This document shows, piece after piece, positions 1-64,000 of a stretch of DNA of 64,000 nucleotides. The stretch spans positions 80,290,001 to 80,354,000 of the forward strand of contig NC_042997.1 in the NCBI RefSeq assembly GCF_006345805.1. The letters run 5' to 3'. The notes under the pieces are model-generated. The model ran no database searches. It worked only from the letters and a program-made list of their open reading frames with translations, and was not told the DNA's origin. Position numbers and translations under genes: made by a program. Position 1 is the stretch's first letter, and every line of letters begins with the position of its first letter. Origin of the DNA: Octopus sinensis (Eukaryota).

Positions 1-715
1 CATTGTACTTTTTATATGCACAAACACACAGAAAGCCAACTCTTTATAATATACACACAAAACATCACAAAGACTTGTACATACTCTGAGCAAATACCTG
101 TGCTACACTTTGACCAATACACACATTTGAATTACAAGTGCATGCGCACACACACGCCAACACAAAATGCTATTCATATTTCACATGCATTCAATCTTAC
201 AGCCTGATACATTCACACCACACCCACATATCAACTCACCTACACATTAACACTAACACCATCCAATATGACATGCACACATATCATTAAACACATGTGT
301 ACCCAACCAAACACACTCATATATGCAATCTCTACATACTGGCTATCAAAAGTACACATATTGATACGAACACCTACACACCTGCCCACATCTCCCTTTC
401 TGACTACCTCATAGAATGACAGTCCTCCCTTTCATCTTTGTCATCTTCCCATTTCTACCCAATTATATTACAGAATTTGTTTTCTCTCTCTCTCATTCTC
501 ACACTTCCTCCCCTTCTCTCTATGTGTCCTCTTCAGTTCCCCTTCTTTCTTTTTAAGGACAAATATCTGAAACATTAAAGACACTTCACTTTTCCTTCAA
601 GTGCTAAACTTAATAATATATTATTATGACATTTATCCTCTCTGTATTGTTTTAACTATATTTACTGTTTTTTTTTCTAATTTTAATTTTTATTTTACAT
701 ACACATGACAAGACA
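1..715 (+). mobile_element. Probable PLE pLTR-like fragment (CA-rich, then pyrimidine-rich, then HHR relic)
   Basis: Architecture parallels the 36625-36825 fragment: pyrimidine run, HHR-like motif, then a similar ttcacttttccttcaagtgctaaacttaata-type tail. Confidence 0.3.
545..580 (+). ncRNA. Highly degenerate hammerhead-like relic at the end of a PLE-like pLTR fragment
   Basis: CTTT [ctttttaa] GGA caaata TCT GAAAC AT T AAAG. GAAAC and stems I/II are recognisable, but the CUGANGA core is lost. Confidence 0.25.
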
Positions 716-2323
716 AATGATGACTATTAACATCAATAAGAAATCTGTGTGTTTACTTGACCTGCAAGAAATAACCAAACCTTGCTCATATCCAACTCTA
801 CTGTTGCAAATATTTACAATCACTTTATGCACAAGTATTTCAGTTTATGAAAGGCATTGGATATGGTGGACATAAAGATACTGACTGTAAATAAGATGGA
901 ATGGTCATGCCTATTATACTTTTGATCACAGTCACAGTTGACAGGGTCAACTTAAATTTTAATTGTAAAATTCCTGCAAAATGTAAAGCATTGACAGGAT
1001 GTTTACACATACAACAGATTTCTTTTGCTATGGTGCAAAGAAGTATTTTAAGCCAAAGCACGCACCCTCTTAAAATGATCCTCTTTTACTCCTTAAACTT
1101 ATTTTATTGACCCTGATGTAAATAGAACTATTAAATGCAAATCCCTATAAAGGTATATATTTCACACAATCTAGTTTAACATGCATGCTAACACTTGCAC
1201 TTAAAGCAACACCTTGCTTAATCTTGATATTGATTTCTTACAATAAGAGACATTAATTCTTGTAAACATAAGGAAGTCTATCGAATTAATCCAGAAAATT
1301 GCATGGTTTCTTTTTTCAAATTTTAAGAAGTTGGTTCCAGCAGGATATACATAATTATTTACTTCTAATATTGGCTCAAGGCAATATACTATATATACTT
1401 TATACAGCTATTTGAATTCACTCTGGAAGGTTAAGAAACAACCCTAGCAGAATGTAAAGGTTGAACATAAAACTGTAAACAAAACCTATTCAATAAACAA
1501 CAGTGCACACACACACACTTACACAATAAACAACAAAAACAAAACACAAAATTCTTCCAAATGATTAGCCTAGACAAATTTAAGAGGATTAACAGATCAA
1601 GATTTTTCACAAAAGTATTAATTATTCAAGAAATGTTTCTATTTCTTGCTAACATACAGAATAAAAACTGAAAGTACAATAAATGATAGAGATTCTCATT
1701 TACAAAAATGAGGTATCAATTACTCCTTATAGAGATAAAGGTGAGAGCCACAGTGAACATCTATTTACATTTGTATGAAAAGATTCAAACATATATCAGT
1801 TGTATAAAAGTTTGCTGCATATAAAGTCATACTGTGATTGCCTTCCTTAATATTACACTGAGGGCAGTGACTGGGCAGAATGAAGAGTACTGGACAAAAT
1901 GCCATGAAGTGTTCAGTTACACCTTTTTATGTTCTGAATTCAAAACCCACCCTTCCACATTCTAAAATGGTAAATATCAAGAACCTCAAATGGCTGTTCA
2001 TCAACTGTTCTCTCCTTCAAAACTGTGATTTCTATCATAAATAGATATTAATATTATGATCAATATCACAATCAAACTGCTCAATTCCTACCAAAACTGC
2101 TCTTTTAACATATCACTGTACTGCTCATAAACTAAGCAACACAACGGTCAGTGAAAAATGGTATCCATCAGATCCAACTAGCTGACACATTTCACTTATT
2201 TACTTACTATGAAAGATATTCTAAAATTATGTAACTATAAGATTGTTAAGTCATAAATGATAAAGTTATAAAGTTCGTGTTATTATGAATATTATGCGAA
2301 CATTTTTTGTATATAGAAAAATA

Positions 2324-2598
2324 GGTGCAAGCATGACTTTGTGTTAAGAAGCTTGCTTCCCAGCCACATATTTTTGGATTTAGTCTTGCCTTCTGAGTGG
2401 ATTTGGTAGATGGAAACTGAAAGAAGCTCATCGTGTGTGTGTATATATTTACATCCCTGTAACTTAGCAGTTGACAAAAAGAGACTGATAGAATAAATAC
2501 CAGGCTTAAGAAAAAATAAGTACTGAAGTTCATTCAATTAAAAATTTTTCAAAGTAGTACCCCAGCATGACCGCAGTCTAATGACTGAGACAAAAGAT
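2324..2598 (+). mobile_element. SINE family B copy (internally deleted)
   Basis: aagaagcttgcttcccagccac...gagtggatttggtagatggaaactgaaagaagc...ccccagcatgaccgcagtctaatgactga. Confidence 0.75.
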
Positions 2599-3434
2599 GA
2601 ATGAGTATTACTGAATATATGACTGGACTAAAATCAGCCATCCTCTGTATGTGTTTGTGTGTATATGCATATGTACATCACCAGTGTTAATAGAACTTCA
2701 TTTTACATTTCCTCCATTAAAACTACCAAAACACAGTATTGCAGTAATTTAACATTCAAAATTCATAAAAAAAAAAAACCTCTCAAAGCTCAACCTTTCC
2801 TGGAATTTCCTACTTAAATTTGTGCCCTTCAAAAGAAACCCTCTTGATGCTTTATTAGCATTTGCAAAAGAAAGCAGTCAGTTTGTCACACTCAGTTTGT
2901 GTTTGCATTCTAGAGAATATATTATAGCATTTCTTTTGCAATTCTGCAATTTCTTAAAGGTCTAAGAAACCAATTTTTTCTTAACACTTTTTCATTATCC
3001 TTAACTGTGGAAAGTAGTTTTATATACTAATCTATCTTTCATTGAGGAATGTCATTTTTAAAAATATTTTTTTGTTGAGATAACATCAGTTTTATTGAGG
3101 CAGCATAACTTGAAGAAAATACCAATTCTATTTTTTTTTGGTATACATTTAACATCATTACTGGAATAACCATGAAATTTGATTTGCAGTTAAAGGATTA
3201 AAATTTTTGTTATCCCATTACATTATATAAGTAGAACATCTTTCAGTACTTAACTGGAGATTTTATAAAAACAAAGAAGAAAGAGAAAAAGAGAAAAAAC
3301 AGTTACAGAATTACTGGGATTTTCACTGACAACTTACAAAACCATATTGAATTAATTAACAAAATGTATTTGACAAACAAAAATTCATGTGAGCATTGCA
3401 TTTCTAAACTAATGTGCACAGGCAGTAAAATCAG

Positions 3435-3720
3435 GGTAACTATGAAGAAATGTTAACTATTTGGATGGATGATTTATCACCCACTACTCTCCCAAACTTA
3501 AAAGCACTGAATATATTAAATCAGTTGAACAAGAAGCTGAAGAAGTTAGCCAAATGTTTGTTGAAACTACCTTAATCAATGATAGTTTTGTACAAATGGA
3601 GCAGAAGGTAGGATCTGAAGAAGCCAATGTTATATTCAAGAGATATTGTATGTTAATAACAAGACCTTCAGCTGTGAAGATTCTAAGGAGTTAAAAGTAG
3701 GTAGGTGTTGACTTCACAAA
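3435..3720 (+). mobile_element. Possible Tigger/pogo CENPB-HTH relic
   Basis: YEEMLTIWMDD...LKALNIL resembles Tigger MEK-L--WIED...KA; short and degenerate. Confidence 0.3.
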
Positions 3721-4045
3721 GCAAAGAAAAAAATCCTCCTTAGTTGGCTTTAACAATACAGATTAGTGAAATAACATGCTTTACTTTCAGAAAATGACTC
3801 ACATATTGAGTGAAACATGACAAAAGATCTGTAATTTGTGCTGAATTTCTATAGACATTTGTAAGGTAGCAACTAAGTAACTAACTTGTGATGCATATTT
3901 TTGTATAAGTCTAACAGAACCAATAATCTTATATACAACTTTTTTTTGTTTAATAAATAAATTAGCTATTTTGTTTAAAGTATCTCTTCCATATAAAGTA
4001 TACTTGTGGTTTAATTGAATTTTATTCAAAGAGGACTACTGTATT

Positions 4046-4866
4046 TTAACCCTTTCAACCCAGAATTTTTTCTCAAGATTTGCATGCATTTTCTCTAAAA
4101 TTTTGGTAAAACTATATAATGTAGATGCTTATTAGACGGTTTATGATGGTGTCAATTATGTAGACACTATTTTTAATCTGGTACATATTTGTACCATTTG
4201 GTTTATCTAATCTACCATGCATGTATCATTGTATTTAGATGAAGTACCATGTATGTACCAGTTGCATCAAAATATTGCAGTGAATCTTGCAAAAAAAAAA
4301 AAAAAATGAAAATTTCAAATATTAGGGAGTAATATGAAGGTTGATTGAAAAATTGTATATGTTTGATTCACAACAAAATGAAGTTTCTCTATAGAACAGT
4401 TTATAACACAACTGGAACAATCTTAGCTATACAACAAACAACAATGGTACAAGAGTGTACCTATACAAATCCACAATGGTACAGGAGTGTACCACTAAAA
4501 ATTATTTACTTTTAGAAATATGTATTGCAAGAATTACTATCCAAAGCTTATAAACTATGCACAACATGTTTATGATTAAGTAAATATGTTTACAGTGAAG
4601 AAAATGTTATAAATAACTTACCAAAGCATGAGAACCAATAATAAACACTTAAAAGCAGTCGGTAATGGCAGGGATTAGGGTGACATGTGAGCCTTTTGAG
4701 CTGTCATTATAGTGTCATACACTCCAATTATATGTCTGATGCTACATACTTACCAGAAAAACCAGAGCGATACTATACTGCATTACACAGAATGGGAAGT
4801 TTAAAGATTTGGGTGGTAAAATTTTTGACTGGTACAAATATGTACCAGCCGAGCCAAAATGGTTAA
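4046..4866. mobile_element. piggyBac-type non-autonomous element with TTAA TSD and 19-bp subterminal inverted repeats
   Basis: ttaa|cccttt (4046) ... aaaatgg|ttaa (4863-66). Perfect IR ctggtacatatttgtacca (4178-4196) / tggtacaaatatgtaccag (4830-4848). Confidence 0.6.
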
Positions 4867-5539
4867 ATACATATACTATTTCTTTCAATAATTTAAAGAA
4901 CTTATCTACATAAAACCTACTGTTTACTTTCGTCTGATAATGAAGTTTCTCATAATGAACTAAAAGAGTGGAACATATTAATTTCAATAATGGTGGTATT
5001 GACTAGTCTGTGGGTATGTCTATGTATCATCAAATGCTAGTTTGTAAATGTAAACTGAAGACACTACTAAATACATTGTGCTGAGTCTTTTTCATAAATG
5101 TATTTAAATTGAGAATTTGGCAACGACTTAAGTTTTATACTTTGCAATTATTCAAACACCCGAAAGACTGGGGAGAGGGAGAGAGAGAAAATCCTGTATG
5201 ATGGCTGATTCCCTAGTTTGTATTAATTTCATAAATGTAGTTAAAACCTTATTTAATAATATAATTTTAGCCTTACAGTAAAAATAGAATGTGTAATTAA
5301 ATGAAAGAGATCTTAGCAACCATGAACTAGCTTTCAGAACTAGTTTACTTTGCTCTGTTTATTGAGCCAGTTTAGTGAGCATTCTGTTATGAAACATGTA
5401 AACATGTTTTGAATAGGCTCATTCTCATGTGCATAATCATGTAAAATTGGCCACATGTTCAATTTTTATAGAAAATTGTCTTTTAAACATGGTTGTAAAT
5501 CAGTTTGTAAACTTGATCTCTAAGATGTGTTTGCAATGA

Positions 5540-6620
5540 TGATGGCAGCCACACTAATGCCATTGCCACCATCCTCATCATTTAATGTCTTTCTTCCATA
5601 CTGGCATGAAATAGGTGGTTAGACAGGATCTGACGAGAATGGAGACTAGCATCTGCACCAATGTCTGCTTTGGCATGGTTTCTATAACTGGATGCCCAGT
5701 GTAGTGCCAATCACTTTACTGTGTGTACTGAATGTTCTTTTTCATGGTACCAGCACTACAAAGGTTGTCTTGCAGCTTGTCAGACTAAGGACATAAAGTG
5801 AACCCTATAACAAAAGGTGAATAGAAGAGGATATGATGATTCTAAATGAGGAGACAAGAAAGGATAAAGTATGATGATAAGAGCAGATAATTGAAAGAGG
5901 GTAGTAGTGAAGAGAGTAACAGAGTAGACACTGTTGTAGGAAGGAATGAGGAAGGGACAGGAAAGTGAGTACAGTGTAGAGGGCTGTTAAGTTGGGTTGC
6001 ATGGGAGGGGCTCAAGAGCTTTCTAACATTATAAGGGCAAGTATGGACAGGTATGAGGGAAAGGGAACAAGAAAGTTAGAAATAGATGAGGATGGCAAAG
6101 AATTTGAAGCCATTGAAAGAAAGGTGAGTGGATTGCACAGGTAGACCAGACAGAGAGACAAGAGGAGGTCTTGAAGAAGCAGAGATATTGTGAGAAGAGG
6201 ATAGTGAGAGAAAATGAAGTGGAGGGTGAGAAGCAGATGAGTGTAACAAGAACAATGAGAGAAAGAGAGGCTGGAGGATACCACAGAGGTAATAGGCAAG
6301 AATAAAGTATAAAAACAGAGAAAGCATCCCAAGAGGCTGTGGAGAGAGGATGATGAGAGAAAGGGATAGTGGGGGCAAGGAGTGAATACAGTGAGAGCGG
6401 TAAGAGAGAGAAAGGCTGGTGGGCTCCCTAGAGGTGATCCAGGAGCAAGCAAGACAACATTAAAGTGTGGGAGAGTGCCTTTGTCAGAGGGAAGTGAAGT
6501 GGTCTGCCCAGATGGTAGAGATGAGATAGGAGTGATGAGAGGATGCAATGAGTTAGTAAAAGTTATGAGTCATGGAGGAGTGAGAACACAAAGCGAAGTA
6601 GGATCAGTAAAGTAGGCTTG
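5540..6620 (-). mobile_element. Non-autonomous element: long CT-rich body plus RTE-like 3' tail
   Basis: RTE tail in minus orientation at 5540-5790, abutting ~800 bp that is purine-rich on the plus strand. Same layout at 13440-14400 (-), 43650-44115 (+) and 53225-53880 (+). Confidence 0.55.
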
Positions 6621-8782
6621 ACAGGGAACAAACATGCTAACTCACAGGTATGTGCAAAAATATTACAGCTTCTAAAAACACTATCATTGTGTCAAGGAAG
6701 AGAATTTTGTTATATGAAGGTGGAGATGAAAAATGATGGGGAGGACAGTAAGTTAAGCTTGGTAAACAACACACACACCATGATTTTTAGTATTACCTTT
6801 GTGTCAAGGTAAGTTTTGCTATAGGTGGAAGGGTTTTCTGTAGAACTGCACATCACCAGTTAGCATAATCCTTTATCATCTCCATGGGATGCACTATCTT
6901 CAGGATAGCTTCTATCACTTTGTGTCCAAGTCTTATTTGGATTTTCTCTTCCATAGGTTGCTCTAACTTGCTGCAAATGCAACATTGGCCATACCAGCAC
7001 AGCCTTCTCTCTTGACCATAACATACGATTCCATTTATAGCCAGTTGTTCCCTTACCTCATTTGTATTGTAGTGTTCATTCACACAAACACTGTACATCT
7101 AACAATGTTTCCTGACTTAATTTATAGTCTTTGCAAGCATTCTGCATTCAAAGCCTGCATTTCACTACCATGCTCACATACTTACATTGATACATACAAA
7201 CATATATAAATGGTGTGTTGAAATGTTCTACCAATATTGGCTTGCTTCTAAGATTGCTATATAGGTATTTGAAATTTTTTTTTATTTGCACATGAGATCA
7301 ATTGTATACATGCCACAAGATTATTACTGCTTATTTTACCAACACATGAAGGATGAAAAATAATTCAGTCTGCCATATTAACTGAAGGAAAGGAAGTATT
7401 GAGTTAAACACAATATAGTCTACTTCTTGAACATTAATGCTAACATTAATGATTTCTAACAATGTAACACAGATTTGGAGAAGTACCAGTACTCCACTGG
7501 TACTTCAACAGTTTGGGTTTAGATAATATATGATTGCAATGTAATAAATCCATTATCAAATACCAAATCTCAACTCATTAAAACATAAAACTACTACTTT
7601 TGCTTTTATTTGCAATATATTTTTAACCAAAAACTTGCAGCATTTCCCATTATGATAGGTTGCTGCAAGTGATTTTATAAGGGTAAAAAATGGCTTTCTC
7701 AAACTTCAATTTGATTTCAATAAAAACAAAAAAAATATAAAATAAATAACACTATTGTACTTATTCAATTTGGTAATATAATCTTGCTGTTTTCTTTCCT
7801 TATTTGTTCATAATGATGCTTTAAAATGTTGCTGTTGTTGTCCAATCTTCATTCAAAGTCTAAATGGACATATTTTACATTTACACAAGCAGGAGTAATC
7901 ACATTTCAAGTGCCTTAGTATCTCATAATTTGCTGTATATCTGACACCCATTATACAAAGTATAAATTTTGAAAATAAATAGACGGCAACAACAATAAGA
8001 ACAGCATTTTGGAAGAAAAGTAAACAAGTAGAACACTTCTAATTATTAATTTGACAATGGCTACATTTCTTAAAAATTACCAAGTTTCCTAAGCACATTT
8101 CAAGTAGGCAACAACTAAATACCAATCCAAGAGTTTCTATTAGCTCATTGATTTTTCTTAGTTTCAGTTCTTACTGTCCATGTGTAGATTCTTCATCTTT
8201 CATCTGATTCAGATCTGACAACCATCAAATACAAGAAAATAGTAATTCCCATCTAGTACACACCATTAAATCTCATCTTATGCAAATCATTACAATCATC
8301 TTTAGTGGTAACTTAGTGCATCAGATGGACCTTCTCCCTTGAACATGTAGCATATGATCATATCTATCTATATTTCTATATTTGCAACATTATAAAACAT
8401 GGTTGACTCTGTAAGCTTATCTTTACTTAAAAATGGCTAACAATACTGTTTTATTTATTTATTCATTTATTTATTTATGTTTATTGAATACTTTAAAATT
8501 TCTGTGGCTTTGATCTCTAACTTGTTACATATTGTTTATACAACCACCTCCATGATTATATATCATACACACATATCACACACACACACAAAGAGATATT
8601 ACATACATAGATGGGTACATAAACAGAAAAAGATAAAAAGAAAGTGTAGGGAAAATGAGAGAGACAAAGTGAAGGTAAGAAGTACACAGATTGGTGATAA
8701 GTTATAAGGAATCAGTAAGTAGTACATTGTTTGAAGACACCAGTTGAAATGTCAAGTTTAGAATTTATTTGTCTAAAGGAAA

Positions 8783-8815
<33 letters not shown>

Positions 8816-9209
8816 GAATCTGTGTGGTGCATAATAATGATAGACTGAAGGTGATTATTGAGTATTATGGATCTATGGAGAGTGCTGGGTCAATAAGGAA
8901 CCAAAAAGTTATGTTATCACTGATATGGCATTGTGTCTATGACCAGCTGCTTGGTACACCAAATTATAAATAGGAACAATTTGAGTTTGTATATGGTAGT
9001 GAAAGTAAATTAAATGAATGCTTTGTTTGTTTCAAGAACTGAATTTAACTTCTCTTACAGTGGACAACAGCTTGGAGTTAGTCTCTAAGATAATTTCCTC
9101 TAGATACAGTATACAAAGACAAAGTCTTCATGCTCTTCAGACTTTGTTTCCCCCAAATATCAAATCAGTTGACAATGTCAACGTTATCGGACTTAAGAGA
9201 ATCAGTGTT

Positions 9210-9478
9210 TGGTTATGTAAAACTATGGCCCTAATTCTAACTAATTAATTGCCTCTAATGCAGTCACAGCTTTTTACTCCGCTTACACTTAGATAAATCT
9301 ATTACCCCTTTAGCATTTAAACAAACCATACATAGCCTTTATGTTCAAACTGGTTATGTAAAACTATGGCCCTAATTCTAACTAATTAATTGCCTCTAAT
9401 GCAGTCACAGCTTTTTACTCCGCTTACACTTGGATAAATCTATTACCCCTTTAGCATTTAAACAAACCATACATAGCC
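9210..9478 (+). repeat. 128-bp tandem duplication (period 141, one mismatch)
   Basis: 9210-9337 equals 9351-9478 except ttagataaatc/ttggataaatc; 13-bp spacer tttatgttcaaac. Confidence 0.95.
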
Positions 9479-9650
9479 CAAATATTCTACCTCCTTTATG
9501 TTCAAACTAGTCAGACCAAGCTTCTCACACCTATCCCACAATGTCAGTCTTAAAAATAATCACATCATCAAAATCTTAAAACTATGAGATAATGCATGAT
9601 GAACTCAAAAGGATGTGAATAAATATGTATCACATTTGACCGAACCTTTT
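9443..9650 (+). mobile_element. MITE family 1 copy, truncated; left end caught in a tandem duplication
   Basis: ttacccctttagcatttaaac...atgagataatgcatgatgaactcaaaa...gtatcacatttgac. Confidence 0.65.
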
Positions 9651-10584
9651 TCAGGTGGTCCACAAAAATTCAAAAGGAATATTTCATAAATTACCAAATA
9701 TAAATTTACTTTTAATTGCATTATGCAGCACTATAGGACATATACCTTGTGTATCAATATATTAAAGAAACAAAGTACACTTGCAGTATAATGTAATGCC
9801 AATTTGAGATGCCCTTCAGTACAAGATAACACATGTATTTAGTGGTGTCAATACAATACAATGGATTATGGGAATTACCATTACTCAAATGCATAGAAAC
9901 ATAAAGAAACAAAAAGAGAAAAAAATTAAACAAGTTGATAAGGAAAATAACCTGCCTCTCTAATCAAATATCTATATAGAAAAGAAAATGATAAAATTTC
10001 TGGTTCAGTGTCACATTCAGTTATCAGCAATGATCTGCATTTTACTTTTGGTTAGACATTAATGAGAATAGACATTACGTATGATTTTGGAAAGCAATAG
10101 AAAGTTGTTTGTGTGTGTGTGTAGCATGAGGTAGTCATTGTTCAAGTAACTTAACTGAATTAAAAAAAGAATATATTTTAATGCCAGGAAGTAAAATATT
10201 AAAAAAAAAATATTACACAGTATTCTCAGGGCTTCAGATAATGTGTCGATAAACATTGTTCAGCTATCATGCAAAACCAAACAAATGATATTTTTTTCCC
10301 CCTAATGACATAATTATCAACAAATAATTTAGAAACACTAGCTATACATGAACATAAAATGATCTATACAATCATGATTTCCCTAGTCAGAAGAATATCT
10401 ACGTCTGATTAAAGATGCGAAGTGAGAAAATAAAACTTTTAGCTAACACATATGTCAATTTTCAATTATTTTCCTTTTTATGTTATTTTTTCTATTTTTC
10501 TTTTTTTTTCTTATGAATTCTGATAATCATCTTGAGAAAAAAAAGTCATGGTGAAAAATAAGAGTGAATACAAATCAACTGTAC

Positions 10585-10754
10585 CTCTTTCACTGGCATC
10601 ATCTACCATGATAACTTCTTCCAGTAATTCTGGAGGAGATCTGTTGATGATACTATGTACAGTCCGTAGTAGTGTAGACCAAGCTTCATTATGAAACACT
10701 ATAATTATACTTGTTTTTAGATATTTTTCTATGGTGTAAGTTTTTTTCTTGCAC
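10585..10754 (-). CDS. GALNT1/GALNT13-like: Polypeptide N-acetylgalactosaminyltransferase, next coding exon (start of GT-A catalytic domain), 170 nt
   Basis: Translates (G)[56 protein letters not shown], containing the canonical [20 protein letters not shown] and DDAS motifs. Acceptor gatttccag|G (phase 2, completes GG+G Gly from the 24850 exon), donor G|gtacag (phase 1). Confidence 0.96.
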
Positions 10755-12379
10755 CTGGAAATCATAAGGAGTAAAAATTATAAACATTTTCAAGGTCATG
10801 TAACAAGCAAAATAAAACAGACAAAAACCATTAGAATATTTAAGAAAATACATACACTTCAGCAATTTATAATTCTTTGCAGTACACCTTAAAATAAATC
10901 AAAATGACTACTCTACAAAGTAGAGTATTTGTTTTGTACTCATTCAGCCTTGAGCTGTCTCCATAGATGACACTGAACTCCTGCAGGATCAGTCTGCTTA
11001 ACTAAAAATGTTTCAACATTCAGTGGGGGTACTGCATAAATACCTGTTTCTGGTAGTAGAGATACAAACAAGACTTGAAAGTTGAGGGTAGGTGTTAGTC
11101 AAGAACATAAACCCCAGTACTTAACTAATATTCTATTTTATTGACCCCCAAAGAGATGAAAGACAAAAATTGACCTCAATGGGATTAGAACTCAGAATGT
11201 AAAGAGCCAGAAGAGATACTGTAAAGTACTTAGTCTGATATGCCAATGCTGCTGCTCATCTTCCACTGAATAGCTGTTGATCCACTACACAAATAATAGC
11301 AGATTCATTGAGTTATAATGTTACTGAGTTCAAATATTGGAGAAGTAGTCCATTAAATGTTTATAGGACTGATAATCATCTACTGTTGAATGCATTTAAT
11401 TGAAGGATGAAGTTTACATTTGTAGTACATGATGAAGGATGACAGTTACACCTTCAGTACATATTGAAAAGTGAAAGTTGCACCTACAATGCATATGAAA
11501 ATGTGGAGATGGCACTACATGTCACAATTGCATAAAATAAAACTGATTCAATACTAATTCTTAATTACTGTTGTTTTAGTGAGAGTAAAACCTTTATTAA
11601 CCTTTTTTCCTGGGTTAGCATGGGTGGGAAATTTATTGCAAATTTGGATATTTTCATAGGATGATATGAGCAATTACTTTTCTCTTCCTATTAACTACAC
11701 TGGTGTAAATGACATCACAACATCTATTAAAGCAGTTGAATGTGACTTAAAGATTTGGTATCAATGTCTAGCAAGTAGAGCCACAACATAGAAGGTCCTT
11801 CATTGATATTATATTGCTAGAAGATGTATAGGCAATAAATATGAGTAACTGCTTGAAAGTCAACAGATGAAATAGGATGAAATACCACTAAGTTATCAGA
11901 TTGTAGTTTTGTTTGATGTATGGGTCGAATAAAGCATTCTATAATATCTACAGCAGCTTTCCTTTTGGGGTAAGCCAAAATCCAGATCTATGTAAGTGAT
12001 GTGCAGAGGAAAACAACTTTCTCCATCAAGAATCTATGTGCCAACAAAGTCTGAAAAGCCATGTTGTGAAAAATGACAATAGACACCACATGGATAAATT
12101 CCATGAGTCCATGCAAGCAAACCATGCAAGGGAAAACTTAGGATAGAAGCTTTCTGCCAGAACTACATTTTGTGAACCAAATGTGTGCCATGGAAGGCAG
12201 ATACATATACACAGGCTGCCGGATGCTAGGGACAAACAGGTGTTTATCAATAGAGAGAGCTGTAGAGATAGTAGAGAAAATAACAATGAGAGAGAATATG
12301 GAAGAGGGAAGACAGAAATGGAAAATAAAATTTGGGTTTATATTAGACTGTCATACTACAGTGAACAGATGTAAACCAG

Positions 12380-12590
12380 TTAACCCTTCAGCTTTTAAAC
12401 TGGCCAAATCTGGCCCATATATTCTATCTGCTAGATATGGCCTCTTACACCTATGCTACAATGTCATTCTAAAACTAGACAAACACATCATTGATATCTT
12501 GAAGCTACAAGATCAAAGCATGATTAATTCAAAACAGTGTGAATAAATAAGCATTACATTTGACAGAGTAATATGAATGCTAAAGAGTAA
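12380..12590 (+). mobile_element. ~210-bp TTAA/CCC MITE (piggyBac-type), family 1
   Basis: ttaacccttcagc...aatgctaaagagtaa; homologous to copies at about 9443, 34671, 36112 and 59967. Confidence 0.8.
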
Positions 12591-13439
12591 AGAAAGTGTT
12601 GAAGGAAATTTGAGCTTCCTGTCAGAATAAGTTCTGGCTGTACTGCCATTAAACCAGAAATAAAACAGACACATGCCACCTTAGCTGATATCTAATCACA
12701 TCAGAAAATAAATCACCAGACAGTAGCTAGTCAATATATTTAAAATCCAACATTATTTATATGTTAACTTACCAATTCAGAGAAATGTACATTGGGTCAA
12801 CAAAATGGCCATTATACAAGAGAATACATAAACAAGTTCACTAAGTATTACCATCCAGTGCAGCATTTTAACACTTTATAACAGTTCAAAGATATATACA
12901 AACACGTCTTAGCTGGATGCACAGATGCTATAAACCTTCAAATTGTAGTGACTTTATTAGGAAAGGGAATTCCACTCATGTGATGTGGAACCGAATGGGA
13001 AACAACTTCTACAACTGTGAGGTAGAATTAGGTACATAGAAATACATAGTATCTCCGAAGAATAAAGATATGTAGTCATGCATCTCTGACCTCTAATTTA
13101 CCAATCTACTGATGTTGGATGGGGGTGGGGATTTAGAGTGAAGGATTATGTAAACAAAAGAACTAAGATCTAGTAGTTAAGCAATAAATCTTAAACCAAT
13201 CAATAGCTATTTGTAATGTTAATTTATTCTTGCTTTATCTTATGCAAATTTCTTATCAACCACACACAATAAACTCAATATGTGAATGTATGAGAGAGAA
13301 AGAGATATAGATAGATAGAGAGAGAGTATTCATGAATTCTCCAGGATCACAACAGTAGAAACCCTGTGTAACTTATAAACAAAACAATAATACACCTCCT
13401 ACTTGATATACAGAGTACCTTAACTATGCTTTCTTCAGT

Positions 13440-14400
13440 TTCCAATGTTTGCTTTGGTATTGTTTCTATGACTGGGTGCTCTTCCTAAAGCCAACTAGTT
13501 TACTGAGTGCGTCTTTCAAGTGACAATCAATTGAGAGGTTACCAACTAACTCACAACACTAAGATCTCTTACAACTGAATGAGAGTATAGTAGTGAGGGA
13601 GGCAGTTTATGCTGGGTGTTGAGAGGTTAAAAATGTGAAAGAAGTGGCAAGAACAAGTAGATACATGGTTACTTTGCATTACATAGGCATAGGTAGGAGT
13701 GATTGAAGTACAGATGATGGGAAGATAAGATGGTGATGAAGTGTTAGAATGAGCCCACAAGAGACATGAAGAATAGAAGAGTGATGATAGAAGAATGGGA
13801 TGGGTGGATAGAGGTTGCAGGAATGTATGGGGAGAGTGAGGGATGTTTAGAGGGTGAATGTAAGTGAATGCTGAACAACAATGAAAGAAGGTGGTCAATG
13901 ATAAATGGGTTGGAGCTAAGGTGATGACTGGCAGTACAGAAAGTATAAAGAGCAACTGAATAGTAATAAAGTAGGCAGAGGAAAGATAAGAGAAAGAGTG
14001 ATGCCTGGGTGGTAAGATTGTGAGAGTGAGAGACAGTGTGTAAGGAGAGTGAAAGACATTATAGTGATAGGAGTGTATCAATGGTAAGTGGCTCATGGAA
14101 TAGGAAGTAATAGGTAGCACAGAAAAGAAATCAATGTAAAATTTGAGTGAAGAGGGACAACATAAAGAATAAAGGATGAATGACAAAGAAAGTAGTTCCA
14201 GGCAGTGGGAGAGATAACTGGTTGTATAGAAAAGAGTGATGAAATATGTAAGTATGTTCTTATTTAATTACAACAGCAGAATACTAAAGTAGTCTGGTAA
14301 GTGATAAAGGGATCAGTGACAGAGATGAGAGAGTGGTAGGGAAAAGATTGATGGAGAAAAAAATAGAGTGAGGGGTCACAGTTGTGTATATATACAGAAT
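13440..14400 (-). mobile_element. CT-rich body plus RTE-like tail element, copy 2
   Basis: Tail (gctttggtattgtttctatgactgggtgctcttcctaaagccaac) followed by an AG-rich plus strand. Confidence 0.55.
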
Positions 14401-14449
14401 GCTTTTGGAACCTTAGTTTTGCTCTGAAGGGTGGGTCTCCTTGAACACT

Positions 14450-14760
14450 GCATATTGCCAACCATCTCAGTCCTGTGATCAGCCTTTACTATTGCTTCCC
14501 ATGCCTTTTTGAATCTCACTCTTCCACAAGCTCCATCAACATTGAGTGGCACTTCTTTATGCAGATGACCTCATCCATATGGATCATGCATCCATACCAG
14601 TGCAGTATTCTATCTTAAGTCCAGTTTTTCTCTCAACATATTACTTTGTCATTCCTGCACATCCATCAGAGCATGCTCACTTCATTTTCTTTCCAGTATT
14701 GTGTATTCAAAGTGTGCAGGCCTTGAATGCAGACGACTTATGAAAACTTCTGCATTCTGT
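14450..14760 (-). mobile_element. RTE-clade LINE 3' fragment, minus strand
   Basis: Reverse complement aligns by eye with 52840-53130 (gaaatgaag-agcatg, gagagaaaaactggac, ataaagaagtgc). Confidence 0.7.
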
Positions 14761-15087
14761 TCAAATTTCTCTGTAGGTTGAAAGACTGATGGAAAGCTTA
14801 ACTGATTTTCAACCATTAGTAAGGTCTCATCAGAGATCTAATCCTGACAAACAAGTAGCCAGTCCATCTATATACACATCAAATCTAGTAGCTTCAGAGA
14901 ACTGGAGTAACTAATTTGCATACTATAAGCTCATTCTGTTCCAAAGACCTAGTCTTATATATATCACCTTGACTTCACAACCACCTAACCTGAACATTGC
15001 TATATTTACTTGGACATATTTATATTGTTTTACTATCGAAGTATGGGAAGCTGAAAAAATATTTCATATTTTATGGTAGGCAGGCAG

Positions 15088-15240
15088 GGTTACCAAGTAT
15101 GCAAAGAGTTAAGGAATGGAGTAGATAATATCTGGGCTACATATGTTTCATAGCGAGTGGAACCTCGGAAGTAGTAAATATCTAAGTAAGGGGTATACCG
15201 CAGGCTACTCTTCAGGCCAAGGGTATCTTGATTAAATGAA
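15088..15240 (-). mobile_element. Penelope-like pLTR fragment hosting the 15135-15218 hammerhead
   Basis: Short GC-richer insert containing the HHR, adjacent to a TA-rich microsatellite at 15241-15260. Confidence 0.5.
15135..15218 (-). ncRNA. Type-I minimal hammerhead ribozyme motif, PLE type, intact core
   Basis: Minus strand reads GGC CTGAAGA GTAGC [49-nt loop] GCTAT GAA AC ATAT GT A|GCC. Stem I GGC/GCC, stem II GTAGC/GCTAT, 2-bp stem III closed by palindromic ATAT, GUA triplet. Confidence 0.78.
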
Positions 15241-17597
15241 GTATATATACATATATAATGTGAGTAGTCATATGGCTCCTCCACAGAGCAAGAAACTTGT
15301 TTGCTCTGGTCCCTTCTCTCATACTTTGATCCCTCATCTCCTAGCATAAAACTCAACTACCTTAGGGTTTGTATTCTTGTAAGCTGCATGATGACCTCAC
15401 TAGTGCTGGTGGCATGAAGATGTTTCTTGTTATATAGGAGATATATGACTGATGGAGATAAGAGGATGCTAGTGTTCACAGAATATCAAGATGGTGTGTA
15501 TAAGAGAAGAAGGTTAGTAGATCACAGGAGGGGATGAGAGAGTGGATACTTTCATAAGAGTGTGAGGAGGAAGTGTGGAGGTGAGTGTAGTGAGTGAAGA
15601 ATGAGGGTGGGAGGTGCAGATGATGAGAAATATCAATATGCAGAGGAGTGAGGTGGGAGATATGAGTGACTTAGGAAGAATAGAAGTGAAAGTAGTAGAA
15701 TGATGTGCAAGGTATAGGAGCTGTGGAGAGAGGAAGAGATAGGGATACATAAGGGGCTATAGTAGGTGGGTTGTGATAGTAGATATAGGAAGGCATTGAG
15801 AAAGATAAGAGGTGTTTAGAATGGCGTTTAGCAGAGGGGAAAAAAGGAGGTGCTAGAATGCACAGAAAGGAAGTGATTAGTTGAAATAGTGAGGGCAAGG
15901 ATGATAAGGAATGGAAGTAGTTTGGGAGGATGGGACTGTTTGGGAAGGTATGGGATGTATTATGTGTGGTATTGCTTGCAGGTGAGTACAGCAGCCATAG
16001 ATTGGGGGGGGGGTGCTTGACACGGCTTCACATACAAGCCTATGTGAGTGGTTTTAGGATATCATTTTTGCTATAACGGGTAGGTTCACACATATACATG
16101 CAAACTTTCACACATGTATAAATATGATAGGCTTCCAAATAGTTTCCATCTACTAATTTCATTCACAAGGCATTGGCAGGCTGAAGCTATAGTAGAATTT
16201 GTTCAATGTAGCACCACATAGTGGGATAGAACCTGAAGCCATTTGGTTATGAAATGAAGTCCCTCTCTATTCAGGCATATCTGCACCTTTATCCTTCAAT
16301 AAGATATGTCTTTTGCAGGGTGACATACATAAAAAGTAACTTACCACATATGAAAACATGGTTCGATTAGTAAAGTACAAAAATACACTGAAGAACTTGG
16401 GAAGTAACATTTGATATAAAGCCAGCATTAATTATGTTATCAACCCAAATAATTAAGAACACATTTAATGGATAGAGCAGATCTTTTAAGCATTGGCAAG
16501 AAAAAGAATTATTAAAGGAAAATTACTCTCATAGATATTCCAGAGTGAGTTATCTCTCTCTCTCTCTGTATAAATGAGTATACACACAGACACACACACA
16601 AACACATAATGAAAAGAGGAGTTAATGTAAATGAGTAGAACTGTTATAAAATATATCAGCAACTCCTGTGGTTAATTTCTCAGAATATTTGATCTCCAAC
16701 ATGAAACATACAACAAATATTGATTAGTACTGTCAGAGAGGTTCACTCATGGTCATTATATATACTTGAAGCTATCATTATAAATCTCATATGCACCTTT
16801 GACGAATATCAACTCCTTAAAGCTATCCCTAAAATTTAGGGAGAGTCTAATAGTTTTATAGTATTGTCTTCACACAGAAGACAAATCATCTACAAGTGTT
16901 GCAGTAAAGGAATAGATAAGAATATCTAACTTATACACATTGAATAGATTTTTATTTCATTTGTCATCAACAAACTTACTAACTACAAGATCATCCCTAA
17001 ATCTCTAAGCCATAAATTACAGCATTAAAAACTGAGCTATCACAGTGTTGATGAAAACTTAACTATTATATTTTCCTGTTCAATAAGAAATAAGATAGGA
17101 ATGCATTTTGGAGAAGACACAAGAATGCTAGCACATAATGGGGCTAAGATGCCATATTGATCAAGAAGCCATAGTGCAAATAGTATGTAAACATTAGTTG
17201 CAATCATAAGACCAACATAGATACACTGTTGTAACTTCTGATAATTATATTCTGATATGATGTCATGTTCTATAGGAAGGTTGTTAAACTATTCTCAAGT
17301 ACAATGAGCTGTAAACTTGTAGAAGAAGGCAGAGAAACTCCTCTGGCTAAAAATAATAAACCCTTTGCATTTGCATCTCTAAATATTATAAAACAAGCTG
17401 CTAAAATAAAATATATTGATCTACATCTCTCAACAACAACATTATAGCTATCTGTCTAGCACTCATTATATATTAAACAATTGTCATAAAAAGGAAATCA
17501 TAGCTAAAGTTTTACAGGGTGGTTGTTGACTCATAAACCTTAATAGGAACAAAAGTATGGATTAAATCAATATCAGCTCCAAGAAGACCCTATGGTA

Positions 17598-18703
17598 TGA
17601 GGGTGAGTTGAAAAGTTCATATGTTGATTATGGAGGAGTGATGCTACAATGGTGAAATCTTACATGCATTAATTTCAACTCTTCTTATTAATAACTGCAT
17701 TGTTTCTTTCCAGGTAAACTGACATCTTACTTTTCAAAGAAGACTTCAAAAGTAATTAGTAGTGGCTTCTCTTGAAAATGGACAAAATCTGTCATCATGG
17801 TGTTATCAAGTACCTGCACGAAAATGGGTTTAACCAGCAAGGACATTCATGGTGATATGGTTACTACATTAGGGGATGATGCTCCAGTGTTATCAACAAT
17901 GCAAAAGTGGGCAGCTGAATTTAGAATTCTGTACAATAATCTTGACATGGCAGGTTTCTGCTTGGTAGGTGTCATGTCTTCTGACATCTAATCAAAAGTG
18001 CACCGGATTGATCACACAATGGGAAAATCTGACATTGTTTGAGGCATATCCAGCTGGTTTCCTTGAATGTTTCCTAATCCAGGATGAGTGTTGGGTTCTT
18101 CACTTTGAGCCAGAGACAAAGAGACAATCCATGCACTGGAAATACTTCTCCTCACCTGTTCCAAAGAGCATCTACAGAGAAGATGATGGCTTCAGTTTTT
18201 TGAGATGCAAAGGGAATTGTGTTTATTGACTATCTTCAAAAGGTTCACACCATCAATGGAGAGTACTATGCCAAATTGCTGAGGCAGTTACAAAAGGCTA
18301 TTAAGACCAAATGCCCAGGAAAACTGACAAAAGGAGTATTGTTTCATTAAGGAAAATGCTCTAGCAACCAAGTCCTTGCTTTCAATGGCTACTGTGTGTG
18401 ATTGTGACTTTGAACTGGTTGATCACCCTTCCTATTCTTGTGATTTGGCTATTATCTGTTCTCCAACATGAAAATACATTTGGCTGGGAACTAGTATCGC
18501 AGTGATAATGTTGTCATATCTGGTGTTGATGACTTTTGGGACCAACAGGATGAAAGCCAGTTCACCAATAGGATCAAAGCACTGCAACACTGATGGAAGA
18601 AGTGTGTGGACTGCAAGAAGAACTATGTTGAAAAGTATACCTCATTTGGTCACATTCCATGAGAGTATCTAGGTCAGCTTATGAACTTTTCAACTGACCC
18701 TTG
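17598..18703 (+). mobile_element. Mariner (DD34D-type) transposon, defective
   Basis: TIRs tgagggtgagttgaaaagttcatatgttga / tcagcttatgaacttttcaactgacccttg, with TA at 17596-97. Fragments MDKICHHGVIKYL, GLTSKDIHGDMVTTLGDDAP, DECWVLHFEPETKRQSMHWK, HPSYSCDL; frameshifts and stops present. Confidence 0.9.
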
Positions 18704-20880
18704 GATTAATTGAATGCTTACGTTTGAAGCATATAAGGTTATAAAAAAAATCTGATGAAACAATTTACAATCTGATACTCTTAAGTGTTTAACATTCAAG
18801 GGTTTATGGTTTGACATGAAGATGTGAATTTCAGAGAGTGTTTATCTTGCACAACATTACATGTGCTGTCGTGGATTGCAATACTTAACTGGTAAATAGA
18901 CAAAAACAATACAATTATTTTCTATCTGTAACTGACTGATGTAGCTTAAAGCTACATGGATTCAGCAAGATTCATTATTTAGAAAGGCTTTAGATATTAA
19001 CTTTGTGGTAAGTGTTTTCACATTCAAATAACTATGGTAATACAAAAACCAAAATGCACCTGTGGAACCACCTTATTACAATAATGATTATGCTTTGACA
19101 TGTACACATGATTGAAAAAAAAAAAAAAAGCCTCTCCTATTATCTACCCTAGCTAATTAAGTAAAAATATAAAGATATCAATTAGTAATAATTGCAAGAA
19201 CAAAACAGAACTCTATCAACATGCCTAACCCAGGAACTGAATCTGGGTTAGAGTTCCTTTAGTTGTTTCATAACTAATATATACATATATATATGCAAAC
19301 TTAGGTTAGTTAAAATATGCTTGTGACATATTGCAGCTAGTAAAGGCAAATTCACTGCAGTTAAGAAAGACAAAAAATTCTCTCTTATCTGCTGAAAGTG
19401 GGTGTATTCCCTGTCATTTAAGTGTGAATTTTCAAACAAAATACATTAAATAAGAGGTAGAGAGGAAACTAATTTCAAATTAAGAAGTACTTAATCTTTT
19501 ATTATATTTCTAAACCCTTATGTATTTCAATTAAATTCTAAAATAATTGTGAATTTAGATTGGTTTCATAAAACAATTCTAACTTTTATATTTATCAACT
19601 TATTTATGTGATTTTTGGAACATGATTGCACAAAAGGTTCTTAACCAGATCTGTTTCATTATTTCTGCCTTAAAGTAAATCTAATTACAGGTAAATACAA
19701 GTAAATTCAACAAAATATAAAATTATTTAAATTTTGTTTAAACATCAGGATAGAAAATGAGTTATTAGCTAATATTCAGTGAGTATACAAAATTTTAATA
19801 GAGAAATTACTGGATTACTTATCAGTTGAACTTAATTGTACATAAAGGTAAAACTGAATGAAATACTAGAATTACTCTTTGAAGAAAACTAGGAATGAAA
19901 TACATGCCATCAGTTAAATGAAATAAACTCACACATGTATATAAATCCATAGAAACACATATAATAAAGATGATTCACAATCAAAATTAATTGTGCTTTG
20001 TCATGCATTTTTAAGGTAAATTAAAATTAAAGTTAAATAAAAAATAAAAACGAGGTAAATTTAAAAAAAAAAAAATTTCGAAATCAAATTTACACACACG
20101 CATACACACACCCACAGTATTCTTAAAAATGCTTGGATTTCTAACTTTCTTCAAAGTATGTGAGAAACCTCAAAATATCTTTTTTCTCTCTTTGTTTACG
20201 TTCTGTGTAACAATTAATTTTTGTAGTAATTGCTTCAAAGGAGAAAATAAAAGAAATAGTCAAATAGTTTCATTTCCAAGAAAAGATTGTGGCTAGGTCT
20301 AATATCTTCCTAAAAAATTACTAAAAAAAACCCAGTTTTTAAATGCTTACTATATTCAGATACAAATTCATTTTCCTTTTTTATTCACTATCAGAACTGA
20401 AGTCTGAATTGTTTCACTTTAGGTAAAAAGAAATTCCTGATTCATAATCACAGACATGGTTTTTATGTTTGCCATAGATTTTCTTAGATTTTTCTGTCTT
20501 CTTTTGAAAATACTTTGAACTCAAAATTCAGTGCTTGGCAACATGAAACTGGTATCCATTTTTCATCCATAGTGAAAAAAAACTCTCCAAAAATTCGCAA
20601 CATTCAGATATCATGTACAATTAATAGTGCATAGTGCAACTCAATTGTTTACGTAGTGAAACCATGTGTTTGCACAAATGTACTAAGATTTCCACTGAAA
20701 TTCTCATTTAAATAACAAATAGGTCATTTCAGACAGTTTTGGTAATAATAATGACGATTTTTTCGGGAGGCTACAGCTTGGTTAGTAACCAAGACATTAA
20801 AAGTATAATAGGTCTGCTTTGTCTTTATACAATTTTACACCTTTCCGCTGCAGGTCTTTTTTTTTCCCACCTGAAATCTA

Positions 20881-21784
20881 TTCGGTCATGCCATAAATAA
20901 TGTGTTTTTTTTTTTATACTCCTTTCATTTTTCAAAATTAAGATAAACAAAGTTCTTTTTTAATCTAAAATATGCTCTCCATTTTCTACAATGCTCTTCC
21001 ATCTATCTGGTAGACTTGTAAGATTCCTCTTCCAAAATTCACTTGTTCGTGACAAAAAATATTCCTCCAGTACTGTTTTCACCTTGTCTGCAGAATACAT
21101 ATTTTTTCTGTCCAAATGATTTTGAAGATTGCAGAATAAATGATAATCTGACAGGGCAATGTCTGGTGAATATAGTGGGTGGGGTATCATTTCCCATTCA
21201 AGCTGCTCCAGCTTTTGAAATGTCATTCTCACTGTATGTGGGTGAGCATTATCTTGATATAAGAACACTTTTCGCCTCCAAAGTTGATCATTTTCCGATG
21301 GTACTTAGGTGTCTATGAAATAGTTGAATGACCAAATCCAAACTTCTCTGCTAGTTCCTCAACAGTTATGATGGGATTTTGTTCCACCAGGGTTTGCGGG
21401 ATATCCTCACAGTCCTACAGATGAGGCTCATCTTCTAGGCTGTAGTTTCTGGCTTGGAATTTCTCCAACCACCATTGACACAGGCTTACGCATATTGTCC
21501 GATCCCCATATACTGCATTAATATTCCTCGCACTTTCTGTTGTGTTGCTGCCTTTATTGAACTCATAGAGCAAAATATGCCGAATATGCTCTTTTGTCAC
21601 TTCCATTATAGCTTTGAAATAATAACTGTTAAAATTGAACTGCAGTCTTCAAAACTTGCACTAAGTACAAGGTAAAATTACTACCTGCTTTTATAGCAAG
21701 TTGATGTAGGTAGTTTATCTTGTCCCCCTCCAACTTTTAGTTCATGCAATTGAAAAAAACCACATTATTTATGAGATGACCCAA
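20881..21784 (-). mobile_element. Mariner (Mos1/Hsmar-like) transposon, internally deleted
   Basis: TIRs ttcggtcatgccataaataatgtg / cacattatttatgagatgacccaa with TA flanks at 20879-80 and 21785-86. ORF pieces MEVTKEHIRHILLYEFNKG (HTH) and QDNAHPH...HPLYSPDIALSDYHLF. Confidence 0.92.
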
Positions 21785-22145
21785 TATCATTGTATAAATA
21801 AATGATAAACAGATATATTGTAATACAATATCCTTATTAACACCAAACACATTCACCATGTCAGGTCTGATAAACACACCCAACAAGTGAAATGTAGTTC
21901 AACCTACTGAAGTTAGATGCACACTTCTCATTAATCACACATTTAAATGTCATACTGAACAATATAGTTCCTGCAATACAAATAATGGGATTGTCACAAA
22001 GAGAATACTTTTTTCATAGCTTTTTGATTACAACTACTCTGGGACATGATAAGATCACGGTTTCCTTTGGGTCAATGAGACAAGGCTTTTATGCAGGCAT
22101 GCAACCTGTTAAATATAGCAGCTACTAGATTTCCCTCAAATCATA

Positions 22146-23439
22146 CAGGGTAGGGGCAGAGAGGATGGACGTTTTTGAAATGAATATTAATTAGCTCCAA
22201 GGGGAGGGAGATAATACAACAGTTACCATTCGGTCTGTGGTGTTTTACTATTTTTTTTCCCTTGAAGTGAAGCCATGGCATTGTGGATGATAGAGCATTG
22301 TGTGTTTGCCTATGACAGTTACATGGAGAATAACAAGTCTGTCACAGAAGTTCAGCATGAGTTTCAGCACTACTTCAGCATTCACCGAAATCAGGATGTT
22401 CCCACCTGTAACACAATCTTACGATGGGTGAATGCACTTTGTACACAAGGTACACCAATGAATAGGAAACTGGTGGAGGTGTCGCAAACAGTATGGACCC
22501 TGGAAATGTAGAACGCATGGGACAAGTTTTGATATGGAGCCTGAATTACTCTGCTTGGGGGCATTCCACTAAACATTGCATTGGTAATCGATCGATAAGG
22601 CATATTTTACATGAAGATCTGCATTTCCACCCATACAAATTGGTCATTGGGCAACAATTGAAACCATGGGACTATGCACAACAGCTTAATTTTGTATGTC
22701 AGACGGAAGCAATTTTTGAGGCAAAGGACAACTTCATCTTGTTAATGAGTGATGAAGCTCATTTTCATCTCAGTGGCATGTGAATCAATAGAATTGTCTT
22801 TATTAGGCTCTTGAAAATCCAAGAGAACTGCATGAAAGACCACAGCACAGTCCAAAAGTGATGGTCTGGTGTGTTGTTGAAAAAGCTATCATCATTGGTC
22901 CTTATATTTTTGAAGAGAATAATGGAAATGCTGTTCCTGTGACCTCTGAGCATTACATCTAGATGATAAACAATTTCTTTGTGCCTGAATTACAATGAAA
23001 ACATGCCTATTTGATGTGTGTGTTTTCAGCATTCTTAGCCCTCTCTTTCGTGACCACCACATTTCCAGGCTTGCTGACATGACTTGGCTCCCTTAGTCCT
23101 CTGATTTGTCTATGTGCAATCATTTCTTGTGGGGAAACCTCAAGGCACTTGTGTATGCACACAAGCCTTGTACATTGGATAATTTGAAGGAAGCTATTCA
23201 CATGGAAATTGCCCAAATTGACAGAGTAATGCTGGAGAGAGTGGAGGCTAACTTCCAAGAATACCTTTAGAAATGCATCGATGAAAACAGACACCACATG
23301 ATGGATGTTATTTTTCATGCTTAATTTTGACAAATGCTAATTCAATACAAACACATTGATGTCAATAAAATTTGTTTGCAGCTAAAATTAATGATTTTGT
23401 AAATTTTTCAAGAATGTCCATCCTCTCTGCCCCACCCTG
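22146..23439 (+). mobile_element. Tc1/mariner-superfamily transposon (DUF4817-type HTH, probably DD37D/maT-like), defective
   Basis: TIRs cagggtaggggcagagaggatggac / gtccatcctctctgccccaccctg, TA TSD at 22144-45 and 23440-41. Fragments FAYDSYMENNKSVTEVQHEF, LHFHPYKLVIGQQL, MSDEAHFHLSG, IIGPYIFE, HFLWGNLK. Confidence 0.9.
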
Positions 23440-23576
23440 TACCATTATAAATTAGAAAAGGAAACAGGCTATGTACTCATATATATATATATGGATTTAA
23501 GATATATTGGTGTATTGAATGAAATCAAATGTTGGCACATGTCATACCTTTTGTGTCATAAATGTAGATTTCTCTA

Positions 23577-23929
23577 GGCACAGGCATGGCTGTGTGGTAA
23601 GAAGTTTCTTTCCCAACCACATGATTCAAAGTTCAGTATCACAGCATGGTACCTTGGGCAAGTGTTTTCTACTATATATAGCCCTGTGAATGGATTTGTA
23701 GACGAAAATAGAGAGAAGCCCATTGTATATAGACGTGTGTGTGTGTCATTGTCTGTCTCTCACCAATGCTTGACAACCAGAGGTGGGCTGTTTATGTCCC
23801 CGTAACTTTGTACTTTGGCAAAAAGGATTGAAAGAATAAGTACTGGGGCTGATATGTGTGACTAAACTGTTCAAGGTGGTGCCCCAGCATTGTTGCAGCT
23901 TAATGACTGAAACAAGTAAAAGTAAAAAG
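23577..23929 (+). mobile_element. tRNA-derived SINE family B
   Basis: ggcacaggcatggctgtgtggtaagaag...accttgggcaagtg...gccccagcat...taatgactgaaacaagtaaaag. Homologues at 2324-2598 (+), 16125-16275 (-), 33530-33850 (-) and 63370-63560 (-). Confidence 0.8.
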
Positions 23930-24849
23930 ACAGCTACATAGCACTCTCTAAGAACCAAGGTTATGTATAAGTACCAGTTACACACTAGGGTTGATGTAAT
24001 CAACTTGATCCCTTTGTCTGTCCTTGTTTGTCTCCTCTATGTTTAGCCCCCAGTGGGCAATAAGAAATAAATAATAGAGAAGACATATATGGATGAGCAG
24101 TAGTCAACACCCATGTATATTTGTGACACAGTATTTTCTTCACTATCAATGATAATGCTGTCAGTTTCTTTCTTGTACCATTAACAAAATAACACATCAT
24201 CTGAGATTAAATGCTTACCAATGTGAAATGTTTCTGTCATCTAACCTCAATTTTGCACTTCATGGAAATCAGTCAAACCAGCAGAATGGAATTTAAAATT
24301 CCTAATTTTGAATAGATACTGTGACTTTATTTTACATGGAAACCCACAAACCAAAGTAACTACTGAAAAATCATTCGGCCAACTCACTTGAAACTGCCAC
24401 TGGTTCTATAATACATTTGTTTCAAACATTAGCTTAATAAGGACAAACCTATTTAACTAAATTCTTCATTATTTTCATAATTAACAGAAGCAAAGGCAGC
24501 ATATTTCAAAAGAAAAATGGTAACAAAAAGCATTCAAGGGCTCAGATTAATCCAACTGCTGCTCTATGATTTGCACATGGTTCCTTAATTTAGAGGGAAT
24601 GTTTTGAACTTCCATAAATATTTCTTTTAATCAGAAATTTGTTTGGTAAATGCGGATCTGATGTTAAACAATAACTCTACGAACAACACTCTTAATTAAC
24701 TTAAAAGAATGCTCCCCATTAACTTCAGAACAAAAAAATCATTTCAGGTGCTCAGATCTTTTTAAGAAAATGTTTGGAATTGATCAATCACACATTCCCC
24801 TAGCATTAGACAGCTGCATTAAATAAGTCTGAACAGGAAAATTACTTAC

Positions 24850-25015
24850 CCGTCCATGCGGTAGTCAGGAAGGGATCTATTTAATGATATCATGTCACTA
24901 GCCACTAAATTGAATTGATTAATTTTAAATTTTTCTTTAGACTCTTGCTGCCTGTATGCTGGTACAATGACTGGTTTTCCATACTCCCCAGGACCTACTG
25001 GATGTGGTATCAAAA
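24850..25015 (-). CDS. GALNT1/GALNT13-like: Polypeptide N-acetylgalactosaminyltransferase, internal coding exon (stem region), 166 nt
   Basis: Translates (x)[54 protein letters not shown](G), matching the GPGE-GKPV...[20 protein letters not shown] signature of GALNT1/13. Acceptor gcatttcatttcag (AG at 25017-25016), donor GG|gtaagt (GT at 24849-24848). Phase 1 in, phase 2 out. Confidence 0.95.
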
Positions 25016-27743
25016 CTGAAATGAAATGCAAATAATTTAATTAGAATAAAAACAGTAAGATGAATTTAAAAAGGTACTGATAAGTTGGAAATAATCATTG
25101 GCTTCAGTGATGCAGAACTACTGTAACTTACACACCACACTAGTGGTAGTAGATAATCAATAATACAGTAGTATAATTTTATGTCATCCAAACCTACCTT
25201 AGTCAATCAATAGACTATCTTACTATCATATCAAGGTGTCAATTTAACTTCCAATTTATCAAAAACAAAAAGATTGATAATTAGGTTTGTTACAAATACA
25301 TCAGCTTTGAGGGATTCTAAAATAAGAAAGGTTTCCAATTCTGAAGAATCAACTCTCCCAAGCACAGAGTAACAATCACCCACATTAACAGGGATCATAA
25401 AAAGTTTCATTTCCATAAGAATACAGTAAATGAAACAGTATGACTCCCATATTGTAGTTATTATAAGTGGAAGGTTCTCAGGGTCAAGATTACATTGGTA
25501 AGTTTTACAAAGCAATGCACTGCCCCCACAAAATTGAAGTTAATCTTAAGTTAATCACTATGTCAACCTTCCCTTACATACACTGAACAGCAAAAGAAGT
25601 GCGATATTTTCAAACATCATTTTTATAAGGTAAATTCTGAAAATTAATTTTGGTGATGTAAGTGTAAATATTCCAAGACATGTACCCAAGCTATATGCAC
25701 CGCACTTACAGAAACACACTCTTAGTACATCTAATGTAACTTGATATAGTGATATGCACAATCTATAGTAACATTATATGCACAATATATAGTAACGTTA
25801 AATAATTTTGCATATGTAGAAAATTTTTTATCTTTATGTACTATTTATTTATAATAATAATATGTACTTTATTTATTCAATTAATGAGCGAAGTATTTGA
25901 TCTAAATATAAATTACTTTACTTATATAATAAGTTTAATTTATTAGTTAGTATTTGTTTTGAATATTAATTTGATATATAATATATATTTGTTATAAATG
26001 ACAGTCTAGTTTATGGTTTGCAGTAATTTTTTTTTTATATATTAGTCAACATGACTTTGTATTATATATTTCGAATTAGATTTATTTAGATGTTTATTTA
26101 ATTAATTAATACAATCTATTAATGAATATTAATTACATTATAGTTTTTAAATTAACTTAAGTTTATTGAATTAGTGGTTATAATATTGATACTGATTGAA
26201 TTAGTACTGAGTTTATATAGAATGGGTCTAAAAGTTGATTTGTTTGAATAAAGGTTGGGCTCCAGCGTAACCATATTTATACATATGAAACAAATAAATT
26301 TGTATAAGAGTATTAGAGAATATACAGTAAATTGTAGTTGTATAAATTAATTTTACTATATGGTGATTTGAGTATATTTTATAATAGTTAATTCTAAATT
26401 TTTGTTTTCTAGTGAATGATATTCTAGTGTATAGTGATTTTATTCTCTTTTTCTGTTAAAGCTAAAATATATTTGTAGTTTTCATTGATAAAATGTATAT
26501 TTCCATCTGTTTGTTTTATTTCTTTAAGTAATGTAATTCACGAGTAATTTATAAATGCTAAATAAGATGTTTTTCGTTTTGAAATATTTTAGTTAATAAT
26601 ACGCCTTTTAGAGAGATAAGTAGACTCTTTTATTTAAGAGTTAATGTTAATTTAGATATGTACATTTATTTAATTATTATTATTATTTTATAATTATTAT
26701 ATCTGAACATAAATTTTAAAATATTAGTTAGTCACTTTGGGATCTAGATCGTAAAAATGTTTTAATTTAACTAAAAGTTTCTTATTATATTTCCAGTACT
26801 ATTACATTTAATAATAATAGTAATAATAAAAATTTTATAAAGATAAGTTATATGTTTTTACTTTGGAATTTTTCAATTCTTATTTTTTATTTCATAAATA
26901 TTTTTGAAAGATATCTATAATATTTATGTAAGTAATAATGGACTAATTTATTTATTGTTTATATGTTTATTGATAGAAAAAATATAGATTTTTAATTACT
27001 ATATTTGTTGATTATAATTTAGATACTTACTTTTATGTATTTATTATTTTATAATTATTATAGGCGAACTAAAATCTAAAAATATTAAGAATAATTGTTT
27101 TGTAAAATAGTTTGGTAATTAAATATTAGAGTATAACTAAGTTAAAGATATTCTATAGTTTATTAATGTTTTTTAATAAGCTAAATTATATCTTTACAGA
27201 TAAATACATTTTTCTATCTATTTACTCTATTTTTTTACCTTAAATATTTAACATAATAAATGTATTGTAGGAAACTGATCCTAATGTTTTAAGTTTCAAA
27301 TTTAGTTAATGGAGGTTTTTCTATAAGAAAAATCATTATTTAATTTTTTTAAATAAATATTGTTTAACTCTATTTGCTTATCTATGTAACTATTATTGTT
27401 AACCTGAAGAGTGACTATAATTTTAAATTGAATTGATTTTTGATTAAATTTAAATTTAATTGTAATTCGAATTTAATTATTGTCATGAAATGTACGTAGT
27501 TTTTTTAAACTTATTATATATTGATTATTCATTTTTATACTTTTTGTGATCTAGTTATATGTTTTATAAAAATATTTTATATTTTATTTATGATTTGGTT
27601 TATGTCTATCATTTTTGAATTGCATAATAGTGGTTTTTTTCTCTAATTTACATATTATATTTTTATATTGTGAAATTTGATTTAATACTAAATTGAATTT
27701 TTCCCTGTAAGTTTGGAGTTATACTCCCTAATATTATTATTAT

Positions 27744-27749
27744 TATATA

Positions 27750-27784
<35 letters not shown>

Positions 27785-27846
27785 GAATATACATATATAT
27801 ATGTATATATAACTTACCTTTATATATATATATATACCTATATATA

Positions 27847-27893
<47 letters not shown>
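27744..27893. repeat. Interrupted (TA)n microsatellite
   Basis: About 150 bp of TA repeats. Other microsatellites at 8783-8808 (GT), 30448-30510, 30800-30840, 36830-36856, 37065-37110, 43915-43938 and 44360-44395. Confidence 0.95.
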
Positions 27894-27902
<9 letters not shown>

Positions 27903-28319
27903 AATTGAGATAGGGGTTGTAAATGCAACCCTCCATGGGATAACATATATCCAATATACTGCTAGTGAAGTACCCAACAAAGTTAATACATAAATGTTAA
28001 GGATTGCGATGCAATCAATTCATTTACTGTATTATATGGGCAAAGGTAAAATGATTTACCACAAATTACTAATACAAGATAAGAAAATGGAGAAATACAT
28101 CTAAATCAAATATCAATTATCAGATAATACTCAATCACATACTTTATTAAACCACCACATAAGAGACTGTAGGGTTAAACATAAAAAAGCAGAACAAATC
28201 AGTGTACACAAAGGAATGTACATAAAAAAGTGTACATAAAAGAGTAATATTGTATAAGTAGAATATATATAAAAAAGAGAATATAAATATAAGTAAATAT
28301 AAATATAAGTATAGATTAC

Positions 28320-28446
28320 ATCTTACAGCTGTTTCGGCCATGTAGATAAGTATGTCTCATTTTACCAATATTAGCGTTTTATGGTAGGTCAATATATGGA
28401 TATAAATGAGACATTTACAAAAGTATCATAAGGCCTCTTTGGAGAT
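28320..28446 (-). ncRNA. Type-I hammerhead motif with mutated core (U4C, G5A) and 92-nt loop II
   Basis: Minus strand reads ATCT CCAAAGA GGCC [92 nt] GGCC GAA AC AGCT GT A|AGAT. Stem I ATCT/AGAT, stem II GGCC/GGCC, palindromic loop III AGCT. Loop II holds an 11-bp inverted repeat (28352-28362/28404-28414). Confidence 0.7.
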
Positions 28447-29563
28447 ATACATATACAAATGAGTGCATATACTCACACTCCTATACATATAAAAATATAC
28501 ATATACATAATAATGTAAATAAATAATATAAATTAGTAAACATATATGTTCCACATCCAATGTTTCAGTTTCTCAACTTAATATTGTGATAATAAACATA
28601 CACATATTAGTACCTAGATGCAAATATACATAGTCAATAGTACATTATATTACTTCCTACTAATTTCCAAAGTGTCATTAAAGTTAGCATCATTATAGTT
28701 GTCAATACCATTAATGCTACCATCATTATCATTCATAATATTGTTAATATCGCTTACGTTAGGATCCAAAGTGGCACACATTTATGTCCGGGTTCCATTT
28801 AGTAATTTTCCTTATGACATAAATACACTATTGGATTTGAATTTAAATTATCATTGTCTTCCTCATGGTTGGTCTGTTGAGAGCCGCCCCCACACCGCAC
28901 AAGAAAAACATACACATCTACATCCAACCCTAAACCCACTCGTCCACATAAAGACCCACACATACATGACTAAACCCCGACACATCGTTACACATTCACT
29001 AGATTGCAGAGTGCATGTCTGTCATCGCATGACTTAGACAAATCAGTACAGGCCGCAGTGTCTATACACTAACACACACTCATACGCACATCCGTATATA
29101 CTCATAGATATTAATACAATCTCATATACTGTATCAGGGAACATTCGCACACACATATATACATATTTAAATATATGTCTGCGCACTCATACGTACAAAT
29201 AAAACCTATACTTATATCCACCCATGAATAAATATTTGCATATACATATATACATATCCAAATACGCACCTGCGTACTCATATGTATAAGAAAAACATAC
29301 ATCCGTACATCCACCCACGAACATACCTATACGTACAAAAACATACATACGTACATACACATTTTCACACACCTCGAAACCTCAACCCACATCCACTAAA
29401 TCATAAATTAAAAATATATGTCTGCCCATCCAAAGACGTATATATATATACACAAAAAGTAAACAGAAGTTACTATTAACTTAGATATAAGTTCATTAAT
29501 TATAAATTAAATTAAATTAATTATAAGTTAGTAAGTGCCAAATAAACAAAAATAATTAAATAA

Positions 29564-29595
<32 letters not shown>

Positions 29596-30510
29596 CCATG
29601 TATAGATAAATAGATAAATAAAATGGAATACAAATTAAGAAGAGTACAAAGATAAACCTAATATAGTAAATATAAGTGGATACGCTGAAATGCAAGCATA
29701 TGCACATACATGAGCATGCACGCCCCGCACGGACACGCAAATTCATGGCCGGGCCCACACGTACACGTCCCTTCCGCACGCACGATCACCGAGATGCATA
29801 CCAGAACACGCGAATGTCCACAAGCGCAGCGCGTGTGAGTGTACACGTTGATGCACATGCGTGGACGCACTTGCGCATGCATGCGTAGGCGCACAAACCC
29901 GGGTGCAGCACCACCCGAGCCCATGCTTGTGCAGCAGAAATACAACAACCCCCAACAAACCAACCATAAAAAAAAAACCCTTATATGCTCATCATGATAA
30001 ATAACTTATACTAATTATAGACTCTCACATATTACATATTGGTATCTTGTATATATATATATTCATTCATATATATATACATATATTCATATATACACAC
30101 ACACACAGATATAAATATATACAAATATAGAAATATAGACATACATATACAATCAGGTATATACATATATATTGAAGGTAATAAAAATGAAACAAATATA
30201 TATAGATACATTATGAAAGGAATTGAAACTGAAACCATGTAATAGTGAAAGTATTAATAGAGATGTTATTGCTTCACTTTCGAAACATGATACTAAAATA
30301 TTTTAAGACGTAAGAAATTGCTCCAGGCTCACATTAAGCAAAAAGTTGAAAATTTTTTCTGTCCTATGACACTGCATGGACCCTAAGTATGGCATGTGTA
30401 AAATTTGGGTAGCTCTTGAGTTCTAGTGATGCACACATACAGACAGATATATATATATATATATATATATATGTAAGTATGTATGTATGTATGTATGTGT
30501 ATGTATGTGT

Positions 30511-30798
30511 GTAAAAGCACCATCCAAACGTGGTTGATGCCAGGTCTGCTAGACTGGCTCCTGTGCCGATGGCACATAAAAAGCACCAACCGATCATGCC
30601 CGATGCCAGTACCCCTTGACTGGCTCCTGTGCCTGTAGCAAGTAAAAAGCACCAAGTGGTTGGCGTTAGGAAGGGTATCCAGCTGTAGAAACATTGCCAG
30701 ATTAGGTTGGAGCCTGGTGCAGCCACTGATTCTCCAGACCCCAGTCAAACCGACCAACCCATGCCAGGATGGAAAACGGATGTTAAACGATGATGATG

Positions 30799-30800
<2 letters not shown>
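30511..30800 (+). mobile_element. RTE-like 3' tail with ~60-bp subrepeats ending in (gat)n
   Basis: Three aaaagcacca units, then gttggcgttaggaagggtatccagctgtagaaac...aaacgatgatgatgat; a shorter copy lies at 36486-36614. Confidence 0.75.
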
Positions 30801-30840
<40 letters not shown>

Positions 30841-33800
30841 CTATTTGTATATATTAATCACATCATAGATTACTGAACTTTTTCACATTGAAAATATGAC
30901 TATTTTATATCTTCTGGGAGACATTTAATCATGTTTAAAAATGCAAAAATTCACTTCATGTAGGCAAAAATCAAAAAAGAAATTAAAAAATGCTGACAAT
31001 GGGTATAATATTTCACCAGCCAGTCAGAATTAAAACAAATTATTCATATAATGTCAACATTAAATATCAACATAAGAAAAAAACAACAATGAAAAAAGCA
31101 TATTTTTCAAATCAACCTTATGTGTCCCATAAAAATCACTTTTACTGAGAAAATAACAGAGTGACAAATTGCTTTGATAGCCAATTGGGACATTGTTTAC
31201 ATCTGAAATTACTAAACCTTTTTGCACTGAAAGCATGACTATTTCAGGTTTCCTGGGAGATATTTTACCCTTGTTTTAACAAGTTACAGAACTTACTTTT
31301 TTTTTGTTACATAGGCAAAACAATCTAAAATAGGCTGGCATTGGATCTAAAATAACTGGGTTTTTTTTTCTGCTGACACAAAGTATATCGAACAAAAAGA
31401 TTTTAAAAAATTATTTTCACAATGAAAATATAATTGTTCAAAGAAATAGAAAATTGTGTAATCCATACAGAAATACTGAACAAGAATAGCAGTAAAAAAA
31501 ACCCCCAAAAAACATTCAGAATCAAAGTTGTGCTATAAACCTAACAATTGCAGTCACTTGATCTATTCATAGACGTGTATTAATTAAAAGAATTGCCATC
31601 AGTCTCTGCTTAGCATGATTAATATAAAATCTGTTCTCTCTCCAGTTTGACATCACTTCGGCAAAGTGCCACTCTAATCAGTCAATGATGGAGTGAGCAT
31701 ATCACCCCCAGATCAGGTTCAGTTTCATTATAGAAAGAAAAGTATTCATTCCTCAAAATGAAAATGATGGGTATAGTATAATAGCCATTGCAATAGAAAA
31801 TAAAAATATGTTGGATAGGCATTTAAATTTCATTTAGAAAAGCTATATCAATAACTGTGAGCTGTTAGTGTGAATGAGCACTGTAGTGATATGTATAAAT
31901 TATGACTATATACCAAATATATATATATGTTTATACATCAAAAGTTAGTGCTTTATTAATATGCATTTGAACTGAATCATAAACCTAAAATTGAATTATA
32001 CACATCAAAACATAGGAGGATTCAGTACATAATATCTTCATTGTAAATAAAACATTGGCTTTTATTTCCTTGATGGATAACTTCATATTTTCATATATTC
32101 TAAAATTTCTCTCCTGTTGCTTAATTCCATTGATGGATGTTTCCTATAACAGAACATTATTATTGTTAGGGATTACAAGTCCAATAAGGTAATTTCTGAT
32201 GCCATATCATGCCAACCTTTACTAAATATTTTTCAGGTGGTAGGCTTATTAGTGTCTAGTTTAACACAATCGTTCAGCCCATGGGTAACTTTAGCAGTAT
32301 AGATCTTTCTGTTGGAAGTCATTAGGCAAAGCTTCTGATCAAGTCATTTCATGCATTGATCCTTATTCCATTTTCTTTCATGTACTGCCACTGTTTCTGA
32401 GGAAGGACAGGTGTAAGAAGTTTCTCAGTGGAAACCCATAAGTCTAACACCACGAGGAACATCTCTGGTGGCTCCTCTATCAGTTGGTACAATAAACACA
32501 AATAGCTTTCTCTTTTAGTTTCTTATTCATCTCACAGTGATCAAAATAATGGTTAGCACACTTCATCACAAACAACAAAATACTGAGAATTACATAGAAC
32601 TCCTGCACAACAATCATGACACTAATAGAAGACATGGAGATAGTACAGTTTTGCATGTGTTTTACTTGCAACTGTGTGTAAAAGAGGATTGAAGAATGTG
32701 AGTGTGATATCTGTACAGGAGTGAGCCTTTTTAGAGAAAACACCAAGTACCTCATTACTGTACTAGAGGAAGAATGTGGGAGGTGTAACTAAATGACATA
32801 CAAATATACTTAGGGCACTCATAGATATCACATTTTGGTTAACAGAAAAAACAATAGGAGTGTACAAACTATTCAATCCTAGATCCTCAATTTCTCCACA
32901 ACAAATCGTAACATACTACGAAATAAGCAAAACAGTACACTATGTATCACAAATCATACAAAATATAGCTCCAGTATAACCATGGCCATCATAGTTAAAG
33001 CAAATTATACTGAACAAAATTAAATACCAGCTGGACATGCAAGAGACAGACTGTCACTGCAAACTTCAACTTGTACTGTTGCTACCCTTAAATCATCTTT
33101 AAACACACATACATCTATCCGGGACACTACTACAACAGCATCCTAAAAACACCATTTCTCTCACTCAGTGTCAAGAAGTAAAGAATGCAAAAATAGCTGC
33201 AGCATTAATAACCTCACTAATTCTAAATCCTGTGATGGGAAGCATGCCATTAATATTGGCTTATTCAAAGTTTATCTGAGATTAAGCAACAACAACTCTG
33301 AGTTAAATTTAATATACTCTAATATATATTTTCATATGAAAATATGAAACAACTTGCTTTATCATTTACAAAAAATAAGAATAAAAGTGAATGACAAAAG
33401 TAAATTTCTAGAGATGAGAACATTAACAAGAATTTATCTTAAAATGAGGAATGATTCTTGAGCCAGTGTGTGCGTGCATGTGTGAGTGAGTGAAAGTGAG
33501 AGAGAAATAGAGAGAGAGATATAAATATCTTTTACTTGCTTCAGTTACTGAACAGTTGTCATGTTGGGGCACTACCTTGAAGGACTTAGCTGATATATTT
33601 TAAACTCCAGTACTTATTCTAGTAGTCTTTTGCTGAACAGCTAAGTTATGGGAACATAAACAAACCAACACTGGTTGTCAAGCAGTAGTGGGGAACACAC
33701 ATGACATGCTTCTTTCAGTATCCATCTACTAAATCCATTTACAAGGTTTTAGGTGACCCATGGCTATAGTAGACACTTCCAATACTAACATGAGTGACAT

Positions 33801-34670
33801 AAATTACTGAGACACTGTTTTAGAGCCAGACATCCTTTCGGTGGCTAATCCTTACCTGTTTCCAAGTGAGACATTTCATATTTTATGCATATGCAAAGGC
33901 ACAAAAACAATAGACCTGTTGCCAGGCAAAATGACAGCAGCATCACAACCCATAGCTGAGTGATGTGCAGTGAAGCACAAATGCTAACAAAGAAACATAC
34001 ATACATATGTACAAATACACATTTTCTCTAGCAAATCCATTCACAAGCCTTTGATCAACCAGAAGCTAGTGTAGAAGGCACTGGTGAGACTGATTCAGAA
34101 ACCACATGCATGCACCTTTGTGTGCACGCATGCATGCACTTAATCAAGTGATATGGTGATTAAAATAAACAACTGCAAAACTTTTGGCTTTGTAAGAAAG
34201 CAGAATGTTGTAGTCCCCAAGACAGGTAATACAGAAATCATTCTTACTAAATCAGCAACTACTTTCTATTTGCTTTCCAAAGCAAATACTCATTTCAGAA
34301 TCTGTGGGACTGAGTAATATAGTGCAGACATATATCTATTTATTGAAATTACCAATAATAGCCAGGAAATCAATTTTGAGTGTTTTGTGGAGTCAACTTG
34401 AATTTGTCCAAGTGAAGTTGGTCAACTGAATATTTTCCATACATTTTAGAATGTATGTCACAGGGTAAATCAAGATGAATGCTTTATTAAGATACTTGTT
34501 TTTTGGCTCTTATATTATCTAGTCATGTGGCCCAATTTGAATCTATACTCTTTATTCAAAAGTAACTGTTAATTCTAATTTGTCTTCACCTGAGGTTTGC
34601 ATTCAATAAATGATACCTTTAAAGTTTAAAACTGTTTGGTGAATAGAAAATTACTATTCTTTGTTTTGCT

Positions 34671-34892
34671 TTAACTCTTCAGCATTTAAACCAGCCACAT
34701 CTGGCCAAAATAATCTACCTGTTTTATTTTCAAAGTGGCCAGATCTGGCCTCTTACTCCACAATATTATTCTAATAATAGACAATCATGTCATTGAAATC
34801 TTAATGTTACAAGGTAGTGCATAATTAATTCAAAACAATATGAATAAATAAGGATTACATTTGACTGAGAAATCTAAATGCTAAATGGTTAA
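34671..34892 (+). mobile_element. MITE family 1 copy
   Basis: ttaactcttcagcatttaaacc...aatgctaaatggttaa. Confidence 0.8.
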
Positions 34893-36111
34893 CCTAATAT
34901 AAAATTATCAACTTAAGTCATCTATTTTCTAGTAATGATTCAATGGATTAACTTTAGCAAGAAGAACTTTCATAAAATAAATATCTTCATGATGGTGGAT
35001 ATGGTAAGGAATAAATGAAAAAAAGTATTTGCATTCAAATATAATGGCTACAGAAATATCAAACAACCCTTTTGACATTAAACAATTCCTTTTTAAATAT
35101 TAATTAGAAAACAACTACAAAAGCCAACACAGTCATGTGACTTGCAGCCAAAATTCTTTCAAATTGTGTCCTATCATCTTAAAAAGAAAAACCGACAAAC
35201 GGATATCTTAGACCTACAAAAAGAGGAGCTGGTTATAACTGGAATACACTTTTCATCATGGAACTGACAAATAAGAGTTGCCCCAGGACTGTAAAAACTA
35301 CAATAGAGAGATTAATCTTAAATTTTATTGAAGAAATCTTACAGCCTACACATAGCAAAAGCTGCATTTCAAAGGTTGTGTTTCATTTCAAGCTTCAAAA
35401 TATTTTTCAGACAGTTACAAAATTTTACCACATGTAACCAAATTCTTAGACATGTACTATCAGATAAGCTAGCTGGCTGAGAGACAAAGCTTTACTATTC
35501 CCAAATCTAATTATCTAATTATTAAGCTGTCTATTTGAGTTTTTTTTCTTTACTTCTGTCTCATGGCAGCAGAAACACTATTGTCACCACCACTATTTAG
35601 CATGATTTTTGCATCTGGATGGAGGTATGAGTAGTAACTGAGATGACCCACAAGTGAGTTTTTTTGGTTGGTAGTACAGTAAGGTGAAACTAGAATTTGG
35701 TGGGGCTGGTTGTGGTGATGGTCGTCTAATACTGCCTCCATCATATATATGTGGTCCAAAAGAAGAGCAAGATGGAGTCAGAGTGAAGTGGATGATGCAG
35801 GCTACCATAGTAGTAAAGAGATGAGATGGGGAGGAGGAGGTATTATTAGTGATGAAGAGATGTAAATCATGAAAGAGGTGAGGGTACAAAGTGAGAGAGG
35901 AGGATAAAGCACCAGGATCAGTAAAATTTCATATATTTCTCAAGATCAATCAATATATCAATGAAAGTAATTTTAATTAGCATCAGGTTACAAACTCAAT
36001 ACACTAATAAACAAAGTATAAAACTAATTAGAATGGATACCAGTATACTTTTGAGGTATATTTTTATTAACTTGTGGTAAAGTATAAAGCAAAATCAACC
36101 CCAGCAGGACT

Positions 36112-36291
36112 TTAATCCTTTAGCATTTAAACTGGCCATATCCAACTTCTTACACCTTCCTTACAAAGCCATTCTAAAATAAGCAATCATATCATCAAAA
36201 TTTTGAAGCTATGAGATAATGCATTACTAATTCAAAACAAAGTAAATAAATAAACATATTTGACAGAATGATCTGAATACTAAAGGGTTAA
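36112..36291 (+). mobile_element. MITE family 1 copy (internal deletion)
   Basis: ttaatcctttagcatttaaactggccatatcc...aatactaaagggttaa. Confidence 0.8.
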
Positions 36292-36722
36292 ATTCAATCC
36301 AGTCAGGATGGTATCTCTATAACTGCATTCTTATCCCTACCTTACTAACAACAAATCTACTCAAAGAATCAACAAAATTTAATGTAATCAATAGCAAACT
36401 TTTCTTTGCCGAATTAGATAGCAGAGTAACTCTTTCAAACAAAAGTTCACACACGCGCGCACACACACACACATATATATATATAGGGCATCCAACTGTA
36501 GAAACCTTGCCAAATCAGATTGGAGCCTGGTGCAGCCTCCTGGCTTGCTTGCTAGTCACAGTCAAACCGTCCACCCCATGCCAACATGGAAAGCAAACAT
36601 TAAATGACGATGATTATATATATAGTAAATTCCAAAAAGAAAAACAAATATAAAAAGACAACGATGCGAAGACGTGGTACGTGTAAAGTATTAGCAGATG
36701 CTTAAGGAAGGAAAGAAAGATG

Positions 36723-36758
36723 GTTTAACATTTTGAGCAGACGCTCTTCTTCACAAGC
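36723..36758 (-). ncRNA. Degenerate minimal hammerhead relic
   Basis: Minus strand reads GCTT GTGAAGA A GAGC gtct GCTC AAAAT GT T AAAC. Stem II is perfect; two departures from GAAAC-GT are CpG-decay type changes, and C3 is replaced by G. Confidence 0.4.
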
Positions 36759-36824
36759 AGAGAAAAGTCCAATAGAAGAGAAGACGTAGGAAGAAAATTG
36801 CCAACAACTCACATGTGGTTACAT

Positions 36825-36860
<36 letters not shown>

Positions 36861-36955
36861 AGAAAACAGATGTAATAACAAGGGGACGGTCATCGTTTTC
36901 GCTGGTATGTCTTTAATTTAATTAGACAACAAAGAAGGAAGCAAAGATGAAGGTA

Positions 36956-37006
36956 GCATTTACGATCGTTTTTATTTACTAGTTTTAGTGAATATCTTCG
37001 GAATGC
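36956..37006 (-). ncRNA. Type-I hammerhead motif with U4C and G12A changes
   Basis: Minus strand reads GCATT CCGAAGA TATTCACTA aaac TAGTAAATA AAA AC GATC GT A|AATGC. 5-bp stem I, 8/9-bp stem II, palindromic loop III GATC. Confidence 0.68.
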
Positions 37007-37064
37007 AAAAACAGATAGATACATCGGTTAGGATGCGAAAATAATTGATACATATGTAAATGTA

Positions 37065-37095
<31 letters not shown>

Positions 37096-37764
37096 CAGGA
37101 GAGAGAGAGAGTATGTTTAAAAAGAATGCATGCTAAAAAGAAAGGAAAGCTTTTTCAAACTGGATTAATCCATCAATATTAAATATGCTGTTGAAAATTC
37201 CAGCAACTTCTGGTATTTGTTAGGGCAGTTGAGAATATTCTTAGAGAATTGTTCATACATTTTAAGTCACATTTCTTCAACTTGCTGGAAGATATTGAAT
37301 GAAAGTCAAGTGAAAGATGTACACATCATGTAAGGTGGGTTCTTGTTTTAGCGATGCCAAGAATTTAAAGCAACATTTTAACTGAATTTTTTTTATATAA
37401 AAAAAGTACAAAAAACCCCCATTCAGATTTTGTCAATTTGCTTTTAATATCATTTCATTTGTGTGTATTTGCCCAAGTGAACAACCACCTGCCAGTCCAT
37501 ATATACATACATCAAATAGAAAAACAGTTGTGCAACTGTTTTACCATCTGGTTGTATGATATAAGCAAAGAAATAAAACTGGATTTATCTCAATCTTTTC
37601 AGCAAATGAAATAATTTGATTCACAAGACACCCCCCCCACAAAAAAAAAATAGAACTAAAAAACTTTTTAAAAAATCCCCCAAAAACTAAACATACACAG
37701 TGTCATTAATATCATAATGTATATGTCGTCAATGAATTTTCTTGTGATATTATATTCCTCCTCT

Positions 37765-38240
37765 AAAGCAGTGAACTGGCAGAATGGTTAGAATGCCAGG
37801 CAAAATGCTTAGCAGCATTTCGTCCATGTTTACGTTCTAAGTTCAAATTCCACCAAGGCCAACTTTGCCTTTCATCCTTTTGTGGTAGATAAAATAAGTA
37901 CCAGTTGAGCCCTGGGGGTTGATTTAATCGACTTAGTCCCCCACCCACCTACTGAAATTGTTGATGTAACCAACTTAACCCCCTCCCCCCAAATTACTGA
38001 CCTTGTGCCAAAATTTGAAAAGGTGACAAGATGGCAGAATTGTCAGCAAGCAAGGCAAAATGCTTAGCAGCAATTTGTTTGTCTTAATGTTTTTGGTTCA
38101 GATGTCGCTGGAGTTGACTTTGCCCTTCATCTTTTCATAGTTGATAAAAAAAGTATCAGTTGAACACTGGGGATTGATTTAATTGACTTAGTCCCCCACC
38201 TACCAGCTGAAATTGCTGACCTTGTGTCAAAATTTGAAAC
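37765..38240 (+). mobile_element. Two tandem SINE family A copies
   Basis: Heads at about 37765 and 38025; both share the variant ttagtcccccacc. Confidence 0.75.
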
Positions 38241-38562
38241 CAATATTATATTCTTCCTTACAACATGACTGATTTGGGGTGAAAAGGAAGAATAATTATT
38301 TTTCATTTAAGTATGTTTATATCTTTATGTACACATACACACACCCTTCTTGAAAAAACCCCAAATATTTTTATTTTCAACACAAATGGTAAACATGGGT
38401 CCTGTCATTTTACTGTTATCCACTGCCACTAAAAGAAGGATATTAAGACACAATCCAGAATGTGAATACTTTCATTAAGGAATAATTCTGTTTTATCAAA
38501 GATGGTCATTCTACAATGCATACCAGCCATTTCGATTAATTCATGTGGCCTAAATTATTTCA

Positions 38563-38779
38563 TTAAATCTTTCAATACCAACCCAGCTGAAACTGGCTCT
38601 GGCTCTGTAATACAAATGTCTGATTTTTGTAAGCTTTGAATTAAAATCTTCCACCAAACCTTAGTCCCAATTTATGTTCTTAACACTAGCTTAATGATAA
38701 CAAAATTCTTTGTTATATTTAAAATTAATTGAAAGAAACACTGATTATCTCAAAATAAATACAGTAATGAAAGGGTTAA
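38563..38779 (+). mobile_element. TTAA MITE family 2
   Basis: ctttcaataccaacccagctgaaac...gtaatgaaagggttaa; related degenerate copies at about 47484-47699 and 24400-24540. Confidence 0.65.
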
Positions 38780-39429
38780 ACTGCTGGTGATGTATTTGAC
38801 AATATTCTAACTCATATTTCCCAGTAGTATCTGATTCAGTGTCTTTTCATTTATATTATCAGTATTGATCATTTGCTAATTTAAGCTTGATACTGAATAA
38901 TTAAAGTATATAATGAACAGAAATGTTTGTGTATATAATTTCTTTCATTAACGTTTACATTTTGATAATAAAAGTATTAACATTTTGGTTACATCTTTGA
39001 TATACTTCCACTGAAGGTTAATGACCTGTTTGCTAGTTGTACCCAGCTTTTAAACTCTCTATCCTTCCCTCCATCTATCCTTTTCTTATCTATCTACATA
39101 ATTGTAATTCTTAACTTACTTGTGTGTGTGTGTGGGGGGGGGGTTGTCTACAGCAGACATGCTGGTATTTCCAATGTGTTTTTTTAACATTTTCCTTGGT
39201 CTCAATTGGTATGAACCACAGGACATTTCAATTTTACAACCATAACTAATGATAAAGGAACAGCAACAACAATGGCAGACACTGACAATAATTACAAATA
39301 TTCATGCATAAATAAACCATAAACCAAGATCAATGATAAGTAAAACAAGGACATAGGTTCAGCTAATAGAAAGAACCAACAGTCAAAGCATCGAATTGCT
39401 GACTATGAAACACTGTCTTTGATGGTCAG

Positions 39430-39680
39430 GACTTGTAGCAAGAATGGAATAGTCAAGGTTCCTACACGAAATCTTAATCAGCAAGCTCACTTGAAGGAAA
39501 AGACTATGGGGTTGCACTTTTCGAAGAAACAAGGACCAACTCAAAATATTACTGAAAGCCACTGGACTTGAGCCTAAATTGTTTGGAACACAAGCCTGAG
39601 ACCATACCAAGTAGTGGTCTTTCATCACCACTGAAAACAGAAACTTAGAAGTCACCAGAAGAAAAAAATTAAAAAATTAA
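39430..39680 (+). mobile_element. Possible LINE apurinic-endonuclease relic
   Basis: RKRLWGCTFRRNKDQLKIL...QA*DH resembles the RLWTW...KNQIDYIL...SDH end of APE domains. Confidence 0.35.
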
Positions 39681-42600
39681 ATGAAAGGAGAGAAAGGCCT
39701 GACAAAACCAACCTTGTCCTCTACCAATATTACTGTGGCAGTCAATGCCATCAACTCTTCTATGCAAGAACTGGTCTACATAGTCATCAACATTATCACC
39801 TTAAAGGAAGCATTTAGCAAAGAAGACTAAATTCTCGGATACAAGATAGACACGACATTCATAGTACAAAACTCACTGATGTAGTTCATTCTGAGAGAAA
39901 ACAAGATAGATAGACAGAGATAGTGTCTTTGCATTATTATATATAATTTTACATTTGCATGCTAAAAAGGGTTAGAAATTTGTGAAAATGAGTGGTTTTC
40001 AGTAAATGTATGTATGTGTGCTTTCAGGTACGTGTTCTTGTGTGTGTATATGTCTGTGTGTCAAGGTGAATGTATGTAGTGTGTGTGTGTGTGTGAGTAC
40101 AAGTACGTGTGGTAGTTAAATACATTTAACCCTAAGCTATGCTTTAAAACATAAATCAGAAAGAATTTTTAAAAAATAAACTCCAAGTGTAAAAGTTACA
40201 ACTTGTTACAGAAAAAAGATGGCAGCTGACAAGCAGTTTCAAATTGTCAATGTTTCTTTTTGCTGAATTGTAATCTAAAGCATAGATATCTCAGGAAAAA
40301 TAAAAAAACACAAACAAAAAAACACACATACAAAGTGGGTGGGTAGGGTACTTGTTTTTAATTCCACATCATCTGTTTTAGTACATGTAGTACTGTACTA
40401 TATTTCTTAAAAGTGACAGGATCTGATTTGAAGGAGTTTGGGTAGTACTTCTGGCCAGTTGAACAAATATATAAAAACTACTTTTATTCTAATTCCAACA
40501 GTTAAGCCTAATGCAAGTATATATATAAATGTTTGGGCATATTTGTGTGTATGTGTGTGTATGTGTGTGTGTGTGTATAAATATGTAAAATCAGAGACAT
40601 GCCGCCTAGGTAGGAAAGGTAGGCAGTGCCTACCTTCAATAAAATAGATCGATTGGAACAGTTTCCTTTTATGGCAAAATATGGACCTAATTCAATAAAA
40701 TTATGAAGGTTATTCTGATTACTATGCATAAAATGCAATTTTTTTTATGTAGATAAGGTAGGCATAATTTGCCCCTGCCTTTCTATCTCAGTATTTCTAT
40801 CTCAGCATAGTACTGCTGTAGTACATGAGCTGCATACATTTTTACAATTATTTCAAAATATTCAGATGAATATTTTGGCATGAGTTAGAATTTCCAAAAT
40901 ATTGTCTAAAATTTTCTCCAAATTTGCTAAACACCATCACAGTCAATATTTAATACCCTCTTCTTTTTCATTCTTCCTTTGCTCTCCTTTTGTAAATAAA
41001 CAAATAAAACAGACAATTCTTTCAAAGTATTTTTGTTTTCTGTTATAGAAAACTCTTCTTATATATAGAAGGTTCTTCCATGATTAAATGAACAAAACTG
41101 ATTTTCATAACTTTCATTTTTTTTTTTTTTGTTTTTATCTTATTAAACCTCTCTTCTTTTGCACTACCACACACATACACACAGAAAAAAGGATAATATG
41201 CTTCATGTTACAGGAAATATTTTGAGAGTTATAATGACAGCATTTCATTGACTGTCAGCTTTCTGCCTCAGTTGAAGTAAACAATCTCTACTCAACTACA
41301 TTACTGTCCAAGGAGCAAGAATTCAAGTCTATGTATAAGCCACTTCTCATTCTTGGAAAAGGAAAGAAGAAAGATACAAAAAAAAAAAAAATCTTGTGAC
41401 AAATAATAGCAGGTTTTATAATGTCAAAATGAAAACTGACAGAAATTATTGCATTGCTATTTATTATGCAGGAACTCAAAAGATTAAGCTACAGGTCTCC
41501 AACTTACATGACAATTAGTTCGGTTCTGTTTTAATTATTTGTTTATCAAATGTACAGCTGATTATGATTTAAGAAAAATTGAATTTTGACTGATTAAAAT
41601 ATATTCAATGATGTAAAGTAAACTAACATGTGGGTGTTTTTAGCAAATACACTTTTAGTCGAACTGTGAGAAGAAACTCTGGTTAAAATGTGTCCAAAGA
41701 AGAAACGAAAAGATGACCAAGCATGTTTCAGAGTTATTTTTAGCAGTTCATGGCAGATTGGCTACTCTTTTCTCTAACAACAGGTAACAGGAACTTATTG
41801 CTATTCATTGTATAAACAAATTTGGACAAAGGCAAGTTGTTCTAATTTACATAATAGCAGTGCAAGTGCTGTCAACATTTAATTAATAAAAGGACTACTT
41901 CATTTATCATTAAATGGACTACTTCATTGCCAATACTTGCCCTGTTGTTATACAAATTAGGGGTATGTGTATACTATAAATAGTTTCAGGCTACAACTAT
42001 ATTTCCCTCTGTGATCACAGAATCAAGAAATTGAACTCTGATAAACCAGTGTTAAATGGGGAAGCATGACAGGTCAATCTCATATTTCTGGACACAAATA
42101 ATAACATGCTTTAACAACACTATCTCCTTATCACAGTATGCTAAAGAATGTACTTTGACCTTTATAAATTGATATTTACAAATATGTTTTATTCTTCACT
42201 TTGATGTGGCCATTTTGGTGCACTGATTTCAAGGGTTCTAAGTGATCCTAAGGACCCCAGTATTTGTTTCAGTGTGATACTATAGCAATTTCTATTTGTT
42301 GAATTGCACAAAACACAAAATAAACAGCATGTTTCCCATTTACCAAACTCCACCCATAAGGTACAGGTCAAATCAAGGTATAGGTGAAGATATTACACAC
42401 ACACACACACACGTACATGAGGTTTGTATGTGTTATAACAATGGGGAAATCTAACAGAAGTCAAGTTAAAATTTGCATGCAAATGATTAGAAAAAGAAAA
42501 TGCAAAAAAAAAGAAAGAAAGTTTGTTTTAGTTTTATTATAACAGAAAGGTAAAAAAAGACATTTTACAGTGCAAAACTGGAGAAAAGTAAATTTATCCA

Positions 42601-42934
42601 ATATATTGGTTTATCATTTCACATGTCCATGGTTATGGATAGTTGAAGCAGAAATAGTGAATAAATTTTTCTTTTTCTTTTATTATACACATCTATATGA
42701 ATTAAAGTTTTAGTAAGTAGGCAAGAAGAAAAGTCATTTCTACCCTCAAAGAAATGGTTGCACTTGATATACAGAAAAGCAGTACATTGAATTCAATTGT
42801 TGTACGCAGTGTTATGTATAAATGCACAAGCAGTATAATGGGAATATAGTCAGGATAACACAGAAGGTAGATCTGAAGCACATACATAGGAATAGTAAGA
42901 ATACGTGCAAAATAAACTCCCTTTAAATGCTTTG

Positions 42935-43400
42935 AAGGTATTCTAGAAGTAGTTGATAGTTTTTGTTATTTAGATGACCTAATTAACAGTGGAAATATGA
43001 GTACTGGAGCATAGTAGTCAGAGTAAGAATAAAGTGAAGTTCAAAGAGTTATTAACTCTGCTGGCAACAAAAGGCTTCTCTTTCAGAGTGAAAGATAGAT
43101 TGCTTCAGTTTGAGGTGTGGTGCTTTGTGGTAGCAAGACTGGAGTTTTGAATTCAAAGGATGTGTGAAGAATAGACAGAAATGAACTATGACCTGCTGGA
43201 TATATAATGTAAGTGTACCAGAAATGAATACAAATGAGTTGAGAAAAAAAAACTGGTTATAAGAGAAATCAAATGTAGTAAGAGAAGAGATTGCACTGGT
43301 GGTGTACCTGATGTGTAAGGAGGATAACAGCTGTATCAAATGTATGCTCAGTGAATTATACCCATGGAAGACAGTGATCTAGGAAAACATAGAATAAAGT
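42935..43400 (+). mobile_element. RTE-clade LINE 3' fragment
   Basis: EVVDSFCYLDDLI...KFKELLTLLATKGFSFRVKDRL. Confidence 0.75.
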
Positions 43401-43649
43401 GTTGAAGGCTGGACTCAAGATTCTGTACCTCATGAACATGATAAAACATCAAAATGATGATAAGCAACATATGTTGCTTCAGATCTTCTCATTCAAGGAT
43501 GTAAAACAAAACATTAAATTGTACCATACCACTGGTGTAATGTGGGATATTGTTGAATCTGTCCAATGTAATTATTCTGTACTACCAATTATCTATAGCA
43601 CTCTCACTTGACAATATCTATATAATGAGAGGTTTATTGGTGTCTCTGA

Positions 43650-44115
43650 GAAACCCACCTTGGTAATGCTAGTCATCATTCCCCTTTCTTCTAAGATATT
43701 TATTGACATCTATCTTGCTCTCTTACCATTGCCATCTCTATAACTATCCATTTCTTATTCTCTCTTACTGATATCAGCTTGATACTGCTAGCCATCATTC
43801 CCCCATCACTCTCTTTTCTCACCTTCACAATGACTATGAACTTTTCATCCAATCATTGTTTCTTTCATCATACTCTCACTTATTTCGCTTCATCACCCAG
43901 TTCTTTCCTGCCATTGCTCTCTCTCTCTCTCTCTCTCTTCTGATAATATTGCTTTGAATGAACAGACAAGATAGAGCATGGAGAACTATTTGTTGAGTGA
44001 GGCATACGGCAACCTCACTAGAACTGGTGTCATGCAAGAAAAGCAATCAGTACATTCTGTAAAGTGGTGTGGTATTAGGAAGGGCATCCAGCAAAAGAAA
44101 TTAAGCCAAAAGTGG
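43650..44115 (+). mobile_element. CT-rich body plus RTE-like tail element, copy 4
   Basis: Pyrimidine-rich block with (TC)n, then caacctcactagaactggtg...ggtattaggaagggcatccagc. Confidence 0.5.
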
Positions 44116-44358
44116 AACATATGAACAAGACATAGTCCTCAGCAACTGCTAGACTCACCCTATCCATAATGATTGGTTTCTTTACACACATACACAAACA
44201 CACACTAAAATGATTATATGGGAAGTGAATTACAAGATCTTAGTATCCATACTAAAAACTTGTTTTAGAAAGTTAGAACAATCATAAGGTGAAGAATCAG
44301 TTGTTTAATTTAGTAGCTCTTCTTTTATAGTTTAGTATGCAAATGGAGATGGCACTAG

Positions 44359-44394
<36 letters not shown>

Positions 44395-45510
44395 GGGGGG
44401 TTCATTTCAAAAAGTGGAGGGGGGTGAAGTAAAAGTAGTTTTGTAATAGTGAAATCTAGATATTAGCAGACAAATTAGCTGGTAAGAATACACCAGAGGA
44501 AAACAATTTGCAGATGATGACAAGTGTTTGAATGAAGGATTGTATGCAATGTTTGCAGCAGGATTTAATTACAATACAAAGAAATGAGAAAGAGTGGTGA
44601 GTAGCAGAGATATGTATCCAGCAGATAGATTGAGGTCAGTGAGTTGTAATTAGTAAGTTCTGATGAAAAGATTGTTAGTGTAGCATTCAAAACTAAAGAG
44701 AGGAAACGAGAACAATATGCCATGGACTGCAGAATTTTCGGAATGTTGGAGCTTCTTAATTAACTGAATGATTTTCTTTTGAGTGATAGTTTAAAAATTG
44801 CACTAGACATATGAAATAGACTTCTATAGAGATAATTTTAAGAAAGGTTATAAGAGAAATTACTTAAAAGTATGAGTATTTATTAAATAGGTAACAGACT
44901 GAACTTTTGCAAGTCTCCTTAGGCTTTTAGCATTGTCTTTTACCTTGTAAGGGCAACAACTGTTTAAATCTCTTTTGTGCTATCATGGCAATGTTAAAGA
45001 TATGAAGCACCCAGATGTTGCAGGAGATAGTAATGTAATAAGTAAATAAGTATAATGAAGGTGGATTATCGACATTATTAGTTGTCTATGTTAAGCAGGT
45101 GTGTCATGAAATAGTTTTTCTTGAAAAACAAAAATTGTTTGCAATTGTGTGTAATTGAAGGGTACTGAATTTTTAAACTCTATCAGTGGAAGAAGTAAAT
45201 ATTTTAGCTATGATTGTTAATATTACCACTGGTTACGATACTGAATGGAAGTAAACAATTGAAGAGTGCATTGCATGTAAATAAATTGGTGAAGATTCAT
45301 TAAGAGTATCATGTCTTTGTAATTTCCATTAAGATTTCATATTAACTGAACATGGTTAGAAAATACAATGGTAAGAATAACAAAAAAGAAAAGAAAGTTA
45401 TCAATGTATTATAGAAGCCACTGGTTGTTAGAACTGAATAACATTTAATAACTAGCTTTTAAAACTTAGCACTTTAAACAAACACTGAAAACTAATTTTA
45501 ATTAACTATT

Positions 45511-45566
45511 AATAAAAGATGGTTCAGATTTGAATCATCTGACTCAAACCTGAACCATCCTTTATT
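45511..45566 (-). other. Isolated 23-bp-stem hairpin with 10-nt loop
   Basis: aataaaagatggttcagatttga / tcaaacctgaaccatcctttatt; the two A.C mismatches become G.U pairs on the minus strand. Confidence 0.85.
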
Positions 45567-48500
45567 GCTTGATAAAATTAGTACCCCATCATACAGTCCA
45601 AAACATGGTTTCTGTTATCTCCTCATCAGAAGCATTGGGTGCATATTTAACAGGTCAAATATATTGAACCACTTCAATATATGAGTGAACATTTGCAAAA
45701 CAAAGCTAGTAAGGTATTAACAAACTATTCACAACTACAGTAAATATATTTTTGCTAAAATTAAAAAGAAATACTCACAGTTTAGCACTGGAATTAAACG
45801 TTCCCCTGTAAAAATTATGAATTAAGTAATCATCTAAAAAAAAACTGATTCTAATCTATGGAATTAGGACAGAACATTGTGTCCAAAAGAAATCTAAAAA
45901 TTGAATATATAACAAATAATACTGATTTCTTTTGAAAGCATACAAGCTACAGTACAATTGATTAAACTGACCGCAATGTATAACAAGTAGATGACTGAAA
46001 ATTAAAGAAAGGATTTGAGTTAAAGTAAAGAGGTGTAAATGTACTTGTTATTGTGACTTAGATCCAAGTCAGCCCTAACTGTGCAAATTCTATGGTTAAG
46101 GCAATTCAAACAATGACCATCCCATCTAATTTTCAGGAATTGAGTACCACAGACTAACTTGAGTCCATTTTTAAGATAGAAGAGTGTGGTTTGGGGAAAA
46201 TTTGGTGACTATTTTTAGTAAAATGAAGACTATGCAAGGCCTCCCTAAGCAATTTATTTAATACTTTTCTGCCTTTAATTTTCTGATGTAGGCTCAAGAC
46301 CAGAAAATTGGGTGGAGGTGAAACAGTGGAAAGAGATGAGCTGATTACATCCCCCACACCACTCACATTACTTGACTGGCACTTTATTTCATCATAACAC
46401 AAATTGTTGCTAACATTGGCTCAAGGCCAGAAATTTGGAAACAGGGATCCAGTTAATTATATCAACACCAGTACCTTCCTGCTAATTTATTTTATATATC
46501 CATTATTTTCTCTTTTTTTTACAGTTAAATTCTCTTTCTAAAAATAATTAGAAATTGTATTCACCAGCAAATAATTGCAACCATTTGATTAATAACAAAA
46601 TCTAAATTTGAAGAGACCTTCAAATGACATCAGCATATAAAAATATAATTTTAATAATATTGGTATGATAATTATAAAACATGGAGCTGTATGTTTAGGC
46701 TTTATACTTTTAATGTATAATTTACATTATGAGTTGACTGACTCATCATCATGGTGGTTTGCTAGTCAAAGAATTAACAGTTCTTAAATGCAAATAGGTA
46801 CCAAGTTGAAGTATAGTACACCACTAAATATGTGGAAACTAAAATTGCTGTTAGATTCTTGTCCTGAGGAAGATACGTATTTCAATCACTTAAACTGTTT
46901 GGAAATTAGGATAAAATCAATCATATGACCCTCTTAATGGACTTGTTTATAAGCAGTTGGTGAAAGATTTTCATCAATTACACTCTAAATTAATTATTCT
47001 TGTAGTGTAATATTGTTTTTGTTTTCTTTAGCACCAGTTACTAAATAAAGAATTTATATCAAAAATATATAATGTATACAATAACCATCAAGAACAAAAA
47101 AAAAACAAACTATACTCCGAAATTAAAAATAAGGCACAGTCAAAAACTATAACAGAATAAGACTTATTTATACATAGTGAATAAAATCTAATTGAAAGGT
47201 GAAATGATTTCTGTTGATAAAGTGGATTCATTTTGAGTTAAATAGTTATTTGATCATCTAAACATGAAGAGAAGGATAGCATGTTTTATAACAAACTAGA
47301 TCAAATTTTAACATTCCCCATTCAAACTGGTCAAGCTTGCAATTAAATCTACTTTTCTTATTTCTACTTTTTAAGATACTAATCCAACTGGAAATGAATA
47401 TACTTAAAGGTAACATATATGTAAACTCTTAATTATTATTTTCAATGCATATTGGATAGTAAATAGAGTATTTACTTTCTCTCTGCCTTTTGATGCCAAC
47501 TCACCTGACACCATGTTCTGGTTGTATGATACAAGCTTCAGGTTTTAAAGTGATCTAAAAACCTTTCAGCAAAATTTCATGTTAATTTATGTTTCAAATA
47601 CTAGCTTAATACTGGCAAAGTTATTTTACTAAATTCATTATTTCCAAATTAAAGTAAAGGCAGTGTATTTCAACAGAAATATAGTAACAAACTGATTAAG
47701 CATTTTAATTAGACAACTTTATAGGACTTTGTAATTTAAATTCTGATACATTTATGTTACTTATTTCATCAACTCAGTGGAATTAATTTGGTTATGCAAA
47801 GTACTGAAAGAGAGCATTGTGATATAGAAAATCTCCAAGTCATGGGCTCATGCATAATGTGCCACCAATAAAATTCATTTTTATATCTCTTTCTAAAATA
47901 TAGAGAGATTCATATCATTTTCAGAAAATGTACAACTATTTGGTTCTATACCATTTATATTAATACTGTTGTATTAATATTTTCTCAACCTATTTATGAA
48001 CCATTTAGCTGAAAAATAACAATAGCTGTTGTCAGTCAGTTGAACCTAATCTAGCAGGGTTATGTTCTGTCCCATGACATAACACAATGACTAAAACATT
48101 TAATACATGAGCATTTGGTCAATAATCCTATGCAACAATGACACAACTGTAAATTTTATATAATATGCATGTATAATTGAAGTCATTCAAGATATAGTAA
48201 CACTCTTGTAAATGCATGAGTTTTCTATTATTGACAAAAATTACTTTTGAATAATCTCTCGCAACATATTCTTACAATATAATAAATTAAAGCTGCATTA
48301 ACAGTGTTTTGTTTCAATGCTATGCTGTACTAAAGTGTATATATATAGACTGTGTAGACAGATTGTAACATTTTGTCTTTTTATACAATATAACTGTGCA
48401 GAGAAGGGACGGATCAACTGGAGTAGTTTTTAATTTATATATTACTGATATGTTAATAGCATTTTATTTCACTGCTACATTGTATTAATCAAAGTAGCTA

Positions 48501-49581
48501 TGAAGTAATGTCATATAAGTAAATCTAATGAGCTAATTCACCCAAGTCCTTAGTAATAGTGAAGGTTCCAAAGAGAGTACTTAGTCACTGAAGAAATCCC
48601 AACAGAAGATTAAAACTAGTCCAGTTCATCCCTCTTTTTCCATTGTATAAAAAGACAAGATATTCTGTCTATTAATAATGGCTAAAATGTACAGATATAT
48701 TTTTCAGGACATATAGTATTAGAATATAGTGTAGGAACTTTCCATCCTATAAATATTTTCCAGAGAATGTTTTTGGAGTAAAGGTAAAAATTGTAGCTTC
48801 ACAAGTCACAGACAATTGTGAAGATGGTGCTTAAATTTGGATTCAATAGCTATAAGACATGGAGGGATAATTTATTTCTCAATAATGATGAAAGGCAATG
48901 GGATTTGAATTCATAAGAAATACCACAAGGCATTTTGTTAAAAGAGCTAACGATTCTGCCAGTTTGCTGGTCTTTGTTTCAAATTAAAGAACAAAGCCAG
49001 GAATTTTAAAGGACAGGTTTAGACATTACCATTGATACCAGTAATGCATATAATGTTCCTTGGTAAATCTGGCAAATTTTCCGAAGAAATCAAGGTAACT
49101 GAGATTTATAAAGTATCATAACACCAGAAATAATGAAATGCTTGTGGTGGGTGTAAGGTGACAGCCCCTAAAACATTTTACTTGTATAATAATTTATGGA
49201 AGGAAATCCAAAACTTAGTTCACCTTCTTGCTATCTACAAACATCAAATTCTTTAAAATCCAACAACAAAAGATTTATAAAAATATTTTTAAAAAATAGA
49301 ATAAATAATAAATAGTAGCTGATGATGTACCACAAACCTATTTTTTGTAATATGCAACTGAAATGATGAGAAAATATTGAAAAGTGGTGAAAAGAACATC
49401 AACAGCAGCAGGATTTGAACTCTGAATTCAGAGAAAGGAAGTTTAATACCATTAACATTTAACTCAATGCATGGGTAATTCTGTAGCAGTAGTAATGTTG
49501 CTAACAGGCATATGGCCTCAAATTTAAAGACAGGGGTTACTCAATTAAATTGACTTAATACTTAACTGACACTTTGACTTC

Positions 49582-49916
49582 GTGAAGGCACATGGCTTAG
49601 TGTTGGGATTACAATCATGAGGTAGTGAGTTCAATTCCTGGACGGGGCTGTGTGTTGTGTTCTTGAGCAAGATACTTTATTTCAGGTTGCTCCAGTTCAC
49701 TCAACCGTAGAAGCAAGTTGCGATGTCACTGGTGCCAAGCTGTATCAACCTTGCCTTTCCCTTGGATAACATTGGTGACATGGAGAGGGGAGGCTGGTAT
49801 GCATGGGCAACTGCTGGTCTTCCATAAATAGCCTTGCCTAGACTTGTATCTTGGAGGGGAACTTTCTAGGTGCATTCCCATTATCATTTATGACTGAAGG
49901 GGGTCTTTACCCTTTT
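49582..49916 (+). mobile_element. tRNA-derived SINE family C
   Basis: gtgaaggcacatggcttagtg (A box) ... gagttcaattcc (B box) ... cttgagcaagatacttt...ttgctccagttcactc core. Confidence 0.75.
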
Positions 49917-52014
49917 TTACTTTGACTTTATAACTCAAAACATAAAGAGCCAGAACAAATAACACATGGCCTTGTGTCTAATGCTCTGATGATGCTGACA
50001 ATCCTCCACCTTACTAATGGTTTTGATAGTATTGACTAACCCATTCTACACTGCCTTGTACCAGCAATTTTAAGGGGAACAGGCCAGTCAATACCACTGA
50101 CCCCGATACTTGACTGGTACTTTATTTTATCAACCCTCGAGGGATGAACAGCAAAGTTAACTTTAGAGATTATTTGCACTCAGAACACAAAGATCCAGAA
50201 GAATTTTTGTTTACTGCTCTAACAATTCTGCAAGCTTGTCGAACCATTAGAGTGTATAAGATCAGCAATTTTGAGGGGGAAGTGTTAGTCAATACCACTT
50301 AACCTCAGTACTTAATGATAATAATGATAATTAGTTATCAAATGCACTTACCCTGAATTATGTGTTTATCAAGTATATAGAACTTAATGACAAAAACTAG
50401 AAAACAAAACAAAAAAAAAAACGAAAAACAAAAGCCCAACCAAAAATCCTCATTGATAGAAAAGAGAACTGTATTCAAAAGTTTAAAGTAACGTTTCTTA
50501 CCTTCAATAAGTTTCTCAATTTTAAAATCTTAAGTACAGAATAGAAATTAGATAAATCACCTGTTAACTTGTGTTACGTTGATAAGTTCTCAAAATTAAG
50601 AAAAAAGGAAAACAAAACTAAAAGAAAGTTTTTGCTTAACACTTATGTTTCTAAATGAGTATGTTGGAATATTACAAGAAAAGAGAAAAGTAATTAGGTA
50701 TTTCTTTATGTCATACAACTAGTCTAATTATGAAACAGATTATATATTAAGATCATGAACAAATTTAAAACCAAGTTCAATATTGATAATAAAAAGAAAA
50801 TTTAAACATTGTTTCAAAATTTACTAGATTTTCTTTATTTTTCAATTAAGACCAGTATGATATAAAACTAATACATCAAGTAATTAAAGACAGTGGGATA
50901 TGTATATTAAAAAACAACAAAAATATAATGATGATAATAATAATATTTGAATAACAAAAATACCACAAAAAAATCCAATACACTGATGTTCTTATTTAAA
51001 AGGAATACATTTTTTCAAAAAATAACTAATCTGGTTTAAACTTGATTTAAAGGATTTTAAGATTTTTTTTTTGTTTTTCTCAGCTAATTGTTTGTTTATT
51101 TATTTAGTCATTATGGAGACAATTCAGAACACCTGCTTTAATATTGTAATTAAATCTTTAATATGACGGAAGAATTTCTTCAGTGTTAAAATATAATTCC
51201 CCACATTTTTTTTATGTTTCTCGTTTAATTAATTTTTTTTTTTTTGGCTAAGATTTTCTTAAAATTTGCATCTATACCAAGAATTGTATTTAGTCCATGC
51301 CCTGAAGCCTGTGCTTAATGTAACTACAATTCTCACCACAATCACATTTCTGACAATAATTAAAACTGAAACAGTTGGTTATTTAGTTCTGACAAACAAC
51401 TGTTAGAAGGAATAACAATTCCTACTGGAATCACATTATGCATGAGAAGTAAATGTTACCCATTTTCCTCAGATAAGGCATGGCCAAATTACTGGAAGTA
51501 TGTTATATCTATTGTCTAAACAAACTGAACTATGAGAGCCATAATAATGCTACATTTTTTTCTATGATAGTGATAATATATTAAATGTTCATACATTACA
51601 TAAATAAGCATTAAAGATCTGAATTTTTGTTGTTGGTACAGATATATACACACACAATGTTTGCAATAGTCGACATACATGGCTGCTCACAACAGAGAAC
51701 ATATTGATCATTGTCTGGCTAAATGCAGTAAAATTTTGCTTCTGTATTGTTGACATAAAATAATCAGAAAATAAAACTACCATTGATAGCAATGAAACTA
51801 ATTTTTATCTAGACAGAAATTTGTATTAAAAATAGATACTATACATTTATTTATTTATGTGTGTGTCTGTATAAAAATGTGTGCACGTATGTGTGTGTGT
51901 GTGTGCGTTTATATATATATATATATATGTAGGTCCCGGGTTGATTCGGGGTTAACCACAGTAAATAAGGTACTCAATACATAGCAGAGTAAAATTAATT
52001 TATTATATAGAAGG

Positions 52015-52065
52015 AGCTTCTACAGGACTAGAACTGTTTCATTCAAGAGAAATCTTCAGGAAGCT
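52015..52065 (-). ncRNA. Type-I hammerhead ribozyme motif, exact mirror copy on the minus strand
   Basis: Follows from perfect dyad symmetry about 52063/52064; sequence identical to the plus-strand motif at 52062-52112. Confidence 0.8.
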
Positions 52066-52112
52066 TCCTGAAGATTTCTCTTGAATGAAACAGTTCTAGT
52101 CCTGTAGAAGCT
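52062..52112 (+). ncRNA. Type-I hammerhead ribozyme motif with intact catalytic core (right arm of palindrome)
   Basis: Stem I AGCTTC(52062-67)/GAAGCT(52107-12); core CTGAAGA (52068-74); stem II TTC/GAA with TCTT loop and a U.U pair at 10.1-11.1; GAAA (52087-90); stem III ACAG/CTGT with loop TTCTAGTC; GUA triplet, predicted cut after 52106. Confidence 0.8.
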
Positions 52113-52189
52113 CCTTCTATATAATAAATATATATATATATATATATATATGTCTCTGTGTGTGTATACAAGCCATGTACAAAGATGTA

Positions 52190-53200
52190 GCAAGTAAAAT
52201 GAGAGTTAACAACAGTTTCAGTGATGAATGCAATGTGAAGGCAGGAGTCCATTGAGACTGTCCTCCCCAATTCATTACAGTCCTACAGGCCATAACATGA
52301 GTTTGAAACTGGATGTCCATAAGAACTCTAGAATGCTGATGTTTTAGACTTCATAGCTGAATCTGTATTAGGTATTAGAAAGAAGCATGAAGCTAAATCC
52401 AGAATCAAGAGGTCTTAAGGCAACCTAACAAAGATGAAATCTTTCATAAGAAAAAACCTGGTATCTTCAGGGAAATGGCATTGGTTGTTATGCATTAAAG
52501 AAGTAGGAATAAACTCCAAATGCTATACACAATGTAAGCTATAGAAATACAAGGGATGTAGTGGAACAGTACATACTATGAACACACAAGAAATAAATTC
52601 TCTTAAATTCCTACATGACTCACTAGAAGTGATTAATATCTACCTAGAGGATCTAATTAGCAATGGAAATGTGAGCTCTGAAAGTATAGTAGCCAGATTA
52701 AGAACAGGCTGGAGAAAGTACAAAGAGCTACAACCACTGTAGGCAAGAAAGGTCTTTTATTTCAGAGTGGAGGGTAGATTGTATGACATTTGTGTTACAA
52801 TTGTGATGCTGCATGGCAGTGAGACACAAGCCTTGATTGCAGAGGATTTGAGAAAACTGTAAAGAAATGAAGCTAGCATGTCCTGTTGGATGAGAAATGT
52901 AAATGCACATGAACAACAGTGAAAATATACTGAGAGAAAAACTGGACATGAGAGGAAGCAGATGTAGTGTGCAAGAAAGTACTGGTATGGAGACTACTAT
53001 GGAAATGTGAGGACAGCTGTATAAAGAAGTGCTGATTACTTAATGTGGATGAAATTTATGGAAGAGGGAAACCCAGAAAGTCATGAGATGAAATGGCAAA
53101 AGCTGATCTCAGGAACTTGAACCCCATAGAGATGATGACAAAAAACTGGGATAACTGGTAAATATGGTTCTGAAGAAAACCCACTCACTTCAATGAAACT
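52190..53200 (+). mobile_element. RTE-clade LINE fragment (C-terminal ORF region)
   Basis: SKMRVNNSFSDECNVKAGVH and ...RLRTGWRKYKELQPL...RVEGRLYD pieces; homologous to 42935-43400 and 14450-14760. Confidence 0.75.
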
Positions 53201-53224
53201 GAGTTGGAAAGTACTGTGTGTGTG

Positions 53225-53880
53225 CATATATATATATGCATAACTGGGCCTTTTCCCTTACTTTCTCCTCAAGACACTTCCGACTACCAATCATCTAACT
53301 GCTGCTCTTCTTTGGTACCTCTTATCTCTTACCACATGGAGCCATTTCACTTGTTATCCATCCTTTATCCAGTCACTCTTCTTTCTACCCACCACATCAC
53401 ATTGATCCTCCCCATCACTGAGCCACCAAATTACCTCTCCTTCACAACTCTCCTCATGTATTACACCTATCTCTCTCTCTCCCCCCAACTCTTGCAATGT
53501 ATCCAACTAAATCTTCGCCCTCTTGTCCTTCTGTTGTCTATTATATCATTATTACTATTCTGCTACCTACTTCCCTTTTTTTCTGCACTGTCAATCATCT
53601 CCTACTCTGCACCTACTTCTACAAACCTTGTACTGTGCAAATCCACCAAAACTCCTCATCACGACTATTTTTATCTCTTTCTAGCTTCATTCACTCACTC
53701 CCCTCATCTCCTAGTATGAAGCTCCCCACCCCACCAGAGGAGGTGGGGACTGTAGTCTTGCAAATTACATAGCAACCGCACTAGTACTGGTAGTATGGAA
53801 AATGCACCCAGTACATATTGTAAAGTGATTGGTGCAAGGAAGGGTATTAGCTGCAGAAACCATGCCAAAGCACAATGATG
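53225..53880 (+). mobile_element. CT-rich body plus RTE-like tail element, copy 3
   Basis: Pyrimidine-rich 53230-53720, then aaatgcacccagtac...ggaagggtattagctgcagaaaccatgccaaagc. Confidence 0.55.
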
Positions 53881-54139
53881 TTGATATATATATATATTTC
53901 TCACAAAATTGTGTATGAAATAATGACTGTAGTGGTTTAATTTTTTTCTTTGTTTTCACTTCCTGAAAATTAAAAAAAATTATTTCAATTTACTAAGATT
54001 CTTAATTTTAAAAAAAAGCAAACTCACACTAGACAGAACAAAACTTTGTCTTCTTTATTGTTTTTTCAATTAAGAAAAATGTTGGCTGAATGTCTAAGTT
54101 CAAAACATGAAAACTGAAGACTTTATTATTATTTATTTA

Positions 54140-54715
54140 TTGTCAGGTCACCCTTGAGCACTACTGGTAACATGTAACCTGGTACAACCTGTCGCATGGT
54201 TGGGTTGTCAGCGACTAAACTGGCAAAACCATCAAGTGAGGAGGGTGATTGTTGGACACCCTGTGGGATGAAAAATAAGCCCCATCAAAGGGCGGAAGAA
54301 CTACTGTGTAGTCAATGGTCAATTCAACAAGTACCTTGTTGCGGTGAAGTACCTGTGCTCTCCACTGACCCAGAGAGCTATGTTGGAGGGAGAGAAATCT
54401 TCAGGCAGGTCTTACCAGGCCAGACAGGTCGAAGGGTAGGAGACAGACAAAACCTTAATGACAGTAAACCGAAGCGTTGGCAGCAGGGTGTGGATTTAGT
54501 TATTGGCAGGACCTAACAGATCAGATTCCTGGCTTTGAACTAGCAGGATGTCATGCAGAGGATCTTGAATACAAGACAATGGATGAGACCCTAATATTTC
54601 CTAGTTAGATCGAAGCTGCGGGACCACATGGAGCAGCGCCCTGTGACTCCTATAGTATGTGCAACCAAAATCACTAATAGGGGTGTCCTGTGGGACGACC
54701 TAGATGAGATGAGAT
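54140..54715 (+). mobile_element. RTE-type (Rex3/BovB-like) 5' UTR fragment
   Basis: GC-richer and CpG-retaining. Motifs accttgttgcggtgaag, gagagctatgttggaggga and ggccagacaggtcgaagggtagg resemble RTE 5' UTRs as I recall them. Confidence 0.5.
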
Positions 54716-54899
54716 TTTTATTAAAAATAATAGTTCTTGAAAAATTTAGAGGGTTTTTAAAAAGAAATTCATGGTTAAACAAATGTGTGCCCATATGAGT
54801 TTTAACAATGCAGTAACAACAACAATGATGTGAAGGAACAACATTAAGAGATTAAACACAATTCAACAAATTACTTATTTTCTATGCAAGCACATAGCT

Positions 54900-56740
54900 C
54901 CTGTTCAAAAATTTAATAGCTCATGTTTCAAATAGAGATTCACCACTGAAACTGAGGAAGCCTACTTCACTGTGGTCTGTGTGAAAGATATATGGCTTTA
55001 CATCTTCATTTATATTGTCAGGTAGTAGGGTATTTTTGATGTCCTCAAACACAGAGAGCTTCAATTTGTTCCTTGAAAAGGATGCTGTCTCTATGACCAT
55101 CCAGTGCAAATATGATGCAACATTCTTTGAAAGACATTGCCACGATAATTTCAGAGAGGCTCTGCTAGACATCTATAGTAATGCGCTTCAATGCATGTTA
55201 CTATGGAAAAGATCTGATTGAGGAGTGTGACCTTTCGGAGCGATGGACTTGTGCCTTTCTGTCAGCATATGCTGAGTGATTGTCTTGCTTATACTGATGT
55301 CCAATGATTGTAGAATACTAGCAATCACATCAAGAATTATGGCAAAATCATTCATTAAGAATTTCAGTTGCCATTTCACATTAAGGTGTTAATGGCAACT
55401 AAATGCACTACACCAGTAGGGACAGTTGTTTCAGCATATCTACATGTCATTTTGATCCATTCACTTAATTTTGTTTCAAACCTATACTTGTGGACACAAG
55501 CCTCTATTGCTTTTGGAAATATTGCTTTAGGCTGGCAGCATTTTTCTATCACTAATAATGGCTACTATCATTGTAAAATGCTTCTTTTTATTGCCAGTAA
55601 TATTGATGAGTCTTCTGGCCTTGAAATCAACTGTTTTTGTGTAGAGGATGCTAAAGATCAGCAGGTTATAATCTGCATTTACATTGTGTGATAGATTAGC
55701 TTCCTAATGTGCAAGTGATAAAATATTGACACTCCTCTAACTTCTCTTTTAAATCTGAATCAATTTTTGTAACATGTGAGTCTAGCAACACACCGACTGT
55801 TCATGTCATTCCATAAAGCACTGACTCTGCCAAATACTAATCTTGATGTCAGGCATTCTCTCTGAGACCTACAGTGGTTGAGTTGATTCTAATGCCAACA
55901 CCACTAACTAAACTGTTCTTCCAAGTTCAGAAAGGCTACAGATTTCTCCAGTCTATCATCTTTGAGCTTCCTAAGCAGGATTTTTGTTTACATGCAATAG
56001 TAAAAAATGACAATGATGTTTACACATTTTTACTTCTATAATAATGTAGCAATCCTTCTTTCAACAGGTTACATTTAATACATCACTTTTTGGCATGTGT
56101 TCTATTTAGGCTAGAAAGAAACAAAGAGTTTGTCAACCATTTTATACAACTGCTCTAGAGAAGAAACAACAGAGGTAGCTTGCATTAACCAGCACTGAAT
56201 ATATCCATGACCCTGATCATAATTTCTATAATGCTGACTTCAAAGCAGGTGCACTTTAATGGCCTAAAGTGGTGAAAATCAAAAGTCACTTTAAAATTTG
56301 CTTAGGGTGCATGAATTTTCTTGATATAACAAGATAAGTTGGTATGGACTCAAAATTTCATTCAGTACTTTATACAACAAGTACAATAAATCTGCCTAAA
56401 CGCTCCTTTACTCAAACACTGTAATGTTAATTCTCATCTTTGAAAGATGTCATTGCCTATAATTATTTAGTAATAAATAAATTCAGTATTTGTTAATATG
56501 AATGGGTCCATGCAAACCCCAAGTTATGTAAATGTTCTATTTTGATGCATACATTTACTGAGCTTTGTAAACAGTCTTCAATTTTCTTTCATGGCTAAGC
56601 TTGTTAGAAGCATAACAAACACATACCACGATAAGTACACTAATATAGAATATTATATGGCCAAAAATTTTGTAAGAAACAATCAATATTAGAGTAGAAA
56701 AGTTGAAATTAGCAGATTAAATCAATGCCTTATAGTATTT
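54900..56740 (-). mobile_element. pogo/POGK-like DDE_1 transposase relic
   Basis: Minus-strand pieces ITGNKKKHFTMIVAIISDRKMLPA, NDFAIILDVIASILQSLDISISK and KECCIIFALDGHRDSILF resemble the pogo motifs TGHEK--FTV-L--ADG-KLPP, LAVIPGG-TS-LQPLDV--NKPFK and KC-IS-ALDG-EDD. Confidence 0.7.
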
Positions 56741-56928
56741 AAGCATGTTGCACCATGTTCTGAATTCAACTCCCACTGAGCCTAATTTTACCTTCTATCC
56801 TTATGGAGTTGATAAAATCACCAACATTCAAATTTTGCAGTTGAATGAATTGATTTGCAAATCTTTTGCTTTGTGCTGTGATGTGAAGTCATCAAAGAAA
56901 TCATCATTATTATTATTACTATTATTAT

Positions 56929-57120
56929 TAAGGCAGCGAGCTGGCAGAATCATTAGCATGCTGGGCAAAATGCTTAGCAGTATTTTGTCTGCTGCTACAT
57001 TCTGAGTTCAAATTCAAACAGATTGACTTTGCCTTTCACTCTTTTGGGGTTGATTAAATAAGTACCAGTTATGCATTTAATTCCCTCCTCCAAGTAGCCC
57101 TTGTAGCAAAAATTTGAAAT
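56929..57120 (+). mobile_element. SINE family A copy inserted in (tta)n
   Basis: aaggcagcgagctggcagaatcattagcatgctgggcaaaatgcttagc...gagttcaaattc (B-box-like). Confidence 0.8.
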
Positions 57121-57383
57121 TATTATTATTCATGCAGTGAACTGGCAGAAATAGTATTTTGTTATATTCATTTATATACTAAATGTTAATCCAGCTGAGG
57201 TCAGCTTTGCCATTTAATCTTCCAGAGCCAATAATCTATGTACCAATTAAGTCTAGGACTCATTTAATTCATTATATCCTTTCTTAGCCTTATGCCACTG
57301 CTACTAAATGCTGGACTTTTGTACTTTCTTTCTCTTAATCTACATTTCTAATAATATTTGCCATTTAAGCTTTTCTATAAATG

Positions 57384-58236
57384 CGAGGAGGTACCCAAAA
57401 GAAACCGGAATTTTGCGATATTATTTTATTCACTTAGTTTTACATGTTTACACTTTTACCACCTTCAAAGTATTCTCCATTTGAAGCGGTCCTGGAACAC
57501 TTGCGAAGTGATGCCTTTTAACGCTTTTGTCATTTTTTCTTCACCTCTTCCACATCTGCAAATAGTACCAGCTTTCAACAGTGATGACTTTTGAAAAAGC
57601 GTTTGGATCAACTTGTAACTGTTCTTTCAGTTCACAACACGCATTCACTTGTAACTGCTTTTGATCTTCTGTGAGCAAGCAAGGCACAAATTTTACTGCA
57701 ACACTTTCCATTTGCAATCCCTTGCTTAAAATTTGATAGGAGGAACTCCAGGACACAGTTATATCAACAAGTTTGTCAATTATTCAGTGACAGTCCTCCA
57801 CAATCAGTTCATGAATTTTCATGATGTTTCCATTTGTTCAGGAGGTTGACGGTCATCTTGAATGAGGTTGGTCTTCAAGCGACAAATGATCATTTGTAAA
57901 GCATGAAAACCACTTGTAAACATGTGTCTTTTACTCATGGCAGCATCCTTATAAGTTGTTTGAAGCATGACAATTGTTTCAGCTACCGCTTTCCCCAGCA
58001 GAAAACAGGATTTCCTGAAAGCATGCTGTTCCTTCGTTTAAGCCATCACAAAAATTGACAAACGGGAGAAGCACAGCTAAACAAAATGCACCTCATGGCT
58101 GTAGGACTATACCTGATGATGCTGATTGGCAGACTGATGCTTGAGAGACATCAAGTGGCTTCTAGTAGCAGAAACTTGAACTACAATGGGCTTGTGCCAC
58201 AGGGAACATTCCCAGTTACTTTTGGGTACCTTCATG
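57384..58236 (-). mobile_element. Mariner transposon, internally deleted
   Basis: TIRs cgaggaggtacccaaaagaaaccgg / cccagttacttttgggtaccttcatg, TA at 58237-38. Minus-strand VKFVPCLLTEDQKQLQVNACCEL...SKVITVESW matches the mariner AKFVP-LLT and ITGDESW region. Confidence 0.85.
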
Positions 58237-58239
58237 TAC

Positions 58240-59310
58240 AGTCAAAGTTTGTAATGGGAAAACACTCTGTTCTATTGGAACATAAAGATCTTGCAAGAGA
58301 GCAGAGTCAACCTTAACAAACCAACCAGCCAAGGAGTTATTGTTGTTTAGTGGAAGCAGTGTACCAAAGAAAATCAAGATGTGGGAGAGAAATGTATGCA
58401 GAAGGGTGATGGCATGCTTGCATTTAGTGATTCTGAAAAGAAGAAGGCTTGGAAGTGTTTATGAAAGGTTATTAAATGTGGAGAATGTATGGAAATGAGA
58501 AGCTTCCTAATGTGATTTCAACAGGGGATTCAGTCATTTGTGTTGACAACAGTGTTATAGATAAAGTAATGAAGAAAATGAGATTGAGAAAGCCCCTGGT
58601 TCATCAAGAATCTTTGACAGGGAGCCCTACTAATGTGCTCTTTATAGGTCAGTAACTACAGGAGAAGTATTTAGCAAAAGATAAACCACTGTACTTATCA
58701 TTTGTTAATCTGGAGAAAGCCTTTGACAAGGTGTCTTGATTTCCCTATTTGGTGGTGGCTGCTAAAGCTAGTGAGAGCTGTTCAAGCCATGTACAGAAAT
58801 GCTGTTAGCAAAGTGAGAGTTAAATATGAGTACAGTAGTGAATTTAGTGTGCAGGTAGGAGTTCATCAGGGTTCACTTATCAGTCCCCTCCCATTTATAA
58901 TACTCCACCAGGCTATAACAGATGAATTTGATATTGGTTGTGCATGAGAACTCCTCTACACTGATGACCTAGTTATTATAACTGAAAGTGTAGAAGAATT
59001 AGAATTAAATTCCAAGTATGGAAGCAAAACCTGGAATCAAAGGATCTTAAGGTTAACTTAGCACAAACTACAGTTCTAATTAGCAGGAAAACAGACAGAA
59101 CATTAATCTCTGGGTAAATAACCCTGTTCTATATGTAGACAAGATGTGGGTAGAAATTCCATACAGTGTACTCAGTGCAAACTGCATGCCAAAGCAGACA
59201 TAGAACATGGCAGAGCCCTCTTGCTCATTTGTTTGTTCTTGTCAAACTATCTAACCCATGCCAGTATGATAAAAGGGACATAGAATGATGATGCTGAAAA
59301 TGATGATGAA
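58240..59310 (+). mobile_element. RTE-clade LINE fragment (RT domain plus 3' tail)
   Basis: FVNLEKAFDKV, AMYRNAVSKVRV, GVHQGSLISPL, ELLYTDDLVI (YTDD at 58957-68); ends in a gatgatg tail. Confidence 0.85.
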
Positions 59311-59966
59311 ATTTTACAAGTGCCAAAAGTAGATTCTGCAGTAAACTGTCTATACTTCATGTGAAAACAGGAATACTTTGGTACACTGGAAATTTCAAAC
59401 TGCAGTTGAAGCAGAATACTGATGCACGAGACAAACTAGATTGTAAAGCTGTTAGATAATAAAAGAATCCTTTAGCTGACAGAATAGATGTCTACATACG
59501 TCACAATACTGCATTTAATTGAAAAACTATCAATCTAATTCTTTGCAGAAGAGTTGGGTCCAGAATTCTTTCTATTAACTACTTTACATCACCACCACTG
59601 TACTGTTATGGACATTATGCCCACCATTTATATTCAATAGATATGTTTTGAGTAAAACTTAAGATGGGTTCTAAAACCCATTACATTATAGAGGGAACCA
59701 CTAAAAATTCTACCCTTGTTTCTGGTGATGAGTACACACAGAACTTTAGAATGGTCAATGATAACATTTTGAATTGAAGTCAAAATATGGCGATCTTGTA
59801 AATATTATCATCAGTTGTATAACGGAGATAAGAAAAAGTTAAGTAGATTCTGAATAGATGATTATTTATAAAAATTTACATGGTCACTCCTGTTTAGTTT
59901 AAGGGCAACCCTTATCAAGCAAGGCATTCTATTTGTAAACGTACTATCTTTTTATGGATGTAAAAT

Positions 59967-60160
59967 TAAACCCTTTAGCATTCAGATTTCTCTGTCAAGT
60001 GTAATGCTTATTTACTCGTACTGATATCAATTAGTTATGATTATTTATTTTTAGAATAATATTGTAGGGTAAGTGTGAGAGGTCAGAGCTGGCCAGTTTG
60101 AAGATAAAAGAGGTGGATTATTTTGGCCAGATATGGCTGGTTTAAATGCTAAAGGGTTAA
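59967..60160 (-). mobile_element. MITE family 1 copy, opposite orientation
   Basis: ccctttagcattcagatt...ggtttaaatgctaaagggttaa; the interior is the reverse complement of the other copies. Confidence 0.8.
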
Positions 60161-60566
60161 TATATCCTTTCCTTATTTAAGATAGTAAAGTATGATTTCA
60201 GAGTGACCTGACTGCTATTTCTGACAAGTTTAGTGACTGCAAAGAGGTTGCCTCATTGGCTGCCATATTTCAAACTCTGTCAGAGTTGACAATTTTTCCA
60301 TCATGTAGTACTAAAAATAGTACTACAAGATGGTAGTGAAAATGGTGGTGAATCCATAAACATGTTGAATCATAAAGAAATCACTAAAGATTTTGTTTTC
60401 ATGCAGTAAGCCATTTTAATCTATAACAAGAGTTGAATACATCACAGCATATTAACAGAACATTTCATTACTTTACAGTGCTGTCACTGCTTGCATTTGT
60501 CAGTACCCTTATCTGTTCTCTCAAAACATTCCTGTTGTAGCCATGATATTTTCTATTTTATTGTTC

Positions 60567-60617
60567 TGCAATCTACAATACAGTTAGCTCTTTTCCAACT
60601 GTATTGTGTAGATTGTA
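60567..60617. other. Isolated ~19-bp-stem hairpin with 2-nt bulge and 11-nt loop
   Basis: tgcaatctacaatacagtt / aactgtattgtgtagattgta. Confidence 0.75.
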
Positions 60618-62086
60618 AAAGTTCCCAAATGTGTTTTGAACCGTGGTCCCTTAACTAGAAGATTCCATCCTAATGGCCATTGCTTTTCACTTTACTGTAA
60701 TATCCTAATTAAAAGTATTAATTTACATACCACGCATAACAGACAATAGCACAACATTAATGTCTATAATAGTTAATCTCAGTTAATTCAAAAAACTGAT
60801 TAAACATTTTCAGTTAACTCATTTAACAAAATTAATGAACTAGAGCTTTCTAAAGTCTGATGGACATTTAATGCCTAATTCCTTGATCAATAAATTCCCA
60901 GAGTGATGAATAGATGAAAGATAATGTATGGTACATCTGTATAAATTAATGTTCCCTGTTACTGTGTTTCCCATTAGCCCTTTCCATAGATAATCATGTC
61001 ATGTTGTTACAGCCAACAATACGACCTACTCTGCAAATCATAAGTCTATTATATATAGATTTATGCTCTAACCATCATCTAGATACTCTTTATTCTTTTT
61101 CACTATACATGTACTAAGGATTGACTTCAGTTCATGAATACCAGTATTATATTCACATAGAAGAGCAATTGATTATACTTGCTTGCTAAAATAAGAACTG
61201 ACAGTATACTCTTTGAACATGAACATAGCTCATCATTGTAATGTGTTAGATTTAAAAAAAAAAAAAGGCAATCATTTGTGTTAAGCAAGCATGGTGGTGG
61301 GGGGAGGTACTAAGCAAAAATAAATCACCAGGAGTGAAACCACTGAATCAAGGGGGCCATTTCAAGCCTGCTGGATCTGCTAGAAATGACAGCTAAAACT
61401 TCTAACTATCACACCCGACAATCTTTTTAAAGATAATATGGTCCTAGATGTACTGTATGTTAATAAAAATGTTATGCCCAAGGCAAACATAAGGGCCTTT
61501 AAGTAAAAATATTTCTTATGAAGATGAACCTGGCGTTAAAGTTGTTTTATAAATCCCACCAAAACATTAGATAATATAGTTTCAGATATTCCACAAACGA
61601 TGGTATGGTCATATTTGTATCATATTTGATTATAAGGTCTGTTCTACCAGGGTTAACTTGCAGCTAAACAATACTTTGAAGTAGTATCCATATTGATCAC
61701 AATAACAAATTTTTTAAAATTAAATTTCAGCAAAGATATTTACAAGTTAGATTACAAAATGCACAGTTCAGTTTATTTTCTATGACAAAATTTCACCTTA
61801 ATTTATTTCTTCCTAATAATACAACCTAATTAGCAGGTTTCTTAAACTTTTCAATAGGATAGTCTATACACCATTTACAGAAGTCTTTGTAAAACATCTC
61901 TCAATTTCTAAATTGCTTTTGTATCACTTTAAAGAGTAGCTTCATACAAGCATTTCCAATAATTAAATATTTTACTTTGATAAGAACATAATTAAATTAT
62001 GAAAGAAAAAGTATCTAAATAACTACTATCACTATAATCATGAGTTGTATTGTGAGCAGCAAAAATCCAAACAATACCATATTTAT

Positions 62087-62911
62087 CCACTCTCAATATG
62101 TTCTGGCAAGTTCAGATGGAAACATGCTGATCACCGATCCTTTTCATCAGAGAGTATCGCCTACCTTTAGATGATGTATGTTCATAACACACACAAGAGT
62201 GCACTTTGCACCAAAAGCCAACATGAGAGATTTTTTCATGGTAACTAATGCAGTAAAGATTGTTCTAACAGAACAACCACTTTTATGTGGGGATAAATAC
62301 ACAATTCATTGATATAAGGGTATTTTAAGACTCCATATTTTTCCAGCTTATAGTGTGCCCCCTCAGTCAAATTGCCCCCACCTTGCACCTGCAATCAATG
62401 TATCTAACAAGAGTACTGGCTCTTGTTTAAGGAAATCAACAAACAAATTATTTGCTAATGCATGCTGAACAACTGATACTGATTCATGAGATGCATGCAG
62501 AACAACAAGAATCCTAACAATAATGTATCCATTCTCATATTCAAGTTTAAATCTGCTAGAATATATTGAGATTGAACAGATATGTTCTTGCTTGGATTTT
62601 TGCTGTTCAGTGTGCAACACATGAATTAATATAAGTTTGGCAGATATCAGCATGCATCACCAAATAATTGGTTAGCTGATTTCTGTAAATAAAGGGCATG
62701 TACTTTTGTTTGATTTATTGATCCAGGGGCAGCTTTGACTAAGGAGACACACAATAAGGTTGAAACACTGGTGTCTCAACGCTCTCTAACGTCAATGAAT
62801 TATGTATGTTATGAACACACATTGTCTATAGAGAGGAGGTGTTCTCTGATGAAGGAAAACAATAGTGGTCAGCATATTCATGTTTGAATCTGTCAGAATG
62901 TACTGAGAATG
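62087..62911. repeat. Diverged ~110-bp inverted repeat pair (about 62087-62194 and 62801-62911), possible TIR element
   Basis: The reverse complement of the left arm aligns with the right arm (tgttatgaaca, ctctgatgaa, gtg-tcagcat, cagaa-ta-tgaga-tg), roughly 70% by eye. Confidence 0.6.
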
Positions 62912-63103
62912 TAAGGTGGCGAGCTGGTAGAAACGTTAGCACACCGGGCGAAATGCTTAGTAGTATTTTGTCTGCCATTACATTCTGAGTTCAAATTCCA
63001 TCCTTTCGGGGTTGCACTGGGGGTAGATATAATCGACTTAATCCGTTTGTTTGTCTTTGTTTGTCCCCTCTGTGTGTAGCCCCTTGTGGGTAGTAAAGAA
63101 ATA
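62912..63103 (+). mobile_element. tRNA-derived SINE (family A) with perfect 17-bp TSD
   Basis: aaggtggcgagctggtagaaacgttagcacaccgggcgaaatgcttag...gtagtaaagaaata; TSD agaatgtactgagaatg at 62895-62911 and 63104-63120. Confidence 0.9.
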
Positions 63104-64000
63104 AGAATGTACTGAGAATGGGTAGATATATTACTATAACCATTATACTGCTAATTTCGTTTACCATGCTGATTATATATAAACATTTTCCCTATTGGCA
63201 AAAACAACAACAACAATCCATGTTTCTGCATATGTAGTATGTTCTTGTACATAGAGAGGGTTCAACTGCTTGTCCTGGCATTTTAAAAAGTCTGTTTTAT
63301 CTTCATTCTCTTCATTAATCTTATGGACTTCAGATGATTATGAAGAATGATTAGCTAGCATTTCATAGACATTTGTAGTCTAATCTGACATTGTGACAAG
63401 GCTAGCTTTTGCACAGTTTCCATTCATTCAATTTCACTCAACAAGACTCAAATCAACACAAGACTATAACAGAAAATACTTGTTCAAGATGTTGTGCAGT
63501 AGGATTGAACTCAGAAACTCGTGCTTTCTAAGCAAACTTAACAAAATGGTCATGCATCTACAACTATGGGAATGGTAGTCACACCTATACTGCATATCCT
63601 TGCAATTTTAAAGTTTTATATTTGGAAAACTTTTCAGTTTCTGATTAAAATTTTTTTTGTTATTACTTTTTTTCCTTAAAATAAAATCAAGAGTTGCTTC
63701 ATTTCCATATATCAAAATTTTTAAAACAACCAAAATATTCCACATCTCCATAACTTACTCAAAAATATTAACTAAACACAGAATGTATAACTAAAACACA
63801 AAGATAAAAAAAAAACAAATTGCACCAATACAATTTGAAATTTAAAAATAAAAACAAAAAAAAAAATGCACTAATATCCAGACTTTATATACATGGATGT
63901 ATTAAAATATTCCCCAAAAAATTTTCCAAGCATTTTACTTATTTCTTTTAGTACCAGTATAAATGAATTTCGGCTTACCTCTTTTTAACAACTTACGTTC

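What the first reader, a model, noticed from the sequence alone, without database searches (positions are those of the whole stretch)
15135..15218. Intact-core minimal hammerhead in sense orientation inside the GALNT intron
Seen: the minus strand reads GGC-CUGAAGA-GUAGC...GCUAU-GAAAC-AUAU-GUA|GCC with all core nucleotides present. It lies between the two identified exons and on the gene's strand, so it must be in the pre-mRNA. Known: minimal PLE hammerheads with a 2-bp stem III and palindromic tetraloop cleave efficiently as dimers (Cervera and De la Pena 2014), and intronic self-cleaving ribozymes such as CPEB3 exist. Inference: as a single copy it should be nearly silent unless two transcripts pair. 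If active, it could cut a 14-kb intron co-transcriptionally and influence splicing or transcript level.
Basis: partly seen in the sequence, partly recalled or inferred. Interest (0 to 1): 0.7.

Follow-up and report, generated by a model that had tools for sequence, protein, structure and literature searches.

The report
Hammerhead-like motif, probably inert, in intron
The hammerhead-ribozyme-shaped sequence is really there, in sense orientation inside a 14-kb GALNT intron, but it looks like a crippled solitary copy (or a look-alike) of the minimal hammerheads spread by retroelements, and nothing suggests that it cuts the pre-mRNA.

Summary
The motif exists exactly as described: window 15218->15135, minus strand, with every core nucleotide present. 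It lies in sense orientation inside the 14,095-nt intron between two GALNT exons.

Several things argue against activity:
- Pair 10.1-11.1 is G.U, not the conserved G-C.
- Helix I has 3 bp, helix III has 2 bp, and loop 2 is 49 nt.
- No Rfam hammerhead model matches, even at E<=10 in a 116-nt search.
- The hammerhead fold is about 6-7 kcal/mol worse than a competing fold that buries the core (Boltzmann weight 1e-5 to 1e-7).
- No tandem or nearby partner exists for a dimer.
- The cited paper reports low, not efficient, dimer cleavage.

It is probably not pure chance. The window holds a second motif of the same build (27401-27501, plus strand) and a weaker third (14835-14797). About 0.02 strict and 0.09 relaxed hits are expected. 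All three have G.U at 10.1-11.1, in a window with CpG o/e of 0.18.

Against a shared family, the motifs share no flanks, no PLE protein remnant lies nearby, and copies with one core mismatch are not in excess.

Best reading: an inert copy of a dispersed minimal-hammerhead family (0.52). Chance look-alike: 0.30. Active regulator: about 0.04.

The parts
15216..15218 (-). Motif A, helix I 5' strand (GGC)
   Evidence: Pairs with GCC at 15135-15137. The next pair out is U.C, so the helix stops at 3 bp.
15209..15215 (-). Motif A, core box C3-A9 (CUGAAGA)
   Evidence: Exact match to CUGANGA. The window has 38 such sites on both strands.
15204..15208 (-). Motif A, helix II 5' strand (GUAGC)
   Evidence: Pairs with GCUAU at 15150-15154. 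The first pair, 10.1-11.1, is G.U.
15155..15203 (-). Motif A, 49-nt loop 2
   Evidence: It does not extend helix II. In the MFE fold, part of it (CUACUUCC..GAGG) pairs with the core box and the helix II 5' strand.
15150..15154 (-). Motif A, helix II 3' strand (GCUAU)
   Evidence: U11.1 precedes G12. This is TpG where canonical hammerheads have CpG.
15146..15149 (-). Motif A, G12 A13 A14 A15.1 (GAAA)
   Evidence: Exact.
15138..15145 (-). Motif A, C15.2, AUAU loop, G16.2, U16.1, A17. Predicted cleavage lies 3' of 15138.
   Evidence: Helix III is 2 bp with a tetraloop. A15.1 through U16.1 (ACAUAUGU, 15146-15139) is a perfect 8-nt palindrome.
15135..15137 (-). Motif A, helix I 3' strand (GCC)
27401..27501 (+). 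Motif B, a second hammerhead-like motif of the same build: AAC CUGAAGA GUGAC [66 nt] GUCAU GAAA U GUAC G U A|GUU
   Evidence: It is the only other strict hit in the window. It shares five features with A: N7=A, G10.1.U11.1, a 2-bp helix III with a self-complementary NUAN tetraloop, H17=A, and G1.1. None of 480 simulated chance hits share all five. Rfam gives no hit. It is antisense to GALNT and lies in an 18% G+C block.
14797..14835 (-). Motif C, a weak third hammerhead-like motif: CU CUGAUGA GACC [8 nt] GGUU GAAA A UCAG U U A|AG
   Evidence: It is found only with the relaxed descriptor (helix I 2 bp, helix II 4 bp). It again has G10.1.U11.1. It lies 380 nt downstream of A on the same strand. 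Its hammerhead fold is +5 kcal/mol, against -9.2 for the MFE.
10755..24849 (-). GALNT intron (14,095 nt) that contains motifs A and C
   Evidence: 5' splice site G|GTAAGT at 24850/24849. 3' splice site TTTCCAG|G at 10755/10754. The exon peptides match GALNT1/13-type Glycos_transf_2 proteins at E down to 7e-39.
13919..14735 (-). 5'-truncated LINE fragment (RT C-terminal part plus CT-rich tail) downstream of A and C
   Evidence: Homologous to 52853-53603 (+) and to about 7300-6000 (-). Its robust homology starts about 400 nt downstream of A, so A is not part of it.

Best explanation
Motif A is a solitary genomic copy of a minimal type-I hammerhead-type motif of the kind that retroelements (Penelope-like elements or retrozyme-type repeats) scatter through invertebrate genomes. 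It rides passively in the GALNT intron.

In their elements, such motifs are thought to act only when two copies pair through the palindromic helix III to build a double hammerhead.

This copy has several handicaps:
- It has no partner.
- It carries U instead of C at 11.1. That fits CpG-to-TpG decay of the canonical CGAAA, or a family trait.
- Helix I is only 3 bp.
- Loop 2 is 49 nt and unstructured.
- A competing 13-bp interrupted helix sequesters the CUGAAGA box.

It is therefore predicted not to cleave at a rate that could compete with transcription and splicing.

Shown: the motif, its location, its poor thermodynamics, the absence of a partner, and the excess of look-alikes in the window. 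Inferred: the retroelement origin and the lack of activity.
For: Excess of perfect-core motifs in the window:
- 2 strict hits are observed against 0.011-0.022 expected, and 3 relaxed hits against 0.065-0.09.
- The true core is the only one of 540 decoy cores with 2 strict hits.
- Given A, P(>=2 further relaxed hits) is about 0.004.

B resembles A far beyond what the descriptor requires:
- Among 480 simulated chance hits, 15.8% have G.U at 10.1-11.1.
- 2.1% have a 2-bp helix III with a self-complementary tetraloop.
- 0.4% have both, and none share all five features.

All three motifs have G10.1.U11.1, which is expected in 17.7% of chance motifs. The window's CpG o/e is 0.18, so CGAAA->TGAAA decay is plausible.

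Background from the literature:
- Minimal hammerheads occur massively as heterogeneous single motifs in metazoan genomes, with the same palindromic helix III (PMC4209133).
- Cephalopods carry Penelope elements, and 235 Rfam Hammerhead_1 loci were found in the giant squid (PMC6962438).
- Some Naiad PLEs have half-cores 35-50 nt apart and insert into (TA)n (PMC8557442).

Evidence for inactivity:
- No Rfam hit.
- MFE -14.3 against a hammerhead-constrained -8.5 kcal/mol, z=+0.36.
- P(hammerhead fold) is 1.7e-5 alone and about 2e-7 with flanks.
- No tandem or same-strand copy.
- Minimal hammerheads are barely active even as dimers.
Against: - A, B and C share no flanking or loop-2 similarity, and A has no paralogue in the window.
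- No RT or GIY-YIG remnant lies within about 4 kb on the motif's strand, for A or for B.
- Copies with one core mismatch are not in excess (2 observed, 2.5 expected). A neutrally decaying family should show such an excess.
- A lacks most hallmarks of published PLE minimal hammerheads: the bulged nucleotide, G-C at 10.1-11.1, a helix II of 6-8 bp with a short loop, and a helix I of 4-5 bp.
- The similarity features between A and B were chosen after seeing them.
- No sequence from the rest of this genome or from the orthologous site in a relative could be obtained, so no family has actually been shown.
Confidence: 0.52

Rival explanations
1. Pure chance look-alike. A, B and C are unrelated sequences that happen to satisfy a loose hammerhead descriptor in AT-rich, CpG-poor DNA. 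None ever was a ribozyme.
For: - At 0.011-0.022 strict hits per 64 kb, a genome of a few gigabases (size assumed) would hold several hundred chance hits. A scan that reads many windows will meet some.
- There is no Rfam score at all.
- There is no flank homology, no paralogues and no PLE remnants.
- One-mismatch copies show no excess.
- G.U at 10.1-11.1 is 15 times more likely than G-C in chance motifs here (17.7% against 1.2%).
- With a broader descriptor, 3 of 540 (strict stems) or 8 of 540 (relaxed stems) decoy cores reach the observed counts.
Against: - Given A, a second strict hit has probability about 0.02.
- That this hit also shares A's five free features has probability below 0.002 (0 of 480).
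- A third relaxed hit, again with G.U, lies 380 nt from A on the same strand.
- The true core outperforms essentially all 540 decoy cores on the real sequence.
Confidence: 0.3
2. A member of a still-active hammerhead family. The motif can cleave when paired with another copy (as a dimer or in trans), as part of a mobile element's life cycle, but it has no role for the host gene.
For: - A, B and C all have perfect cores, while one-mismatch copies are not enriched. That pattern fits recent or RNA-level selection.
- Helix III is palindromic in A and B.
- Published minimal hammerheads show weak dimer activity.
Against: - There is no tandem or nearby compatible partner.
- U11.1, a 3-bp helix I and unfavourable folding argue against activity.
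- No element body or repeat structure surrounds any of the three motifs.
Confidence: 0.1
3. One reading: a functional intronic ribozyme that cuts the GALNT pre-mRNA co-transcriptionally and tunes splicing or transcript level, like the CPEB3 ribozyme.
For: - The motif is in sense orientation in the intron, 4.4 kb upstream of the next exon.
- Intronic ribozymes with effects on expression exist (CPEB3, PMC10919898).
Against: - All the evidence for inactivity above applies here too.
- Dimerisation would need two separate nascent transcripts to pair.
- B is antisense to the gene, so the look-alikes show no consistent orientation.
- Hammerheads inserted in introns do not impair splicing unless cleavage is very fast (PMC2995048).
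- The conserved intronic hammerheads (HH9, HH10) have Rfam models, and none matches.
Confidence: 0.04

Closest known systems
Minimal type-I hammerheads of Penelope-like elements (Cervera and De la Pena 2014, PMC4209133)
   Same: - Type-I topology with helix I open.
- Intact CUGANGA and GAAA boxes.
- Very short helix III with palindromic 15.2-16.2 and loop 3, so that two copies could form one 8-bp helix III.
- Occurs as a dispersed single motif, and no loop-loop tertiary contacts are evident.
   Different: - No nucleotide between A9 and 10.1.
- G.U instead of the highly conserved G10.1-C11.1.
- Helix II is 5 bp with a 49-nt loop, against 6-8 bp with a short loop.
- Helix I is 3 bp, against 4-5 bp.
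- No PLE repeat or ORF nearby, and no consensus family demonstrated.
Type-I hammerheads of metazoan non-LTR retrozymes (Cervera and De la Pena 2020, PMC7229834)
   Same: Type-I motif with an unstable helix III that needs a second copy. Widespread in invertebrates, including molluscs (about 5000 copies in a mussel).
   Different: Those sit in tandem repeats and are recognised by Rfam Hammerhead_1. Here there is no tandem repeat and no CM hit.
Conserved intronic hammerheads of amniotes (HH9, HH10; Rfam RF02275, RF02277) and the intronic CPEB3 HDV-like ribozyme
   Same: A self-cleaving-ribozyme-type motif in sense orientation within an intron of a protein-coding gene.
   Different: Those are stable monomeric folds with tertiary contacts, are ultraconserved, and have measured activity. 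This motif matches no such model and is predicted not to fold. Its conservation could not be tested.
Naiad PLE 'HHR_half_core' cases (Craig et al. 2021, PMC8557442)
   Same: The CUGANGA and GAAA boxes are separated by an unusually long distance: 35-50 nt there, 59 nt in A and 76 nt in B. Naiads occur as old remnants in Octopus spp. and prefer (TA)n targets. A lies 20-40 nt from a TA-rich stretch, and B lies 243 nt from a (TA)79 array.
   Different: The Naiad cases did not fit any hammerhead stem descriptor, whereas A and B do.

Membership tests
Hammerhead ribozyme (type I) | Conserved core: C3 U4 G5 A6 N7 G8 A9, G12 A13 A14, A15.1-U16.1, H17 not G | tested here: met
   CUGAAGA ... GAAA ... U A|, all present.
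Hammerhead ribozyme (type I) | G10.1-C11.1 pair closing helix II next to the core (highly conserved) | tested here: not met
   G10.1.U11.1 wobble. The same holds in B and C.
Hammerhead ribozyme (type I) | Three helices around the core that form a stable or accessible fold | tested here: not met
   The helices can be drawn (3, 5 and 2 bp). The hammerhead-constrained fold is -8.5 kcal/mol against an MFE of -14.3. Its Boltzmann weight is 1.7e-5 alone and about 2e-7 in context. The MFE is no better than shuffles, z=+0.36.
Hammerhead ribozyme (type I) | Helix I / helix II loop-loop tertiary contacts needed for activity at physiological Mg2+ | tested here: not met
   Helix I is an open 3-bp stem with no loop or bulge, and loop 2 is 49 nt with no recognisable receptor. 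Judged from sequence only.
Hammerhead ribozyme (type I) | Score at or above the gathering threshold of an Rfam hammerhead covariance model (RF00163, RF00008, RF02275-7) | tested here: not met
   No hammerhead match at gathering score on the whole window, at E<=10 on 3.5 kb, or at E<=10 on 116 nt.
Hammerhead ribozyme (type I) | Site-specific self-cleavage 3' of H17 giving 2',3'-cyclic phosphate and 5'-OH ends | not testable with these tools
   Needs in vitro transcription or end-specific RNA-seq.
PLE minimal hammerhead | Very short helix III with palindromic 15.2-16.2 and loop 3 (able to dimerise) | tested here: met
   ACAUAUGU is a perfect 8-nt palindrome. Only 2.1% of simulated chance hits have this build.
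PLE minimal hammerhead | Extra unpaired nucleotide between A9 and 10.1; helix II of 6-8 bp; helix I of 4-5 bp | tested here: not met
   There is no bulge that allows pairing. Helix II is 5 bp including a wobble, with a 49-nt loop. Helix I is 3 bp. Criteria from PMC4209133.
PLE minimal hammerhead | Location in the flanking repeat of a Penelope-like element (RT plus GIY-YIG ORF nearby) or clear derivation from one | tested here: not met
   Pfam found nothing in six frames of 14100-15800, in the minus-strand frames of 11000-19500, or in the plus-strand frames of 23400-31600 around B. Old truncated copies could still escape detection.
PLE minimal hammerhead | Membership of a genome-wide consensus family with covariation | tested here: inconclusive
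   Only 64 kb was available. One close look-alike (B) and one weak one (C) exist, against about 0.09 expected. There is no flank homology. The covariation between A and B is imposed by the descriptor.
PLE minimal hammerhead | Second copy in tandem or close by on the same strand to form the active dimer | tested here: not met
   There is no tandem repeat and no paralogue. C, 380 nt away, has a non-complementary helix III (AAUCAGUU).
Non-LTR retrozyme | Hammerhead embedded in short tandem repeats (about 170-400 bp) | tested here: not met
   TRF finds no array at or near 15135-15218. The A-unit and C-unit do not align.
Conserved intronic hammerheads (HH9/HH10 type) | Conservation of the motif in orthologous introns of related species | not testable with these tools
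   A relative's contigs align to window 8567-12185 at 76-85%, but none reaches 15135-15218. Protein-based retrieval found nothing.

The most novel reading that the evidence does not exclude
The family would have U at 11.1, a long variable insert in helix II and a palindromic NUAN helix III. Rfam models would miss it. It would still be capable of cleavage as dimers or in trans. Intronic sense copies such as A would then give host pre-mRNAs a conditional cleavage site.
Probability: 0.08. Interest if true: 0.55.

Novelty: new member of a known kind. Interest (0 to 1): 0.25.

Why it matters
If the motif is only a passenger, this is ordinary: one more retroelement-type or accidental hammerhead look-alike in a long, repeat-filled intron, with no consequence for GALNT.

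The point worth keeping is statistical. Perfect-core hammerhead-like motifs are over-represented in this 64-kb window, and two of them share an unusual build that the Rfam models do not detect. If a genome-wide scan confirmed a family, it would extend the catalogue of minimal hammerheads to a variant with U11.1 and a large helix II insert. It would also show that covariance-model annotation undercounts such motifs.

Tried and rejected
1. Rfam. The whole window at gathering score, 3.5 kb at E<=10, and 116-nt and 131-nt stretches at E<=10 gave no hammerhead hit for A or B.

2. Dimer partner or tandem unit. TRF, self-BLAST and local alignment of the A-unit against the C-unit found nothing.

3. 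Idea that A's CUGAAGAG box is the codons of LINE RT motif B (G-L-K-...). Rejected. tblastn with the window's own LINE RT fragments gives no match at A. Pfam sees no RT there. The neighbouring LINE fragment's homology starts only at about 14735.

4. Idea that C derives from the LINE coding sequence. The alignment through C is about 50% identity and is not convincing. Left open.

5. Retrieval of the orthologous or paralogous DNA.
- The 88-aa ORF across A and a six-frame query of 14720-15520 found no protein.
- Exact look-ups of three window ORFs were not on record.
- The GALNT exon query did bring in a relative's contigs, but they stop at 12185.

6. An A/B-type pattern scan of the JGI metagenome contigs gave 0 matches.

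7. Supplementary sequences of the PLE and Naiad papers are not held.

8. The taxon of the window could not be verified, because no paper cites the run accessions.

Full report
**What is there.**
On the minus strand, 15218->15135 reads GGC CUGAAGA GUAGC [49 nt] GCUAU GAAA C AUAU G U A|GCC. An independent descriptor scan recovers exactly this span. The core is complete: C3-A9, G12-A14, A15.1-U16.1 and H17=A. The predicted scissile bond lies between 15138 and 15137.

- The pair next to the core (10.1-11.1) is a G.U wobble.
- Helix I stops at 3 bp, because the next pair out is U.C.
- The 49 nt between the helix II strands do not extend that helix.

**Context.**
Two ORF fragments on the minus strand carry the classic GALNT catalytic-domain sequences. 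One reads ...[21 protein letters not shown]. The other reads [56 protein letters not shown]. Joined, they hit GALNT1/13-type Glycos_transf_2 proteins at E down to 7e-39.

The splice sites are G|GTAAGT at 24850/24849 and TTTCCAG|G at 10755/10754, and the downstream exon ends at 10585. The intron is 14,095 nt. The motif is in it, in sense orientation, 4.4 kb upstream of the next exon.

The intron is full of decayed repeats:
- mariner-type transposase remnants;
- three copies of a LINE 3' part, one of which (14735->13919, minus strand) starts about 400 nt downstream of the motif;
- TA-rich microsatellites.

I could not verify the organism. Contigs from a relative, in public read assemblies, align to 8567-12185 at 76-85% identity.

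**Is it more than chance?**
Five null models were used with a descriptor tailored to the motif (helix I >=3, helix II >=4, loop 2 <=70, helix III >=2):
- dinucleotide shuffles;
- 1-kb block shuffles;
- 540 permuted decoy cores on the real sequence;
- local shuffles around the 38 real CTGANGA sites;
- a Markov simulation.

They give 0.011-0.022 hits per 64 kb on both strands. One hit is rare per window. Over a genome of a few gigabases (size assumed) it would be unremarkable, at several hundred chance hits.

The window, however, holds more than one hit:
- **Motif B** is a second strict hit at 27401-27501 on the plus strand: AAC CUGAAGA GUGAC [66 nt] GUCAU GAAA U GUAC G U A|GUU.
- **Motif C** appears with relaxed stems at 14835->14797 on the minus strand, 380 nt downstream of A: CU CUGAUGA GACC [8 nt] GGUU GAAA A UCAG U U A|AG.

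The relaxed expectation is 0.065-0.09. The true core is the only one of 540 decoys with two strict hits, and one of two with three relaxed hits.

B copies A's free features: N7=A, G10.1.U11.1, a 2-bp helix III with a self-complementary NUAN tetraloop, H17=A, and G1.1. Among 480 simulated chance hits:
- 15.8% have the G.U pair;
- 2.1% have that helix III;
- 0.4% have both;
- none share all five features.

All three motifs have U11.1. In this window CpG o/e is 0.18, so a canonical CGAAA would be expected to have decayed to TGAAA. Among chance motifs, G.U is expected in 17.7%.

**What argues against a real family.**
- A, B and C share nothing outside the motif.
- A has no paralogue in the window.
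- No RT or GIY-YIG remnant lies within about 4 kb on the relevant strand of A or B.
- Motifs with one core mismatch are not in excess (2 observed, 2.5 expected). A neutrally decaying family should show an excess.
- With a broader descriptor, 3 of 540 (strict stems) or 8 of 540 (relaxed stems) decoy cores reach the observed counts.
- The A/B similarity features were picked after the fact.

Weighing these, I put a shared hammerhead-family origin somewhat ahead of pure coincidence (0.52 against 0.30).

**Can it work?**
- No Rfam hammerhead model scores it, at gathering threshold, at E<=10 in 3.5 kb, or at E<=10 in a 116-nt search. The same holds for B.
- The MFE of the 84-mer (-14.3 kcal/mol) is no better than shuffles (z=+0.36). 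It pairs GCCUGAAGAGUAG with CUACU.UCC..GAGG inside 'loop 2', burying the catalytic box.
- The best hammerhead-compatible fold is -8.5 kcal/mol.
- The Boltzmann weight of the hammerhead helices is 1.7e-5 for the isolated motif and about 2e-7 with 50-200 nt flanks.
- Nearest-neighbour energies ignore tertiary stabilisation. This motif has no helix I loop or bulge to provide any.

A dimer would need a second copy. There is no tandem repeat, and the only same-strand look-alike (C) has a non-complementary helix III.

Cervera and De la Pena 2014 found no detectable cleavage for a single minimal hammerhead. They found only low activity for dimers and trimers, mostly at non-physiological Mg2+. They list as hallmarks a bulged nucleotide after A9, a conserved G10.1-C11.1, a helix II of 6-8 bp, a helix I of 4-5 bp and a palindromic helix III. 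Only the last is met here.

Hammerheads engineered into introns leave splicing intact, and only fast ribozymes abort it (PMC2995048). The CPEB3 case depends on a cleavage half-life matched to polymerase transit (PMC10919898). A slow or inactive motif 4.4 kb from the next exon would therefore have no effect.

**Comparison with known systems.**
- The closest match is the minimal type-I hammerhead of Penelope-like elements. It has the same topology and the same dimer-ready helix III, but differs in helix II, helix I, the 10.1-11.1 pair and genomic association.
- Retrozyme hammerheads sit in tandem repeats, which are absent here.
- HH9 and HH10 are stable, conserved folds with their own models, which do not match.
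- A suggestive but untested lead is the Naiad PLE clade. These occur as old remnants in Octopus spp. and prefer (TA)n targets. Some have half-cores 35-50 nt apart. A and B have 59 and 76 nt between the boxes and lie near TA-rich runs.

**Verdict.**
- The functional interpretation is not supported.
- The most likely reading is an inert, solitary, degenerate copy of a dispersed minimal-hammerhead-type motif. A chance look-alike is the main rival.
- The only mildly surprising result is the local excess of perfect-core look-alikes with a shared, Rfam-invisible build. A genome-wide scan would settle this quickly.

Noticed in passing
window 27401-27501 (+): Second hammerhead-like motif (B) with the same architecture as the finding. 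It sits inside an 18% G+C block and is antisense to GALNT. Its helix II continues into a long AT-rich hairpin in the MFE fold.
   Followed up: partly
window 14797-14835 (-): Third, weak hammerhead-like motif (C) with CUGAUGA, a 4-bp helix II and an 8-nt loop, but only a 2-bp helix I. It lies 380 nt downstream of the finding on the same strand and about 80-100 nt upstream of a LINE fragment.
   Followed up: partly
window 62735-62779 (+): Hammerhead-like motif with one core mismatch (CUAAGGA, G5->A), a 4-bp helix I, a 3-bp helix III with a tetraloop, a GUC cleavage triplet and again G10.1.U11.1. It is within the number expected by chance for one-mismatch hits (2 observed, 2.5 expected).
   Followed up: no
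window 26050-27740: About 1.7 kb of 18% G+C sequence with no coding potential, directly followed by a (TA)79 microsatellite at 27744-27900. Its origin is unknown.
   Followed up: no
window 13919-14735 (-), 52100-53603 (+), about 6000-7300 (-), 58702-58947 (+): Several decayed copies of one LINE family. Recognisable parts are RT motif B (...VGVHQGS...), ...ARLRTGWRKYKELQPL..., ...HGSETQAL... and ...RWYGH... They are followed by a CT-rich tail that gives long spurious S/L/P/H-rich ORFs (205, 178 and 171 aa).
   Followed up: partly
window 20960-21606 (-) and 22275-23270 (+): Two mariner/Tc1-type transposase remnants in opposite orientation inside the same GALNT intron (for example ...QDNAHPHTV...LYSPDIALSDYHLF...).
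   Followed up: no
window 9210-9478: A 141-bp unit duplicated in tandem at 99% identity (TRF score 531), just downstream of the GALNT exon.
   Followed up: no
whole window: Strong CpG depletion (o/e 0.18) with TpG excess (o/e 1.31) at 33% G+C. This bears on any motif that contains CpG.
   Followed up: partly
L001-L003 against window 8567-12185; L004-L008 against window 10582-10761: Public read assemblies hold the orthologous exon. One relative has alignable intron flanks (76-85% identity). A more distant one matches only the exon (84%). The window has one extra C in the polypyrimidine tract before the 3' splice site compared with the closer relative.
   Followed up: partly
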